Virus record (IMG/VR): IMGVR_UViG_3300033146_004128
Coordinates: 96,001 to 160,000 of that record
Length of the DNA: 64,000 nucleotides
Strand: one strand, 5' to 3'
Origin: a virus
The notes beneath the pieces were generated by a model. The model saw nothing but the letters and a program-made list of their open reading frames with translations. It ran no database searches and was not told the origin of the DNA. Position 1 is the stretch's first letter. Each line of letters starts with the position of its first letter. Below, piece after piece: positions 1 through 64,000 of the stretch. The position numbers and the translations under genes are program-made.

Positions 1-1
1 A

Positions 2-604
2 GAGAAAGCTCTTATCAATATTCTATATCAAGAGTATGCTAATCCTTCAGATACAACACTTGAGTTTGAGGCATTGCAGCCGGGTAACTATACCGTTATG
101 GCATACGTTATAAACTCATCAGGTGCATTCTTTAAGATATCAGAAGACCTGTTTGTGCCAGGCGATGCAGGAACAGATCAGCCCATAGAGGTTGGAGATG
201 CAATAACCATAGGGTGCCTAAGCAACCATGGAGAGGTTCCTATCCTGTCAGTGTATAGGCTGTCTAGAGATGGATATGTGGAAGAGGTATCTGTTCCCAT
301 GGACCATGCCTACGAAAGAACGTATTTTTATGACTTTACTGTTGCTGATGATGATAGCTTCTATATCTTTAAGGCAGCAGACAGTGTTGTCGTAAAGAAG
401 GTTGGGATACCAAGAGGATGTGCAGTTGCATATTCAAAAAGTAAAGAGAGCGGAAGAACTATTGAATACAAACTACAAGATTTTAACGGGAATACTATAG
501 ACGAAGGTACGTTGGATGACTCAGGGTTTGGTGTATACTACAAAGTAATGTCAGAGAATGTTCATGGAGTATTAGTAATAGGAAAAACATATAAGGTTGT
601 GTGA
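2..604 (+). CDS. Hypothetical protein, 5'-truncated by the window edge (probably virion-associated, beta-rich)
   Basis: The frame of ORF 74..604 stays open back to base 2 (EKALINILYQEY...), so the gene starts upstream. Its TGA overlaps the next ATG (TGATG). Confidence 0.7.
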   Translation, partial: EKALINILYQEYANPSDTTLEFEALQPGNYTVMAYVINSSGAFFKISEDLFVPGDAGTDQPIEVGDAITIGCLSNHGEVPILSVYRLSRDGYVEEVSVPMDHAYERTYFYDFTVADDDSFYIFKAADSVVVKKVGIPRGCAVAYSKSKESGRTIEYKLQDFNGNTIDEGTLDDSGFGVYYKVMSENVHGVLVIGKTYKVV

Positions 605-1203
605 TGAACGCAGCCACAAGAGCACCCAAGATAATAAAAGAGAGTCAGTTTGACATCTACTGCAAAGAAGATTCAGATCTTGATATTTTCTCTTTTGTGT
701 CAGGACAACTCAATAGGCTGGACGTAACATTCACAAGTCGAAATAATGGTCTAAAATCAGTTGTTGTCCCGGCAACATCTGATGGATACTATTTTGTAAG
801 ATCAGCTAGAAGCATACAATCTCTAAAGAAAGGAAATGTAGAATATAAGTTATTCTTTTTCGATCCAAGACAGCGTGAGAACCTACTTTTGCTACCAGAG
901 TCATTTGACTACAATGGAGATAAAATTGGGTATAATGACTGTACGCATATTGGATATGGGATATATGCAATAACACCACTAGTCCTAACCCCTTCAATAG
1001 TGAAGATACTAGGAAAGGTATTTTATAGTTTCCCAAATTCAAAAGAGGTCGAGTGTCCTGAGCAGAGTAGAGCTGCCTCAACAGTATCTCTCGGAGCAGA
1101 CCAAGACACAACAACAATAAGTATAGGCGGAGATGATCCTAGCATAGAGGCTAAAGAATCAAATGTTGGCCTATCTGTTGAACAGACAATTTTCAAGGTA
1201 TAA
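604..1203 (+). CDS. Hypothetical protein
   Basis: About 200-aa ORF, translationally coupled by TGATG overlap. No recognisable motif. Confidence 0.75.
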   Translation: MNAATRAPKIIKESQFDIYCKEDSDLDIFSFVSGQLNRLDVTFTSRNNGLKSVVVPATSDGYYFVRSARSIQSLKKGNVEYKLFFFDPRQRENLLLLPESFDYNGDKIGYNDCTHIGYGIYAITPLVLTPSIVKILGKVFYSFPNSKEVECPEQSRAASTVSLGADQDTTTISIGGDDPSIEAKESNVGLSVEQTIFKV

Positions 1204-1204
1204 T

Positions 1205-1345
1205 ATGAAGAGACAAACATTACGACTGTCAGTAAAGGCAAACAAGCAAGTAAGGCTAAAGACTTCAAAAACAAAGACAAACGCTTCCGCAACAAGTACC
1301 GGTGGCGGAACAATAACATTAAAAGGAACACGACATGGCAATTAG
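1205..1345 (+). CDS. Small basic protein (46 aa)
   Basis: ATG 1 nt after the upstream TAA; fills the gap to the next gene. MKRQTLRLSVKANKQVRLKTSKTK... is K/R/T-rich. Confidence 0.55.
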   Translation: MKRQTLRLSVKANKQVRLKTSKTKTNASATSTGGGTITLKGTRHGN

Positions 1346-2321
1346 TGAAGAAGAGTTTATAAAATTACAAGGTAAAGTTGGAGCATTAGTAAGCATCCTA
1401 TCAGGTAGAGAAGTAGATGAAGCAGATGGCGAGAAGATAAAACGCTTCATAGATAATTACTCAGTTGTAGAGTCTATCATAGAGAACGATACTATTAGTG
1501 AACTTATTGATAATGTTATCCAGATCAAGGTTAGATTCGAGGATGTATCAAGCAGGGTCGACGGAATACTTGGGGCTGTTGAGGTTGAGTCAAGCAAGCT
1601 CGTTTCAAATATTAGTGGAGGTGCTTCCGGAGTAGCTCTAAATATTGCAGATATGGTATTGTTTCAAACGTCAGTGTCTGATGCATACAAGTCACTTCTT
1701 CAGCACCTTAATGATATAGACCTTACAGGAAAAGTAAACAGAATGGAGTCGTCACTGCGTGAGTCTCTTGGTCTTATTGATCAGATGAAGGCGCAGAGAG
1801 AAGAGATTAATGTTCTTCTGCAGAAGGTTGCGGACAACAAAGCATTGATAGACAATATGGACGATGTAAACCATACTCAAGCAGTTCTTATAGATAATGC
1901 TGAGAACATGATAGCAGAAATGGAAAAGCAGATAGAGAACTACTCTTTCTATGCAGAAGAGTTTGATAAGGTATACACAACAGCTGTAATATTCGTATCA
2001 AAGTTCTCATCGATAGTTGCTGAGCTAGATAGAGTTTCGGCAAGAGACGCCAAGCTGGAAGAACTGATGGCGTCAGTAATATCTGTTTCGACGCAGGACT
2101 TCACAGCAATGGAAGAGATTAATGACAAGATGGCTATGGCAATAGAGTCTCTTGGCCTAAATACAGCTCAAAAGCTTGATGACATGATAATGTTCGTGAA
2201 CGAGTACAATGCGGTAGGAATGGCTCTTGACGGAGTAAGAACAGATATGCAAGCAATCACATCAGCTGTTGGAGACGAGCTTACAACACTAGGCGAAGAG
2301 CAAATAGGCTACCAAGCATAA
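1335..2321 (+). CDS. Long alpha-helical/coiled-coil protein (328 aa)
   Basis: AAAGGA RBS upstream. Heptad-like L/I/M-E/D/K pattern throughout (e.g. LIDQMKAQREEINVLLQKVADNKALIDNM). Confidence 0.75.
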   Translation: MAISEEEFIKLQGKVGALVSILSGREVDEADGEKIKRFIDNYSVVESIIENDTISELIDNVIQIKVRFEDVSSRVDGILGAVEVESSKLVSNISGGASGVALNIADMVLFQTSVSDAYKSLLQHLNDIDLTGKVNRMESSLRESLGLIDQMKAQREEINVLLQKVADNKALIDNMDDVNHTQAVLIDNAENMIAEMEKQIENYSFYAEEFDKVYTTAVIFVSKFSSIVAELDRVSARDAKLEELMASVISVSTQDFTAMEEINDKMAMAIESLGLNTAQKLDDMIMFVNEYNAVGMALDGVRTDMQAITSAVGDELTTLGEEQIGYQA

Positions 2322-2333
2322 TAGGAGAGTTTC

Positions 2334-3485
2334 ATGAGACAGTTCAATTACAAGTATAAATCATATCTCAAGAATAGACATGGATTCGTAAATATGGTTC
2401 CTGATGCAAAGCTGCTCCATGACTATATGGGGATAAGTGGTAAGTATGGAATGCCTGTATTCCAGACACCAGGAGCAAAGTTTTACGGAGAGTTATTTTG
2501 TGATATATTTAAGGACAACAAGAGAACTTTTCAGCACAAGGTAAAAATGTTCTTCCCTGAGATAAAGCACGGCGTTATCTCAATAGACAAGATACAGTAC
2601 TCAATGGAGTCTGACCCAGTTGATGATGTGTCTATGGAGTATAGGCTCATACAAAATGGAAAATACGAAGAATACTATGTTATTGACGACTTTGTAGTTG
2701 AGTTTGAAATAGAAGTGTCTGTATCTTTTGGTAAAAGAAATTCAATAACAAAACCGGTTGAAATATTTTGTGACTACATAGATGTGTATGTGCATAATCA
2801 GTTAATATCTCTTACTGTCCATGATAATAATATCCTATTTGTTCCTTATGCTATGTCGTATAGGTTAGATATGCCTCCTGAAGCTGCACGAAACGAAACA
2901 GATTCGTCAAACATGACAGTAAACACAGACTTGTCATATGGTTTTATTTTAAATAAGGCTTCTAGAGACAAAATGGAAGAGAAGGGGTTCAAGACAACAG
3001 AAATGGATATGCTTCTCTTGGATTCAAAAAAGAAAATTCAAGGGCTAAAAGAAGATGTGGTAGACAACCCTATGGATACAGGCATCCCAGGTCCACTTGT
3101 TGCTAAGAGGCACAGTGGTGTATCCAAGAAGTACATGATCTCTCTTCCTGAGTCAATATTCCCAGATAGGATGACATATAGTGGATTGCCAATTTTCAAC
3201 TCAGAGAATTGTCTATCGTGTTGTGATGTAAAGAAGCTTGGATGGTGTTCTGTGCACTTCAAGCCATATGGGCTACCGATGAGTAGTCCATGCCCACCCC
3301 CAGCACCTCCATGTGGAGAAAAATGTTCTAAATTTACACGGTATACAGTAAGGAATAGACTTATAGACACATTATTGATCCTCATGGATAAAACATTTGA
3401 AGAGCTCGATAGCCTTGTTGTGAAGCACAGTTCTAGAGCAGCAACGGAACTCATAGATGACGAATATATAGTAGAAAAGGAATAA
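2334..3485 (+). CDS. Hypothetical protein with C-terminal Cys/Pro-rich motif
   Basis: AGGAG RBS; 383 aa; CLSCCDVKKLGWCSVHF...PCPPPAPPCGEKC. Confidence 0.75.
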   Translation: MRQFNYKYKSYLKNRHGFVNMVPDAKLLHDYMGISGKYGMPVFQTPGAKFYGELFCDIFKDNKRTFQHKVKMFFPEIKHGVISIDKIQYSMESDPVDDVSMEYRLIQNGKYEEYYVIDDFVVEFEIEVSVSFGKRNSITKPVEIFCDYIDVYVHNQLISLTVHDNNILFVPYAMSYRLDMPPEAARNETDSSNMTVNTDLSYGFILNKASRDKMEEKGFKTTEMDMLLLDSKKKIQGLKEDVVDNPMDTGIPGPLVAKRHSGVSKKYMISLPESIFPDRMTYSGLPIFNSENCLSCCDVKKLGWCSVHFKPYGLPMSSPCPPPAPPCGEKCSKFTRYTVRNRLIDTLLILMDKTFEELDSLVVKHSSRAATELIDDEYIVEKE

Positions 3486-3486
3486 C

Positions 3487-5724
3487 ATGATTGTAGTTCA
3501 TGGAAGATCAGAATTAGGAGAAGGTGGTAGCGGAGGGCAGTCGTTTGAGATACTGATAGATAATGATGATCCAAAGATAACCAAAGACGAGAGAAAGTCC
3601 ATAAATGACTCAGAGGTATCAACTGACCCATTCACTAGGTTTGATGCAAGTGATGCTAGTGGAGGAGTAGAGCTCACTATTAAAGGCACAGTAAAAGGAA
3701 TCGAGGGCATGTCTATAGAGAGTGCAATAGTTAGGGGATATACCCATAAAATAAAAGCACCTTCTTTTGATGTTCCATCACTAGGAAAAGAAGATTACCT
3801 TCGTGAAGTTACAGCGTTTTCATCTGCGGCTGCATCTATTTCTATAGGAAGAGGAGAGTGGCACAGTCCAAAGTATGGAAAGATAACATGCGACACGCAA
3901 AAGAATGAAAAAGAGATTGACGTTAAAGGATCAACAGAACTAAAAATGGAGGGGGAAAGCTTTGAAATAAAACTAGCCCTGACTGAGATATTTGCAAGGT
4001 TTATTGGTGACGATAGCTATGGTATCATACAGTCTGTTGACTTTAAGTTTGTTGGCACATCAACAACAGATGGATCAGTGGCAAAAACAGAGGCTACATA
4101 CGTGAACTCAGATGACCGTCCATTGACAAATGGCGTGTCCGGGCTAGATAGCGCAGATATTAACATGATAACATTTGATGACTCTATGAAAATGCTAGGA
4201 GGATGGCTTGATGGGATGGAGATATCATATCAAAAGAGACTGGTAGCAAAAACAGAAGGAATGCTATATAAAGCTCTATTTACATATAAGTTTTATGCCG
4301 AGGTATCACCGAGATACTTTAGTTCAGACATATCACGAATAGCCCTTTGTGCAGACAGGAATGGAGATCAATATTTACTGTCTAAGATCTTTACAAACAA
4401 TTCTCATTTTGGGGGGAAGAACCCAGACGTAAGCGTTACCGCACGTGGTCCAGATGTAGACGGAGACATAACAGTTACTTCTACAGGTGACAAAATAATA
4501 TTTGACACATCAGGATGTTCGACTGCAAGCGGAAGAGTTATAGGTGATCTAGTCATAGAAGGAAGCAATTACCCTTTCCACCCATTTGAGATGCCAAGCG
4601 GCATAGCTACAGGCGACCTTGTTGTTGCAGCAGTTGATTGCAAGATTGCGTATAATGGTCTTGGTAATACGGACTACTATAGAGAGTATGAGGCTCATGT
4701 ATGTGGGCTACACACATTTGACCATGCGGTAAGAGGGTTCTTAAATATAGCGTCAAAACAAAGTGTAGTAAATATACTTACCGGTCTTGTTTTTGCAGTC
4801 TATACACGAGGTATATCCTGTATTCTTATGTCACATACTCTGCCATTTATATATGGAATGATGTATCTTGAGGATCTCAGGAGACTTGGCCCTGCCGTGA
4901 CAACAGCAACACTTAGTGGTTACGATGCCGTGTTTGAAAGATTTCAACTATCTATGGCTGCCACCATAAAAGGAGTTCCTAGAGAGTTGAGATCAGATAT
5001 GGCAGAACAGTTTCTAGAAACAGTATCAGAAGAAAGAGTAGAGGCAATGTCTCATGAGCAGCAAGTTTCTTTGACTATGACGATACTGTGCGTATCTCTA
5101 AACTTCTTATTTCCAGTAAGGTCTGCATGGATGCCTGCTGCTGCAGACTATGGTGTTCCTCTAGGGTCAAATATACTTGAAAACTCAGAAAAAACAGAAG
5201 GCGGTCTTCTTACTGACGATATCAAATCAATGATAAAGAAAAATATGGCTCACAACCTATATGAGACTGCCGTAGATTGGAATGAGGTAACGGTCATAAC
5301 GCTACAGAGAGGTAGGACTGTCATACTTAAGAGGGAAGGAAGACATCAAGAGATGTATGCAATAGAAGACCCTGGGTATATGACAGGAGAATCATTGGCG
5401 AAAGATGGTGGACCCGGAACTGTAGATGATCTAACATATGTTACAATACCTGGAGAGATAGCAGATGAATGGAACGAGAAGAAGAGAAAGTATATAGGCA
5501 TCATGAACAGTCCATATTACCAATATAAGATTGATGGGTATTATGGTAGTGAAGCAGAGACAAAAATAGAGGACCAGAAAACAACAAAAACAGATCTGCA
5601 GCCAATAGGTACAGAGTTTGTAATTATCGATATAGATGCGGAGTCTGTTAAGGACAAAGACGGCACAACAGATGTCAAAATCATAAGACCAAATGAAGAT
5701 TTGCTTCTAGCTTTAAGGAAATAA
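3487..5724 (+). CDS. Large hypothetical protein (745 aa), probable virion component
   Basis: Long ORF, 1-nt gaps on both sides, AAAGGA RBS. No catalytic motif recognised. Confidence 0.7.
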   Translation: MIVVHGRSELGEGGSGGQSFEILIDNDDPKITKDERKSINDSEVSTDPFTRFDASDASGGVELTIKGTVKGIEGMSIESAIVRGYTHKIKAPSFDVPSLGKEDYLREVTAFSSAAASISIGRGEWHSPKYGKITCDTQKNEKEIDVKGSTELKMEGESFEIKLALTEIFARFIGDDSYGIIQSVDFKFVGTSTTDGSVAKTEATYVNSDDRPLTNGVSGLDSADINMITFDDSMKMLGGWLDGMEISYQKRLVAKTEGMLYKALFTYKFYAEVSPRYFSSDISRIALCADRNGDQYLLSKIFTNNSHFGGKNPDVSVTARGPDVDGDITVTSTGDKIIFDTSGCSTASGRVIGDLVIEGSNYPFHPFEMPSGIATGDLVVAAVDCKIAYNGLGNTDYYREYEAHVCGLHTFDHAVRGFLNIASKQSVVNILTGLVFAVYTRGISCILMSHTLPFIYGMMYLEDLRRLGPAVTTATLSGYDAVFERFQLSMAATIKGVPRELRSDMAEQFLETVSEERVEAMSHEQQVSLTMTILCVSLNFLFPVRSAWMPAAADYGVPLGSNILENSEKTEGGLLTDDIKSMIKKNMAHNLYETAVDWNEVTVITLQRGRTVILKREGRHQEMYAIEDPGYMTGESLAKDGGPGTVDDLTYVTIPGEIADEWNEKKRKYIGIMNSPYYQYKIDGYYGSEAETKIEDQKTTKTDLQPIGTEFVIIDIDAESVKDKDGTTDVKIIRPNEDLLLALRK

Positions 5725-5725
5725 A

Positions 5726-6892
5726 ATGGCACAAATAATTAAGAACCTGCAGGGTCAGTACGAATTAGGATTAGCTCCGGATTCTATAATCCGGGCATTT
5801 GGAAATGGTGTCGGTGGAGAGTATCCGAAGCAAGTAGATGCTCAAGACAAACACTATACGGAAACTATACTTGTGACAATAACTGAAGATTTTGCAAACT
5901 ATGCAAGAGCTCTATGTTCGCAGAAGCTACACCTTGAGGATGGGTTTGGTTCTCAAGGCAATGAGGTTTCTATAATACAGGGGCTAATGAAGGCTCCTCT
6001 ACCAATGGCTCCAGTATACACAGATGTAAATGGAAGTGTCCCTCAGCTTTCCGCATCAGATATTTCAAACATGTCTACAAATCTTGAGAATGTGCAAAGA
6101 GACTTTACTTTTACCGTGTCAATTCAGGTTCCAAATGGAGGATCTTTTTCTCTTATATTTATGCCTGATGCTAGGGGGTTCAATATTATCGCAGTAGATC
6201 CATCCAAGCCCATAAGCCTAGATTATTCTCACCCATTCATATTAACAAAGCCTATAAAGACGCCTTTTGAACAGGCAGACCGACTTACTGACGGGGAAGC
6301 AACAATATCAGGAAATTTCTCTGTAGATGACGCTAGAATTTATAAGTTCTCAACAGAGGAAAGTGTAAAGTTTGGAGAAACTATATCAGGAAGTCTTTCT
6401 ACAATTAGAGGTGACAATGAATACACTGGGAGTTTCATAAGATTATATGAAGCCGTACATAATGAGATGTTCTGGAGAGAGGGGGCAAATCAAACAAAAG
6501 GTGAAATTACAGGTGATAGGCCATGGACATCAGTATTGTATGGTGTGAGTCCAGAGGGAAGAAGTATACAGATAGTAGATATAAGGGACTGTGAAAGACA
6601 AGAGACTGCTGCTCCAGGTATCAATATGATGCTAACAGGATCCGTTACATCTACTTATGTATATGGGGATATAAAATACCCTGCTGACCCAAGAATAGGT
6701 TCACATAAGCCAGTATTCGACATAATATCAGATAGTGAGGGGTGGACAAAGTATGGTCCGACATCTGTAAAGTATGTAGATGGAGAAGATGGAGATAAGG
6801 AAGCACCTATGATATTCTCATGGGAAGGAAGAAGATCATCTTCTCCAAAGATACTTCCTAGAGTAGCTGCACAACTAGAAAAATTTGAATAG
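5726..6892 (+). CDS. Hypothetical protein (388 aa), probable virion component
   Basis: AAGGA RBS, operon packing, G/S/T/P-rich beta-type composition. Confidence 0.7.
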   Translation: MAQIIKNLQGQYELGLAPDSIIRAFGNGVGGEYPKQVDAQDKHYTETILVTITEDFANYARALCSQKLHLEDGFGSQGNEVSIIQGLMKAPLPMAPVYTDVNGSVPQLSASDISNMSTNLENVQRDFTFTVSIQVPNGGSFSLIFMPDARGFNIIAVDPSKPISLDYSHPFILTKPIKTPFEQADRLTDGEATISGNFSVDDARIYKFSTEESVKFGETISGSLSTIRGDNEYTGSFIRLYEAVHNEMFWREGANQTKGEITGDRPWTSVLYGVSPEGRSIQIVDIRDCERQETAAPGINMMLTGSVTSTYVYGDIKYPADPRIGSHKPVFDIISDSEGWTKYGPTSVKYVDGEDGDKEAPMIFSWEGRRSSSPKILPRVAAQLEKFE

Positions 6893-6900
6893 GAACTAAA

Positions 6901-9900
6901 ATGAGTAAGTTTATAGAAGAACATGTCAATGTTGATACGATACACAATCTAGCGAGAGTATACACAAAAGATCTAGGAAATGAAAACTGCATGGTTTCAA
7001 CTGCAGGGGTAAAGCTATCAACAAACAGATCTTTAATGCTGAGCCTTGGCATAGGAGCTACTGTTCCCGTCATAGGAGAATATATAGAGATTCAAGTTCC
7101 TGGAGGAGACTATCTTAGCATGTATGCATACTCAGTTCCAGACTCCACTAGCACTATGGGTCATATATACAGTATCGGATATGATATAGAACATCTCGGA
7201 TATATAGATCAGGAACATTGGGATGAGGATGCAACCCATGAAGACAGAGTAAATGCAGTATTTAGATTTGTAACAATGAAGAGAATGAAGGCTAGACAGT
7301 CAATAACACTAGATGGGATATCGTACAATTCTCAGGGGATGGTGCAATCAGGTGGCGCTAAAGATGTGGCAATGCCAATAACACTAGACATGGAAACAAT
7401 GAGCTTTGGAGACATCGATAGACAACTGTCTACATATAATATGGCAAAGCTATCTAGAGAGGTTTCCATTGTCAGATTCAACAAAGACAACAAATTATGT
7501 TTAACTATAAATACGGATAGAATAAACGACAACTTCATAGGCATGATTGAGTACGAGATGCTCGACTCGTCTTCTTCCGTAGAGGATTCTATAGCGAAGA
7601 AAAAGATAATTATAAATAGTTCTGTGTCTGGTCTAGTTGACATACCTGTAGTGGAAGGAATGTTCATTGATAGAGTTGTAACAGGAGATGACCTACTTAG
7701 GACTGTCGAGGTGATACAGAGCGAATGTGAGACAGCTGTAATTATTGATGATGGCACAATCTCAAAAGGTGAGTGGTTTGCGGTGAATAAGACCCAATAC
7801 AACATGAGAGTATCAATGCAAAATGGTGAAAGTGTGACACTCGATCCTTATGGAATAGTAAAGACAGGATCATCGCAGCCTCAATCTGCAGCAATCTTCA
7901 AGCCTGTATATGCAAGACCTTCAACCGTTTCAGGAAACATAGATAACGAGGTATTGTATAAGCACCCAAAAAGGTTCGAGATAACTCACGCAGGAGGATA
8001 TTTTATGTATCCTGCCGTATCTGTTATACACGGCATAGACAGTGATTCGCTCGTATATGTAGGGAATGCGTCCGGTGGTGGGTATGTAAATATTGGCCCA
8101 TATGAAATAGGAGCTGATATACTTGATGGAACCCATGAGATAAATCAGTTTGGTGACGGACTTGATAAGTTTTTTGCTATCAGATACAGAGGTGTAGATA
8201 TTAGATTATTGAACCACGAGGTATATGCAAAGCTTGAGTCTGATCTAGACTTTACGAAGGTTGAGCTCGGCGATGAGTTCCACTACGGATGGAGGGTAGC
8301 CACCATAGGAGACGTGGAATTTAGAGGTAGATATGACGAGCATTATGGATCAGTACATAGAAACAAGTCGTTTATGTATGAGAGCAACTATATCGTGTCT
8401 AGCGAGAGTGTAGACTCAGAAGTAATTGGGCATGTATACCCTACTGAATTTTTCAGGATGGCGAGACTCAAGAATAAGACATGTCAGACGTTTTCTGATT
8501 TTCCAATGCCAGACGGGCATGCAAACGCAAAGAATAGATACGAGGCAGGCGAAGTTACGGTTGTGTTCGAAGAAGGTGACGGATATCTATTGGTTGGTAA
8601 CAATAAAGAAGTAGAGAATGACAATATAACATACTCATGTTTGGCAGTCGGTGGTAAGTTATCAGATGTTCCTGTGGTTGTGGAGTCATTTGGCTTTGTC
8701 AGTAGAGAAACAATGCTCGGACTTCCTTCTGAGCATTTCTTGTCAAGCAGTATAAAAATGTCAAATGTTTCAAGAACAAGAAAGAGATACTCTGGGGCTA
8801 TAGAGAATATAACTTCCGAGTATCTTCTGATGTGGATAAAGCTTAGAAAAGTAGGAACAACAGAAGAGAATTTATTTGTAGAACATGAGTATGCAGATGA
8901 AAGTAGTATGCATCTTGGCTTTTCTGGGTATCTTGCCAAAGGTGGATCATGTGAAGGAAGCGTGGATCCGGTTAGTAGGCTTACGGCAATAACCAACATG
9001 TTGAAATACCCAGTATACCATGAGTCTAAAAATGGATCCATAGTTCCTAGAGAGCTTAATAGATTAGAGCTTCCAGTAAACAAGGCAGTAACTCATATGT
9101 CTGGAAATTATTATGGGAATATCAATACACATACTATTGATGGAGTCGATGGTGTTCGCATAACAGCACTATCTCTTCAGTCCCCAACAAGAGTGGTTGA
9201 TACGTCAATAATAACAGACCCTGTCGTGTTAAGATCAGACGAGACATTGTTCCTTAGGAACTCAGTAGTTGCATTCCCAGAAATAGGATTCTTTTATCAT
9301 ACCCTAGACGAGGTTGAGTTTAACGATATTATGACATACCAAAAGACAGAGATACGAGAGCCGTCCAGGAGAGGTGTTAGGATCACATGGGAAGATTATG
9401 AACTCGACGCATATTTGGAATATAGAGCTGCAGACACAAATGTATTCTCTGTCTATGAGCTAAGGAGAGCGTCATCTAGCGTAGTTTGTCACATTGAGCA
9501 AAGGTTCCCTGATGCAGCTATCGATGTATCAAAAATGAACAATGTAGATGGTTTATACGATGAATATAGAGGGGATCAGCATGCAGACTCAAATAATATG
9601 TTGCAAAAGTGTATACCTATGTACCTAGCAAATTTTCTTCTTGAAAATTATGGTCATGCACAGAACATAGCAGGAGTATGGGATGAAAGCAGTGGGATAC
9701 TTATAGATGATGCAAGCTTAGAGTTTGTATCGGAAGATGCAGAGGCAGGAGTCAGAGTTGTTCCGGTGTGCTCAGGATCTGAGCCTATGGATATAGTGGA
9801 TCACTACGCAATGCTTTCAATCATGAAGACAGGTAAGCCATACGATGTAAGTACAGAGACAAGAGTCAAGATGAGCAAGTCAGGACTCGTGCAAGGTATA

Positions 9901-10908
9901 GATGAGAACCTATTGCCTGACAGCACAGCTCTATTTGAGAACGGTGATGCCGATGCAGCATCCATAATGGTAGCTAAAAGCATATCCGAAAATATAGATG
10001 GGAATTTAGTCATGATAAGTGTTGCGCCTGTCCTTTACGGTATGCAGGGGCCATGGAAGAATCCTATAGACTATTTAGATACAAAGGAAAAAGTTATTCT
10101 TTCCGGAGACATATCATATAAGATAAAGCCGAAGAACAGACTCATTCTTGAGTTTGATGTTGGTCCTGAGAATACGTTATCTCTAAACTGCCCAGGTAGA
10201 AAATTTGATGAGATGTATAAGATGATCGATGGGTTTGTAGAGGAAGAAGTTGTGTCAGACGACAAGAAGACCCCAATACAGAGAGGAGATACAACATACT
10301 CTTTAAAATACTCCACACATGTAGGTGACAACATAATTTTGAGAAGAGACATTGTTGTGGACCTTGAGGCGTATCCAGCAAGATTGTCTTATCCCAAGAA
10401 TAATCTAATACGAGAACTCATATCTCCAATAAGAGAAGATGCTCACAGCAAGAAAATGGATGCTAGAGCAGTGTATGTCAGGTTCGACACAAGATATGTA
10501 AGTGAATCAGTAAGGTCATACTATGACAAGTTTATAGAGGCACCAACGGCCCTCACATGTGACTCTTTGCCTGAGGAAGCCATACTTAGTAGAGAACATG
10601 GAAATGATGACTCACTGTACAAGAAAAAGATGATGTCAGTTGATGGTAGCGATCTCATGAGAGTTGGAGGAAAGATATTATTGTCATTTGATAATGATAC
10701 TGATTCGGAGATAACATTAACTCCTGAGTATGACAACTCTAGATGCATGGTAAGTACAAACAAGCAAGGGATAGGGTCAATACCTATCTCAAGTGTTTAT
10801 GAGCTGTTCTCTAAGGACTTATTGTTCGCAGGGATAAGTACAGAGAACCCTATAGGAAGAGTTAAAAAAGGCAAGAAATTTGTCAACACAGAAGTGGAAG
10901 GAATATAA
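6901..10908 (+). CDS. Very large hypothetical protein (1335 aa), probable baseplate/appendage component
   Basis: 4-kb uninterrupted ORF with AGGA RBS; acidic, V/I/Y-rich. No enzyme motif recognised. Confidence 0.7.
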   Translation: MSKFIEEHVNVDTIHNLARVYTKDLGNENCMVSTAGVKLSTNRSLMLSLGIGATVPVIGEYIEIQVPGGDYLSMYAYSVPDSTSTMGHIYSIGYDIEHLGYIDQEHWDEDATHEDRVNAVFRFVTMKRMKARQSITLDGISYNSQGMVQSGGAKDVAMPITLDMETMSFGDIDRQLSTYNMAKLSREVSIVRFNKDNKLCLTINTDRINDNFIGMIEYEMLDSSSSVEDSIAKKKIIINSSVSGLVDIPVVEGMFIDRVVTGDDLLRTVEVIQSECETAVIIDDGTISKGEWFAVNKTQYNMRVSMQNGESVTLDPYGIVKTGSSQPQSAAIFKPVYARPSTVSGNIDNEVLYKHPKRFEITHAGGYFMYPAVSVIHGIDSDSLVYVGNASGGGYVNIGPYEIGADILDGTHEINQFGDGLDKFFAIRYRGVDIRLLNHEVYAKLESDLDFTKVELGDEFHYGWRVATIGDVEFRGRYDEHYGSVHRNKSFMYESNYIVSSESVDSEVIGHVYPTEFFRMARLKNKTCQTFSDFPMPDGHANAKNRYEAGEVTVVFEEGDGYLLVGNNKEVENDNITYSCLAVGGKLSDVPVVVESFGFVSRETMLGLPSEHFLSSSIKMSNVSRTRKRYSGAIENITSEYLLMWIKLRKVGTTEENLFVEHEYADESSMHLGFSGYLAKGGSCEGSVDPVSRLTAITNMLKYPVYHESKNGSIVPRELNRLELPVNKAVTHMSGNYYGNINTHTIDGVDGVRITALSLQSPTRVVDTSIITDPVVLRSDETLFLRNSVVAFPEIGFFYHTLDEVEFNDIMTYQKTEIREPSRRGVRITWEDYELDAYLEYRAADTNVFSVYELRRASSSVVCHIEQRFPDAAIDVSKMNNVDGLYDEYRGDQHADSNNMLQKCIPMYLANFLLENYGHAQNIAGVWDESSGILIDDASLEFVSEDAEAGVRVVPVCSGSEPMDIVDHYAMLSIMKTGKPYDVSTETRVKMSKSGLVQGIDENLLPDSTALFENGDADAASIMVAKSISENIDGNLVMISVAPVLYGMQGPWKNPIDYLDTKEKVILSGDISYKIKPKNRLILEFDVGPENTLSLNCPGRKFDEMYKMIDGFVEEEVVSDDKKTPIQRGDTTYSLKYSTHVGDNIILRRDIVVDLEAYPARLSYPKNNLIRELISPIREDAHSKKMDARAVYVRFDTRYVSESVRSYYDKFIEAPTALTCDSLPEEAILSREHGNDDSLYKKKMMSVDGSDLMRVGGKILLSFDNDTDSEITLTPEYDNSRCMVSTNKQGIGSIPISSVYELFSKDLLFAGISTENPIGRVKKGKKFVNTEVEGI

Positions 10909-10909
10909 T

Positions 10910-12652
10910 ATGCTTTGGATAAATGAAGAATTGGTTAGCTACGATAAGGCTATAAATGGATTAAATTTTGATAAGCTTGGTCATGAGACTGGGCTTGGTT
11001 CATGGGGTGCACTTTTGACTGTTGAAGATAGCTTTGATACTCCACTGTCCCTATTTATAGGTCTTAAGTTTGATGTTGTAAGCATCATAACAAACAGATT
11101 TATAACCACTTTTGTAAATATACCTAGGGAGATAAAAGAGAGATCCCAAAAGCTTAGAGGAGGTAGACCATTATCTGACTCCATATCTGGAATCTCAAAC
11201 TTCATACCAGACATAGATGGTGAAAACGTGATAACATTCTATATAGATACTCATAGGGTAGACATAGATGTTGTTGAGATGTCAAATGTGCTATATAAGT
11301 ACGCAGACACAACAGAGGAGTACGCTGCACTAGCAAGAGATGTGGTGTTCTTGTCCGGTGGGAAGAGGGCATCAAGAGCAATATCTGCATCAATGCTTAG
11401 GGTGTATGATGGCAATCTTGAAAATTTTGGCTTCATATTCACTAGGAGTGGAGTAAATTTTGTTCTTAATGAGATGATGGTGGACGAGGACCTATTAAAT
11501 GATGAGATAAAGTTCACATACTGGCTAACTCCACATGACAGGGAAGAGTACTCTTTTTTTGAGAACAACAACAACGTTAAGGCTGAGGGGGGATCAGAAT
11601 TTGTAGATGGTCTTGGGGTAGAGAAGGTTTCAGGGTATGAGACAGATAAGTTATATCAATATGACAGAAGAGGTATGAGAAATGGATACTATGATATCAC
11701 TGTTGAAAATCCACTAATAAATTCAGGATATACAGATGGCACCATAGAGGTGCATGACACATTCCAGTATACAAAAGATACCGGGGCAAGGATACATAAG
11801 CATAAGGCAGGTGTAGAGATAGACGCTGGATACCAAGATCATACATCGAAAGTTCTGTCATCTCTTGTCCCTGATGAGGGAACCGGAGATAAGCTATCTA
11901 AGATATCACAGATATTGACTCCAATATTCAAGCTAGGCGCACTAAAAATGATGAAAGACGGATACAATGGAAGCTTTACCGACACATTCAATAGCACAGT
12001 GACAGGTGTCGTAATAGATGCTGTCCTTGAGGCTATAGAGCTCACTAGTGAAGAGATACCAGACTCAACAAAGACATATGTATCGAACAATATAAAGGAT
12101 ACCCTAGTCATCCCGTTGGCAATGATGAATAAAATGCATTCATTTGAAGACATAGATGTTCAAAGTATTTATGAAAGTATTGTTTTTATCTATCATCCAG
12201 TCATAGACAAATTTGTGTTTTACGAATTTGGGCAGAATGATCCTGCCATTGTAACAGAGGACTCCATAATATTCACATCAGATGGTACACGATATGGGAT
12301 AGACATGTCAGGCAATGACAATGAGTTTATATGGTCAAACTTCAAGAAGAAATTTAGGCTTGATTCATCAAGATGGATAAACGCATATGGTGAGGTTTCC
12401 GATAATGATACATTTGTAGAGGAGAGTAGCAGAAGTCTTGAACCATTGTATAGTGTACTAAGTAAAGAGGATTCTGGAGTTCCATATTATGATGACCTGA
12501 CATTTGAAGGAAAATCTGCTAAAATTATGGTAATAAACAAAAAAGATATTCGAGAAATCGTTAGGAAAACACATGGCGAAGTTGCCGGTGAATATATCCT
12601 TGGTTTAAAGACAGGTGATGTAGAAATTGTAAGGGATGGATTATGGATGTAA
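10910..12652 (+). CDS. Hypothetical protein (about 580 aa)
   Basis: Start refined to ATG 10910 (GAAGGA RBS, 1 nt after the upstream TAA). Confidence 0.7.
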   Translation: MLWINEELVSYDKAINGLNFDKLGHETGLGSWGALLTVEDSFDTPLSLFIGLKFDVVSIITNRFITTFVNIPREIKERSQKLRGGRPLSDSISGISNFIPDIDGENVITFYIDTHRVDIDVVEMSNVLYKYADTTEEYAALARDVVFLSGGKRASRAISASMLRVYDGNLENFGFIFTRSGVNFVLNEMMVDEDLLNDEIKFTYWLTPHDREEYSFFENNNNVKAEGGSEFVDGLGVEKVSGYETDKLYQYDRRGMRNGYYDITVENPLINSGYTDGTIEVHDTFQYTKDTGARIHKHKAGVEIDAGYQDHTSKVLSSLVPDEGTGDKLSKISQILTPIFKLGALKMMKDGYNGSFTDTFNSTVTGVVIDAVLEAIELTSEEIPDSTKTYVSNNIKDTLVIPLAMMNKMHSFEDIDVQSIYESIVFIYHPVIDKFVFYEFGQNDPAIVTEDSIIFTSDGTRYGIDMSGNDNEFIWSNFKKKFRLDSSRWINAYGEVSDNDTFVEESSRSLEPLYSVLSKEDSGVPYYDDLTFEGKSAKIMVINKKDIREIVRKTHGEVAGEYILGLKTGDVEIVRDGLWM

Positions 12653-15600
12653 AATCAACGCACACAGAGCAGGTGGCTGAAGATGCTCTATGGAGAATAA
12701 AACAAGATACGTTTTTTAGGATAATGGATCAAGTTGGCCAGATACATGTAGACGACCAGATACCTCCATTGATGAAGAATATATCTCTATATCTAGAGTC
12801 AGATGCTGATAATACGTTCATCCAGACAAAGTTCCAAGGAATATATAGAGCTACAAGATATAATGTCACCATCCGTGAGTTTTCAAAATTTGATGACAAT
12901 AACTGGGTTGTATACATAGACGTATATAATATCCCAGACATAAAGGACGGTGTTGTTACAGACCTAAATATAGAGAACTCTTTTGCTCAGATAGAGGCCT
13001 TTACTATTGGTGCCGTAGACGGAGTCATAATGATTGCCCCACGAGAGGCAGAGAGATTAATAGCTATCACTGAAGACTTTGAGACTAAGAAGTTGAAAGT
13101 GTGTCTAAAAGAGCTCCGGGAGTTCATGGCTCTTCAGGAAAATAGAAATGGGTACAAAACAGATCAGTTTGATGACGAAGTTTATATTATAGATTCACCT
13201 GCTCCTATGTTCGCAAAAGATACCGTAATGTATAGAGATTCAGACTATGTTGGAATGTGGATATCCTTTGGAACATTGTTGAAATTCGATCTTAGGAATC
13301 TAAATGTGTTTAACATAGATGGAGTTAAGGTAGGTGCTGTGGATATAGGTTCCGGATCTCCGCAAATAAATGCACTAAAATTACTTAGCAACTCTGCATA
13401 TGGATATGCATCAATACTGTTCGACAAGGAATCGTTATTCTCAAAGATAATGGATTATTCAAGAAGATATGTGTATGAGACAAACATGGAAGATGGAACT
13501 AGAATATGTGTTGACAATATACTTGAAACACTTCAAGAGAAGGGTATACTCGGACTGTTATATGAAGATTTTGATGTCGTTAGCAACTACCCTATGATGG
13601 CATTTGACGAAGTAACTGGTGAAGTAAAGAAGATACTCAGCACAATGATAAAGTTTAAATATAGAAATGAGTATATATACATGGTTCTGGATATGCCAAA
13701 TAATAAAATGTACTTTGCATCATACGCAGGACGCATACAGGACTTCTACAACAGTAAGTACGAGTATAATGTCAAGATAATGAATGATATGTGGATAACA
13801 AAGGTAAATGACATCAGTCCTGACAACTTTATTTTGTTTACCGGCTTTCCTAACTTGCAACACAATAAAGTTATAGACATATACTTCGATGACACTATAG
13901 AGACATTTAGTGACTTGGACAAGAGCTTCTCTATTGATGTTACTGAGTTCGACGGATTTTATAGGGACTCTGTACTGCACCCAAATGAGGAAAGCTATGA
14001 TAGAAACACTGACCTTGTACATTCGTATGGTAACAACCCATTCCCTTTAGTGTCAGGACTTATTGCATATCAACCAAAAGATTATGTTGGTCGCACGCAG
14101 AGATATGAACTTGATACACATGCAGAGCCAATAATAACTACATTTATAGACCCTGAGAATAAAGCAGCATACCTGATGGTTCCAGGAGTAAAGACAAACT
14201 GTCTCGTAGATAAGATGGACACACCTATAGGAGCACACGATTTTATCAACAACTATATGGTAAGATGGTTTAAGGGAGAGGATGTTGACGAGTGGATAAA
14301 AGAGGCAGAGCAAGGCGGATTCGCCCATATGGTTCGCAGAGCATATTATAATAATGGATGGACTATTGTAAAGACAGGTGAAGATACCTACTCTACACTG
14401 AAGCTAAATTCTACTAGGCTTATGTATGTATATAATGGAGCTGTCGAGCACCTATGCTACCCAGAAACACAAATTCTTGTTGATATGGCAGAAAAGCTAC
14501 GGGAAAACATGTCTGAAAGTGAAGTAAAGCAAGAGGTAATGGCCCAGGCAAGTAAAGTTGCTGACAAGATAACTGCTAAAGTTATGACTCAGATAAGAGC
14601 CATAGATACGCAATTTATCCAAGAAATAATGGAAAAGTCAAACCAGGTAGTATCTGTTGTTGACTACGCTACTCCAAGATTCGACTTTGATAGGTTCGAA
14701 GATGCGGACAATATCTACGTGAACAATGCTCCTTCTGGGCCGGTTCTTAATCATGCTCTTCTTTTTGAAGACACATTCCACATGATGCAGCAAAAAATGA
14801 AGTCTGAGTACTTTGATGATATGGGATTTGAAATTCTACCAGCAGAGGTATATTGCCCTTACTTCAAGGGTCTAGTTGCTGAAAAGTCTGGCGATATCAC
14901 CCACATAGAAGTTACATCAGATATGTCAAACTCTATAGAAATACTGAAGAATAAATCCATAGGCATAAGGCTAAAGGGGGACAGTATATCTAGAGAGGGC
15001 ACAATAAATGTGGAGGGCAATGTGTTTAGCGTAAAGGATGCCTATACGAAGAATATAGAGCTAAATTACTTTGGAGTAAGGACCATAAACGGAGAAGACT
15101 TCAATATCTATAAGCTAACAACATTCACAACGATGTCCGATGCAGTAAGAGATGCATATGCTGCAGGATTTACGGAGTTTACGCAGAAAGCATCAGAAGA
15201 TGCAGGTGTAGATTACGAGGAGCAGAAGAGATACATACATGGCATAATGGGTATAGACTCTTCGCCTACAGAAATAGAGGTTCCGCCAATTCCTTCAGGG
15301 CAGCCACTATATATTGCAAACATAGAGAATAAACTTATGGTATCTCTAGACGGGAATTCATTTATGGATGCACCTATTGGTTCTGATGGGGTAGAGTTGT
15401 CAGCAAGAATAACAATAGAGGATAAGGTTAGATTTTTGTCTATGCTGAGGAATATTGTAAATGCTGACAAGAATAGTGTTTCGTTCAAGCTTTCTTATGC
15501 GGAGGCTCATGTTGCTGACGATGTGTATTCTGTTGGTGTTAAAGAAATGTGGATAGATCATACCGATATTCTCACTAGAGGAACGGTTTCTGTCACCGCA

Positions 15601-15960
15601 AGAATGTTTGTAGATAACGGTCAGATTGTTTTAGATGATAATCATGATATAATATACTCTCAAGATGATGAGTTTATGATAACCAAAGAAGTTGACATAG
15701 ATGGGTACGTGAGCGATGATGGCGACAGACTAAAGATACTTGTCAATATGGACGTGATATACTACACAAGCATACCTACTACCGATATCACATATGGCAC
15801 AGCTCAAGAGCTAATGATTCAAGATACAACATACAAGATAAGACTCGGACTTCCTGTATCTCTTTCTGTTCTAAATGGAGGGTACGTTTTTGTTGACAGA
15901 GACGATGCACATGAGAATGGTGTGTCTGGGTGGTTTGATTTTACTAAGATGGGAGACTAA
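12643..15960 (+). CDS. Very large hypothetical protein (1105 aa)
   Basis: Long ORF overlapping the upstream stop, AAGGGA RBS; acidic and D/Y/I-rich. Confidence 0.7.
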   Translation: MDVKSTHTEQVAEDALWRIKQDTFFRIMDQVGQIHVDDQIPPLMKNISLYLESDADNTFIQTKFQGIYRATRYNVTIREFSKFDDNNWVVYIDVYNIPDIKDGVVTDLNIENSFAQIEAFTIGAVDGVIMIAPREAERLIAITEDFETKKLKVCLKELREFMALQENRNGYKTDQFDDEVYIIDSPAPMFAKDTVMYRDSDYVGMWISFGTLLKFDLRNLNVFNIDGVKVGAVDIGSGSPQINALKLLSNSAYGYASILFDKESLFSKIMDYSRRYVYETNMEDGTRICVDNILETLQEKGILGLLYEDFDVVSNYPMMAFDEVTGEVKKILSTMIKFKYRNEYIYMVLDMPNNKMYFASYAGRIQDFYNSKYEYNVKIMNDMWITKVNDISPDNFILFTGFPNLQHNKVIDIYFDDTIETFSDLDKSFSIDVTEFDGFYRDSVLHPNEESYDRNTDLVHSYGNNPFPLVSGLIAYQPKDYVGRTQRYELDTHAEPIITTFIDPENKAAYLMVPGVKTNCLVDKMDTPIGAHDFINNYMVRWFKGEDVDEWIKEAEQGGFAHMVRRAYYNNGWTIVKTGEDTYSTLKLNSTRLMYVYNGAVEHLCYPETQILVDMAEKLRENMSESEVKQEVMAQASKVADKITAKVMTQIRAIDTQFIQEIMEKSNQVVSVVDYATPRFDFDRFEDADNIYVNNAPSGPVLNHALLFEDTFHMMQQKMKSEYFDDMGFEILPAEVYCPYFKGLVAEKSGDITHIEVTSDMSNSIEILKNKSIGIRLKGDSISREGTINVEGNVFSVKDAYTKNIELNYFGVRTINGEDFNIYKLTTFTTMSDAVRDAYAAGFTEFTQKASEDAGVDYEEQKRYIHGIMGIDSSPTEIEVPPIPSGQPLYIANIENKLMVSLDGNSFMDAPIGSDGVELSARITIEDKVRFLSMLRNIVNADKNSVSFKLSYAEAHVADDVYSVGVKEMWIDHTDILTRGTVSVTARMFVDNGQIVLDDNHDIIYSQDDEFMITKEVDIDGYVSDDGDRLKILVNMDVIYYTSIPTTDITYGTAQELMIQDTTYKIRLGLPVSLSVLNGGYVFVDRDDAHENGVSGWFDFTKMGD

Positions 15961-16722
15961 ATGTACGACAATACAAATGGATACAGAGCGATTGTGACAG
16001 ACTGCGAGTTTGTTACAGAGGAATTAGACGGCATGGGAGAGGTCTCTTTCTATGCAAAGTCTGGTGATAACCCTGAGATAAATATTTATCCAGCGGACAC
16101 ACAAGCAAGTCTTGAACCTTTTCTTGAGGGGAATGGTGACTATGTCATGTTTGCATACATAGGCCAAGCGCCATCATTTTCATACGACTATCATATTGAT
16201 GAGGTGACAGAGGGAAGCATTCTTTCTGTGAGGACTGACCACAGCTTATTTTTTGATGTAGAATTTGATCCAAGTGCAGACCTTCTAACAGGGTACATTA
16301 GGAGGGCCATATCTGCAGCTTCTTTTACCGGTAAGAATATAGTGAATCAATTTGCAGGCAAGAATGATGTCGGAGTAGAAACCTTTATGTTACAGATGCT
16401 GTTTCCAGACCCTGCGATCAATGGAGGAAATATAGATATTGTCGCATATGGAAACGGAGAGAGAAACCATATTGCTAGGTCAAAAGTAGAAACAACCTCA
16501 TATGGCTCTCTAAGAAAGAAGCTTAGAATAGTTCTCGGCGATAGCACCAAGCTTATATCCGTATCATTCGGAAGGCTTGATGCCGGAAATATGTATAGTG
16601 GAGGAGAAGAGATCTTAGAAACAAAAGCTATACAGGAACTTGGAAGCGATCAGATGTTCCGAACGATAACAAGAATGCTTGATGCCCCAAACAAGATTTA
16701 TAATACAGAGGTGAATATATAA
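15961..16722 (+). CDS. Hypothetical protein (253 aa)
   Basis: GGGAG RBS; ATG directly abuts the upstream TAA. Confidence 0.7.
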   Translation: MYDNTNGYRAIVTDCEFVTEELDGMGEVSFYAKSGDNPEINIYPADTQASLEPFLEGNGDYVMFAYIGQAPSFSYDYHIDEVTEGSILSVRTDHSLFFDVEFDPSADLLTGYIRRAISAASFTGKNIVNQFAGKNDVGVETFMLQMLFPDPAINGGNIDIVAYGNGERNHIARSKVETTSYGSLRKKLRIVLGDSTKLISVSFGRLDAGNMYSGGEEILETKAIQELGSDQMFRTITRMLDAPNKIYNTEVNI

Positions 16723-19700
16723 TGTCAAATTTTTTTACAATCATGGATCCTTCTATAGGGTTGGTATACAAAGAGGAAAACAAGAAGAATGGAGTAGCCG
16801 GTATTTCATTCTACTTCACAAGAAAGACTGTTGATAGCAACCTTCCAATAGAGATATCATTCGTTGACTATGACGGAGAGATCAATGCTGTATCAAGACA
16901 ACTAAACGGAAGCTTCCTTGACTCTGCTTCAATAGATGGTGTTGACAAGTTCATGTACATGAATGATATTATTTTTGATAAAAATGAGATAGCAAATGCA
17001 CTTTCTACAATACCAAACGAAGAGGTTGATAATGATATCGTTTCAATTATTGATGGGCTATTTGGGATAGATATTTCAGGAGTAGACAACATAGAAGCTC
17101 TTGAGTTTGACAAAGTTGTATATGTTGATAGACTAGATGTTGATGGAACATCAAACTACCTAGACGGATACATGTTAATATTCCATGACATATCAACAAA
17201 GACAGTCAAGCTTGCTCTGTATGCAGGAGAACTTGTAGCATACACGTATGAAGACTATAAAGATCAGCTCAATGAGTATGGTAAGAGTAGGATATTGTCT
17301 GAGATACTTGTTACTAACTCAACAAGCAAGACGATCATAAAAAACACATCTCCATTCAGAGTTAAGATAAAAATGGATAGATATACATATGACGTAAATA
17401 GAGCAGTGTATAGAGACAAGAGTTTCACTATAAATTATGATGATGGATTTACATTTGTGCTTACTCCTGGACAAGAATACTCATTCGTACACGATAATGC
17501 TCAAAGAGAGAGATCGTACTCTCTTCTAGACAACCCGATAGACCCACCTAGAGGACCAATATACTCAATGAACTCATGGGAGTATAATGATGCAAGTGAA
17601 TATATTGTAGAGGCTCCATTCAAGCTATCTTTCCAAGAGGTGATAAGCCCGGTTGGGGTAACTGACCCGGATAGATACCTAGCGGTAAGCTCAATGCATA
17701 ATTTGTTCAAGGATAAGTACTCATTCGAGAGAGCAATAGTTGACAAAAATGATGATCTTCTTGGGCTTGAAGTAATAAGCAGTCATGGCACTATAAAGGT
17801 TTCAAATGACAGTGTATTTAAAGATTTTGCATCCAGTGGCGGAGCATCCGTATTCGCTGACAAAATAAGAGTCATGCTAAAGTCAAAACTTAAAAAGATA
17901 TACTCTTATCTTGGTCAGGATGAGATGAATATACTTGTTGACTATTCAATAGAGAGCACAAGATATAGAATATTAGACATACAGAATAGGATAGTATACA
18001 ATGATACGATATCTATGCCACAGCAGGCATTCACAGTAACTATAGGTCTTATTGGAAATATAGATGAAGTATTGCAAAAGAGTAGTCATCTTGAGTACGA
18101 GATGATTGTTAAAAAAGGCGACCTCCCATGCAAGTCAGACAGAAAAGCACTTATCAACAAGATTATAGGGGCAGAGCTATTCACATCAGACTATCTATCT
18201 TTCAATGTAAATGACGTACTGAATAACCCGACAAAGAAGGTGTACCAGGGCCCGTCGTACAAGACATATAACGGAGAGATAGATGATGCATACGAGATGT
18301 ATCAGAAGAGAATGGTATCAGAGATAGAGGGATTCGGACTCGTTAACTCATCAGACATACTCAGCTCTAAAGAATTTGCTGCTGTAATGCCTGTATTTAA
18401 TATGCTATCTGAGGGAAGTGATGGATGTACCGAAGATTTTGTTTTTGATATAGAAGAAAGCATAGATGAGCATGGACTTGAGATAAGCCTAAATGACATG
18501 CTTAAAAAGATGAGACAAGTGGCATACATATACAGACAAAAAGAGGAGATCATAGCCACTGTGTCTTTAGGTATCACTCTTGATAATGAATGGTACTTCT
18601 GTGGTGAGGACTTCTTCCCTGCCTCTGTGATAGAGAACTCTGAATATACTACATATATGGATAATGATGTGGTTACTATGTCTAGAGATATAGAGGGAGG
18701 GAATGTTCCTATCTATGATAAGAAATTATTCCTCGACTCAAATGATTGGGACGAAGACTATAAGCAGCAGATGCACGATGCCTTCATGGCCTTTGTTGTT
18801 GGGTCAATAGACACATCCACTATATACGATAATCCGGGACTTAAATATATCGTAGATCACCTACTAGATAGGCAGAGAAAGTTATCATTCTCTTATGATG
18901 ATATTTTCATACATGCGAGAGATATCGTTTTTTCTAAGAAAGTAGAGCACGTAAGAAATACAATGATAATGCCCAATATATTTGAGCAGATGATAGCTGA
19001 CGGGAAGACAAACTTCACAGGATATGTTGGAGATGACGATGCCCACTATTTTGGAAAATTAAAAGCTGAATATCATGAGAACTACTACTATATATCGCAT
19101 GATGAACCACTAGATTCTGCATACGAGATAGGCCACACTGTTAGTGCAATGATGAATACGGACTCCATAAAGAATGGATCATTACTTTACCGTGAGCCAG
19201 GGAAACTGCTATTCGGTGTGAATACAGGATCATTTACTCAAGTTGACACTCTCTCAGTTAAGAAGGAGACAAATGTAATTATGGATGGCGAGAGATATGC
19301 ATTTGCGCTTAGCCTTGTAAAAAATGACGTGAAAGAGATGTCCATATGCTATGACTACAAGACAAAGAATCTGAAGATAGTAAATTTAGGAAGCTTCACA
19401 ATACACAGTTTCCCTTTGCTTATGGCATCGTTTGATGTATTACTGCATGACTACTATAGCTCATTAGAGGGGTATAAGCGTGTCGCTCTAGGAGTATACG
19501 ACTACTATGAGTCTGACATAGATAGCGGAACACTAAGTAAGCAATATCTTCTCGTAAATAATACACTACAGGCAGAGGATAAATATATCCTGCTTAAGGC
19601 TACAGTTGGATTGTATGATGCACAAGTTATGGTTGATGCGGATAGTGCGCAATGGAAGTATATGTATATGTCTGGGCTAAATAATGGAATTAGAGTTAGG

Positions 19701-20150
19701 TTTACTGGCGGAGATCTGCAGATACAGAAAGGAGATAGGGGTACATCCACGATACCAAGAACACTGATGGAAAACTATCCTGACACAACGTTAGCTATAG
19801 ATGGAGCCTATATTAAATTATATAGACTAGAAAGATTCCTCCCAGTAAGGTATAATAACGAAAGCATTACAAGAACGATAATAAAAGTTACCGATGCTGA
19901 TGGAGCATTATCATCATTGATTGGGTCTTTAACCATTGTTGATTTCGGCAGCTATAAGGAAGTCTTGTCTCCTAATGGGAAAAAGTATGCATTTGCGTTA
20001 GGCGGAGAAGGTATCGTTGGGTGGAGTTCATCAAACGGGTACACCATGCCTCCAGAGAAGCTACTTGACATAGACGAAATATTGTACAATAAAGATGCTA
20101 TACACACTATTACGATTGACGATATAGTCTTTCAGATTACTTTTGAATAG
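16722..20150 (+). CDS. Very large hypothetical protein (1142 aa)
   Basis: TAATG coupling, GAGGTG RBS, 3.4-kb ORF ending in TAG. Confidence 0.7.
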   Translation: MSNFFTIMDPSIGLVYKEENKKNGVAGISFYFTRKTVDSNLPIEISFVDYDGEINAVSRQLNGSFLDSASIDGVDKFMYMNDIIFDKNEIANALSTIPNEEVDNDIVSIIDGLFGIDISGVDNIEALEFDKVVYVDRLDVDGTSNYLDGYMLIFHDISTKTVKLALYAGELVAYTYEDYKDQLNEYGKSRILSEILVTNSTSKTIIKNTSPFRVKIKMDRYTYDVNRAVYRDKSFTINYDDGFTFVLTPGQEYSFVHDNAQRERSYSLLDNPIDPPRGPIYSMNSWEYNDASEYIVEAPFKLSFQEVISPVGVTDPDRYLAVSSMHNLFKDKYSFERAIVDKNDDLLGLEVISSHGTIKVSNDSVFKDFASSGGASVFADKIRVMLKSKLKKIYSYLGQDEMNILVDYSIESTRYRILDIQNRIVYNDTISMPQQAFTVTIGLIGNIDEVLQKSSHLEYEMIVKKGDLPCKSDRKALINKIIGAELFTSDYLSFNVNDVLNNPTKKVYQGPSYKTYNGEIDDAYEMYQKRMVSEIEGFGLVNSSDILSSKEFAAVMPVFNMLSEGSDGCTEDFVFDIEESIDEHGLEISLNDMLKKMRQVAYIYRQKEEIIATVSLGITLDNEWYFCGEDFFPASVIENSEYTTYMDNDVVTMSRDIEGGNVPIYDKKLFLDSNDWDEDYKQQMHDAFMAFVVGSIDTSTIYDNPGLKYIVDHLLDRQRKLSFSYDDIFIHARDIVFSKKVEHVRNTMIMPNIFEQMIADGKTNFTGYVGDDDAHYFGKLKAEYHENYYYISHDEPLDSAYEIGHTVSAMMNTDSIKNGSLLYREPGKLLFGVNTGSFTQVDTLSVKKETNVIMDGERYAFALSLVKNDVKEMSICYDYKTKNLKIVNLGSFTIHSFPLLMASFDVLLHDYYSSLEGYKRVALGVYDYYESDIDSGTLSKQYLLVNNTLQAEDKYILLKATVGLYDAQVMVDADSAQWKYMYMSGLNNGIRVRFTGGDLQIQKGDRGTSTIPRTLMENYPDTTLAIDGAYIKLYRLERFLPVRYNNESITRTIIKVTDADGALSSLIGSLTIVDFGSYKEVLSPNGKKYAFALGGEGIVGWSSSNGYTMPPEKLLDIDEILYNKDAIHTITIDDIVFQITFE

Positions 20151-20162
20151 AAGGATTTCTAA

Positions 20163-22907
20163 ATGATACCATTAATGTATATATTGAATACAGATGAGAT
20201 TTACACACATGCTTCAGGCATAATAACTAAGATAACGCCTAGCTACAGTCACTATAGACACAGTATTCAAGTTGAGTTCAAATACAACCTAGATGAGTTC
20301 TTTTTCATAGAGATATACCTTAATGAGTTTGATCAACCATCAAAAGTTTCTCTGTATGGGTTTTATGGGTCTGAGAGTATAGAAATATCAGATCTTGTAG
20401 ATGAGTATCATCTTTCCGGAAAAAAGGTATCCGTTATCATGTCTAGAGATGTGATACTTGAGATCGCAAACAATGTCGTTACACATACATCATTCCTTGA
20501 GGGCACAACAATAGAGTTTAAGGTCATACAAGACAAGCAAGAAGTAGAGGATAGAGCAAAAGTTACATCTATAAGAGTTATGCCTACAGTGACAGAGGTG
20601 ACTATAAATGGTATTAGATACTCATACGAAGAGGGTACTAAGGCAACAGGCTATATGCCAACCTTGAATAGTGCAGGAGTAAAGAGAGAGCCTGATGTTG
20701 TAGATGGACACTATAATATTTTTCACTTAGATGGAGACAACGACGGATTGTCGTTCTTGGCAATACCGCCTCAAGATATAGATAAGCATTATCTATTTAG
20801 ACAGAACTCTCTTCTAGCACATATCGACATGGACGGAAATGATATGATTGTAGGTGGAACATCGTATAGATACAATAATGGAATGATAAAGCACTTCGGG
20901 ATGGTTCACTCAATGCAAGAGTTTCTAATATTGAAGAAAAACGAAGAGTACAAGACATACATATTCAATGCAGCAAGAGATAAAAATTTATACAGCGAGA
21001 TATCATTACTATTCCCTGCTGTGCAACACAACTCTATGACAGTATATGATCTTCGTGAGAATATACTAATAAAAGGCCAGGCTACATACCACTCAGAGAT
21101 AGATGTCGAGACAGATAAGCTTCTATTCCATATTACAATAGACAACTGTATTGACTTCTTCGGAAGAAGGGTAAACAAGATATTTGAATTCAGAGTGTCT
21201 CCGGAAAAGATACTTTCAAGTAATGCAGAAGGCATAAGTAACGCCACAGAACTTGGAACTTTTTATGTTATAGATAAGGATACCGGAGAGCAGGATGTAA
21301 TACCTACTGATGGAGCACATATAGATATGCAGAAGGATGGGTATATGACAGGGTCAAACAATAAATATTCATTCAGTATCAATAAAAAGTCTCTAGTAAG
21401 AAACAGTAATCTAATGAGAGGTCAATACACGACCTTTAAGGCGATAACTGCAGATGATTATCTGTCCCCAATGTATAGGTTTGACGAGATAGATTTCAAC
21501 GATAACACCATACAGATAAAGAATGGAACAAAGACAATAAAGACTGAACTGTTCAACTCAAGTAAGTATCTGATATCTACACAGAATGGAAAGATGTCAA
21601 GCAGAGACGTAATGACTGAGTTCGGTGGAGTTGAGTTTACAATAGCACCAGAAGTAATATCTTCATCTGGAATAAATATCACAAATTTCTCTGACTATAT
21701 TATGCTGTGCAGAATGGTAGAGACTCCTGAGTATGGTATAATCGGGGTAAGAAGAGATACAAGAGATCTTCTTTACTCGATAGTGATGTCATACAATTTT
21801 ACTGACATAGCAATGGTATATAATATAAACCTAGATAAGGTATATTACATAGACTTTTCCAGGAAAGAAGTTAGTGACAATGTAAACATGTTGCCATCAA
21901 CATTTGACACCTATATATCTACTATAGACGAGGAGAAGCTAAAAGCTTATCTTAGAGATGGTGGATTTGCAACCTTTAAGGCTATAAATACACCAAACTC
22001 TTCACTTGTTACTCTTGAAGGGCAATCTCTTTTCTCTGAAGAAGTAATGCATGAGAAGTACTTAGACTCAAGCAGAAACATGTCTTCACTGGCAATAACT
22101 GGGTCTGGGGTTGTTGATGCAAGCGTGATAGCGAAAGGAAATGCTATAGACGGTACATATATTTCAAGACCTGGAGAGATATCTGTAATGAAAGCAGGGT
22201 TTGGAAAAAACAGAACAATATTTAGAAAAGTTTCAAATGGAGTATATTCTAATGAGAACATTGATATTGAGTCGGTATCTGTTTCTGGGTCTACGTACAC
22301 TATAGGCTTTTCTCATGAAGGTGACTCTCACTCTGCTTCTATATCAATAGACGGAGGACCGATAGAGGTAAAGAAGGGCTTGAAGCATAGTCTAGTTGAC
22401 GACTCTGAAAGCTTTGAATATATGACTGGATTCACATACTCTTCAACAGTTCCTCAAGATAACATATTCCAGAAGTCAGGAGTCCTAGTTATGGAGTCAT
22501 ATCTAGGCATAGGTCTTGCCTTTGACATTAACACCGTTGAAGATATGATAAATTCATCTTCTATTGGACTACACAGTACAGTTTCGCTATCATATGACAG
22601 TAAGATGATTATGATATCTGGTATAGAAGCAGATACGGTTTCCGTATCAGACTCAGTGTTCAGTAGCGACGGGTTAACTATTGATCTTGACTCTCCTACA
22701 GGAAGTGCATATGCACTATCTTTCAATGGTGATAATGGCGAGATATCAACAACCATACCTAGCGATGACTATGACGCATATCTTACGGCATGGGAAGAAG
22801 ATCTTGAAGACAACGGATTCACAGAGATAAATGAGTACGAGAGCGGAAGCCTCTACGCTATAGCATTTGACATTACAAAAGCACAGTATCTACAATTTAA
22901 GGAATAA
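20163..22907 (+). CDS. Large hypothetical protein (914 aa)
   Basis: AAGGA RBS; S/T/G-rich beta-type C-terminal third. Confidence 0.7.
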   Translation: MIPLMYILNTDEIYTHASGIITKITPSYSHYRHSIQVEFKYNLDEFFFIEIYLNEFDQPSKVSLYGFYGSESIEISDLVDEYHLSGKKVSVIMSRDVILEIANNVVTHTSFLEGTTIEFKVIQDKQEVEDRAKVTSIRVMPTVTEVTINGIRYSYEEGTKATGYMPTLNSAGVKREPDVVDGHYNIFHLDGDNDGLSFLAIPPQDIDKHYLFRQNSLLAHIDMDGNDMIVGGTSYRYNNGMIKHFGMVHSMQEFLILKKNEEYKTYIFNAARDKNLYSEISLLFPAVQHNSMTVYDLRENILIKGQATYHSEIDVETDKLLFHITIDNCIDFFGRRVNKIFEFRVSPEKILSSNAEGISNATELGTFYVIDKDTGEQDVIPTDGAHIDMQKDGYMTGSNNKYSFSINKKSLVRNSNLMRGQYTTFKAITADDYLSPMYRFDEIDFNDNTIQIKNGTKTIKTELFNSSKYLISTQNGKMSSRDVMTEFGGVEFTIAPEVISSSGINITNFSDYIMLCRMVETPEYGIIGVRRDTRDLLYSIVMSYNFTDIAMVYNINLDKVYYIDFSRKEVSDNVNMLPSTFDTYISTIDEEKLKAYLRDGGFATFKAINTPNSSLVTLEGQSLFSEEVMHEKYLDSSRNMSSLAITGSGVVDASVIAKGNAIDGTYISRPGEISVMKAGFGKNRTIFRKVSNGVYSNENIDIESVSVSGSTYTIGFSHEGDSHSASISIDGGPIEVKKGLKHSLVDDSESFEYMTGFTYSSTVPQDNIFQKSGVLVMESYLGIGLAFDINTVEDMINSSSIGLHSTVSLSYDSKMIMISGIEADTVSVSDSVFSSDGLTIDLDSPTGSAYALSFNGDNGEISTTIPSDDYDAYLTAWEEDLEDNGFTEINEYESGSLYAIAFDITKAQYLQFKE

Positions 22908-22910
22908 TTG

Positions 22911-24851
22911 ATGGCCAACATTTACAGACTAGACAATAACTGGATATCATCGGCACTTATGCCGTTAGAGACTATATTTACATCATCGAACATAAGAGCA
23001 TCATCTTCTGCGGTAAACATATTCACTGGTGGAGATATCGCACTTGGTCTTAATGCCGGATCAAGAAGAATCGCATACAAGCACAACGACATCTTATTCA
23101 AGACACAGACAAAAGATAGTGGAACTAATAATATCACTTTCGTAACAAGACCTTCTATAGAGAAGGGATTTGTGCAGTGGAATGGATCATTCTCGTGGAA
23201 GAATATCCTAAAAGACCTTCTTTCATTCGACATAACTACAGAACCTGAATCATTGGATATTACAATCAGTAGCGAAAGCAAGACTCTAGTATCTACTGGG
23301 GAAGCTCCATTTACGATCTCATGGAATGATACTGATATAATGTTTAATGACGTACCGTTTACGGGTACTGGGTCTTTTACTCCTGGTACAATGGAATTTA
23401 CAGTAGATGCCACAGAGCTTCTAGATAAGCTTCATGGAGAATATGCAAGTATAGATAGAGTTGAGTATCAGGCACCAACTGAGCCATACGACCTATCCTA
23501 TTCATTGATAGATGGAGAGGAAGGCGTATACAGGGAAGAAGAAATAGTTATTGATTACACGGACATAATCTTTGATGATTATGGTCATCAGTACTTTGTA
23601 GTTCCTGACTATTCATTTGGAGTTTCTCAGACTGCAATATGGTTCCCGTCAGGATCACCATCGTATCTTAAGAATGACCAGTTCTCTTTTATACTTGCAG
23701 GGGATATAGCAAATTCAACGCTACCTAATAGTTTTGCAGAGTTCAGCAAGGATAGATTGCGGTCTGCAGTAAACACATCTACGCTATACAATGACGGACT
23801 AATAGAGTGTTCAGAAAAGACATACATCGGATACGTTCGTGTTTACAGTTCATATATATATGTTGACTATTACTATATAAAAATACCTGTTACAGAAGAT
23901 GAATGTGCACAACTTGAAGAGTCCATATCGTACGGTAGAGCATGTAGACTTAAGATTTCAGATACAGACATTACTATACGGAACATAGACAGTTCACTAG
24001 ATCATGTATCACTAGTAAGTAATGCGACTTCATTGGCCCATAGTGCATATACAAAGTTTAAATTTGGAGCAGGATCGTTCAAGTCAAACTACCCTCTGTA
24101 CTCATACAGAGACAAGAGGGATACTCTTGAGGTAACATTCAACAGAGAAAGTTCATCTAAGTACATAAAGATTACAATAGAGGATCAACCTACAAGGTAC
24201 AGAGCTACCATTGAGACGAGAAGTGGTACCCAAACATCAACGTCAACGAAAAACTTCCCAAGATACTCATCTAATGCAGAGTGGTCTTTAGGTAGCACAG
24301 CATATATAAACATGATTCTTAAGAGATCCCTCGACAACGTGTCGGACACGACAGAGACTTTATTTACGAACGGTGCTATATCTCTTGATGGGGATACAAT
24401 AAAGATTCTTACTCGAACACTATATGTCAATATACTTGAGCAAGCTGTAGCTTTTCCTCAGTTAAATCTTACATATGACACACTTGCAGTTGTGGCATGG
24501 CCAGATGAGGAAGGAAACCTTCAGAATCTTCAAATAAACTTCCAGCCGGCAACTGGCGCCATATATGGTAGAATTGCGCAAGGGTCATCATATGACTACT
24601 ATAACAAGGATGCAATGTTAGAGATGCTGAACTCTATAAATCCTATATACGACTTCAATATGACATGTAACATATCTAGCCTTACATACGAAGACCTAGA
24701 TGGCGTAACACAGGTATATCCATTTACGAACTCAACAATGATCATCGCTGAAGCAATAAACGGATTCTCAGGCAAGTTCTACAGAGTGTATTATAAAAAT
24801 GCTGATAGCTATGGTTTTGTAGTAGCTAAACAATATTCAATCCAGGAGTAA
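22911..24851 (+). CDS. Large S/T/Y-rich hypothetical protein (about 646 aa), possible fibre/appendage
   Basis: AAGGA RBS before ATG 22911; composition typical of beta-rich virion appendages. Confidence 0.7.
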   Translation: MANIYRLDNNWISSALMPLETIFTSSNIRASSSAVNIFTGGDIALGLNAGSRRIAYKHNDILFKTQTKDSGTNNITFVTRPSIEKGFVQWNGSFSWKNILKDLLSFDITTEPESLDITISSESKTLVSTGEAPFTISWNDTDIMFNDVPFTGTGSFTPGTMEFTVDATELLDKLHGEYASIDRVEYQAPTEPYDLSYSLIDGEEGVYREEEIVIDYTDIIFDDYGHQYFVVPDYSFGVSQTAIWFPSGSPSYLKNDQFSFILAGDIANSTLPNSFAEFSKDRLRSAVNTSTLYNDGLIECSEKTYIGYVRVYSSYIYVDYYYIKIPVTEDECAQLEESISYGRACRLKISDTDITIRNIDSSLDHVSLVSNATSLAHSAYTKFKFGAGSFKSNYPLYSYRDKRDTLEVTFNRESSSKYIKITIEDQPTRYRATIETRSGTQTSTSTKNFPRYSSNAEWSLGSTAYINMILKRSLDNVSDTTETLFTNGAISLDGDTIKILTRTLYVNILEQAVAFPQLNLTYDTLAVVAWPDEEGNLQNLQINFQPATGAIYGRIAQGSSYDYYNKDAMLEMLNSINPIYDFNMTCNISSLTYEDLDGVTQVYPFTNSTMIIAEAINGFSGKFYRVYYKNADSYGFVVAKQYSIQE

Positions 24852-24853
24852 TT

Positions 24854-26377
24854 ATGATACCGAATAGTAGAAGATTTCAACGAGGGGCATACAGAGTTCT
24901 GATGCCAAACTCATTCAATGGGAATATTGTTTTTGACAAGTTTGGAGAGGCAAAAGGGAATGACATCAGGGTAGACGGAGCCATACATGAGGAGATAGGT
25001 AGTGCAGGCGACTTCAATGATGTGTATCTGAACAAGAGAAGCGTTGTGAGGATATCAAAAGGACGCAAGATTCCAGTAGTTGCAAACGTAGACTTCTCTA
25101 TCGGAAGCAAGAACTACGGAAAAATAAGACTTATGTCTGTAAGTAAATCAGACTTCTCTTTGGATATATCTTTGGGGGACGACAACTATCTAGACATGAA
25201 GACATACGACACTGATGATATCAATATCGGAAACAATAATGTAGTGTATGGAGCACTTGATGTCTCTAATGGAGGTGTATCAATAGGTAATAACAACATG
25301 CTTATAGACTTTAAAACGGAGATACACAAAGATACTGTCGTAAAAGGCTTCCCTAGAGTCGGCTCACTTATGTTCGAGACAAAAGTTACAGAGTATGCAG
25401 GTATCGGACAAGACTATATTGAAGTTGAGGATACAAGTAGAATAGCCTTTGGAACTGAGATCAGGTTCAGTAGTGTTTCGGCAGCTTTTGTATCCAGAAT
25501 AGTAACATCTGTGACAGGGAACAGAGTTTATTTTGATGAGCCCCTGCTGTCAAAAGAGTCAACCTTCCCGGACGGGTTGGTATTTAATGAGTTTTACGAG
25601 ATCTTACCTGAAGAGGCAGTAAATGTTGATTCCAACCACATGTACAAGCCAGGTCCAACAAAGCGATTATTCCTAAGTAGGTATGTAAATTGGCCTCTTA
25701 GGGATGTCACCATCACATCATATCATGGAGAAGTCCTTATGCAGACAAAAATGTTCTTTGTTAGAGCTGGTGACAATATGGCAATTATTCGTGACCTAAT
25801 ACCAGACTCAAGTGATATAAGCGGAATGTTTCTTGTCACGGCTGCAGAGTTTAATCCATATAAGGAGTGGACAGTAACCCTAACGAAAGACGAGGTAGAT
25901 ACACACAAATACTATATCAATAGCAAATGCTTGGCTTTCATAGGAAGATCCACAATAGTAGATGGAGTAGAAGCTACCATTATAGCATATGATAATGAGA
26001 GCATTACTCTTGATGTTGAACTAGTAGAGACTGAGACAGAAGTTGTGTTTGCCGAAGAAGACAGTACTCCTTCCGGAGAGATGATTTTGTCTAAGATAAC
26101 ATCAAACATACCAGGAAACTCATCTGAGATCCCTGTTGTCGATGGTAGTGCGTTCTTTATTGGCCAAAAGATAAAGGTTGATGGTATGTCAACAATAGCA
26201 ACTATCACTGAGATAAACGACAATATTTTATCTCTAAGCGAGAATCTATTCGACAGCGTAGTGTCAGATAAGTTCTACATAGGAAGATATGAGTTGTCAC
26301 TTGGTACTGATATGCACAAAAGTAAAATATCTGGGGCAGAAGAAGATCTGCATGAATTTATATTTGGAGAAAATTAA
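24854..26377 (+). CDS. Virion protein with repeated small beta-barrel modules (507 aa)
   Basis: AGGAG RBS. Recurrent modules IGQDYIEVEDTSRIAFGTEIRF...IVTSVTGNRVYFDEPL and SSEIPVVDGSAFFIGQKIKV...TITEINDNILSLSENL, a pattern common in phage tail/baseplate proteins. Confidence 0.55.
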   Translation: MIPNSRRFQRGAYRVLMPNSFNGNIVFDKFGEAKGNDIRVDGAIHEEIGSAGDFNDVYLNKRSVVRISKGRKIPVVANVDFSIGSKNYGKIRLMSVSKSDFSLDISLGDDNYLDMKTYDTDDINIGNNNVVYGALDVSNGGVSIGNNNMLIDFKTEIHKDTVVKGFPRVGSLMFETKVTEYAGIGQDYIEVEDTSRIAFGTEIRFSSVSAAFVSRIVTSVTGNRVYFDEPLLSKESTFPDGLVFNEFYEILPEEAVNVDSNHMYKPGPTKRLFLSRYVNWPLRDVTITSYHGEVLMQTKMFFVRAGDNMAIIRDLIPDSSDISGMFLVTAAEFNPYKEWTVTLTKDEVDTHKYYINSKCLAFIGRSTIVDGVEATIIAYDNESITLDVELVETETEVVFAEEDSTPSGEMILSKITSNIPGNSSEIPVVDGSAFFIGQKIKVDGMSTIATITEINDNILSLSENLFDSVVSDKFYIGRYELSLGTDMHKSKISGAEEDLHEFIFGEN

Positions 26378-27609
26378 TGAAAATATCTATGCCAGCAAGA
26401 ACTGCCCACTTCAAGAGTGGAATACTGTTCTTTAACTTAAAAAACAGCAGACACAATATAGTTGATGAAGACATACAGTCTGGATATGATTTGTGCTTCG
26501 TCCTTGATAAACATTCCGTGTATGTCAATATAGACCCAGGACTTGAGTTTGGAGTTCTTGAATCTGACACAGGTGAAATGTACGGGCCATATTCAAGTTA
26601 TATGTCTGTGGTATCATTGCATTTATTTGGACAGTATGACAACCTTATAAAGTTTCTAAGAGAGAGTTTCGTTCTCAATAATGATATAGGTGCATATCAA
26701 TTCATTTTTGGTTCTTTTAGATATACAAGAGGACTGTATGAGTTTACAGAAGACACTCCTGTTACGGCAAGAAGACTAGCAGAGTTTATACCTCCAATGT
26801 ATGAGAGATTCGAGTATGAGTTTGAGCCTCATACGTATTTTGCTGACGGGTCCATAGAGATGTTCCTGAACAAGCTAAACATTATGTTCAATGAAGGAAA
26901 CTTTGCGGAAGAGAAAAGAGAGACTGAGAATTTCCTAATGGGCTCAGTAGAGAGGTCTTCTGGATATGGCGTTCGGAAGGAGAATGGAAAATCATTCATG
27001 GTAGCAAATCTTTCACACAGAAGACACTCTGTATTTTTTGCACCTTTCAGGATGCCAGTAGAGTATATATCGTTCTTGAGTGACGGATCTCAAAAAGCAG
27101 AGGATGTCATGTATGAGTATATTACAAGCGCAGAGATAGAGACAGTTGATAATGATGCAGATGTAGAATATTACTCGGATGTATATGGTGTAGATATAGC
27201 AAGTAAAACAGTAGATATGGCAACATACTCTCTATTTGAAGATATAGTATTTGTATTGACACCTTTTGATGACCCGTCCGAAGTATATATATTCGTAAAG
27301 ACTTCTGACTTTGGAATAGTTACAATAGGTTTTGATCCGCTTAGAAAAAGGTTCACAATTTTTGGAGATGATAAAATTGCAGATATAAGCTCTGGAATGA
27401 CAAATGCCAACGTTTTAGTTGATGGCACAACATTGAAGTTTGCATATGACTCAGATATAGATGGTGTAGTTGCCAACAATGACCTAGCAATCAGAATATC
27501 TGACACAGAGTTTAGTCTTGACTGTAATAAAAATAGAGCGTACACAACACTAGGCAACGTGCTTGCTGCCACATATGTTGGTGACTTGCTCAACAATATA
27601 TTCGTATAG
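26377..27609 (+). CDS. Hypothetical protein (410 aa)
   Basis: TAATG coupling, GGAG RBS. Confidence 0.7.
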   Translation: MKISMPARTAHFKSGILFFNLKNSRHNIVDEDIQSGYDLCFVLDKHSVYVNIDPGLEFGVLESDTGEMYGPYSSYMSVVSLHLFGQYDNLIKFLRESFVLNNDIGAYQFIFGSFRYTRGLYEFTEDTPVTARRLAEFIPPMYERFEYEFEPHTYFADGSIEMFLNKLNIMFNEGNFAEEKRETENFLMGSVERSSGYGVRKENGKSFMVANLSHRRHSVFFAPFRMPVEYISFLSDGSQKAEDVMYEYITSAEIETVDNDADVEYYSDVYGVDIASKTVDMATYSLFEDIVFVLTPFDDPSEVYIFVKTSDFGIVTIGFDPLRKRFTIFGDDKIADISSGMTNANVLVDGTTLKFAYDSDIDGVVANNDLAIRISDTEFSLDCNKNRAYTTLGNVLAATYVGDLLNNIFV

Positions 27610-27617
27610 GAGACATA

Positions 27618-28511
27618 ATGAAATATTATAATGAGGCAACTGCAGAGATTGTCTCTTCAACCGAAGAGAGAGATGGGGTTATACCTATAGAAAAAAAGAT
27701 ATTGAGCAGTATAAAGTGCAAAATAGATCCTATAAGTGGGGACAGCCTAACAATATTTAATGAGGATTTAACAAAGAACTATAAGGTTACATTACAGTAT
27801 GATGGGGATACACGTTTCCTGGCAGAGAATGGATATCCTGATCCTGTAGAGCTAATTAGAGAGCCATGCTACAGGGAGCCTGACATAGATGCACTTAAGG
27901 TATCGTGGTGTGATGATGTGTCTATGAGCAAAGTTAAGCTTAAAACAGGGACAGAAAGAAAACCTATAGGCAGATCATATCTTGACTCAAGCAGTACGTT
28001 TATGGCATATAGCGTATCTTTTGTTGTATATACAGGAGAAAGATATAACCTGTTTGAATCTCAAAACATTGTAGTGTTCGTAGATAGAGGAAAATTATAT
28101 ATAAATGACACAGAGCTTATGGATGTTAGGCTTGGTGAAAAAACAATATTTACTATACTTAGATATCCTTACTACAACACGTATGGAGCATATTCCACGA
28201 GGAACCATATTGCGTCCATTATCCTTGTTGACAAGTTTGCACTTGCTCTCCATCTTGATGGATCACAGAACTATAAAGATGCATTTGTAAACACTGGAGA
28301 AGATGGATTCGAGGTTTATGACTCGAATGTGTACAGGATAGATAGAGAGGTTGACGGACATGGAGTAACTCCCTACTACTTAAGAAGATATGCGTATACT
28401 GCCGAGGGTGTGTATCAGGATACTCTCATTAGTCAGCACTTTAGCAGTATGCTTCAGGCGAAGAGAGCACCATGTAAAATACTTAAAGAAATGAGAGGTG
28501 AATGCAAATGA
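27618..28511 (+). CDS. Hypothetical protein (297 aa)
   Basis: AGGAG RBS directly overlapping the upstream TAG. Confidence 0.7.
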   Translation: MKYYNEATAEIVSSTEERDGVIPIEKKILSSIKCKIDPISGDSLTIFNEDLTKNYKVTLQYDGDTRFLAENGYPDPVELIREPCYREPDIDALKVSWCDDVSMSKVKLKTGTERKPIGRSYLDSSSTFMAYSVSFVVYTGERYNLFESQNIVVFVDRGKLYINDTELMDVRLGEKTIFTILRYPYYNTYGAYSTRNHIASIILVDKFALALHLDGSQNYKDAFVNTGEDGFEVYDSNVYRIDREVDGHGVTPYYLRRYAYTAEGVYQDTLISQHFSSMLQAKRAPCKILKEMRGECK

Positions 28512-29782
28512 TAAACATGAAGGAAGTTTTTTACTCAAAAATAGGAAACCATTCTATGGGTAGAGAGATTGTATATAAGGTATACTTCGGGAGTATAGAC
28601 CCACAGTTCTACTTTGCTGCATATGTTATTCCAAGAGGAGAATCTTATGACATGTTTTACATCCCACAGGTGAACAATATTGCCGACAATGGGATTATTG
28701 ATATGTCCGAAGACAGCTCCACATCAAGAATGAATATTCAATATGGAGAGCCTGTAGAAATTCTCCTAACAAACCCTTTTGTTGAAGGAAGAGGATCTAT
28801 TGTTAGTGTATCTGTATCTATAGATGAGAGTCCCGTTGCAGTAAACACCAGCAGTCTTACCCAATTTAACCTAGACGATGCAAGGGCTATAACAAGAGAA
28901 GCCATACAGCCATTGATAGACGCAAAGATGTATCTACTTGCCAATATTGCAATGATAGAGGTTGAGACCAAGCTCAGAAACATATTGGAATCTTCCGTAG
29001 GCGTTAATCAGGATACTGCAATACCTACAATCCTGAGAAGTGTTCTAGCAGTAAAGAAAATTTTCATAGACAACCTACCTGATGGGATGCCTGAAGAAGA
29101 CGAAGAGATGTTCTATATGCTGTATGTGCGAATGCTAAATGTATCTCCAGACTCGAATAATATACCTAGTATATTTGCAAAGGGGATACTGTTTGCAAAT
29201 ATGATGTACTCAGAGGGAATGACGGCACACTTGATACCATATGAAATACTGTTCAGACTAATGATAGATTGGTCAAAAGAATATAGGCCAGAGTACGTGT
29301 ATCTACTAAAGCAAGCATCAGACAATATTGAGATAAAGAGAACCATATCTGTAAACCTGTCTACCATGGAGGATCAGTCTAAGGTATATGAGCTTCTCAA
29401 TAAGACTCAAGAGTTCGTGTACTTGACGAATATAAGGTTCACAAATATGGATAACGGGGAGTATAAGGACTTCAGAATAAACAATGAGTACTTCGAAAAC
29501 TACATAAAGACCACAGACAGATGTATAGAGCAAAAGGGAATACCGTCAGAAGATGGTACAATTACGATACAATACGGATATGGAACAGATTGCGATAGCT
29601 TCATAGGGCTAACATCGACAGACAATCAAAATGTAAAGCGTGGTGTTAGGCGTGACGATAAGATTATTGATAATGAGTTCAAGACGGCAAGAACATGGCA
29701 ATGGGTCAATGACGAGATCATCCAGATAGAGGGTGATGTTACTACAGCAGGAACGATAGCTGTTGAATTTACAGGAGTATAG
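28502..29782 (+). CDS. Hypothetical protein (about 425 aa)
   Basis: GAGGTG RBS; start at 28502 or 28508, overlapping the upstream stop. Confidence 0.7.
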   Translation: MQMINMKEVFYSKIGNHSMGREIVYKVYFGSIDPQFYFAAYVIPRGESYDMFYIPQVNNIADNGIIDMSEDSSTSRMNIQYGEPVEILLTNPFVEGRGSIVSVSVSIDESPVAVNTSSLTQFNLDDARAITREAIQPLIDAKMYLLANIAMIEVETKLRNILESSVGVNQDTAIPTILRSVLAVKKIFIDNLPDGMPEEDEEMFYMLYVRMLNVSPDSNNIPSIFAKGILFANMMYSEGMTAHLIPYEILFRLMIDWSKEYRPEYVYLLKQASDNIEIKRTISVNLSTMEDQSKVYELLNKTQEFVYLTNIRFTNMDNGEYKDFRINNEYFENYIKTTDRCIEQKGIPSEDGTITIQYGYGTDCDSFIGLTSTDNQNVKRGVRRDDKIIDNEFKTARTWQWVNDEIIQIEGDVTTAGTIAVEFTGV

Positions 29783-30496
29783 ATGAATAATATTATGCAT
29801 GATTTCAGTGGGAAGATATCAGCTACAATGAATGCGCTAGACAAGGATGCAACCTTGTATGCAATGGCTTCAAGAGCAGAAATGCCTGCCATACTAGCGT
29901 TCTATGGAGCATGCATGATCGTAGGTAGAGACATTCTTGAATATGAGAACGAAACTATACAATATCTTCTCCTTGAGAAGAGGACTGCACCATCAATAGT
30001 CCAGAAGGCAATAATGGTAAAAAGTCTGATCTCAAACATGGATGGTGTATTGACTGTGCCTGAGTATTTAAACATTGCTGCAGATGTACTATGTGATGAT
30101 GATGTAGAGACTGGGATCATTGATTATGTAGAGCCGGCAAAGTTGATATGGACTATAATCATGCTTATGGCCATTTATAATGCTGACAATATACCCATTG
30201 ATGGGGATGCGCTAAGATATGTAGTTGCATGCCTTAAATCAGATGGCTGGACAATGCCTCCATATTTACTTAACGTAGACAAGGTTGCAACATACTTTGA
30301 ATATTATGATGAGGAATACTATAAGTCCATAATGTGTGAGGAGAATGAACTACTTATGGTGTGCGGGACAAATACTGACAGAGATATGGTTGATGCAAAA
30401 TCAAACTTCATGGAAATGCATAAGCCACTATTCCAATATCTTCATCTAAAATCTGCAGAACTTCAAAGAGAAACAAAAGATCTTAGGGTTAAATAA
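29783..30496 (+). CDS. Hypothetical alpha-helical protein upstream of terL (terminase small subunit position, unproven)
   Basis: AGGAG RBS; 237 aa; coupled to terL by TAATG. Function inferred from position only. Confidence 0.6.
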   Translation: MNNIMHDFSGKISATMNALDKDATLYAMASRAEMPAILAFYGACMIVGRDILEYENETIQYLLLEKRTAPSIVQKAIMVKSLISNMDGVLTVPEYLNIAADVLCDDDVETGIIDYVEPAKLIWTIIMLMAIYNADNIPIDGDALRYVVACLKSDGWTMPPYLLNVDKVATYFEYYDEEYYKSIMCEENELLMVCGTNTDRDMVDAKSNFMEMHKPLFQYLHLKSAELQRETKDLRVK

Positions 30497-32082
30497 TGAG
30501 GACTGACACTAGGGTATCATTCCTTATTGACAAGTATGCCCAGATAGATGGCAAGAAGATGGACTTCGACAAGTATGATGCCTTTAGGCTACCGTACGAA
30601 GTTGATGAAAGAAAGATGATGGTTACTGCCGGTAGACAGGTCGGAAAGACAGTATACCTTGCAGCTAAGATATCAGCCAAGTCCATAATAAGAAAATCAA
30701 ACAGAGCTGTGTATGTTGCCCCACTTGAAGCACAGACAAAATCTTTCTCAAAAACAAAACTGCAAAAAATTATCGATGATACACCTCAGTTTAAGGCAGT
30801 ATATACAGGAAGTGATGCGCAGAGTGATGTTTTCTTCAAGAAGAATATACTTGGAAGCTATGTAGAGCTTACGTATGCATCACTATCTGGAATGGACCCC
30901 GTGCGTGTACGTGGTAAGTCAGCAGATGACTTGTATATTGATGAAGCACAGGATATTGACTACGACATACTTCCTGCGATAGAAGAGGTAACTACATCAT
31001 CAAGTCAGCCAGTAATAACATATACAGGTACAGCAAAGAGTCTGGAGAATACTACCGGTGTAATATGGGAGAGATCCACAAAGATGGAGAGAATGATAAG
31101 ATGTACGTCTTGTCACAAGCTAAACAATCTAGGGTACTCAAATGTTACAAAAGAAGGTCTGGTATGTAACAATATGAAATGCAGAAAGCGACTCGATGTT
31201 GCAAATGCAGAATGGATGATGACCGGGGACAAGCATGCAAACTATGTTGCATTTAGGATCCCTCAGATATGTCTACCATTCCATAATGAGCCAGAGAAGT
31301 GGCAGGCAGTATGGTCTAAGTACGAAGAATACCCTCCTGACAAATTCAACCAAGAGGTTCTTGGGATACCAAGTGGAGCGTCTGATAGGTTCCTTACTCT
31401 AGACAAGATGAAGAAGTTGTGTACCGGTGGTAGAATGACATATACTCCAGACAGGGAGTTTATGTCAAGATATCATGGATTCTTTATGGGTATCGACTGG
31501 ACCGGTGATGGTCTTTTGCAAAAATCTAGGACCGTTGCTGTAATAATTGGTCATAGACGTGATGGCAAGATGGAAATGGTTTGGGGAAAAATATTCCCTC
31601 CAGGTAATGCAAACCATCAGGCAGAGGATCTAATAAAACAAGCTCAACTATTTCAGTGTACCATTGTCGGAGCAGATGCCGGTATGGGAATGATACAGAA
31701 TGCTGACATGATGCAGAGCCTTGGCAATAATAGATTCAGACAGATACAATATGTTGCAAGCAATGATGGATTCTCATATGAGATTGATAAGAACATGATT
31801 AGACTAGGCAAGACACAAGCGATAGATACGGTAATGAGTATGTTTGTAGGAAAGTTTTTTCCAAGGCCTCTCAATGGAGGGAAGAAGCTAGAGTTCATAA
31901 TGCCTGACTATGATGACTCTAGGTTTTTCGTAGAGGATATACTTGCTGAGTTTGAACAGGAAACACGACAAGGTAAGAAAATGTGGACTCATAGTAATAT
32001 GAAGCCAGACGATACGCTACATGCTATAGTCTTCGGATTATATGCTTACATGCATCACAGAAACAAGGTGTCGTTCTACTAG
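30496..32082 (+). CDS. terL: Terminase large subunit (ATPase plus RNase H-like nuclease)
   Basis: Walker A AGRQVGKT, YVAP strand motif, Walker B LYIDEAQD, coupling motif YTGTAK, Zn-finger-like CTSC...CNNMKC, nuclease MGIDW and DDTLHA. Confidence 0.93.
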   Translation: MRTDTRVSFLIDKYAQIDGKKMDFDKYDAFRLPYEVDERKMMVTAGRQVGKTVYLAAKISAKSIIRKSNRAVYVAPLEAQTKSFSKTKLQKIIDDTPQFKAVYTGSDAQSDVFFKKNILGSYVELTYASLSGMDPVRVRGKSADDLYIDEAQDIDYDILPAIEEVTTSSSQPVITYTGTAKSLENTTGVIWERSTKMERMIRCTSCHKLNNLGYSNVTKEGLVCNNMKCRKRLDVANAEWMMTGDKHANYVAFRIPQICLPFHNEPEKWQAVWSKYEEYPPDKFNQEVLGIPSGASDRFLTLDKMKKLCTGGRMTYTPDREFMSRYHGFFMGIDWTGDGLLQKSRTVAVIIGHRRDGKMEMVWGKIFPPGNANHQAEDLIKQAQLFQCTIVGADAGMGMIQNADMMQSLGNNRFRQIQYVASNDGFSYEIDKNMIRLGKTQAIDTVMSMFVGKFFPRPLNGGKKLEFIMPDYDDSRFFVEDILAEFEQETRQGKKMWTHSNMKPDDTLHAIVFGLYAYMHHRNKVSFY

Positions 32083-32095
32083 TAAGACACAGCTA

Positions 32096-32124
32096 TTGGT
32101 TTTTTAGATAAAATGTGATACTAT
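32096..32124 (+). promoter_or_regulatory. sigma70-type promoter for the head operon
   Basis: TTGGTT-17 nt-TACTAT with an extended -10 TG (TGaTACTAT), in the 70-nt gap before the scaffold/decoration/MCP genes. Confidence 0.5.
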
Positions 32125-32152
32125 TTGATAAAGATAAAATCAAGGGAAAACC

Positions 32153-32470
32153 ATGCTTTCAAGAAAAGAAGTAGCGAGCCAGCTCAGAAAGGCTGCGACA
32201 GAGATACAAAAACTATCGGACGACAATGCTGCACTGGCTAGCGAAAACGAAGGACTTTTACAAAAAGTTGCTGGACTAGAAGCACAAGTGACTTCTTCTA
32301 ATGATGACCCCACCGCACTGCAGAAAGAGGCGGAAGAAGGTTTTTCATTTAGAAGTGGAAATGGATTCGGATCATCGGCAGACGATATTCCAACGATGAG
32401 TTCAGACTTGTCAGCAGAACAGCGTCTAGACATGATCTTAAATGGTGAGTCGCCTAGCGACTTTGAATAA
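32153..32470 (+). CDS. Probable capsid scaffolding protein (105 aa)
   Basis: Coiled coil (LRKAATEIQKLSDDNAALASENEGLLQKVAGLEAQV), acidic linker, short C-terminal helix (AEQRLDMILNG), three hydrophobic-x-K-x-A motifs, position before decoration and MCP genes. Confidence 0.5.
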   Translation: MLSRKEVASQLRKAATEIQKLSDDNAALASENEGLLQKVAGLEAQVTSSNDDPTALQKEAEEGFSFRSGNGFGSSADDIPTMSSDLSAEQRLDMILNGESPSDFE

Positions 32471-32491
32471 TAAAACATAAGGAATTTAATT

Positions 32492-32923
32492 ATGGGTTAC
32501 AAAACTGAAAAGATTTTTGGCAGACGAGAAATGGTGCACATTGTGTCACCAGACTTTCTTGCTCTCCCGAAACTTGAAATTGAACTAGGAGATGGCGTTG
32601 TTGTCAAGTCCGGTGAGTTTGTTGGTTATGATGGTCAGAAGATCACACTAACTGATGCAAAAAAAGGTTTCTTCCTGGTAACAGAAGATAGCCATTACAA
32701 TGACATGCTCGATAGAATGAAGCCGTCAGGTGTAGTAGAAGGGTTCTTCGGTGAGATGCTAATTCACACTAAAGTATTCAATGAAGGTGGTACAGCGTTC
32801 GCAGCAGGCGACAAAGTATCTATAAAAGATGGTGGGATTGTTCACGTAGACGGAACAAACACTATTGAAGTTGGTGAAGTTGTTGGCCGTGGTGCTGACT
32901 GGCTTGCTATCATACTTGGTTAA
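32492..32923 (+). CDS. Probable capsid decoration/cement protein (143 aa)
   Basis: AAGGA RBS; G/V-rich beta-tulip-like sequence (KSGEFVG...FAAGDKVSIKDG...VGEVVG) immediately upstream of the MCP; high-expression codons. Confidence 0.6.
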   Translation: MGYKTEKIFGRREMVHIVSPDFLALPKLEIELGDGVVVKSGEFVGYDGQKITLTDAKKGFFLVTEDSHYNDMLDRMKPSGVVEGFFGEMLIHTKVFNEGGTAFAAGDKVSIKDGGIVHVDGTNTIEVGEVVGRGADWLAIILG

Positions 32924-32935
32924 TAAGGAGAACAC

Positions 32936-33913
32936 ATGAAACCAGCAGTATCTACTACAGTGAGTTCAAGCCAGTTCGTTTCAAGACTATTCAGTGACCC
33001 TGAATTTGTTAAAGAAGCAGCAGAAGGTATCTCACTTTTTATCCAAGACAAAATTCGTGAAAAAGGGTTCGCTCGTAAGATCGTTGAGCCTACATACATT
33101 TCACCAAAAGACTTAGTGCCAACAGAGCACACTGATCAGCCGGCTATTATGGTTGAGAGAGATGTCGATGCACGTGCAATGACTGTACCTCTAAGAGGAC
33201 GTGGTGAGTTCAGATACCATGAGACAGATCGTTATACAGTATATTTCCAAAAAATTGTATCTGAGAAGATCAGAAAATCAAAAATGGAAATGATGACAGT
33301 TAAGACTGACTACAAGAAGTTGTTTAGAGATCGTATCTCAGAAGCAATGTATGAAGTTGAAGACTTGACAGTAATGGGCGGAGTAAACAAAGTTCTCGGA
33401 GACGAAGAAGTAGCGTTTAAGGCAGCAAATGGTGGAAACCTTTCTACTCAAGGTAACAAATCGTTCTCAGGTCAAACTGTGTACTTTAACAATGGTGAAA
33501 CTCTAGACAAGTCTAACCTTGTGTTCTTGTTCCAAATGCCAACTCGTAACCGTATCGCTAACAAAACTGTCCTCTTGACAGAGACTCTTATCCAAGAGCT
33601 TATGCATATGACTATGCAAGAAGTTGGTGATAGTGTTGTATCTAAGTTTTGGGAAGATGGTGTTGATAACATCTCTGACTTCTGGAACAAGAAGATCGTT
33701 ACTACGATTAAGTCGCACATTGTTAAAAACAACGAGATCTATACTTTTGCTCCGCAAGATATGTATGGACATTTCTTCATCCTACAGGACCACACGTCTT
33801 ATATGGAAGTTGATCGTGATATGATGACAATGGACAGTGAAGCGTATATCGCACATGCTATTGGTAACACTAAAGGTGTTTACAAAGGCGTATTCACAGA
33901 CATCGAAGCATAA
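32936..33913 (+). CDS. Major capsid protein (HK97-fold, 325 aa)
   Basis: Strong AAGGAG RBS; codon usage of a highly expressed gene (ATC/CGT/TTC/AAC); position after terL, scaffold and decoration genes. Segments REKGFARKIVEP...DQPAIMVERD and ISEAMYEVED fit MCPs of large phages. Confidence 0.8.
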   Translation: MKPAVSTTVSSSQFVSRLFSDPEFVKEAAEGISLFIQDKIREKGFARKIVEPTYISPKDLVPTEHTDQPAIMVERDVDARAMTVPLRGRGEFRYHETDRYTVYFQKIVSEKIRKSKMEMMTVKTDYKKLFRDRISEAMYEVEDLTVMGGVNKVLGDEEVAFKAANGGNLSTQGNKSFSGQTVYFNNGETLDKSNLVFLFQMPTRNRIANKTVLLTETLIQELMHMTMQEVGDSVVSKFWEDGVDNISDFWNKKIVTTIKSHIVKNNEIYTFAPQDMYGHFFILQDHTSYMEVDRDMMTMDSEAYIAHAIGNTKGVYKGVFTDIEA

Positions 33914-33924
33914 GGAGATCTGTT

Positions 33925-34389
33925 ATGAGAGTTGATATTTACCTAACAAACCTAACCAAGGAGAAGTTGTCGGTTGGAATGACCACACTTGAGCCTGGTG
34001 AGACGGAAAAGATTTTACAAAAAGACTTCGAGCGTAAAGCATCCTACATAGATCGCATGATCAAAGAAGGAAGATTGTCTTTCGGTAACTCTGGTAAGTC
34101 AGCTCCAGCAGATATACTTGTAGAGCCTACAGTCGAGGGAGCCAATACTGGCTCTCAAGATGAGGCAAAAAATGCTGGGGATGATACCAAAGAAGAGACA
34201 CAGACAAGTGAAGCAGATGCTTCTAAAGACGAAGCTACTCAAGAAGTTGCGAAAGAGGAAGCTGCGGAAACTGAGGCTGATTCTAAAGATGAGGAAACCT
34301 CAATAGAAGTTACTGATCAAGAAGCAAAAGAAGAGCCTAAGATAGTCGAAGAAGTTCCGGCGCCTAAGCGTTCACAAAAGAAAAAATAA
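33925..34389 (+). CDS. Hypothetical protein downstream of the MCP, with an acidic low-complexity tail
   Basis: AAGGAG RBS; about 55-aa folded-looking N-terminus, E/A/D/T/K-rich tail, basic end PKRSQKKK. Confidence 0.7.
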   Translation: MRVDIYLTNLTKEKLSVGMTTLEPGETEKILQKDFERKASYIDRMIKEGRLSFGNSGKSAPADILVEPTVEGANTGSQDEAKNAGDDTKEETQTSEADASKDEATQEVAKEEAAETEADSKDEETSIEVTDQEAKEEPKIVEEVPAPKRSQKKK

Positions 34390-34401
34390 TAAGGGGTTGA
34401 T

Positions 34402-34509
34402 ATGCTTGACGGAGTCTGCAGAGAAAAGATAGAGAAGATGATATTTGCTCACCTCCTCACAAAGTATCTTAAACAGTTGCTACGAGAAGGAGGACACCAT
34501 GTTGGTTGA
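34402..34509 (+). CDS. Small unannotated ORF (35 aa)
   Basis: AAGGGG RBS 5 nt before the ATG. MLDGVCREKIEKMIFAHLLTKYLKQLLREGGHHVG fills the gap and overlaps the next start. Confidence 0.4.
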   Translation: MLDGVCREKIEKMIFAHLLTKYLKQLLREGGHHVG

Positions 34510-35467
34510 TGCACTAAGCGATATAGATATGGCTGTTCTTAAGAGTAAGATAGAAGAGATAGATGGGGCAGCTCACAGACTTGAGAAAGTCGCATCTCTT
34601 CCGTTGGATGACAGAAATGATTTAACGAAGGAAGCGTTTGCTTGGCCTGAGGAAAAATTGTTTCCTATATACTCTCCTGCTCACGCTCTTGTTTCAAGCG
34701 TATACCTTGAAGGGAACGATGATGTTCCCGGATTTGTGAAAGAAGCGTGCGAAGAAGCATGTGCTTTGTTTGGTATGGACGTCCAGATAGGGGCACTTGA
34801 GAAAATAGCATCTACACCAGATGAGCTAGAGGCATCGGATTTCCTAATGCCGGCAGCAAGAAAATTGCCTGTTGTTGATAAGGATACATTCAGAATGTCT
34901 GCAAGCGTACTTGAGAAGGTAGCTTCAGACCTAACTGGTGATGATCTAATCATAGCCAATAGACAACTTGTGAAGAAAGCAAGAGACCTTGGAGAGGATG
35001 TTTCTGACGAAGCATTGTCACTAGGGTTATATGGAACGATTGATGCCATAGGGGCCAGAAGCACGCTTCATGAGCGTACTCTTATTACCGGTGATGAAAG
35101 ATATGAAAAAGTCGCATCAGACATTAGTGGAGACACAGTGTACTCCGTTGAGAAGGTAGCCTCTATAGTTATGGATGTTCTATCCTTAGATGAAGAGCAT
35201 GGGCTTGACAAAACAGCAAAAGAAGCAATTCTTGAGCTAGTTAACCCAGGAGAAGTTTCAGAAGTCTTTGAGATTGGAGCAGAGGAAATTCCTGTAGACA
35301 AAATAGCATCGATTGATGCTGAGGACTGGGTAGATGTACTGCCTAGGTCTATTGTCGAAGGGATGTTTAGTGATGGATATTTAGATACTAGTATCCTGAG
35401 AGAGATTACGGACAATGCTAGCCCCGAAGAGAAAGAGGCTATAGCAATGTTTGTTAATAAAATTTAA
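34499..35467 (+). CDS. Acidic head-associated (internal/scaffold-like) protein with many K-x-A motifs
   Basis: Start refined to ATG 34499 (AAGGAGG RBS). At least 10 hydrophobic-x-K-x-A motifs (LEKVAS x2, LEKIAS, YEKVAS, VEKVAS, VDKIAS, LTKEAF, FVKEAC, LVKKAR, LDKTAK). Confidence 0.65.
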   Translation: MLVDALSDIDMAVLKSKIEEIDGAAHRLEKVASLPLDDRNDLTKEAFAWPEEKLFPIYSPAHALVSSVYLEGNDDVPGFVKEACEEACALFGMDVQIGALEKIASTPDELEASDFLMPAARKLPVVDKDTFRMSASVLEKVASDLTGDDLIIANRQLVKKARDLGEDVSDEALSLGLYGTIDAIGARSTLHERTLITGDERYEKVASDISGDTVYSVEKVASIVMDVLSLDEEHGLDKTAKEAILELVNPGEVSEVFEIGAEEIPVDKIASIDAEDWVDVLPRSIVEGMFSDGYLDTSILREITDNASPEEKEAIAMFVNKI

Positions 35468-35479
35468 AAGGATCTTATT

Positions 35480-35737
35480 ATGGCAGTAATGCTTGATTAC
35501 AGAAAAGGAACTGAGCATAGTTTGTCACCATTTTTTGGGGCAGGAACAGCGAAGCCGATTGACTGGATACACAGAGAAGAAGGCGAGAAGACTACAGCCG
35601 CAGGTCTTGTAGATGGAGCCGACGGGATAGATAATGCTACCTCCGGGACCACTGCCGTACTTAGTGCGCAGATTTCAGGGATAGCTGGGTATACAAAATA
35701 CCAAGGTCAAATAACCATGGTCGAAATACCATTATAG
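35480..35737 (+). CDS. Small hypothetical protein (85 aa)
   Basis: AAAGGA RBS; operon packing. Confidence 0.65.
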   Translation: MAVMLDYRKGTEHSLSPFFGAGTAKPIDWIHREEGEKTTAAGLVDGADGIDNATSGTTAVLSAQISGIAGYTKYQGQITMVEIPL

Positions 35738-35753
35738 AGATAAGGAGAAAGAC

Positions 35754-36050
35754 ATGGCAACTATACCAACAAGTGCACCATCAGTTGATGAAACAGGACT
35801 GATAGGAGGAGCAGATATAACCATAAATAAGACTGTGCAGGCAGTAAACAAGAATGAGCCAATTTTTGGAGTTGGATCAGAGAAACTAGTGGGATATGTA
35901 GCACTAGAAATGTATGAGCAATATCAGGCAAGCGTAGTAGGTGGCGGCGGTGGCGGCAGCGGATACTCTCTTTTTGAAGGAGAGTCATATGCATCTGGAA
36001 AACCATATGTTGTAGCAGAGTCCGTATGGGCAATAGGAGAAGGTATCTAA
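35754..36050 (+). CDS. Small hypothetical protein with Gly linker (98 aa)
   Basis: AAGGAG RBS; GGGGGGSG linker. Confidence 0.65.
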   Translation: MATIPTSAPSVDETGLIGGADITINKTVQAVNKNEPIFGVGSEKLVGYVALEMYEQYQASVVGGGGGGSGYSLFEGESYASGKPYVVAESVWAIGEGI

Positions 36051-36679
36051 TGGATACCAGCGTTTATAGTCCTCTGGTGCAAGAGCATCAGGGAACAATA
36101 GACCATTTCCGTAGGCAGTACTCTTCGGAGATACCTCCTGCGGAACTAGACTTAAAGCTTTACAACTACTCAAAAGATGCAGAGAGAACTTTCGACAAGT
36201 CAAAAAATGCATCATTTAAAACTCATCTAAGCAATCATCTTACGAAACTAAAGAGAGACGTTCATCAGTCAGGATCGAATCTTAAAGTTAGTGAGGATGT
36301 TGGAATGTCCATAAATAAACTAAGGACATCTGGGGATGAATTTTACATGAGGCACGGAAGAGAGCCAACCACAAGTGAACTATCAAAGCATACAGGGATG
36401 GATCAGAAGTTTGTGTCTAAGTATAGCAAAATGGGATCCATCAAGACTGTAATGACTGACAAGTTTGAGACTGGTACGAACTATGCATCAATACAAGACC
36501 TTCTGCCTAATCTTTCCAAAAAAGAACAGAGGGTTGCTGACACGATAACAAACAGCATGTCAACCCCTGAAGCACTTAAGCATACAAAAATGTCTAATGG
36601 TGCATTCTACAAAGAGAGAAATAAGCTCAAAGACAGAATGAGAATGGCATACTTAAGAAGCAATACAAAGGAGATGTAG
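36050..36679 (+). CDS. Phage-encoded RNA polymerase sigma70-family factor (alternative, FliA/SigF-like layout)
   Basis: Start refined to ATG 36050 (TAATG, GAAGG RBS). Region 2 RTFDKSKNASFKTHL, region 3 HGREPTTSELSKHTGM, region 4 LPNLSKKEQRV...MSTPEALKHTKMSNGAFYKERNKL. Confidence 0.8.
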   Translation: MDTSVYSPLVQEHQGTIDHFRRQYSSEIPPAELDLKLYNYSKDAERTFDKSKNASFKTHLSNHLTKLKRDVHQSGSNLKVSEDVGMSINKLRTSGDEFYMRHGREPTTSELSKHTGMDQKFVSKYSKMGSIKTVMTDKFETGTNYASIQDLLPNLSKKEQRVADTITNSMSTPEALKHTKMSNGAFYKERNKLKDRMRMAYLRSNTKEM

Positions 36680-36680
36680 T

Positions 36681-37139
36681 ATGGTTGCAAACATAACCTC
36701 GATAGTTACACGTGACTTTGTTCCTTCTCCAATAGAGGGATACACTATAGAATCCATAAACGAATTGATGATCAATATAGCATACTCGATAAATGGAATT
36801 CTTGAAAAGATAAGAGATAGAGGATTCAATATGGAAGATATTTCACTTAAAAATATAGACAACATAACCCAGGTAACAGAAGTTCTTAACGAAAACATAA
36901 ATATGATCAATAAATATTTTAGTGATATGAATGAAACTTTCGCACAAAACTACATGCTTAACAAAGAGGTTCTTGAGACAATGAAGATAGATGTGGCAAA
37001 CACTGATGCAATGAGCACCATTGTTGTATTCGATGACAGGGTTGATGTAGAGCTGGACAATGGACAGATAGTATCAGTTAAGAAAAATGAGGTAACGTCT
37101 GTAAAGGGAAATGATACGCAGACAATAGCACATGCTTAA
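36681..37139 (+). CDS. Hypothetical protein (152 aa)
   Basis: AGGAG RBS; helical N-terminal part and short beta C-terminal part. Confidence 0.7.
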   Translation: MVANITSIVTRDFVPSPIEGYTIESINELMINIAYSINGILEKIRDRGFNMEDISLKNIDNITQVTEVLNENINMINKYFSDMNETFAQNYMLNKEVLETMKIDVANTDAMSTIVVFDDRVDVELDNGQIVSVKKNEVTSVKGNDTQTIAHA

Positions 37140-37911
37140 TATAAAGATAGTCACAAACACAGTATCATCTTTCAAGTTCACTATCTCAGAGAATGTGAGC
37201 TTTTCAAGTGCAGTCCTATGGCTTGGAGACAGCGGAGATGAGGCTAAGCTTGACGTATACAGTGCATCAACTGGAAAGTCTGAATCAAATATTATACGAG
37301 TTGATGTTGGCACCGGTGAAATAACAGTTGACCTAAACAAACTTCCTTTTGACTCTATATACTACAAAAACTTTCACATGCAGTTTCTTGATGGTAACGA
37401 CATAGAAGTAGATAAGACGAAGATATTTCAGATATCACCAGAGGGTAAAGAGTCATTGTATGGGATAGTAAACAAGCTTACGTTTGACTTTGTGCAGATG
37501 GCAAGCTTCTCTGGGACAAGAGTAAGAATATTCAATGCATCCTTGGTGCAAAACAAATGCCCTGAGTGTTGGGATGAAGAGCTTGAGCAGCCGATATCAT
37601 CAACATGCACATGCTCAGGAAGACAATATAACACTATTGATATATTATGCCGCAAGGTTAAGACTCAGAGTAAACAAGAATATGGGGATACTGGATCAAA
37701 AACACGAGAGAGTGTTATGTTCCAGACATACGCAAGAACAGACTTCGTAAAAGGTGTGCTGTTCGCAGACCTTGGCAATAAAGAAATATATGAGGTTCTA
37801 GACAGGACTGTGGCTAATATCGGAGGAGTAAGAACCTCTACGATGTTTGTTGGGTCAATGATAAAGCCAAATGACTCAAGAGTCCAAGGAATACTGGACT
37901 TACTTGATTAA
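37132..37911 (+). CDS. Probable neck/head-completion protein with Cys cluster
   Basis: ATGA-like overlap with the upstream gene; CPECWDEELEQPISSTCTCSG motif; position at the end of the head operon. Confidence 0.45.
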   Translation: MLNIKIVTNTVSSFKFTISENVSFSSAVLWLGDSGDEAKLDVYSASTGKSESNIIRVDVGTGEITVDLNKLPFDSIYYKNFHMQFLDGNDIEVDKTKIFQISPEGKESLYGIVNKLTFDFVQMASFSGTRVRIFNASLVQNKCPECWDEELEQPISSTCTCSGRQYNTIDILCRKVKTQSKQEYGDTGSKTRESVMFQTYARTDFVKGVLFADLGNKEIYEVLDRTVANIGGVRTSTMFVGSMIKPNDSRVQGILDLLD

Positions 37912-39741
37912 GTTCATCCTTATATTGGACACAAGATTGTAGAAGTTATCTTCATTTTCAAGATGCGTCTTGAGATGATCATGGTCTGAATATTGTGATG
38001 ATATCATGGTTAGGCAGTCCCTGAAGAATCTTGCATATAGTTTATCTGGGTGTGTCCCTTCTAGTCTTCTAGACATGACATACTTTGCCGGCCCAAAGCT
38101 TTCCTGGCTCATTACTATATCGGCATCCTCTTCGTGCTCAACAAATACAACCTTTTGCTTTATGTTTGGATGATAGTCTTCCCTGCCCTCATTTATAAAA
38201 GCAAACTCTCCATCCTTAAGTGTAAGAAGATCAGGGTCTTTTCCTACTGATGATATTGGGTTGAAGGCCCTTGAGCAAAAGTATCTTTTTGCATTCACTT
38301 TTCCAACTTTTGTTGTGTAGTAGACAGATACCCTATACTCTATGTCAAATAAGATTGCCAAAGCAAGACCATATGTACTTCTGAGAGCCGTATTTGCGTC
38401 TTTAAGGCTGTTAAATATGAATAGGTATGACTTAGCCCTATTGACTAGGTTTTTACCCTTATAGCTTGCCCTGTCAGCAATTATCCATTTCGTATTCTTG
38501 GATACAGTCTTTAGGTTCGTTGATTCGAACCTTATCTCTCTTTTTCCATACTTGAAAAACATTCTCACATTATCGAACTCGTAGCACATATCTGATACTG
38601 ACGACTCACTTGTTCCTACGTAGTCACGAATATATTCATGAACAACAGCTATCATGTCATCAATGGGCATGTGAGATACCATGTCACTTACTGTGTCTAT
38701 GGACTTTATCTTTTTAGCAAGCCTCCGTGCAGAAGCATTATCATTTGCACTTGCATACACATACTGTGCATTTCCGTATCTCTCAGATATTATCGTGCTG
38801 AACCCTTTTGATACGATAAAGAACATATCAAGTATTCCAAAAACAAACTTCTTGTCAGTGTCGCTTATCTTTGTGTCAAGGTTTGATCTTGAAGCTATCA
38901 TTGATGCTATATTTTCAGGGATAGGCTTCCCAAGTCTTGCGCATGCTGACACAACCTCTTTTATCGCTTCTGTTGCCTCCCTAGATGACATCCTATGAAT
39001 AACCTTGTCAACTAATGCTATAGGAGTCATCTTGTTTATCCTTAGCGGAGCAATAGTCAGAGTGGTAGGGTTCTTTATGATAGATGATGCTATTTTTATT
39101 TCATGAGTGACAGCAGACTTTACTTGTGTTATAACCCCGGCACTACACCATTCTATAAGACTAGGTATCATCTCTGAAGTGACCGTATTCTTTGTTTTTG
39201 TGTACGCTCTATGGTATGTGAATGTCTTTATTACTATCGCTGTATGATTAGTACTATCATGATTTATGAGTCGTGTGTTCTCAGGCTCAAATGCAAGAAG
39301 CTTCGCATCACTGGTGCTATTTATTACAAGGAAGCCTGTTTCCATGCCCTCTATGTTAAATACAGGCTTCACCCTATTCTTTTTGTTTATGTGAGCTGTT
39401 CCCCATGGCATCTTAACTTTTATTTTTGATGAAGCAACAAATACCCCGTCATCGTCAAACTCTCCAGTTTCATCATTGAAGTAGATATGCTTATCTGCTG
39501 TCCAGGTAAAGTTTCCGTAAGTTGGATCCGGCTCAGACCTATACAACATTGCGATGCAGTTAAGCGATCTATTAGCAGATAGTTCATCTTCGATATCAAA
39601 AGATTTATCAAGATATGATATAACTCTTTTGAACTCTTTAAATCTTGCTCCAGATGCAACAAAATAGTCATTATGCACATGTATGTCAACTCCAAGTGAT
39701 GAGTTTATTAAGTCAATATGCTTTGAAAAAGAATTGTTCAT
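37900..39741 (-). CDS. Hypothetical protein (613 aa)
   Basis: Long ORF with GAGGGG RBS; last gene of the minus-strand block; no motif recognised. Confidence 0.7.
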   Translation of the reverse strand: MNNSFSKHIDLINSSLGVDIHVHNDYFVASGARFKEFKRVISYLDKSFDIEDELSANRSLNCIAMLYRSEPDPTYGNFTWTADKHIYFNDETGEFDDDGVFVASSKIKVKMPWGTAHINKKNRVKPVFNIEGMETGFLVINSTSDAKLLAFEPENTRLINHDSTNHTAIVIKTFTYHRAYTKTKNTVTSEMIPSLIEWCSAGVITQVKSAVTHEIKIASSIIKNPTTLTIAPLRINKMTPIALVDKVIHRMSSREATEAIKEVVSACARLGKPIPENIASMIASRSNLDTKISDTDKKFVFGILDMFFIVSKGFSTIISERYGNAQYVYASANDNASARRLAKKIKSIDTVSDMVSHMPIDDMIAVVHEYIRDYVGTSESSVSDMCYEFDNVRMFFKYGKREIRFESTNLKTVSKNTKWIIADRASYKGKNLVNRAKSYLFIFNSLKDANTALRSTYGLALAILFDIEYRVSVYYTTKVGKVNAKRYFCSRAFNPISSVGKDPDLLTLKDGEFAFINEGREDYHPNIKQKVVFVEHEEDADIVMSQESFGPAKYVMSRRLEGTHPDKLYARFFRDCLTMISSQYSDHDHLKTHLENEDNFYNLVSNIRMNLIK

Positions 39742-39747
39742 GTGTAA

Positions 39748-39992
39748 TTATATCCCCTCCGACATCTCTCTAATGATGTCATCTATGTCAGTGGAGTCAC
39801 CTCCTCCTGCAGCCAATAGACTACCGTATACACCAAGCAATGATCCATTAATCTGCATCATCGTATTCTTTCTTGACTTGTATGACAATAGCCCCTCAAG
39901 AACGCTCCGCTCAAGTGCATCAGTTGGAGGCTCTATTATAGTGTCCAGCCTTTTATACGCCCAGAGTATTATTCCTCTGGACTCTGTGCTAA
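39748..39992 (-). CDS. -1 frame extension of the tail assembly chaperone (the T part of the G-T fusion)
   Basis: Open -1 frame entered at the slippery TTTTTTA. Its only upstream start is a TTG (40038) without an RBS. It ends 6 nt before the next gene. Confidence 0.7.
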
Positions 39993-39996
39993 AAAA
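39959..39996 (-). promoter_or_regulatory. Programmed -1 ribosomal frameshift signal
   Basis: In-frame T TTT TTA (39996-39990), 7-nt spacer GCACAGA, then stem GTCCAGAG/CTCTGGGC (8 bp, one G-U) with an 8-nt loop that contains the 0-frame TAA. Confidence 0.8.
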
Positions 39997-40751
39997 TCTA
40001 CAAGTCCTGGGTGAAGAAGGAGGTGTGCGATTCTCCAAAATGACTTAGTTGTATTTATGATAGCAGTGATCTTTACCTCACTAGTCTCTTTAAGCATGTC
40101 ATATCTGTCATTTGCACTCATCTCTGACATATCATCTCCATCAAGAGCTACTACTGCATATGAAAGGTTTCTAAGTTGCGTAAAGGTGTCGAACTCTTTT
40201 TGTGAAATAGGATCAAGCAACAGCCTCCTTACATACTCTGTATAGTCAACATAGTCATTCACAGTCTTGCTTCTCATTGTTACGCTTGATCCAAATGGAA
40301 GGTCAAAATCCTGTTCAAAATATCCCTTGCTTGAGAACACTCCTGCTGCAGCCTTAATCAGGTCGCTCTTATCTACTTCAAGATTCCCCATTGCTACTTC
40401 AAAAGGCTGGTCTGCTATCTCATGCATTATTTGATCCATGGCATCCTCTTCGCTGACGTTCTCATCCTTCAGCCTTTCAGACTCTTTCTCTATAAAACTT
40501 CGCTCATAGTCATCAACATCTTCTTCGTCATCTTCTTTTGGACCAGGAATGACTCCTGCGTTCTTGTTTTTCTCAAGAAAAGAACTCTCCTCGAAGTCTA
40601 TAGCCTCTGTGGAAATAGAGTCTTCTGACAAGCTTCCTCTTGCAACATTCCCCTTGTCAAGTTCCTGCAGCTTTTTCTCTGTGTCTTTATCTGTATCTGA
40701 CTTGCTTTGCTTTGGAGGGAGAACCTCTTCTTTTATTGTTTTCGTACTCAT
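39969..40751 (-). CDS. Tail assembly chaperone (gpG-like, 260 aa; predicted G-T fusion about 334 aa)
   Basis: AAAGGA RBS; acidic disordered N-half; DLPFGSSVTMRSKTVND TAC-like motif; -1 slippery site near the 3' end; close to the tape measure gene. Confidence 0.65.
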   Translation of the reverse strand: MSTKTIKEEVLPPKQSKSDTDKDTEKKLQELDKGNVARGSLSEDSISTEAIDFEESSFLEKNKNAGVIPGPKEDDEEDVDDYERSFIEKESERLKDENVSEEDAMDQIMHEIADQPFEVAMGNLEVDKSDLIKAAAGVFSSKGYFEQDFDLPFGSSVTMRSKTVNDYVDYTEYVRRLLLDPISQKEFDTFTQLRNLSYAVVALDGDDMSEMSANDRYDMLKETSEVKITAIINTTKSFWRIAHLLLHPGLVDFLAQSPEE

Positions 40752-40765
40752 CTTGCTTTCCTTTT

Positions 40766-42202
40766 TTATTGTGTTAATACGACTGATTTTGTCATGCCTA
40801 ATATAAATGCAAGCTCTATTGCCTGCTCTGCAACTGTCTCCGCTACTATGGTTGGATCCAGAGTTACAACTGAAGAGTCAGATCCTAGACTACCATTTAT
40901 AATTTTAGATAGCTCTTCTACCGCTCCATCTATGTTCGATCTGCATCCAGACCCCTGCCCCATATTTGTGTATGCATATGATGCACCTGGAACAACTCCA
41001 CCGCTTAGTGACAACTCAAGAGAGTTTATGCAGTCATCAGCCCTATCCTTTCGCTCCGTAACAGCATTTACTGTGTTCCCGCCAACTATAACTTTTATAA
41101 GCTTTTTCTTGAGTATTGACAATATTGTTTTAAACATATCCCTTTCCTCGTCAGATGAGACAGACCTCATTTTACCCATGTAGTAATCAGCAAGTCTATC
41201 AACATCGTCTTGATTTGACTTGTCCTCACCGGTTATCGTTATCGACTTTCTCTTTACTGATATTCTTGAGATTTTAGTCATCATCTCAGGTGTAACATCA
41301 CATATGTCTATTCCGCTAGACTCTCCAACAACTGTTCCATTTATGGCGGTAGAGATTGCCTCTATGGCAAGTGATGTGTTTATGGCACTACCACCATCTA
41401 TGGCAATAGGCAAAAGATTTATTGACACACCGTGATTTATCGATAGAGCTGACAGTGATGTCATCGCAAACTGAGGTGCAATAATGACTAGATTCTCAAC
41501 TCCTGCATTCACACAGGTGGTAATCAGTTCAACAATGTCATCCTCACCACTAACCTCAGATGTAGACAGTATCACATGCGCATCTTTCAAATCAGAAGTC
41601 CTGCTATCTTTATTGTCATAAAAAATTAAGTCTATGATATTACCAGTGAAGTTTATACCGTCAACAACATCAACTTTTGTAACACCTCTAACCTGTGGGT
41701 CTGCTATAACACCAGATATTCCACTCTCATCTGCTATTTTGAATGCAGATACTATCGCCTCTGCCAATATCTTATCACCGGCAGTTGAGGTCATTGCTAC
41801 AGTCATTGCTTCAGGAGAGTCTACGGTTATATCCCTACTGTTTTTCCTTATGTTGTTCTTAACTGTATCTATGATGTGATCTTTGTGCATGAAGTCTGCA
41901 CTGTTGAAATTAGCAAGTATCTTATTGGCCAGGACAACTGTGGTGGTGGTTCCGTCCCCTGCCTTAGATAGTGTGTTCAGAGAAGCTTCTTGTATCACAC
42001 TTATGATTGCCTGCTCTAGAGGCTCCGTAGATACAAGAGCCCTAATAACAGACACTCCATCTTTTGTTGCAAGAGACGTGTCTCCGTTGGATAGCACCAC
42101 AAATCCACCGTTTGGACCATACGTAGACTCAACAAGAGACGACACCTGTTCCATAACATTTCTCACAAAATCAGTTGAATTTGGACCGGTTGACTTTATC
42201 AT
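40766..42202 (-). CDS. groEL: GroEL-like chaperonin (divergent, shortened, 478 aa)
   Basis: STYGPNG, TKDGVSV, AGDGTTT, VGG...ERKDRADD (D398 equivalent), GGVVPG and LDP motifs. Confidence 0.92.
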   Translation of the reverse strand: MIKSTGPNSTDFVRNVMEQVSSLVESTYGPNGGFVVLSNGDTSLATKDGVSVIRALVSTEPLEQAIISVIQEASLNTLSKAGDGTTTTVVLANKILANFNSADFMHKDHIIDTVKNNIRKNSRDITVDSPEAMTVAMTSTAGDKILAEAIVSAFKIADESGISGVIADPQVRGVTKVDVVDGINFTGNIIDLIFYDNKDSRTSDLKDAHVILSTSEVSGEDDIVELITTCVNAGVENLVIIAPQFAMTSLSALSINHGVSINLLPIAIDGGSAINTSLAIEAISTAINGTVVGESSGIDICDVTPEMMTKISRISVKRKSITITGEDKSNQDDVDRLADYYMGKMRSVSSDEERDMFKTILSILKKKLIKVIVGGNTVNAVTERKDRADDCINSLELSLSGGVVPGASYAYTNMGQGSGCRSNIDGAVEELSKIINGSLGSDSSVVTLDPTIVAETVAEQAIELAFILGMTKSVVLTQ

Positions 42203-42453
42203 TTTAATACCCTCGCAATAATGTCATCTGTAGTTATGACTATGTAGTCTTTATTCTCGTATTCAAGCTCCGTACCTGCATATCTTGCAATAAGAAACTT
42301 GTCTCCTTCCTTTACCCCATCTACTCCACAACTAAGTATCTCCACAGTCAATGGCTTTTCCTTGTTGCTAGATGTTTTTACAACGCCGGCAGAGTTCTTA
42401 TTGTCAACTCCTATCCTGCGAGCAATTATATTGTCTCCGAAAGATTTTATCAT
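42199..42453 (-). CDS. groES: GroES co-chaperonin (84 aa)
   Basis: Start refined to ATG 42453 (AGGAGA RBS). GDNIIARR, mobile loop SAGVV, KEKP, VKEGD, YAGTE and DDII motifs; ATGA overlap with groEL. Confidence 0.92.
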   Translation of the reverse strand: MIKSFGDNIIARRIGVDNKNSAGVVKTSSNKEKPLTVEILSCGVDGVKEGDKFLIARYAGTELEYENKDYIVITTDDIIARVLK

Positions 42454-42533
42454 TATATCTCCTGATATTGTAGTATCAGTAGTATACCCTAGCAAAATTA
42501 GATAATACCTTAATCGTATATATATTATGTGCC

Positions 42534-45500
42534 TTACGTCTTCTTTATATCGGGACCAGGTTTATTTAAAGCATCTCTCACTGCTTCAGTTGCCACGGCA
42601 ATTCTCTCAAGAATTGACTGCGTATTGTCCTTTGACACACCCTTCTCTGTTCTACTTCGACTCATGACGCTTGTGTCCTTAGTTATCTTATTCATGGTTC
42701 TGTTTATATGAAAGTCTTCGCCGACAGGTGGAGTCACATTGAAGTCTGCGCTAGCCAGATGTTTTGGAATCCTTGCCTTGTCCGGACCATCAAGCGCCTT
42801 GCTGTCCACTCCTTTTTTGTTTTTTTCAGAAGTCTCAATGTCAGCATCTGGAGAGCCACCATCTCGTGGAGGAAGCCCAAAAGCAGCCCTGTAGTCTGCC
42901 TTTGCCTTTGTGCCATCTGGGTAATACCCCTCTGCATTCGCAAAAGCCTTAGTTCTTCCAGTCACTACTCCGAACCCATCATCCTTAGGCTCAGGCAACC
43001 CAAACGCTTCCCTATAGTTTCCCATTGCCTTTGTGCCATCTGGGTAATACCCCTCTGCATTCGCAAAAGCCTTAATTCTCCCAATCTCAACCCCAAAATG
43101 ATCACCTTTTTCTTTACTCATTTGTCCAGGACTTATAAATCTAGCTTGAGACTCAGCTGACCCTATAACCTCTTTGTCCCCAGTATTTATTTCATAATTA
43201 TCATTAGGATGATCCTTTATCCACTCTTTACTATCTATGGAGGGACCCATACTTGCCCTGAGGGCTTTTTTTGCCAAAGTCCTGATATCTTTATTATGTT
43301 CTACTTCAGTGTTCGATACATTTTTGTGTCCAGAACTACCTTCTCCTGACCCTATCCCATAACTATCAACTTCACTTCTTTTTGATTTTGATCTTCTTTG
43401 AATATACTTAGGTGTAAATTTCTCCCCTTTATATATTACTCTATCCTTGCTCTCGTATTTAGTCCCTCTAGGCTTAGCATTCTTCTTCGCAACATCAAGC
43501 TTATCGCTAGCAACTTTCATTTCTGCAGCCAATTCTGCAGTTCTTTTAGCATCTTCAGCTTTCCGTGCGCCAATACTAGTTCCAGACTCATCTATATCAT
43601 TCTTGTCACCAAGCATGGCCATCTTCAGCTTTCGTACATCCTTTCCTTTTCCATATCCTCCAGCTGTGTACGCATCTTTTTCCTCAGAATATCCACCATC
43701 TTTTTTATCATTATAGAACGATATCGACAATCTATCTTTTTTCGCTGTTACTTTGACTCCTCCTGCATATTGCCCTTGCAAATCTCTCTGTATAGACTCA
43801 CCAAATTTCTTTGCCTCTTTAGCATCCTTGAACTGAGCAATGGACATATCAAAGGCTTTGCCCTTTTTGTGTCTCTCCTCATTTTGCTCAGATCCTCCAG
43901 TGAGTAGCAGTGTCTTTCCTTTTTTGGAAAGAGCATTTTTAGTTCTCAATAGCATATCGCTAGTGTCATCTTTTAATCCATCTAGACTAGTTCCTCCAAA
44001 TGTAAGAACTGCACCCTTTCTAACACCTCCTACTTTACTCATATCCCTTCTTCCTGAAGGCATAGGGACATTATCTTTTGGGTCAGCCATGCCCATATTT
44101 TTTGGAGGCTTGGCTTGATGGTCAACGGATGTGTTTTTTACTGTCTGGGTTGGCTTTGATGCAGGAGTTGGTCTATCTTTATCATTATTCATGGTAGCCC
44201 ATTCATTCTTCTTGCTATTGCCTACATGATCAACCTCAACCTTCTTTCCTTTAGTGGTATGCCTGTCAGAAGTTTTTATTGCGTCCTTCTTATCAGTATC
44301 GCTAGCTACAGGTTCTGCTACTGGAGTCTTTTTGACTGTTGCCCTCTTTGGCGGCACAACTGGCTCATCAGAAGCATCCCTAGATACAGGAGTCATAGTT
44401 TTAGCAGAATCTTCTTTTATCTTCTGAGATAAGCTGTATACTTTATTCACAGATGCAGTAAAGTCAGTTTCGGCTATGCTTTTTGTGCTTGATCCCTTCC
44501 CCTTATCTGTATTCCTGACCAAATCTGCCATTTTTGAATTTATTTGATTCAATATGTTTTCTATAGGGTTCTGCCCCTTATTTACAGACCTGTCCTCTAT
44601 TGTTTTTGCTGTTATGCCAGATGATCCTCTGTCTGCGAATGACTGAGTAAGCAATTCTTCTCCAGTAACCCCTGCCTCCTTCTTCTTGTCCCCACCTGTT
44701 ATATTCTCCATGGCCCTAGACAGAACTCTTTCAGTCATGGTCATGTCTTCATATTTCTTTTCTCCAATAGCATCATACTTTTTACGTATCTCTGCGCCAG
44801 ACATTCTTGTCATCTTACCTTTTTCCCCAACGTGAAATAGTCCAGCAACACCCATTGCACTAGCCTGTTTCTCTGAAGAAAGCAGGTTCTCACCGAATAG
44901 ATGCCTATTTCTTGCATTTTCCAAGCCTATTGTCACTGCTCCTATAGTACTATTTTTGAAATCTTTCTCTGAAATATCTCCAAGTGCTTTTATTCCTGAT
45001 AGACTGTCTACCATTTTCTTCTGTTCGGTTGAAAGTTTTTCATACTCATCTTGAGTATCGTTCAGTATCCCTTGGTCTGCAAGCTTAGAATTACTCTTAC
45101 CATGTATATTCTTTGCTCTCTTCTTGGCAAGAGAGAATATTTTTGTTCTGTCTTCTTCTCCAAGCTGTGTCCATTTTACAGCAGCAACAGATGCGTCACC
45201 ATCCTTAAGTATATCTGCTGCTATATTTCCTTTTGTACCCTTCATGCTGTCTAGATACAGAGAACTTATATAGTCGGAGTCCATCGCATCACCTACAGCA
45301 AGATTGTCTGCATTTTTTGTAATAGTTCTACCAACAGCCTTAGACGTATCTTGGGCTTCCTGGTCATCCATATGAAGTGATCTCATAAGATTCTTATATG
45401 TAGGCTTTTCGTATGTCTTTGTCATATCTATACCAAGAGTCTCTACTTCTTGCTTTGTTGCATTTCCGTTATACCCTATGTTAAATGCAGCTGCGGCAGC

Positions 45501-48275
45501 TCTTATATCAACACCTGCATGCTTTAATGACTCGGCCTTGATGTGCGCCGCTTCAAAACTATCAACGGCTCCTTTGTGTGTACCCTTCCCATACAGTAGG
45601 GCATCCGAAAGGAATCCTTTTGCCTGAGATCCAAGTTTTGACAATTTAGGGTCGGAAGCTATAAATTTCTCTATTCCCTCTTTTTCACCATACTTAGAAG
45701 TACTTTCTTGCAATTTTCCATAGTCAATATCTTTTTCGGCATCTGCAGCTGATATGATAGCCTTCTGTGCTTTTGTTGCTGATTTTACCATTGTTGTCGT
45801 GTCTCGTATCACGTCCTCGCTTTTTGCATTTATTTTATCTCCCATTCCCCAAAAATCATAGAACTTATTCGCCATACCATCATGCTCTCCTCTTTCTGCG
45901 CTGGCAGCTTGATACATGGAGAATACTGCTGCCTCTCGTGTTGGTTTGAACTTCTTATTGTTTAGCGTTGCTCCTGCATCCTTGAAGTCATTATCCTTTA
46001 GTGTAGAGAAGAATAGGTCCATGTTTGACACAACCTCATCATTTCCAGCCTGTATCTTTTCTGAGAATGTTTCAAAGTCAATCTTGCCAGATCTGTAGTC
46101 CGCAAACGCATTTGTGTTTTTTGTCCTGGCATTACTCTCTGCTCTTTGCATATCGTTTGAGGACTTAGCCATAGCCGCAACCTCTTTATGATCAACAGTC
46201 GCAAAGCCAAACGCCCCGACAGCTTCCGTTAGCGCATCCCATCCAACTGCTTCAAATGCACCAAGCATTCCTTTCCCTATATCCTGTCTGTTTATTCCTG
46301 CACGTGTGCCTAGACTCTGGAGATTCTTTCTCTCGTCCTCATACTGAGTACTTAGCCCAGGTAGATAGTTCGTGAACGATGCCTCTCTGTTTCCAGTGCC
46401 AAGCATATCTTTGTACCCATCATCACTAGCAGAATCCATTTTAGCATTTACTTTTGCGAACTCAAGGCTATTGCCTGCTATTCCGGTAGCTGCCTTTTTC
46501 CCAGCCTCTGTAACGGTTCCTACACTTACTCCATTGGATGTTAGCTTCTTTACATCCTGTAGAAGACCCTCTATAAAACCTCCAAACACTTTTCTTACTG
46601 CGGTAAGTCCTGATTCCCACTGCTTCTCAAATGATCCTGAGTCAATAGCTGCACTACGCTGCTCTAGTTTTTTTGCCTTCTCGACAGATTTCATGACACT
46701 TTCATACCCACCGTTGCCTGCTGCACTAAATATAGCCCTTGTCTTACTTGACAAAGTCATTCCTGAAGCACGGACAAGGTTTCTATCTTGTGTCACTTTA
46801 GCCATATAGCCAATTTGTGTCTTTACTGCATCCCATGAGCCAGAATCGTGAAGTGCCCTAGAGTACCCCTCTGTCATCTTTTTCATTGCTGCAGGATCCT
46901 GCATTAGTATAGAAGCAGTTTCTGTTGTTGTAAGAGCACCGTTCTTGGAGTACGTATCTAATAGTTCTCCTAGGGTAAATTCCCCATTCTTGTGCCCTTT
47001 TTTTACTTTTTCAAATGATTTTTGTATTAGTGAGTCCTGATCTTCACTACTCATTTTCTCGAACGCTTTTCTTCCTCCTGCTGACGTGTATGCCTCCCCT
47101 ATAGCAAGAGCACCATACACATTCTCACTAGCAGCCATATTCTTACTGAATGCAAGTTGAGCCGTAGGACCAGATGCGAACGTATTATACGCCTTGTTTG
47201 CCTGGTCGATAGCTTGTATCTGCTCTTCGTTGTTACCTAGTTTTTTCTGAAGTTCAGGGTCAAGTTTTATCATATCCATCATTGTTGATTTAGACATAAC
47301 AGCATCAGCCTTAGATAGCACATTTATTGGATCGTTCGCTTCAGCTTCCTGAAGAAGGTTCCCCATTAGATTGCTGGCATCCATTCCGTACTTTCTTGCT
47401 GCACTGCCTACTGACCTTGACGCTTCCACAGCAGCTCCGTTTGACAGACCTGTTCCATTTAGTCTTCGAAGTGTATCCATTATCTCTGAGATGTCAGATC
47501 CTCCAAATATCTCAACAAGAGATTTTGCTACGCCTTTAAGGTCTTTTATCTTAGATGTTATGTCTCCGGTTCCTTGTGCTCCTGATATGTTTCCGGTCTT
47601 AATTCCCTCATCCATTATTCGTGTAATCTCCCCCACGCTGAAATATGGATCCTCCGTTGCGGACTCTTCCATAGATGAGTACACCTTCTTGCTGTCTGAT
47701 ATACTATATCCGAAGTCAGCACCATATGGACTATCAGTATTTGCAAGCCCCATAAGGCTTCTATGTGTCTCAAGTTGCCTACCAGCCCTTTGAGAATACA
47801 TTTCTCCTAAGCTTCCGCCTATGCCTCCTCCGGCCATACTACCCACCATACTACCAACGAGAGCACCAATACCAGGAATAGGTATCATCGCCTGCCCAAT
47901 CATTGCTCCAAGGGCAGACCCAGCAAATCCTCCGCCTATCTCCATTCCTGTTGATGCCATTGCGGCAGTAGACCCCTCTCTAAGGTTTGCCATATGGGCT
48001 TGGAATGTTGCTCCGTGTGCTCCTGCTGGTTTTGATAGTAGGTTTGTTCTTCCCATCATGAATGAAGATGTAAAAGGGTTGTCATACATTGGAGAATAAG
48101 GAGATGACCACGTACTAGACTGTCCACCCCCATACATATTCTGCATGTTGAAGTTGCTGGATGGATTCATGTACCCCTGTGGTCCACCAGACATCATGCC
48201 TGGATTAGCAGTAAATCCCTGCCAAGGGCTCATGTGCATATAGCCATTACTTTGTTGCATGTACGGATCTAGCAT
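42534..48275 (-). CDS. Tape measure protein (1913 aa) with a C-terminal extension
   Basis: Longest ORF; A/G/S/K/M-rich helical composition; N-proximal glycine-zipper (GGGFAGSALGAMIG...GALVGSMVGSMAGGGIGG); next to chaperone and baseplate genes. Confidence 0.75.
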   Translation of the reverse strand: MLDPYMQQSNGYMHMSPWQGFTANPGMMSGGPQGYMNPSSNFNMQNMYGGGQSSTWSSPYSPMYDNPFTSSFMMGRTNLLSKPAGAHGATFQAHMANLREGSTAAMASTGMEIGGGFAGSALGAMIGQAMIPIPGIGALVGSMVGSMAGGGIGGSLGEMYSQRAGRQLETHRSLMGLANTDSPYGADFGYSISDSKKVYSSMEESATEDPYFSVGEITRIMDEGIKTGNISGAQGTGDITSKIKDLKGVAKSLVEIFGGSDISEIMDTLRRLNGTGLSNGAAVEASRSVGSAARKYGMDASNLMGNLLQEAEANDPINVLSKADAVMSKSTMMDMIKLDPELQKKLGNNEEQIQAIDQANKAYNTFASGPTAQLAFSKNMAASENVYGALAIGEAYTSAGGRKAFEKMSSEDQDSLIQKSFEKVKKGHKNGEFTLGELLDTYSKNGALTTTETASILMQDPAAMKKMTEGYSRALHDSGSWDAVKTQIGYMAKVTQDRNLVRASGMTLSSKTRAIFSAAGNGGYESVMKSVEKAKKLEQRSAAIDSGSFEKQWESGLTAVRKVFGGFIEGLLQDVKKLTSNGVSVGTVTEAGKKAATGIAGNSLEFAKVNAKMDSASDDGYKDMLGTGNREASFTNYLPGLSTQYEDERKNLQSLGTRAGINRQDIGKGMLGAFEAVGWDALTEAVGAFGFATVDHKEVAAMAKSSNDMQRAESNARTKNTNAFADYRSGKIDFETFSEKIQAGNDEVVSNMDLFFSTLKDNDFKDAGATLNNKKFKPTREAAVFSMYQAASAERGEHDGMANKFYDFWGMGDKINAKSEDVIRDTTTMVKSATKAQKAIISAADAEKDIDYGKLQESTSKYGEKEGIEKFIASDPKLSKLGSQAKGFLSDALLYGKGTHKGAVDSFEAAHIKAESLKHAGVDIRAAAAAFNIGYNGNATKQEVETLGIDMTKTYEKPTYKNLMRSLHMDDQEAQDTSKAVGRTITKNADNLAVGDAMDSDYISSLYLDSMKGTKGNIAADILKDGDASVAAVKWTQLGEEDRTKIFSLAKKRAKNIHGKSNSKLADQGILNDTQDEYEKLSTEQKKMVDSLSGIKALGDISEKDFKNSTIGAVTIGLENARNRHLFGENLLSSEKQASAMGVAGLFHVGEKGKMTRMSGAEIRKKYDAIGEKKYEDMTMTERVLSRAMENITGGDKKKEAGVTGEELLTQSFADRGSSGITAKTIEDRSVNKGQNPIENILNQINSKMADLVRNTDKGKGSSTKSIAETDFTASVNKVYSLSQKIKEDSAKTMTPVSRDASDEPVVPPKRATVKKTPVAEPVASDTDKKDAIKTSDRHTTKGKKVEVDHVGNSKKNEWATMNNDKDRPTPASKPTQTVKNTSVDHQAKPPKNMGMADPKDNVPMPSGRRDMSKVGGVRKGAVLTFGGTSLDGLKDDTSDMLLRTKNALSKKGKTLLLTGGSEQNEERHKKGKAFDMSIAQFKDAKEAKKFGESIQRDLQGQYAGGVKVTAKKDRLSISFYNDKKDGGYSEEKDAYTAGGYGKGKDVRKLKMAMLGDKNDIDESGTSIGARKAEDAKRTAELAAEMKVASDKLDVAKKNAKPRGTKYESKDRVIYKGEKFTPKYIQRRSKSKRSEVDSYGIGSGEGSSGHKNVSNTEVEHNKDIRTLAKKALRASMGPSIDSKEWIKDHPNDNYEINTGDKEVIGSAESQARFISPGQMSKEKGDHFGVEIGRIKAFANAEGYYPDGTKAMGNYREAFGLPEPKDDGFGVVTGRTKAFANAEGYYPDGTKAKADYRAAFGLPPRDGGSPDADIETSEKNKKGVDSKALDGPDKARIPKHLASADFNVTPPVGEDFHINRTMNKITKDTSVMSRSRTEKGVSKDNTQSILERIAVATEAVRDALNKPGPDIKKT
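42902..43074. repeat. Perfect 50-bp direct repeat within the TMP 3' region (42902-42951 and 43025-43074)
   Basis: ttgcctttgtgccatctgggtaatacccctctgcattcgcaaaagcctta occurs twice, 123 nt apart; it encodes KAFANAEGYYPDGTKA twice. Confidence 0.95.
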
Positions 48276-48283
48276 AATGTTTC

Positions 48284-49006
48284 CTATTCTATTATATTTA
48301 TAATCTTATTAGAGTCAAAAGTAAAAGCTTTTCTTAAGTATGAGTATTCTTTTCTTATTGATACTTTTATATATGGAGGTTCAAGGTCTAAATCAACTGC
48401 CTTATCCACAAAACTGTCAGCAGGTATAATGTCGTCCACAGCAAGAGTAACCGCATCAGGAAAATTCAATATGTAGCTTCCTGCAGATGTAGTCATTTCC
48501 CCTGTAGATTTATCAAGTGAGTTTATAGTCTCTTCCTCTGCAAAATATGTTGCCCCAAATCTTGTATTGTACAAGAACTCAAGTCTAGAGTAGAACTGCT
48601 TTGAGAACATCTTTCCATCAGTCTTTGCGCTTCCCGTAATTGTCTTATTGAACAGGACAGGTTCAAGAATGAAATGTATGAACACTATCTTTCCTTTGTG
48701 TTGATATACCGGATCAGTATTTGAAAATGGTCCAGTTATATCAACATTCTCCCATCCAGCACCAACATTTATCTGTGTTATCCTTGTATCTATTTTAGAA
48801 CCTAGTCCATCTCTAAACTCACATGTACTATCATCTATATCATGTATCATGCACGGGAGAGTCATTGTACCACCCTTACACGATACTATATTATCCGTAA
48901 CAAAAGCCTCGTGTGACCTAAGTCTTCCGCTAGCTGCAATTATATACTCATCTTCAGATAAGGCTTTATACTCGTACGGGAATAAGCAGTTATATGACTG
49001 TAACAT
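48284..49006 (-). CDS. Probable baseplate component (240 aa)
   Basis: Overlaps the upstream stop; lies between a gpJ-like gene and the TMP. Assignment mainly positional. Confidence 0.4.
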   Translation of the reverse strand: MLQSYNCLFPYEYKALSEDEYIIAASGRLRSHEAFVTDNIVSCKGGTMTLPCMIHDIDDSTCEFRDGLGSKIDTRITQINVGAGWENVDITGPFSNTDPVYQHKGKIVFIHFILEPVLFNKTITGSAKTDGKMFSKQFYSRLEFLYNTRFGATYFAEEETINSLDKSTGEMTTSAGSYILNFPDAVTLAVDDIIPADSFVDKAVDLDLEPPYIKVSIRKEYSYLRKAFTFDSNKIINIIE

Positions 49007-50240
49007 CGCCGGTCTCCAAGTCTTCTATTTGTGATAGGCGTATACATGTATTATCTATGTCTACCCACGAGAATATGGATCTTGGGCTAACTGCTAGATT
49101 GTTGTTGTATATTTTTATTCTTTTTTTAATAAGTGGGTTTATCCATAGTACGGCATCTATCCCAACTATAGAATTCCCACTCTTCTGAAGTATTCTTGAT
49201 AGTTCTGATATTTTTGATGTCCATTTGCCACCATCCATAGGGGTCTTAAGAAATGATATAACTTTAGCAATAGAGTTTTTGTTTTGTAATTGTATATCTA
49301 TATCTATAGGAAGAAGCCCAAAGAATTCAATATCGTATTCAGGGTTGTCTGACTTAAGCTCGTTCTCCTTGGTTGGATCATCGTTGTAGTATTCAGTCTT
49401 CATGGTGGCAGAGATTGGACCAGTGTACTCTATCTCTATGGATCTAGTAGCGAAACCTACATATCCTCCATCCATTGATGTACACTTTACCTGTCCTCTT
49501 ACACTTTCAGGTATGTCTATGGTTTTCCATTTTCTTGCAGGAAGAACTTTCGTTTTTGTCTCGCCATCAAGAGCTGTTAGTGGCTCTCCGCTTGCTGTGA
49601 TGTCTGTCTTTAAATATACATCGATAAAGTTAGTTACTCTTCCTGAATTTGAAATTATTTTATACTTCTCTATATCGGCCATTGTTATTGGCTGATTCAT
49701 TATGTCTACAACCTCTATAGTCGAAGATAAATTCTCATACATCATTGCGGCACCAAATTTGTTACCTGTAAAGTACATTAAGTCTGGAGAGTTTCTAAAC
49801 ATAGTCCAAAACACCCCAGTTGCTCCGTCTATTGCATAAGGGTATTTATTAACTATATTCATCATGTCAGAGTGTATTCGTGTGTCAGATACCGTCAGCC
49901 GGTTCTCTATAGCAGAAACTATATCATTCGATGTCATGTTTGTAGTATCTATGCCTATATCAGTAGCAAAAGATGAGAAGTACGCATCCTTTTTTGTTGG
50001 AGAAATCAAGTCATCTGAAAATATGTCGGACAAAGAGAGTGTTGATCTCTGTTCATACATAGTATAGTAGTTTAGTAGTGTTGCATAAAATATAGGTTGA
50101 ACAAAGAAGGTGTCTATTAAGTGTTGATTGATTGTGTAGTCATCAAGAGTAAATCTCTCCTGAACAAATGTATCCACTTCGTTTCTTATTGCTCCTAACA
50201 TCTCAGGAGTGAAGCGTGATTTTATTAGTTCTATATTCAT
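48990..50240 (-). CDS. Probable baseplate wedge (gpJ-like) protein, divergent
   Basis: 416 aa; helical N-terminus (LIDTFFVQP); GRVTNFIDVYLK resembles the G-x-V-D-[IV]-Y motif of gpJ; position near the TMP. Confidence 0.4.
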   Translation of the reverse strand: MNIELIKSRFTPEMLGAIRNEVDTFVQERFTLDDYTINQHLIDTFFVQPIFYATLLNYYTMYEQRSTLSLSDIFSDDLISPTKKDAYFSSFATDIGIDTTNMTSNDIVSAIENRLTVSDTRIHSDMMNIVNKYPYAIDGATGVFWTMFRNSPDLMYFTGNKFGAAMMYENLSSTIEVVDIMNQPITMADIEKYKIISNSGRVTNFIDVYLKTDITASGEPLTALDGETKTKVLPARKWKTIDIPESVRGQVKCTSMDGGYVGFATRSIEIEYTGPISATMKTEYYNDDPTKENELKSDNPEYDIEFFGLLPIDIDIQLQNKNSIAKVISFLKTPMDGGKWTSKISELSRILQKSGNSIVGIDAVLWINPLIKKRIKIYNNNLAVSPRSIFSWVDIDNTCIRLSQIEDLETGDVTVI

Positions 50241-50269
50241 AGTGTATGCCTTTCAAGAAAAACACAACA

Positions 50270-51442
50270 CTATGGGCGTAATGTCATGTTTTGATATTTG
50301 TTCATTGCAGGACCTACTTCAAGTGCCGTTGCTCCAGCTACTCCAAGAGTACCAACAGCACCTAATGTAGACCCACCATTTACGAAGCCTTTTGCTCCAC
50401 CGCTTACAATATTCAAAGGGTTTCCAGTTAGAGCCCCTTTTATACTTCCTGAGGCTGCACCAAATACTCTTCCCGGTAATTTTGCTGTCCCCATTATAAC
50501 ACTAGAACCCTTATTCCATCCATGGGCTGCACCAGATAATGGATTTTTTCCTGTAAGTAAGCTCTTTGTTCCTTGTATTGCGGCACCACCTATTTTTCCG
50601 GGAAGCTTGGTGGCCTTATACCCAAGCTTCCCTAGTTTAAAACCCGTCCTTGCAATCCCTCCGAGGAGGCTAGTTAGAAATGCTATCTTTTCAAGGTCGT
50701 CATATGATGATGCTTCTTTAACAAGAGTCTTTGCTTCCTGGATGTCTCCCAGGGTAACAATTATTCGTTCTGCTGCTTCTGTACGTATAGCGTCCATGTC
50801 GACAGATGCTACCTTTAGCAGGGTTGTCTCTGCATCATTTGAGACAGCTACCATCTCAGGTATTATACTTCCCATCCCATTGTCTATAACCATTCCGATT
50901 ATTGATCTAAGCTCGGATGCGTCATTTGCTATCTTTGTGAGATCTTCTATCTCTGCACCAAACATATCATTGAGCATGGCAATAGCTCTAACCTTATCGG
51001 TCTTGAACGACTCCTCTTCTCTGTCTGCTTTCTTGTCAAGCTCTGAGTCTATGATATGCTCTGCAACTTTTCTAAATGTAGATTCTGATCCACCATTTGA
51101 TGATCTGGCACTTATCGGTCTGTGAGCTCCTATTACGAACATCGAATCATCTACCATTGCTATCTTGTCTATAGTCTTTGTATTATCAGATGCTGTCTTC
51201 TCTACAGTTGGGTCTTCTACCGACCTAGTCACATGAGAGTCTTTTATCTCTGGCTCAAGAACATTAAAGTCGATATTTCCGTCAGTATCTCTTCCTTCTA
51301 GCCTACTTAAAAAGAATTGCTTATTGACTTCCCTAGCGAGTGTCGTCTTGTGCACATCATCTAAAGAGGATGCTTCCTTGGCAAACTCCCCATACGGATC
51401 CTCCGCTGATGCTATCTGAATAGCTAGTGTTTTATAGTCCAT
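50270..51442 (-). CDS. Head-associated precursor: acidic K-x-A-rich N-region plus a 136-aa cationic Gly-rich C-terminal segment
   Basis: Start refined to ATG 51442 (AAGGA RBS). Nine hydrophobic-x-K-x-A motifs, the last (LEKIA) followed by FLTSLLGGIARTGFKLGKLG... Confidence 0.7.
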   Translation of the reverse strand: MDYKTLAIQIASAEDPYGEFAKEASSLDDVHKTTLAREVNKQFFLSRLEGRDTDGNIDFNVLEPEIKDSHVTRSVEDPTVEKTASDNTKTIDKIAMVDDSMFVIGAHRPISARSSNGGSESTFRKVAEHIIDSELDKKADREEESFKTDKVRAIAMLNDMFGAEIEDLTKIANDASELRSIIGMVIDNGMGSIIPEMVAVSNDAETTLLKVASVDMDAIRTEAAERIIVTLGDIQEAKTLVKEASSYDDLEKIAFLTSLLGGIARTGFKLGKLGYKATKLPGKIGGAAIQGTKSLLTGKNPLSGAAHGWNKGSSVIMGTAKLPGRVFGAASGSIKGALTGNPLNIVSGGAKGFVNGGSTLGAVGTLGVAGATALEVGPAMNKYQNMTLRP

Positions 51443-51473
51443 TTTATATTCCTTGTTTTTTATGGCCCTCAGT

Positions 51474-51494
51474 CCTCCCATCCAAGATGAGAGG
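51474..51494 (-). other. Intergenic GC-rich stem-loop
   Basis: Minus strand CCTCTCATC-TTG-GATGGGAGG (9 bp, one G-U); followed by an A-tract, not a U-tract. Confidence 0.55.
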
Positions 51495-51501
51495 GTCAGG
51501 G

Positions 51502-51762
51502 TCAATAGTCCTTAGGGACCAATGGCTCTGATTCGTCCATTTTTTGCTTGCCGATATAAGCACCACCAGCACCTACGGCTGCAGTACCTCTAACGAAAGC
51601 TCGTTGGTCTTTAGCAGCTTTTACGCTCTTCTTACCAACCTTTATATCATTTGCATTTCCCGACTTCTTGGCAGCTTTGAGTGCCTTCTTTGCCTTCTTC
51701 ACATTTTTACCTGTGAAAGACTTTGTAGCAAATCCAAGAATGCTAGCTTCTTTGTTTAACAT
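51502..51762 (-). CDS. Small cationic protein (86 aa) with an N-terminal LNKEA motif
   Basis: AAAGGAG RBS; 15 K and 2 R... counted as 17 K + 2 R versus 6 D/E after the KEA motif; C-proximal GTAAVGAGGAYIG hydrophobic stretch. Confidence 0.75.
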   Translation of the reverse strand: MLNKEASILGFATKSFTGKNVKKAKKALKAAKKSGNANDIKVGKKSVKAAKDQRAFVRGTAAVGAGGAYIGKQKMDESEPLVPKDY

Positions 51763-51786
51763 GACTGCTCCTTTGTGCAGAGGGGA

Positions 51787-53241
51787 TTACCCTCTACCTT
51801 GGAATGAAGCCATCCCGGCTGCACCAGCGCCAGCAAGACCAAGTCCACCTGCAACTGTTGCTGCTCTAGATACATTTCTGCTCTTCTTGGCAGACTGTAG
51901 TTTGCCCTTAGCTTTGCTTACAGCTTTCTTCTTACCGAAGATTTTCTTAGATGCTTTTGCAACACCTTTTTCTGCTTCAGCTACGCCTTTTCCGCTAACG
52001 TTCTTAGCATATGTCTTAGCTCCAGACTTTACTGCTTCTTTTGCTTTACCGAATGCTTTTTTTGCCGTATCTATCTTTCCTGCTTCTTTCTCTACTTCCA
52101 ACATTAGGTCTGTAAGAGATGCACCCTCGATATCTGAAAGATACTCAAACGCTTCAGCAATTTTGTCAATAGACTCTTCGTCAAGACCATCAAACTCAGA
52201 TGCAACTTTATCTTGTGCTTCCTCATCTTCGGCAGATGCAAAGTTCTCAGCAAATTCGATTGCATTAACTGCATCCAATCCTGCTTCATCTAGGAAGTCA
52301 TATGCTTCCGCAACTTTGTCCCATACTTCGTCTGTAGCAGATACTTCTTCTGAAGCCTGTTTATTAAGAGCTGCTGCTGTTCCGCCTACTGCTAGTGTAC
52401 CACCGGCAATACCTGCTCCAATACGAGCATTCTTTGTATCTTTCTTAGCTTGTGCTACTGCTTCAAGTTTCTTCTTTTTACCAAAGAACCCTTTTTTAGC
52501 ATTTGCTTCTGCTGCGCTTAGGTTTTTACCGGTAACATCTCCATACAATTTTTTAACTGCACCTTTTGCTTTTCCGAAACCTTCTCCGACAGCTTTCTTT
52601 GCAGCTTCCATCTTGCCTGCTTCTTTGTCAAACTCTGCCATAAGGCTTGTTAATGACTGACCTTCAATATCAGAAAGGTATTCAAAGGCTTCAGCAATCT
52701 TATCGATTGACTCTTCATCAAGTCCGTCAAAGTCAGATGCTACTTTATCTTGAGCATCTTCGTCTTCTGCGCTTGAGTACTCTTCTGCAAACTCCATAGA
52801 TGTAACAGGATCTAAACCAGACTCACTAAGGTACTCGTGTGCTTCTGCAACTTTTTCCCATACTTCGTCTGTAGCAGATATGCCCATTGCTTCTTCAGCT
52901 TCTTCAGCTTGCTTGTCAAGTAGTCCAGAGATGATCTGTAGATCAAGTTCTTCAAGTCCAGCCTCTTTCACCATTTCAAGTGCATCCGCTTCTGTGAAGT
53001 CTTCTTCTCCGTAGTATCTCTCATATGCAGATACTGCCTCCAGGAAAGCACTAGGCTCCTGATCTTCAGCTACCTTGATAAGATTTTCCTGAGTATAAAC
53101 ATTTCCATATACGAGGTTATGCATAACTCTAGCGTCATTTTCCGATACTCCATCTGCCTCAGCCATCTTAATTAGGCCATCTACGTTGTCGCTACCTTCG
53201 ATTACACCGAGATAGTTGATTGTTAGTTCTGATAATGTCAT
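51787..53241 (-). CDS. Polyprotein-like virion protein: acidic K-x-A spacers alternating with cationic amphipathic segments (484 aa)
   Basis: AAAGGA RBS and its own promoter; two 179-aa repeat units; all 12 lysines in the acidic parts sit in K-x-A. Confidence 0.75.
   Translation of the reverse strand: MTLSELTINYLGVIEGSDNVDGLIKMAEADGVSENDARVMHNLVYGNVYTQENLIKVAEDQEPSAFLEAVSAYERYYGEEDFTEADALEMVKEAGLEELDLQIISGLLDKQAEEAEEAMGISATDEVWEKVAEAHEYLSESGLDPVTSMEFAEEYSSAEDEDAQDKVASDFDGLDEESIDKIAEAFEYLSDIEGQSLTSLMAEFDKEAGKMEAAKKAVGEGFGKAKGAVKKLYGDVTGKNLSAAEANAKKGFFGKKKKLEAVAQAKKDTKNARIGAGIAGGTLAVGGTAAALNKQASEEVSATDEVWDKVAEAYDFLDEAGLDAVNAIEFAENFASAEDEEAQDKVASEFDGLDEESIDKIAEAFEYLSDIEGASLTDLMLEVEKEAGKIDTAKKAFGKAKEAVKSGAKTYAKNVSGKGVAEAEKGVAKASKKIFGKKKAVSKAKGKLQSAKKSRNVSRAATVAGGLGLAGAGAAGMASFQGRG
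51790..52878. repeat. Tandem intragenic duplication, period 537 bp (179 aa)
   Basis: SATDEVW[ED]KVAEA...AQDKVAS[DE]FDGLDEESIDKIAEAFEYLSDIEG...KEAGK occurs at aa 122 and aa 301; DNA cttcgtctgtagcagat is present in both copies. Confidence 0.92.
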
Positions 53242-53285
53242 GACATTATTCCTTTATTTTGGTTTTAGTTTTTGCCCACACTAGT

Positions 53286-53313
53286 ATTATAGCGTAAAGT
53301 TTACAAAAAACAA
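53286..53313 (-). promoter_or_regulatory. sigma70-type promoter for the 484-aa gene cluster
   Basis: Minus strand TTGTTT-16 nt-TATAAT with T-tracts, 44 nt before the ATG. Confidence 0.55.
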
Positions 53314-53326
53314 ATAATGGTAAATA

Positions 53327-53366
53327 GGGGGGGGATTAAGGGAGGGTGCAGGGGATAATCCCCTGC
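53327..53366. other. G-rich element: canonical G-quadruplex motif overlapping a perfect hairpin
   Basis: + strand GGGGGGGG-ATTAA-GGG-A-GGG-TGCA-GGGG (53327-53354); hairpin GCAGGGGA-TAA-TCCCCTGC (53348-53366). Confidence 0.6.
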
Positions 53367-53373
53367 GTGTAGG

Positions 53374-54216
53374 TTACGCTTCTGAAGAAGACTTCAAGTA
53401 TGTGATTCTACAAGTTTTGCCATCATATTCACCAGCCGTTCCCGGCAATAGTGTCCACTCTTTAGCGTTTGTACCAGGAACGATATCAACAACATCCCAA
53501 ACACCACTAGATACTTCTACTTCTGCAGTTCCACCAACAACATCTCCTACAGGAGTGTATGTAGACGAGAACCCGTCTCCAGTAATAGCAAGTCCGCTAT
53601 CAACTTTCATCTCTGTTGATTGTGCTGCTGCATCAACCAATGCTTTCAATGTCTTAACTGATTCTGCAGAGGCAGGAACAGCTGATCCACCAGTAGTCAA
53701 GTCGTCAACAATGTCAGCATACTTAACGAATGGAGTTACGTCAATGTTCTGTGCAAGGATCTGCAATAGAGCCCAACCTGAACCATCAATATAGATATAT
53801 GCCGCTGCAGTACCTTCGTCATCGCCAAGAGAAGAATCTCCTGTTGTGTCGATTACGTATGCAATCAATGAATCGTACGGGTTAGAATAGTTATCTCTCT
53901 CAGAGATATCAGAAACAACAACAGAGTCATCAACTGATGCCACATATGCCTTCAACTTATCTACTGACCACGTTACGGTATTTCCTGTATCTGCAGTATC
54001 ATCAATGATTCCGCTAACAGAACTGCTGATCGCAGAGATTTGAGATGTAAGATCTGTAACAATCTCGTTAACCGCTGCTGTAGATGCAACTGTTGAAACA
54101 CTGTTCGAGTTCTCAACGTCAACCTTAGCCGCCATGATAGCTGCAATGTTAATCTTTCCTGCCAATAATCCTGTAAGACCGTCGATGGATCCTACTCTTC
54201 TTTTTCTTAATGCCAT
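53374..54216 (-). CDS. Probable high-copy fibre/decoration protein (280 aa)
   Basis: AAGGA RBS and a dedicated near-consensus promoter. IVDDLTTGGSAVPASAESVKTLK is a motif typical of phage fibre shafts. ATC/ATT-type codons. Confidence 0.55.
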   Translation of the reverse strand: MALRKRRVGSIDGLTGLLAGKINIAAIMAAKVDVENSNSVSTVASTAAVNEIVTDLTSQISAISSSVSGIIDDTADTGNTVTWSVDKLKAYVASVDDSVVVSDISERDNYSNPYDSLIAYVIDTTGDSSLGDDEGTAAAYIYIDGSGWALLQILAQNIDVTPFVKYADIVDDLTTGGSAVPASAESVKTLKALVDAAAQSTEMKVDSGLAITGDGFSSTYTPVGDVVGGTAEVEVSSGVWDVVDIVPGTNAKEWTLLPGTAGEYDGKTCRITYLKSSSEA

Positions 54217-54252
54217 GTTTAATTCCTTATGGGTATTTTTTTGTACAATGCC

Positions 54253-54281
54253 ATTATATCATAAAAAAAATTCAATGTCAG
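54253..54281 (-). promoter_or_regulatory. Strong sigma70-type promoter
   Basis: Minus strand CTGACA-17 nt-TATAAT with an extended -10 (TGaTATAAT); the -35 box overlaps the upstream TGA stop. Confidence 0.75.
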
Positions 54282-54574
54282 TATGAGAATTTCAGCTTGA
54301 AGTATGCGTTTATCTTTTTTGACTCATCATTGACGAAAAACCTTCCGTATAGTACAGATGGCACTGGAGCCATGGTGTCCGTATCAAAGGAGAACTGTAT
54401 TGTTGTGCCTGTTATTGATACGGGGTTGAACGTATCAATAATGTCTTGCAACCCATCAGGATACTTCTTTGTTCTGAATATCTCTATCTTTGCCTCTGTA
54501 GGGTTATCGGAAAGCCCGTCAACATCCACAAAGAAGTCTACTGTATTCCCGACTGTTATATCAAGTGTTTCCAT
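54278..54574 (-). CDS. Small Ig-like/BppU-N-like protein (98 aa)
   Basis: GAAGGA RBS; LDITVGNTVDFFV...GTTIQFSFDTDT...YGRFFV beta-sandwich pattern. Confidence 0.5.
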   Translation of the reverse strand: METLDITVGNTVDFFVDVDGLSDNPTEAKIEIFRTKKYPDGLQDIIDTFNPVSITGTTIQFSFDTDTMAPVPSVLYGRFFVNDESKKINAYFKLKFSY

Positions 54575-55935
54575 TAAAATATTCCTTCATATGCTTTTTC
54601 TAGTGAAACATAGTTTATTGATGATGTTATCAGTCCTGCATGAGCTGTTACTGTAACGCCTGTTATAAATCCCTGATCACCAATATTTCCTTCTTCAACT
54701 GCAGTCTCAACACCTTCAGATGTTATGATTGCTTTCTGCAATGATATCTCTCCACCGGATATAGTAAGTGGTTCATAAAAACCAATGGCAGTGGCATCAA
54801 CAACTGCTGTTTTAGCACTAGCGCCCATTATCGCTCTTAACCCCATCATTTCCTGCATCTTTGCTATAAGTAGTGTCTTTGCTGCAACTGCTGCTGCTCC
54901 AACATCAACATCCTCTTCTATGTCCTTGATGTCTTTATCAATCATTCTATCTTTTGCTTTTTTTATCTTAAGTAGAGGAACTGTTATTTCATCGTCTCCC
55001 ATCTTAACCGTAGCTGTATCCCCATCGATATTCATCCCCCCTGCGTTAAAGTCTACTGCTTGAAGTAATGGTATGCTCTCCATAGTCATTATGGCATTCA
55101 TTCCAACTGCATTAGATATTCCAGCGCCAGGTAAAGCTCTATGGTTAAGCTTGTTTTTTTCATTTGCTACAGAGTTAAGTATCGAAAAGTTTGAAACACT
55201 ATTATCTCCAATAGCTGATTTTTCTCCGACAGCTCCAGTACTTGTTAAGTTTACTATGGTTTCTTTTTTGATTCTTGTTGTGTCAAAAGATCCACGTATA
55301 GAAACAACAGTTTCCGCTTCAACGCTTATGCCTACTGATTTCATACAAGTTACCTCATCAGTAAGCATAAAACCTTCCTCTTTTTGAATCACTACTATTC
55401 CTAATCCAGCATAGATTGTCTGCATTATGACTGCAGGGGTCAATCGTCTTATTTGCAGCATCTGTGATACTAAATGAGGAGGTGCTCTAAAAAGCTCACC
55501 TATTTGTGTAAATGTCTCCTGTGTCGCTCCTGCCATGGATACCGTTCCTGCTGCCCCAACAGCAGTTAAAAGCTTACTGAAAACATAACCTATGTCTAAA
55601 ACATTAACTGCTATATTTAGCATGTCTGTCTGTGTAAGTACTCCTGATCCCTCCGATGGGCCATCTGGTGTTTTCCCCTTACCTGTCATGTCAACAAGAA
55701 TTACCTTTTGCAGATCAAGAACAAATTGTGGCATATATGTCTCAAGTATAGCTACCCCGGACCCACTAACTGTTTCACTTGAGTTTGCAAGTATCATTCC
55801 CTCAGGTGCAGTGTACTCTGAGTCCGGAGATCTCTCAACAGATACAGAATACCACCCACAAAATCCGTCAAAGTTTGATTGTATTGTTATTGAATATACT
55901 CCAACTCCACCCTCTAATGCATCAGACATAGCCAT
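54574..55935 (-). CDS. Probable baseplate hub (late control D / Mu gpP-like) protein
   Basis: 453 aa; N-terminal YSITIQSNFDGFCGWYSVSV and overall layout resemble hub proteins; low-level recognition only. Confidence 0.35.
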   Translation of the reverse strand: MAMSDALEGGVGVYSITIQSNFDGFCGWYSVSVERSPDSEYTAPEGMILANSSETVSGSGVAILETYMPQFVLDLQKVILVDMTGKGKTPDGPSEGSGVLTQTDMLNIAVNVLDIGYVFSKLLTAVGAAGTVSMAGATQETFTQIGELFRAPPHLVSQMLQIRRLTPAVIMQTIYAGLGIVVIQKEEGFMLTDEVTCMKSVGISVEAETVVSIRGSFDTTRIKKETIVNLTSTGAVGEKSAIGDNSVSNFSILNSVANEKNKLNHRALPGAGISNAVGMNAIMTMESIPLLQAVDFNAGGMNIDGDTATVKMGDDEITVPLLKIKKAKDRMIDKDIKDIEEDVDVGAAAVAAKTLLIAKMQEMMGLRAIMGASAKTAVVDATAIGFYEPLTISGGEISLQKAIITSEGVETAVEEGNIGDQGFITGVTVTAHAGLITSSINYVSLEKAYEGIF

Positions 55936-55936
55936 C

Positions 55937-57328
55937 TTACCAGCTCCTTACTTTACCTGACGTAGTGGCACCTACGCCTATGTCGTGCAGTGCATTTTTT
56001 ACATCTTCTACTGTTGCGCAGTCATTCACTGACGCTAGTAACTGTGGTCTCCTACTGAACTCCGGGGAGCTTGTAAGCTTTAGGAAGCTTGACGATGTTG
56101 ACTGTATTGCCATATATTCAGAGTTATCTATGAATACACCTGGGTTTTCTATGAGAAGTCTAGATGCAACCATATCGTACACAGTTTTTATGGTTGTTGC
56201 CATTCTTCCTCTGGCCATAGAGATGTCTTCCGGGCTTGCTGTGTATCCATGTGGGGATACCGCATACAGCATCAAATATTCTCTCTTTAATGACTCTTGG
56301 TCCACATCGTCTTTGTCTCCATATAGAACACCATGTATATCCCTTATTGAGTATCTGTCTAGCACTGAGTCGTTATTGCCATCTATGGATGGATGAATAA
56401 ATGATGTTGAATACCCAGGCTGACACTCTTTAGGAATAGATACTACATCTGAAACAAAAGATCCCAAGGATGTAAGCACTGTCTCTGCAGAATTGTCAGT
56501 TGCAACATTTTTTAGGTCTGTTCCAACTATATCCATCCTTGATACGCCTAGGTTAGACAAGTCCTTCCTTACTACCGCACTATCTATATTACTCTTAGAT
56601 ATTAGGGACTTCTCAGAGGGAGAACTTCTTAACGTTAGGTCTTTGCCTATTACTAATGTAGTCGGAGATGACGATAGAGTTATTGATCCGTCTTCACCAA
56701 CATCAATAAAGTTTGATAACACCTTCCTGGTGCTGGCTTTTATCATCTTTCTACTTTTTGATGTTCCTGCGATCTTGTAGGCAATAATTCTATTTACGGC
56801 TGACTCTCTATTTATAGTTGAATCAGAAGAGAGTATAAGTTTCCCATACGCTTTACCCTCTTCCTTGGTGGAGTAGTTATTTCTGAAATATAATACACTC
56901 GGAACCTCTCCATCAAGAAAAGTATCCACAGACGGATCATATTCTCTCTGTATGACAGTGACCCCAGACTGTCTCCTTACAAACGTTTCTCCAAGCTTGT
57001 CTATAAGGTTTGTAGAGATCTCCTTAGGAAGCATGGAGTCAATGCCGTAGACATAATTGTCTCCAAAAACCGGACTACCCCCATTTGCTATGTCTAGAGA
57101 TATGCTTCCCTCACTTTTCCATGAGTCTTCTCCTATTACTGTCTTAACCCTACCTATTACAATTTCTGTTATGGATGTGCTATATTTAATAATAGAGGCA
57201 ACAGAATTCGATCTCAACTCTATAGACCCCTGTATTAGATTGTCTATGGATGTTGTTATTCCTCCGACTGATGACTGTATGTAGTCAACTATCGCCTTAT
57301 ACTTGTCAAAATCAAAATTCCTTGCCAT
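55937..57328 (-). CDS. Hypothetical protein (463 aa)
   Basis: AGGAG RBS; S/I/D-rich; no motif recognised. Confidence 0.7.
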   Translation of the reverse strand: MARNFDFDKYKAIVDYIQSSVGGITTSIDNLIQGSIELRSNSVASIIKYSTSITEIVIGRVKTVIGEDSWKSEGSISLDIANGGSPVFGDNYVYGIDSMLPKEISTNLIDKLGETFVRRQSGVTVIQREYDPSVDTFLDGEVPSVLYFRNNYSTKEEGKAYGKLILSSDSTINRESAVNRIIAYKIAGTSKSRKMIKASTRKVLSNFIDVGEDGSITLSSSPTTLVIGKDLTLRSSPSEKSLISKSNIDSAVVRKDLSNLGVSRMDIVGTDLKNVATDNSAETVLTSLGSFVSDVVSIPKECQPGYSTSFIHPSIDGNNDSVLDRYSIRDIHGVLYGDKDDVDQESLKREYLMLYAVSPHGYTASPEDISMARGRMATTIKTVYDMVASRLLIENPGVFIDNSEYMAIQSTSSSFLKLTSSPEFSRRPQLLASVNDCATVEDVKNALHDIGVGATTSGKVRSW

Positions 57329-57340
57329 TACATTCTCCTA

Positions 57341-58018
57341 CTAAACGTTGTTTTTTATATGCTCATCTATGTCAAAATCTTCAAATTCAAGCATTGATTT
57401 GTTCTCATAAATCTTTCTATCAAGAGCAGGGAACGGTAGAGAGTCTTTAAATACTTGAGATGATAGAAGATCGTCAGTTCTCATATTGTATATTGTAGCC
57501 TTTTTTGTACCAGGTCGCAACGTATACCATCTTCCATCTTTGAAGTCGCAAGTGAATATGAAACCTTTTGAGTTTCTCAATATAAGCTTATCTGATGCAG
57601 TTGCTATGATTATCTTAAGGCTTACCTTTCTTGGAAACACCTCAGCATCACGACCTCCACTTTCTTTTATATCATCGTCATATCCACCACGCTCAAACTT
57701 GGCAGCTACCGATGGAAGTTCATACACGTCCCTCATCTCTTCTTTTGCCATAACCTTTCCATGAACAATTTCAAGATCGTATGTTGATATAAACACACCT
57801 ATATTTACAGAGTCTGACTTCTTTGGTGATGTCAGGAAGAATGTTCTCTCATTTTTATCATATTTCAATCCTGCGATGTGCTTTGTCTTATTCTTATACT
57901 TCACTGGTCTTACGTCCATGAAGCCAATAATACTTTTGCCCCTTAGTGCAGATGCTATTCCAGATGCTTTGTCCTTGTAAAATTTAGATACTGCTGCGTT
58001 CAATACTATGTTTGCCAT
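57341..58018 (-). CDS. Hypothetical basic protein (225 aa)
   Basis: AAGGA RBS, TAATG coupling. Confidence 0.7.
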   Translation of the reverse strand: MANIVLNAAVSKFYKDKASGIASALRGKSIIGFMDVRPVKYKNKTKHIAGLKYDKNERTFFLTSPKKSDSVNIGVFISTYDLEIVHGKVMAKEEMRDVYELPSVAAKFERGGYDDDIKESGGRDAEVFPRKVSLKIIIATASDKLILRNSKGFIFTCDFKDGRWYTLRPGTKKATIYNMRTDDLLSSQVFKDSLPFPALDRKIYENKSMLEFEDFDIDEHIKNNV

Positions 58019-58353
58019 TATTCATATTCCTTATGTGGGTAGTCTATAGTCATTAACCTGTCATCAAAAACAGATGATATAGATATTGTAAAGGTACTAC
58101 CTTTTCGTGTACCATCTCTTGTTGCGGATATTGCAACCATTCCGTCTCCGGATATTATTCCGTTCATTACCTTAAGACCATACTCATCATTAAAAGCTCC
58201 GATTGAGTAGTTTATTAGTCCAGACCTCTGCATCTTAGTAAGAGTATCAAGAGTTTTCTCTATCAGTCCTATTTCAGTATCAATATTAGAGAACTTTTTT
58301 ATCTTCCTTAGCACTCCTGATGCTTCCATTGCAGTTAGTTCACTTTTAGCCAT
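58018..58353 (-). CDS. Hypothetical protein (111 aa)
   Basis: GAAGGA RBS; overlaps neighbours on both sides. Confidence 0.65.
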   Translation of the reverse strand: MAKSELTAMEASGVLRKIKKFSNIDTEIGLIEKTLDTLTKMQRSGLINYSIGAFNDEYGLKVMNGIISGDGMVAISATRDGTRKGSTFTISISSVFDDRLMTIDYPHKEYE

Positions 58354-58570
58354 CTGTATTCCTTCTCTTGTATGTTACTATCTTTGTCAAAATACCAGTC
58401 TGATCCCAGTTCTCTTCAACATCAACAAGCTCAAGGTCAGGAGATTGCTCTATGGTTGTGAGAAGGTCTGCGTATACAGTTGCCTCTGTATGATCATCAA
58501 ATACATACATCTGAGAGTGAAAACTATACCTACTCTTCTTAGGGTTTATTCTGTCTCTCAGCCAATTCAT
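58346..58570 (-). CDS. Small hypothetical protein (74 aa)
   Basis: ATGA overlap with the upstream gene; tight packing. Confidence 0.6.
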   Translation of the reverse strand: MNWLRDRINPKKSRYSFHSQMYVFDDHTEATVYADLLTTIEQSPDLELVDVEENWDQTGILTKIVTYKRRNTDG

Positions 58571-58764
58571 TTCTTTCTCGAAATTGTTTGCTCTATCAGG
58601 CCAAAGAATCTTGACATCTTTGCATATATCTTTGGACTACACTGGTATAGTCTTCTTTTTATCAACTGAAGTTCCGTAAGAGATATATTATCTCCAAACC
58701 ATTCAGTACGGTTCTCTTCCATAAATTGTCTCAGTTTTGTGCATGATATATTTATAAAGTCCAT
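58567..58764 (-). CDS. Small hypothetical protein (65 aa)
   Basis: GAGGGG RBS; tight packing. Confidence 0.55.
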   Translation of the reverse strand: MDFINISCTKLRQFMEENRTEWFGDNISLTELQLIKRRLYQCSPKIYAKMSRFFGLIEQTISRKK

Positions 58765-58782
58765 ATTTGTTCCCCCTCTCTA

Positions 58783-59013
58783 TTATGTTGTAACAACAGT
58801 GGTTACGTCAGCAAGTATACCATATATTCTCTTGGAATGCCCCTTTGCAAGCATGTATGCGCATATTCCAACTACATCACCATGCGTTGCTGCATCTTTC
58901 CCTGATAGTGGTCTTCGAGCTGATGACTCAGCATCAATAAACATTGTCTTTGTTTTTGACATAGAGCTCATTTCTGGACCGGTTACTATTCCTATTTGTT
59001 TCTTAAACTTCAT
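58783..59013 (-). CDS. Small hypothetical protein (76 aa)
   Basis: GAAGGA RBS, 3 nt after the upstream stop. Confidence 0.55.
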   Translation of the reverse strand: MKFKKQIGIVTGPEMSSMSKTKTMFIDAESSARRPLSGKDAATHGDVVGICAYMLAKGHSKRIYGILADVTTVVTT

Positions 59014-59016
59014 ATA

Positions 59017-62000
59017 TTATCCTTCCTCTATAAGTAGTGTTGACACAACTTTTCCATCAATCTCTTCTGTTCCCCATGTAAGGGTTGGGTTATTTACAGG
59101 TGTTGCTCCCAGTGGTATCCCTCCTCCTCCACTAGCTAGTCCAGCCATATACTCAATTTTTGATATGCTATTACTGATATAGGTTCCCAGGTCAGAAGAC
59201 GTGTGTATTGCTCTTATGCTAGTAACGATATCATCCTTCCACGTGAAAGAGTTATGAGCTCCTATGTGCCCTACCCATGAAACGAAGACAGAGTAAGGAA
59301 GTATCTCATCAGCAAACTCATCCGCCTCAAAAATTAGTCCGATGATCTTGTTGAAGTTTTCTTCCCAATCATCATATGCGATACTGTCTTTGTTCTCTAT
59401 GAAGTACAATAGAACTTTCAAGAAAACAGTTATCAGCGGAGAGTATATACTTTCATCCTGATCTGCCTCTCCTGAATATACACTAGACTCAAGCATCATT
59501 GAAGCAAGCTCATACGGAGATAGTGAATCAAAACTCTGGTAGAACGACTGTAGGTATACTCTAGCACTGTTTATGGACACGATGCTTCCATCATCAGCTA
59601 TCTCTATGGCATCAGTAAGTAGAGCTAGTACTGACTCATTATATTTCTTGGAATACCCATTAGGTGAGTGATTCAATGCTAGGTCTACATTCGTAGAAAA
59701 GAAACCTGTTCTTACAAGCTCTCCATACAGCCTATCTTCTATCCCAGTATCATCAGGTATTTGTATGCTAATGACTTTTCCAAGGGACACATCTGTGCCT
59801 TCCATGAGCCATTGCCCATCATTGAAGGTTGCACGTGATGGAGACGGAGGATCATATAGTGAGGACTCAGGAAACGTAAGTGCATGTATTGAACCTGTAA
59901 GATGAAAAATAAGCTGACCTTCGGTAACTGTGGTCCCAAGAGCGTAGTTTTTTGACTGAAGAGCAAGGGCTTGGTTTCTCATGTTCCTGAAATACAACTT
60001 TGACATTGTTACTGTTGCATCTATGGGTATGCCACCTATTCCGTAGTTATTCTCAGGTGCAGCCTCCGGCTCATTAACGCCAAAAACAAAGTCTGCAAAT
60101 TTATCATCACTATAGAACCCAGACAATTTTGATGCATCCACTACGTATGCTCCTGCCAAGGCTATAAACCTTTGTTCCCGCAGTCCATCATCTATTTGCA
60201 TTGCAAGCTCCATTAGGTACTTGTATACTTCATCTACATCATTTTCACTTAGTTGTGGAAGAAGCGCATAATTAATAAACCCTTCAAGAACTTCATTTCC
60301 CAGTATTCTTCGTATCTCCTCTATATCATCAGCGTTAAATGTATCTAGGCGAATTGGCATGGTCGCCACATCTCCAACTTGGTTATATGACTCAGTGTCC
60401 TCTTTGAGTAAGCTGTATAGGGACTCATACTTTTGACCAACATTTGGTATTCTATTTTCAAGAGCAGTGGAAAATGATGCAGTATCATCTTGCAGTACCA
60501 GCCTCTCGTAGTCTCTTGGAGATATAGTTAAGACAGCAACACCTATTGTAGACTTTGCAGCAATACTATTTGCTCCCGCCTCAACAAAGAACCATCTATT
60601 GGACTTTGCTTGCGGAGTAGCATACATTGGATATATTGCTTCAGGGAAGTTTCTTCTTGCCGGTGATACTAAATCAGAAGCGGATGCTATCCTACTCTCT
60701 TCAGATCTGACTATAGTTTCAAACCTTGGTGCAACAGTAGACACGGGTGGAACAAAATTGTTTGTATTGTCTACTAGTGTAGGAACTTGTGGGATCATCA
60801 TATACGAATCAGAGAATGCCATCCCTGAAGACACTATCTTGTTTATATCCTCATTATTTAGAGGTTCACGAATATTTGTAATTATTCCACCATCTTTTTT
60901 AAGCTGTGGCAATGATTCACTTCCTATTGTTGGAAGACCTCTAAGATCATATCTTAAAAGAGTATCTCTGTCGATAGGAGTAACATAGTTGAACTCACCA
61001 GACGTAGAGACAGTGAATGATGTCCCTGGTGACGAAGCTACAAGGGTTATGAGTGATGAAGAGTATGACGCTATAACATCTGACTGATCAGCGTTTATTC
61101 CAGCAGTAAGAGCCTGTGCTAGGGTTGCTTCGTCTACTATGTACTCATTTCCCTGAAGGCTAGGATCTATCTCTACTCTTGTGCTATTTATCTCTATGTA
61201 ATATGTATTATCTGGGTTAAATTTGATTATCTCAACTGTACCCTTCTGAGCTGTAGCTGCAGAAAAATCAGACACATGAATATACTCATACTTCTCTGCT
61301 TCTAGTGTTGACACAGTTACTGTCTGGTCAGAAGATGCTTCAATAATAATCTTCGAAGCACCTATCTCAAGTTGTACACTATCTGCTGTGGAGTATTCAT
61401 CTCCAGTATCAAACCCAGGCATAACAACAACTCTTATGTCTACATCTTGGAACGCATTAACAAGATCTCGTATGTCTGCTATTGTTGGGTATACAGGGTC
61501 AAATCCATCATGCTCAAATGTTATCAATATCTTCTCTGGATTTGAAGCGTCCTGCTCTATCGTTAGGTCGCCTTCCTCTGTAGGCACAATCATCTCAACT
61601 TCATATGACAGGGAGTCGTCAGAATTCTTTGCATACCACCCGAATACTTTGTCTCCTGCTCCATTTTCGAACACAGTTGACCAATATCCAGTGTCTAGAG
61701 ACACAGACAGATTTGCATCTGCTCCAAGTTCGTCAGATAATCCAGTTGCTATGTCTTCTGCAGTGTCGGGCGATGATGATGAATATGTATAGTCAACCCC
61801 ACCAACATTTACAGTATAATCATTCTCGTAGTTTAAAATAACTGTTAGCTCATCACGGTATAGAGATGCACTTGCTGATGCCTCTATCTCTTGGTAGTCG
61901 GCTATCTTTGACCCTGAACCTTTTAGCTCACCGTCCGAAATATCCTGCTCTATAAATGACACGTCTGCATATGATATAACTATGTTTTTTAGAGAATTAT

Positions 62001-62610
62001 CTATTGTCAGCTTTATAATATCAACATTGTCTGATCCTATATTTGGGACGTATCTAGTAATAAACGAGTCTATGTTTAATATTCCATCAGGGTCAGACAT
62101 GCTTGCTGACTCTATCTCTATGAATGGGACTGTAACATCACTACTGCTTTTTGGCATAGCCGAGCTAGATGATGATATTTCTGCTTTTGTTACAGTGTTT
62201 GACGAGTTAAGGTACCCACCAGTAATTGCGCTCTGCTCAACACTTGAAACACTTATATAAGCATTCTCCATCTCCTGTTCTATTTTAGATATTGTCCACG
62301 CTGGAGACCCGGTTTCTCCATCTACGTATTTTTCTGCAACTATGGTAAGATTGCTACCAATGGTCCTGAACTCATCGCCATCTGTAAATTGGTTTGAGTC
62401 GATCAATTCAAGTACATTTTCGACCCTCGAAGTAATTATCTTTTCTTTCATAGTGCTTACAGCCTCCATCATATAGTTTCTTTTATCACTAGTTATTTTG
62501 TTAATCAAGTTGTCGTACTCGCCAATAAGCGAGTCGACTGCATCATCTACTGATCCCAGAGAATAGCCGGAAGCTAAATTCTCCAGTAGCCAATCATTAT
62601 CGATAGCCAT
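59017..62610 (-). CDS. Large acidic virion protein (1197 aa) with two related beta-domains
   Basis: GAGGA RBS, TAATG coupling. YTVNVGGVDYTYSS...TAEDIATGLSDEL and YYIEINSTRVE...DEATLAQALTAGINA...ITLVASSPGTSFTVS resemble modules in tail sheath/fibre proteins. Confidence 0.55.
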   Translation of the reverse strand: MAIDNDWLLENLASGYSLGSVDDAVDSLIGEYDNLINKITSDKRNYMMEAVSTMKEKIITSRVENVLELIDSNQFTDGDEFRTIGSNLTIVAEKYVDGETGSPAWTISKIEQEMENAYISVSSVEQSAITGGYLNSSNTVTKAEISSSSSAMPKSSSDVTVPFIEIESASMSDPDGILNIDSFITRYVPNIGSDNVDIIKLTIDNSLKNIVISYADVSFIEQDISDGELKGSGSKIADYQEIEASASASLYRDELTVILNYENDYTVNVGGVDYTYSSSSPDTAEDIATGLSDELGADANLSVSLDTGYWSTVFENGAGDKVFGWYAKNSDDSLSYEVEMIVPTEEGDLTIEQDASNPEKILITFEHDGFDPVYPTIADIRDLVNAFQDVDIRVVVMPGFDTGDEYSTADSVQLEIGASKIIIEASSDQTVTVSTLEAEKYEYIHVSDFSAATAQKGTVEIIKFNPDNTYYIEINSTRVEIDPSLQGNEYIVDEATLAQALTAGINADQSDVIASYSSSLITLVASSPGTSFTVSTSGEFNYVTPIDRDTLLRYDLRGLPTIGSESLPQLKKDGGIITNIREPLNNEDINKIVSSGMAFSDSYMMIPQVPTLVDNTNNFVPPVSTVAPRFETIVRSEESRIASASDLVSPARRNFPEAIYPMYATPQAKSNRWFFVEAGANSIAAKSTIGVAVLTISPRDYERLVLQDDTASFSTALENRIPNVGQKYESLYSLLKEDTESYNQVGDVATMPIRLDTFNADDIEEIRRILGNEVLEGFINYALLPQLSENDVDEVYKYLMELAMQIDDGLREQRFIALAGAYVVDASKLSGFYSDDKFADFVFGVNEPEAAPENNYGIGGIPIDATVTMSKLYFRNMRNQALALQSKNYALGTTVTEGQLIFHLTGSIHALTFPESSLYDPPSPSRATFNDGQWLMEGTDVSLGKVISIQIPDDTGIEDRLYGELVRTGFFSTNVDLALNHSPNGYSKKYNESVLALLTDAIEIADDGSIVSINSARVYLQSFYQSFDSLSPYELASMMLESSVYSGEADQDESIYSPLITVFLKVLLYFIENKDSIAYDDWEENFNKIIGLIFEADEFADEILPYSVFVSWVGHIGAHNSFTWKDDIVTSIRAIHTSSDLGTYISNSISKIEYMAGLASGGGGIPLGATPVNNPTLTWGTEEIDGKVVSTLLIEEG

Positions 62611-64000
62611 TAGTTTTCCTCTAGTGTCTCTAGTCTAGTAAATATATCTGCCATCTTTTGCTTATAGTCAGCATTTAAGGCACGCACTGTCTCTGATGTT
62701 TTTTTAGATAAATCCGAAACAGTCTGAACTGCATCTGAAATATCAATTACCATCTCTGCTGCTTTTGTATGTAGCAATGCAGTATCCATGTCTCTATACA
62801 CTACTTCAGGAGGAAGCAATGAGGCATCTAGCTCATCAGTTACCTCTGCATAGTGAAGAGTGAAGTCTTTCGCATTTCTGATGTATAGTGCCACTCTACC
62901 TGCGCTATATCCAGTCTCTTCGATAGACAAGTGTTTGAACGGTGCATCTTGTGCAAAGTCCCCATTTATCTTTCTGAATCTTAGAGTTTTTCCGAATGGG
63001 CCAAATGATATAATCATCTCATACTTTTCATTCTCGTCAGACGTGATAAACGACTCAGATACAGGCATATGTCCAGTAGCGGTATAAGGATTGTAGTCTG
63101 AACCCTTAAGGTCAAAACACATGTCTCCTCCATTGTCGACTTTTGCAAGTATTGCGCCTTTTATTGCACCACGTATCCCTGTAAAGACAGTGTCGTATCC
63201 ATCTCTACCTACTATAATAGGCTCAACTGATCCATCTGCAGCAGTGTATTTGTGGTACGTTTGATCAAGTGAATCATTCTGTATTCCGCCCATGATGTTT
63301 ATGCCTGTAATATCTCTAAGCATAGGGAACATGTCGTATGTATCATCTGACGATGAGGTACTTCTTGAGTCACCAATCTTGTTCCCAACTATATCATCAA
63401 GATATGCAGGTGCCGTACCAACAACAACAATACTTCTGTCTTTCAGTACAACAATAGAGAATGTCTCCCCTGCAATAACATCAATAGGCTGAGATCCTGC
63501 AGGAATAGATGTAACCTCTTCAGTTCCTGAGATACCTGATCCCCACTGATACACCTTGCCATCCTCGGCAAGCATAACATTTCTGTTGGCGCCTGAGCTA
63601 ACCTTTAGAGATTTCTGACTAGGAACCGTTGTTCCTGAACCATGAAGTGTTCCATTAAGTTCTGTTGTTATGAGGTAGTCTTCTCCTGCAGTGATCGCAA
63701 CTGATACATGGTTGATGCCTGATGTATCAAGAGAGCCTGTTGTCTCTATGGTTCCGTCTCTCTTGAGAATGGATACAAAGCTTTCGCCTGACGCAATACT
63801 GATAGGTCTGTCATTCTCATCAAAGTTAACACATGAGTCTGGTATAGCTATTGTTCCACTATGATCATCTCCATACATCTCAACAGCACCACCAACTCTC
63901 ATCACTACAGTGTATCCATCTCCACACGCAACCATCTCTACTGTCTCTGGAGATAGTATGTCAAGTTGTCCGTATGTATTGTCTCCTGATGTTCCTATGC
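62610..64000 (-). CDS. RCC1/BLIP-II-repeat beta-propeller protein with a C-terminal coiled coil, 5'-truncated by the window edge
   Basis: The frame is open to the window end (GDNTYGQL upstream of the listed Met). Repeats VACGDGYTVVMRVGGAV, IASGESFVSILKRDGTI, ITAGEDY, VSSGANRNVMLAEDGKVYQWG, VIAGETFSIVVLKD. Confidence 0.8.
   Translation of the reverse strand, partial: IGTSGDNTYGQLDILSPETVEMVACGDGYTVVMRVGGAVEMYGDDHSGTIAIPDSCVNFDENDRPISIASGESFVSILKRDGTIETTGSLDTSGINHVSVAITAGEDYLITTELNGTLHGSGTTVPSQKSLKVSSGANRNVMLAEDGKVYQWGSGISGTEEVTSIPAGSQPIDVIAGETFSIVVLKDRSIVVVGTAPAYLDDIVGNKIGDSRSTSSSDDTYDMFPMLRDITGINIMGGIQNDSLDQTYHKYTAADGSVEPIIVGRDGYDTVFTGIRGAIKGAILAKVDNGGDMCFDLKGSDYNPYTATGHMPVSESFITSDENEKYEMIISFGPFGKTLRFRKINGDFAQDAPFKHLSIEETGYSAGRVALYIRNAKDFTLHYAEVTDELDASLLPPEVVYRDMDTALLHTKAAEMVIDISDAVQTVSDLSKKTSETVRALNADYKQKMADIFTRLETLEEN

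Follow-up and report, generated by a model that had tools for sequence, protein, structure and literature searches.

Layout of the three-gene cluster

The DNA examined here comes from an uncultured phage with a 188-kb genome, of which a stretch of 64,000 nucleotides (the window) was analyzed. Three neighboring genes on the minus strand, at positions 50270 to 53241 of the window, encode proteins of 484, 86, and 390 amino acids (aa) (Table 1). In this genome, the cluster sits outside the head block, amid tail-like genes. Its downstream neighbor encodes a 1913-aa tape-measure-like protein with a Gly-rich stretch resembling the tails of the cluster proteins, its upstream neighbor encodes a 1197-aa protein with a weak match to a sheath family (E 0.02), and a 280-aa neighbor is fiber-like.

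Table 1. Positions of the cluster genes, their segments, and motif-bearing head genes (window coordinates unless marked as genome coordinates; a slash within a motif marks the presumed cut)
Feature	Position	Strand	Properties or basis
484-aa precursor gene	51787..53241	-	ORF list, composition, 24 homologues, AF2 model
aa 1-208 of 484-aa protein, acidic N-terminal region; acidic repeat 1 spans aa ~119-208	52618..53241	-	net -47; predicted multi-cut propeptide
aa 209-296, cationic module 1	52354..52617	-	8.7 kDa, pI 10.2, net +13; predicted retained product 1
aa 297-387, acidic repeat 2	52081..52353	-	net -27; predicted spacer, cut into 15-36 aa pieces
aa 388-484, cationic module 2	51790..52080	-	9.6 kDa, pI 10.8, net +20; predicted retained product 2
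86-aa basic protein gene	51502..51762	-	ORF list, hhalign
390-aa precursor gene	50270..51442	-	ATG start, Shine-Dalgarno sequence, 21 homologues, AF2 model
aa 255-390 of 390-aa protein	50273..50680	-	13.3 kDa, pI 11.0, net +14, 21% Gly; predicted retained product 4
Major capsid protein, 325 aa	32936..33913	+	FVKEA/AE at aa 24-30 of N-arm; 29% identity to Arash gp226
Acidic 340-aa protein, net -41	34445..35467	+	six [LYV]-[ED]-K-[VI]-A-S sites; two genes downstream of capsid gene
Prohead protease, 432 aa	genome 167147-168445		phrog_18299, head maturation protease, E 6.5e-13; 43% identity to Arash gp222

In the 484-aa precursor (pI 4.5, net charge -41), an N-terminal domain precedes a pair of tandem units, in each of which an acidic helical domain leads into a basic Gly/Ala-rich module. 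The alternation of acidic and basic blocks results from an internal tandem duplication (aa ~120 to 296 versus aa ~299 to 484). All charge counts given in the preliminary description were reproduced: 19 K/R versus 6 D/E in aa 209 to 296, 31 D/E versus 4 K/R in aa 297 to 387, and 24 K/R versus 4 D/E in aa 388 to 484, as well as 15 K/R versus 1 D/E in the last 136 residues (aa 255 to 390) of the 390-aa protein. Charge segregation far exceeds chance (hypergeometric P values of 8e-12, 1e-9, and 6e-10), and the net-charge range of the 484-aa protein was reached in 0 of 2,000 shuffled sequences; taken by itself, the 30-aa window charge statistic did not reach significance for the 390-aa (P 0.25) and 86-aa (P 0.13) proteins. 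In the AF2 model, the helices of aa 1 to 208 have a pLDDT of about 90, and cationic module 2 appears as a helical hairpin with a Gly/Ala tail. By hhalign, this module and the 86-aa family are homologous (probability 89%, E 2.3e-6). Cationic module 1 terminates in a Gly/Ala tail followed by LNKQA/S, and both its sequence and its length are poorly conserved across homologues.

The 86-aa protein (net +13) is a stand-alone cationic module with a 6-residue leader, MLNKEA, and no acidic spacer; its predicted product is aa 7 to 86. Homologues in two contigs have no leader, with in-frame stops upstream, and begin (M-S.. and M-A..) at the predicted product start of the 86-aa protein. In the 390-aa precursor (net -8), the first 254 aa are acidic and helical and hold eight to nine K-x-A sites; they are followed by a basic, Gly-rich tail that is predicted to be disordered. 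Together, the three genes are thus predicted to yield four basic products of 80 to 136 aa, with masses of 8.4 to 13.3 kDa and pI values of 10.2 to 11.0.

The cationic parts had been described as beginning with amphipathic-looking helices and ending in hydrophobic glycine zippers. As to the first feature, the hydrophobic moments of the N-terminal segments of the cationic blocks are 0.47 to 0.57, modestly above those of shuffled sequences (P 0.004 to 0.07) and similar to those of magainin and melittin sequences, which served only to set the scale. As to the second, Gly/Ala-rich tails are present in all three proteins, at aa 274 to 292 and 460 to 478 of the 484-aa protein (small-xxx-small runs with Kyte-Doolittle means of 1.3 to 1.5), aa 55 to 73 of the 86-aa protein (0.46), and aa 359 to 377 of the 390-aa protein. 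However, they are weakly hydrophobic, with 19-residue means of 0.46 to 1.46 against the usual transmembrane threshold of 1.6, and a strict GxxxG ladder is found in the 390-aa tail alone (G324/328/332/336), where it contains K and R.

Searches of PHROG and Pfam found no family for any of the three proteins, a PDB sequence search gave no match, and Foldseek searches against viral and PDB libraries returned nothing at an E value of ≤0.001. Nor, in the PHROG, Pfam, and Foldseek searches, did any of the three resemble the internal proteins of T4 or the inner-body proteins of phiKZ in sequence or fold.

The K-x-A motif in this genome and in relatives

Each cationic block starts where the preliminary description had placed it, directly after a KEA or KIA motif: K206-E-A208 and K385-E-A387 in the 484-aa protein, the MLNKEA leader of the 86-aa protein, and LEKIA (A254) in the 390-aa protein. 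These sites fit a wider motif, hydrophobic-x-K-x-A-(S/G/E/A), which is enriched in only a few proteins: the three cluster proteins, the N-arm of the capsid protein, an acidic protein resembling a scaffold, and the prohead protease. For the form hydrophobic-x-K-x-A-[SGE], the observed and expected numbers were 11 versus 0.68 in the 484-aa protein, 5 versus 0.28 in the 390-aa protein, 6 versus 0.14 in the 340-aa acidic protein, 5 versus 0.26 in an 802-aa protein, and 51 versus 20 genome-wide. In the acidic regions of the 484-aa protein, all 12 lysines lie in K-x-A (8 of 8 in the eight hydrophobic-x-K-x-A sites of aa 1 to 208 and 4 of 4 in aa 297 to 387). Canonical sites are absent from the basic modules, cationic module 1 included, but this absence is not significant (0 versus 1.1 expected), and noncanonical K-x-A triplets are retained there. 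Nor was the genome-wide excess of sites near N termini significant (10 versus 7.6 expected).

The motif is also highly conserved in these families. Among 24 homologues of the 484-aa protein, 9 of the 20 invariant columns are the K or A of a site (K25, A27, K130, A132, A168, K181, A183, K206, and A208), with the middle residue varying; among 21 homologues of the 390-aa protein, the figure is 6 of 20 (K22, K82, A84, K210, A212, and A254). The K and A at the boundary itself are kept in 24 of 24 members of the first family and in 20 to 21 of 21 members of the second. The preliminary description had named the loss of K-x-A from the acidic/cationic boundary in homologues as evidence that would refute it, and no such loss was observed. 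This comparative evidence makes it most likely that the precursors are cut by the maturation protease at their K-x-A boundaries, as had been suggested.

The other carriers of the motif point in the same direction. The site in the N-arm of the major capsid protein ties the motif to head maturation, and the 340-aa acidic protein is a putative scaffold-like protease substrate. The prohead protease itself carries MIKTA/G at aa 27 and FQKVA/S directly after the catalytic domain. The protease of phage SPN3US, gp245, cuts off a C-terminal piece of itself (PMC10052503), and FQKVA/S may serve C-terminal self-removal in the same way. Just upstream of the portal gene, proteins of 358, 101, and 321 aa form a second set that is punctuated by K-x-A, strongly basic, and Gly/Ala rich; the 358-aa and 321-aa proteins have net charges of +41 and +38 and no compensating acidic part. 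Six or more genes of the genome encode a basic segment with a Gly/Ala tail, which we refer to as modular cargo.

Two cultured relatives, Salmonella phage Arash and Vibrio phage D69, have the motif in register in their head genes. The capsid site occupies the aligned position in both (GLVKEA/GA in Arash and GLTKEA/GA in D69), and the counterparts of the cluster proteins are located within the head gene block, adjoining the protease and capsid genes. Arash gp220, likely the counterpart of the 390-aa protein as judged by alignment, has acidic multisite parts followed by MNKEA/FIG.. and a G/K-rich tail; it matches the 390-aa family with an hhalign probability of 56% and an E value of 1e-4, with the sites in register. 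Gly/Ala-rich stretches are found in Arash gp221 and gp224, and a 102-aa protein of D69 (net +20) combines an MFKSA/S leader with a Gly/Ala tail, without a compensating acidic part. Remote family members open with M-[ILV]-T-L-E-K-[LI]-A/G. The suggestion that these are polyproteins gains support from a 695-aa relative encoded next to a terminase gene, which contains five to six tandem units of K-x-A, a basic segment, and a Gly/Ala stretch.

Arash gp220, gp221, and gp224 all appear in a virion mass spectrometry table, a protein-level listing of 116 "structural" proteins. In that table, gp220 has a coverage of 95.8%, which, if reliable, would mean that its acidic part is not removed; the same table shows implausible coverage values.

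The sites fall within predicted helices (AF2), and a structural role of D/E-K-V/I-A-E/S inside helices is possible. K-x-A could accordingly be a structural or binding motif rather than a cleavage site, and the three proteins could belong to a tail module, for example, as tail-lumen partners or chaperones of the 1913-aa protein. The cluster is flanked by putative tail genes on one side and by the tape-measure-like gene on the other, a position that is kept in six related contigs and fits such a role. So does the weak resemblance of Arash gp4 to the 390-aa tail (E 0.27) as well as to the N terminus of the 1913-aa protein (E 7e-5). Comparison with tape-measure and internal virion proteins also gave helical Foldseek matches, which were not significant (probability ≤0.66, E ≥0.07; VIA Z ≤7.2). 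However, three distant genomes share the motif on the N-arm of the capsid protein, on the protease, and on scaffold-like proteins; the tape-measure-like protein has no conserved K-x-A site; and Arash, D69, and a further contig (L013) have the counterparts within head or packaging blocks. We consider this reading quite unlikely.

Proposed processing in the prohead and alternative readings

We propose that the three genes encode prohead-core proteins that are substrates of the protease, with acidic helical parts that serve as propeptides cut at many sites and with four basic products that remain alongside the DNA and would probably be ejected. We regard this account as reasonably probable. The two precursors would enter the DNA-free prohead by means of their acidic, helical, sequence-conserved N-terminal part and the 86-aa protein by means of its 6-residue leader, and the acidic part would double as a counter-charge to the very basic C-terminal module. 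The protease would cleave after the Ala of hydrophobic-x-Lys-x-Ala. The acidic parts (8 plus 4 sites in the 484-aa protein and about 8 in the 390-aa protein) would fall into pieces of 10 to 85 residues, mostly 15 to 60, and would exit the head, much like the fragments of T4 gp22, gp67, and gp68 and the propeptides of SPN3US. The site-free basic products (aa 209 to 296 and 388 to 484 of the 484-aa protein, aa 7 to 86 of the 86-aa protein, and aa 255 to 390 of the 390-aa protein) would stay behind, and the incoming DNA would take over from the acidic partner as the polyanion. The products would probably be ejected along with the DNA, and their Gly/Ala-rich tails may help them cross the host envelope or insert into it.

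A related reading places the main function at the host membrane. Here, ejected cationic amphipathic products with Gly/Ala zippers would permeabilize the host inner membrane or line a channel through it, and the acidic spacers would mask them until maturation. In its fullest form, cleavage at K-x-A would unmask products stored in the head of a contractile-tailed phage; these would be expelled before or together with the DNA, insert into the host inner membrane, and open or line a conduit there for the genome and a virion RNA polymerase; the acidic scaffold would be both a removable DNA surrogate and a safety catch. The moments of the N-terminal module segments are in the range of known membrane-active peptides, the 390-aa tail has a GxxxG ladder and the 484-aa protein has small-xxx-small runs, and the neighboring 1913-aa protein has a similar Gly-rich stretch. 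The type VI secretion effector Tde1, whose delivery machine is contractile and resembles a phage tail, needs a glycine zipper for membrane permeabilization and translocation (PMC10240207). However, the tails are only weakly hydrophobic, and the products, at 80 to 136 aa, are modeled largely as low-confidence helices or disorder. Masking is not general either: a compensating acidic part is missing from the 86-, 358-, and 321-aa proteins and from the 102-aa protein of D69, and the 484-aa precursor is overcompensated. Moreover, the fast evolution of the basic parts in sequence and length suits bulk charge better than a precise pore. A membrane function as the main role is thus unlikely, and we hold the detailed conduit scheme to be just as doubtful.

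The masking idea stems from a comparison, made in the preliminary description, with the amphibian magainin and dermaseptin precursors, in which acidic and cationic segments alternate in tandem units and from which peptides of 20 to 35 aa are released in secretory granules. The cluster proteins do share with them the acidic/cationic alternation, the amphipathic potential, and the tandem units in one precursor. Their logic did not carry over, however. The three proteins have no signal peptide (their N termini are not hydrophobic, and their most hydrophobic windows lie elsewhere), the boundaries are K-x-A with no dibasic (K-R) processing sites, the products are predicted to be 8 to 13 kDa in size, and the context is a virus particle. 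Balancing by an acidic spacer does not extend to the whole set either: the 484-aa and 390-aa precursors have such a spacer, with net charges of -41 and -8, and some members have no acidic part at all.

It could also be that the proteins are purely scaffold or core proteins, in which case the whole polypeptides would shape the prohead and then be degraded and expelled, with nothing functional left in the virion. These acidic, helical, multisite proteins resemble T4 gp22, several such proteins are encoded in the genome, and noncanonical K-x-A triplets are still present in the basic parts. Yet the canonical site context is absent from the basic modules, Arash gp221 and gp224 are reported in virions, and both this genome (86-aa protein) and D69 (102-aa protein) also have the module as a small stand-alone basic gene with a short leader, which is the pattern of a retained internal protein rather than of a scaffold. 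We give this possibility little credence relative to retention of the four basic products.

Relation to known maturation systems

The cluster had been put forward as a phage polyprotein system with no known description, but precursor packaging followed by cutting by a maturation protease is a known scheme in T4 and in SPN3US and phiKZ (PMC9026906, PMC10052503). The T4 internal proteins are basic, of about 8, 10, and 20 kDa, and bear a targeting leader of 10 to 19 aa that gp21 removes; the role of these abundant small proteins has been largely open for 50 years (PMC9026906). Like T4 IPI, IPII, and IPIII, the predicted products here are small, basic, and associated with DNA, and short N-terminal leaders end in a protease motif (PMC9026906). 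The predicted acidic parts parallel T4 gp22, gp67, and gp68, which are acidic helical core proteins that gp21 cuts many times and whose fragments exit the head (PMC9026906). As in T4, one short motif is common to the capsid protein, scaffold, protease, and cargo. Unlike in T4, that motif is hydrophobic-x-K-x-A, presumably cut after the Ala, rather than L/I-x-E; the proteins are homologous in neither sequence nor fold; Gly/Ala-rich tails are present on the products; and a single polypeptide holds both the cargo and an acidic, scaffold-like part, with one precursor repeating the pair in tandem.

If our proposal holds, this orphan clade would represent a second, independent version of the T4 internal-protein idea, set apart by its own easily recognized cleavage code, by the fusion of cargo with a scaffold-like part, and by modular cargo that recurs in the tandem polyproteins of relatives. 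Since Arash and D69 are cultured, the predictions are directly testable. Confirmation would make the K-x-A leader a candidate tag for directing foreign proteins into the capsids of these phages, and the K-x-A rule would improve the annotation of much uncultured phage "dark matter."

Ejection or inner-body proteins of SPN3US (gp53 and gp54), phiKZ, and 201phi2-1 have N-terminal propeptides of 111 to 254 aa that are cut at several copies of a motif, and in the SPN3US/phiKZ E proteins, the C-terminal part is retained and ejected, as predicted here (PMC10052503). Also shared with these phages are genes scattered outside a single head block and a virion RNA polymerase, which is reported for Arash. 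In contrast, their motif is A/S/G-x-E, their retained parts are larger and folded, and no homology was detected. The predicted products also resemble Tde1 and tape-measure Gly-rich segments, in that small-xxx-small stretches are borne by proteins delivered by a contractile injection machine; in Tde1, a short N-terminal zipper is attached to an enzyme (PMC10240207), whereas the stretches here are C-terminal, weakly hydrophobic, and part of basic low-complexity proteins.

Parallels extend to viruses of eukaryotes as far as charge and cleavage site are concerned, and the tailed-phage prohead proteases share the assemblin fold (PMC9026906). In this genome, the sites place Ala at the presumed P1 position, often with Ser next. 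The maturation and release sites of herpesvirus assemblin, (V/L/I)-x-A/S with the last slash marking the cut, have the same arrangement; the rule seen here differs in an invariant Lys two residues before the Ala and a hydrophobic residue four before it. Adenovirus pVII and pX/mu are very basic, DNA-associated precursors that are trimmed in the particle by the maturation protease; that protease is an unrelated cysteine protease of a eukaryotic virus, it cuts at other sites, and its substrates have no acidic multisite propeptide.

The K-x-A motif and its distribution

We consider it reasonably probable that the three genes encode prohead-core precursors that are cut by the head-maturation protease at K-x-A sites (arrows in the motifs below mark the presumed cut after Ala). 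The motif, in the context hydrophobic-x-K-x-A-(S/G/E/A), was observed 51 times genome-wide versus 20 expected, and the surplus was concentrated in a few proteins: the 484-aa protein (11 observed, 0.68 expected), the 390-aa protein (5 and 0.28), a 340-aa acidic protein encoded two genes downstream of the capsid gene (6 and 0.14), and an 802-aa protein (5 and 0.26). The 484-aa protein has 12 lysines in its acidic regions, and every one lies within a K-x-A triplet. Among its 24 homologs, the K or A of sites accounts for 9 of the 20 invariant columns, with a variable middle residue, and the motif that the preliminary description placed at the acidic/basic boundary is retained there, D-K-E-A being invariant in 24 of 24. 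Conservation was also seen in the 390-aa family (21 homologs), where K22, K82, A84, K210, A212, and A254 are invariant, the last of these forming the boundary L-E-K-I-A↓F. Further sites occur in residues 24 to 30 of the capsid protein (FVKEA↓AE) and in the protease itself, at position 27 (MIKTA↓G) and immediately behind the catalytic domain (FQKVA↓S). The downstream 1,913-aa tape-measure-like protein has no conserved K-x-A site; thus, the motif is selective and not a proteome-wide property. Genome-wide, proteins showed no significant surplus of sites within their first 30 residues (10 versus 7.6 expected; P = 0.22), and the depletion of canonical sites in the four basic modules (0 versus 1.1 expected; P = 0.33) was not significant. 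Neither a Lys-x-Ala prohead-protease rule nor glycine-zipper internal head proteins were found in the literature searched, which is limited evidence of absence.

The best scaffold candidate is the 340-aa protein (net charge, −41), whose six [LYV]-[ED]-K-[VI]-A-S sites are nearly identical; an ATG at 34499 may be its true start. In the protease, a possibly zinc-binding Cys-x-x-Cys ... Cys-x-His cluster lies within the catalytic domain or just past it, and a C-terminal extension of ~220 residues lies beyond the FQKVA↓S site. This layout is common to gp222 of the Salmonella phage Arash and a 471-aa protein of the Vibrio phage D69.

Domain plan and predicted structures

The charge counts reported for the 484- and 390-aa proteins in the preliminary description were all reproduced, and the length that it assumed for the 390-aa protein was right, with an ATG start at 51442 and a Shine-Dalgarno sequence. 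The charge segregation in the 484-aa protein was matched by 0 of 2,000 shuffles, and hypergeometric P values for charge segregation were 8e-12, 1e-9, and 6e-10. The alternation in this protein reflects an internal tandem duplication, each unit consisting of an acidic domain (~90 aa) and then a basic module (~90 aa); relatives with a single unit are 290 to 380 aa long. The Gly/Ala tails that had been described as hydrophobic do exist but are only weakly so, with Kyte-Doolittle values of 0.46 to 1.46. The proposed amphipathic starts of the cationic blocks had hydrophobic moments of 0.47 to 0.57 over the first 22 to 27 residues, modestly above those of shuffles; for scale, the moments of magainin and melittin are comparable.

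Using AF2 with family alignments, we obtained a confident unit of four to five helices for each acidic repeat of the 484-aa protein (pLDDT of about 90), while its basic modules were modeled as low-confidence helical hairpins with unstructured Gly/Ala tails. For the 390-aa protein, a helical domain (aa 119 to 250) was modeled with confidence, and the tail (aa 257 to 390) was disordered. The K-x-A sites sit inside predicted helices, and these models leave room for K-x-A to serve as a structural element. Sites within helices are, at the same time, usual for helical scaffold substrates.

Searches with both AF2 models against Foldseek (viral and PDB) and with VIA-align wide returned generic helical matches only (E ≥ 0.07; Z ≤ 7.2, which is at noise level for helical models). 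Pfam and PHROG gave nothing usable for the three proteins, their cationic subsegments, and eight neighbors, and families from these databases are absent for nearly all proteins of the phage genome. A suspected resemblance of the cationic blocks to CsbD-type stress proteins was not borne out, with no match even at E ≤ 10. Profiles of the 484-aa family, three neighbor families, and the protease had no match among PDB sequences, and the ESM Atlas offered only poor models of the 484-aa and 463-aa proteins (pLDDT of 0.46 and 0.29) and no meaningful neighbors.

Related proteins and counterparts in cultured phages

In hhalign, the 86-aa family aligned with cationic module 2 of the 484-aa family (probability, 89%; E = 2.3e-6), and the two have a [ST]-G-K-[NG]-[VL] motif in common. 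Two homologs of the 86-aa protein are leaderless, beginning M-S or M-A exactly at the predicted product start with in-frame stops upstream, which favors a cut after Ala. Among 1.84 billion representative proteins, only 43 clusters matched in a profile search. Remote members start M-[ILV]-T-L-E-K-[LI]-A↓G and are built of an acidic domain, [LIV]-K-E-A, a basic stretch, and a Gly/Ala tail. A 695-aa member on contig L013 consists of five to six tandem units of L-E-K-x-A, basic stretch, and Gly/Ala segment, with acidic spacers almost absent; its 208-aa neighbor starts MSLIKIA↓N and has Gly/Ala-rich segments at its end. In the phage's own genome, a second cluster encodes proteins of 358 aa (net charge, +41), 101 aa (+19; start MVVEKQA↓S), and 321 aa (+38) in which K-x-A sites separate basic stretches and Gly/Ala-rich segments. 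Behind this cluster lies the gene for the 802-aa multisite protein, whose C terminus resembles Arash gp218. Homology between the 390-aa and 484-aa families was unsupported (hhalign probability, 7.5%), and BLAST across all proteins of the genome revealed no paralogy among the motif-bearing proteins.

In Arash, the motif is in register in the capsid protein (GLVKEA↓GA) and in the protease (LTKQA↓A and LEKVA↓N), and the same is true of D69 (capsid GLTKEA↓GA; protease LEKSA↓A and LQKVA↓S). With A and D likewise permitted after Ala, Arash gp220, gp223, and gp225 have 9, 7, and 6 sites; under a stricter definition, 43 sites versus 15 expected were found in the 113 kb examined. A 269-aa acidic protein of D69 has 9 sites. 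In both phages, the head block holds counterparts of the three-gene cluster. Arash gp220 has acidic multisite parts followed by MNKEA↓FIGS and a G/K-rich tail, and it aligned with the 390-aa family with sites matched (hhalign probability, 56%; E = 1e-4); a 311-aa protein of D69 has the same plan (ILKEA↓FVS). The 102-aa protein of D69 (net charge, +20; leader MFKSA↓S; Gly/Ala tail) mirrors the 86-aa protein, and Gly/Ala-rich stretches behind K-x-A occur in Arash gp221 and gp224 and in a 179-aa protein of D69. The profile of the 484-aa family had no match in the entire Arash genome, its homology to gp223 was unsupported (hhalign probability, 6%), and blastn and tblastn of the cluster region against 50,697 phage records gave no match.

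Proposed processing and genomic setting

If all canonical sites were cut, the acidic parts would yield pieces of 10 to 85 residues, mostly 15 to 60, leaving four site-free basic products of 8.7, 9.6, 8.4, and 13.3 kDa (pI 10.2 to 11.0). We infer two roles for the acidic parts, directing the precursors to the prohead and serving as a polyanion stand-in until DNA takes their place; the released products may neutralize DNA charge, aid tail passage, or act on a membrane. By analogy, a membrane role is plausible, because membrane permeabilization by the T6SS effector Tde1 requires a glycine zipper (PMC10240207). In the T4 prohead core, acidic gp22, gp67, and gp68 are cut and their fragments leave, whereas the basic internal proteins (about 8, 10, and 20 kDa), which have 10- to 19-residue leaders ending in the gp21 motif, remain in the head and are then ejected (PMC9026906). 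The scheme read here from sequence follows the same logic, with acidic parts lost and basic products kept. It likewise resembles that of the SPN3US/phiKZ ejection proteins, whose propeptides of 111 to 254 residues are cut at several motif copies by a protease that trims its own C terminus (PMC10052503). The preliminary interpretation is supported in part, as to probable protease-cut precursors but not as to the analogy with antimicrobial-peptide precursors: signal peptides and dibasic sites are absent, and the predicted products exceed the length of such peptides three- to fivefold. Nor is the proposed charge neutralization general: the 484-aa precursor has a net charge of −41 and several family members are without any acidic part.

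Coordinates of the cluster, related features, and genome landmarks
Feature	Coordinates	Strand	Remark
Large terminase	window 30496-32082		
Major capsid protein, 325 aa	window 32936-33913		29% identity to annotated Arash capsid protein gp226
340-aa acidic protein	window 34445-35467	+	
Cpn10/Cpn60 pair	window 40766-42495	−	
1,913-aa tape-measure-like protein	window 42534-48275	−	
390-aa precursor	window 50270-51442	−	
86-aa basic protein	window 51502-51762	−	
Stem-loop	window 51777-51798	−	GGTAGAGGG-TAAT-CCCCTCTGC
484-aa precursor	window 51787-53241	−	
280-aa neighbor of cluster	window 53374-54216	−	
1,197-aa protein	window 59017-62610	−	net charge −115
Second cluster	genome 64556-69302 (window −31444 to −26698; L012:6556-11302)		just upstream of portal gene
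Portal	genome 70106-71935		E = 3.7e-60 to Arash gp204
200-aa protein in fiber-gene region	genome 85393-85995	+	
Prohead protease, 432 aa	genome 167147-168445 (L011:7147-8445)	−	phrog_18299, E = 6.5e-13; 43% identity to Arash gp222
695-aa protein	L013:160-2247 (Logan contig SRR26329235_35317)		two genes before related large terminase

The source genome (IMG/VR phage) is complete, at 187,664 bp with direct terminal repeats, and the window corresponds to its positions 96001 to 160000. Its capsid protein also has a match in Vibrio phages D69/D148/D181. The myovirus Arash, whose head measures 95 nm, carries a multisubunit RNA polymerase inside its particles (PMC10585845). The neighborhood of the three-gene cluster looks tail related in the present genome and in six syntenic contigs. 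The 1,913-aa protein has a Q/N/M/G-rich low-complexity N terminus followed by a long hydrophobic stretch rich in Gly (aa ~113 to 165), and, close to its C terminus, a tandem repeat of ~36 residues, FG[VE][EV].GR[IT]KAFANAEGYYPDGTKA... Its stretch S-E-x5-R-H-x-K-G-K-A-F-D presumably resembles a LAS/M15-type peptidase motif, for which a Pfam scan gave no match. It is weakly similar (E = 7e-5) to gp4, an abundant protein in the Arash virion list, which is over-inclusive and at the protein level. Phage-encoded chaperonin genes lie directly downstream of the 1,913-aa gene, a position kept in related contigs.

In a genome-wide search meant to locate the tail module through the PAAR, Baseplate_J, and Phage_sheath_1 families, the sole match was a subthreshold one to Phage_sheath_1 in the 1,197-aa protein (E = 0.02; 11.5 bits). 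A homolog of this protein in contig L003 bears PKD-type domains, and the protein may be a decorated tail sheath. The last 70 residues of the 280-aa neighbor are 32% identical to the C terminus of the 200-aa protein, and a homolog shows a weak Phage_fiber_rpt match; the neighbor is probably a fiber-like protein with a shared distal domain.

The stem-loop overlaps the 484-aa stop codon, just ahead of the 86-aa Shine-Dalgarno sequence, and equivalent hairpins occupy the same place in three contigs (L006, L007, and L008). Another hairpin, which is imperfect, lies past the 86-aa gene and before the 390-aa gene (window about 51455 to 51505). Both lack a T-run and thus are not classical terminators; a role in setting relative expression or mRNA stability is possible.
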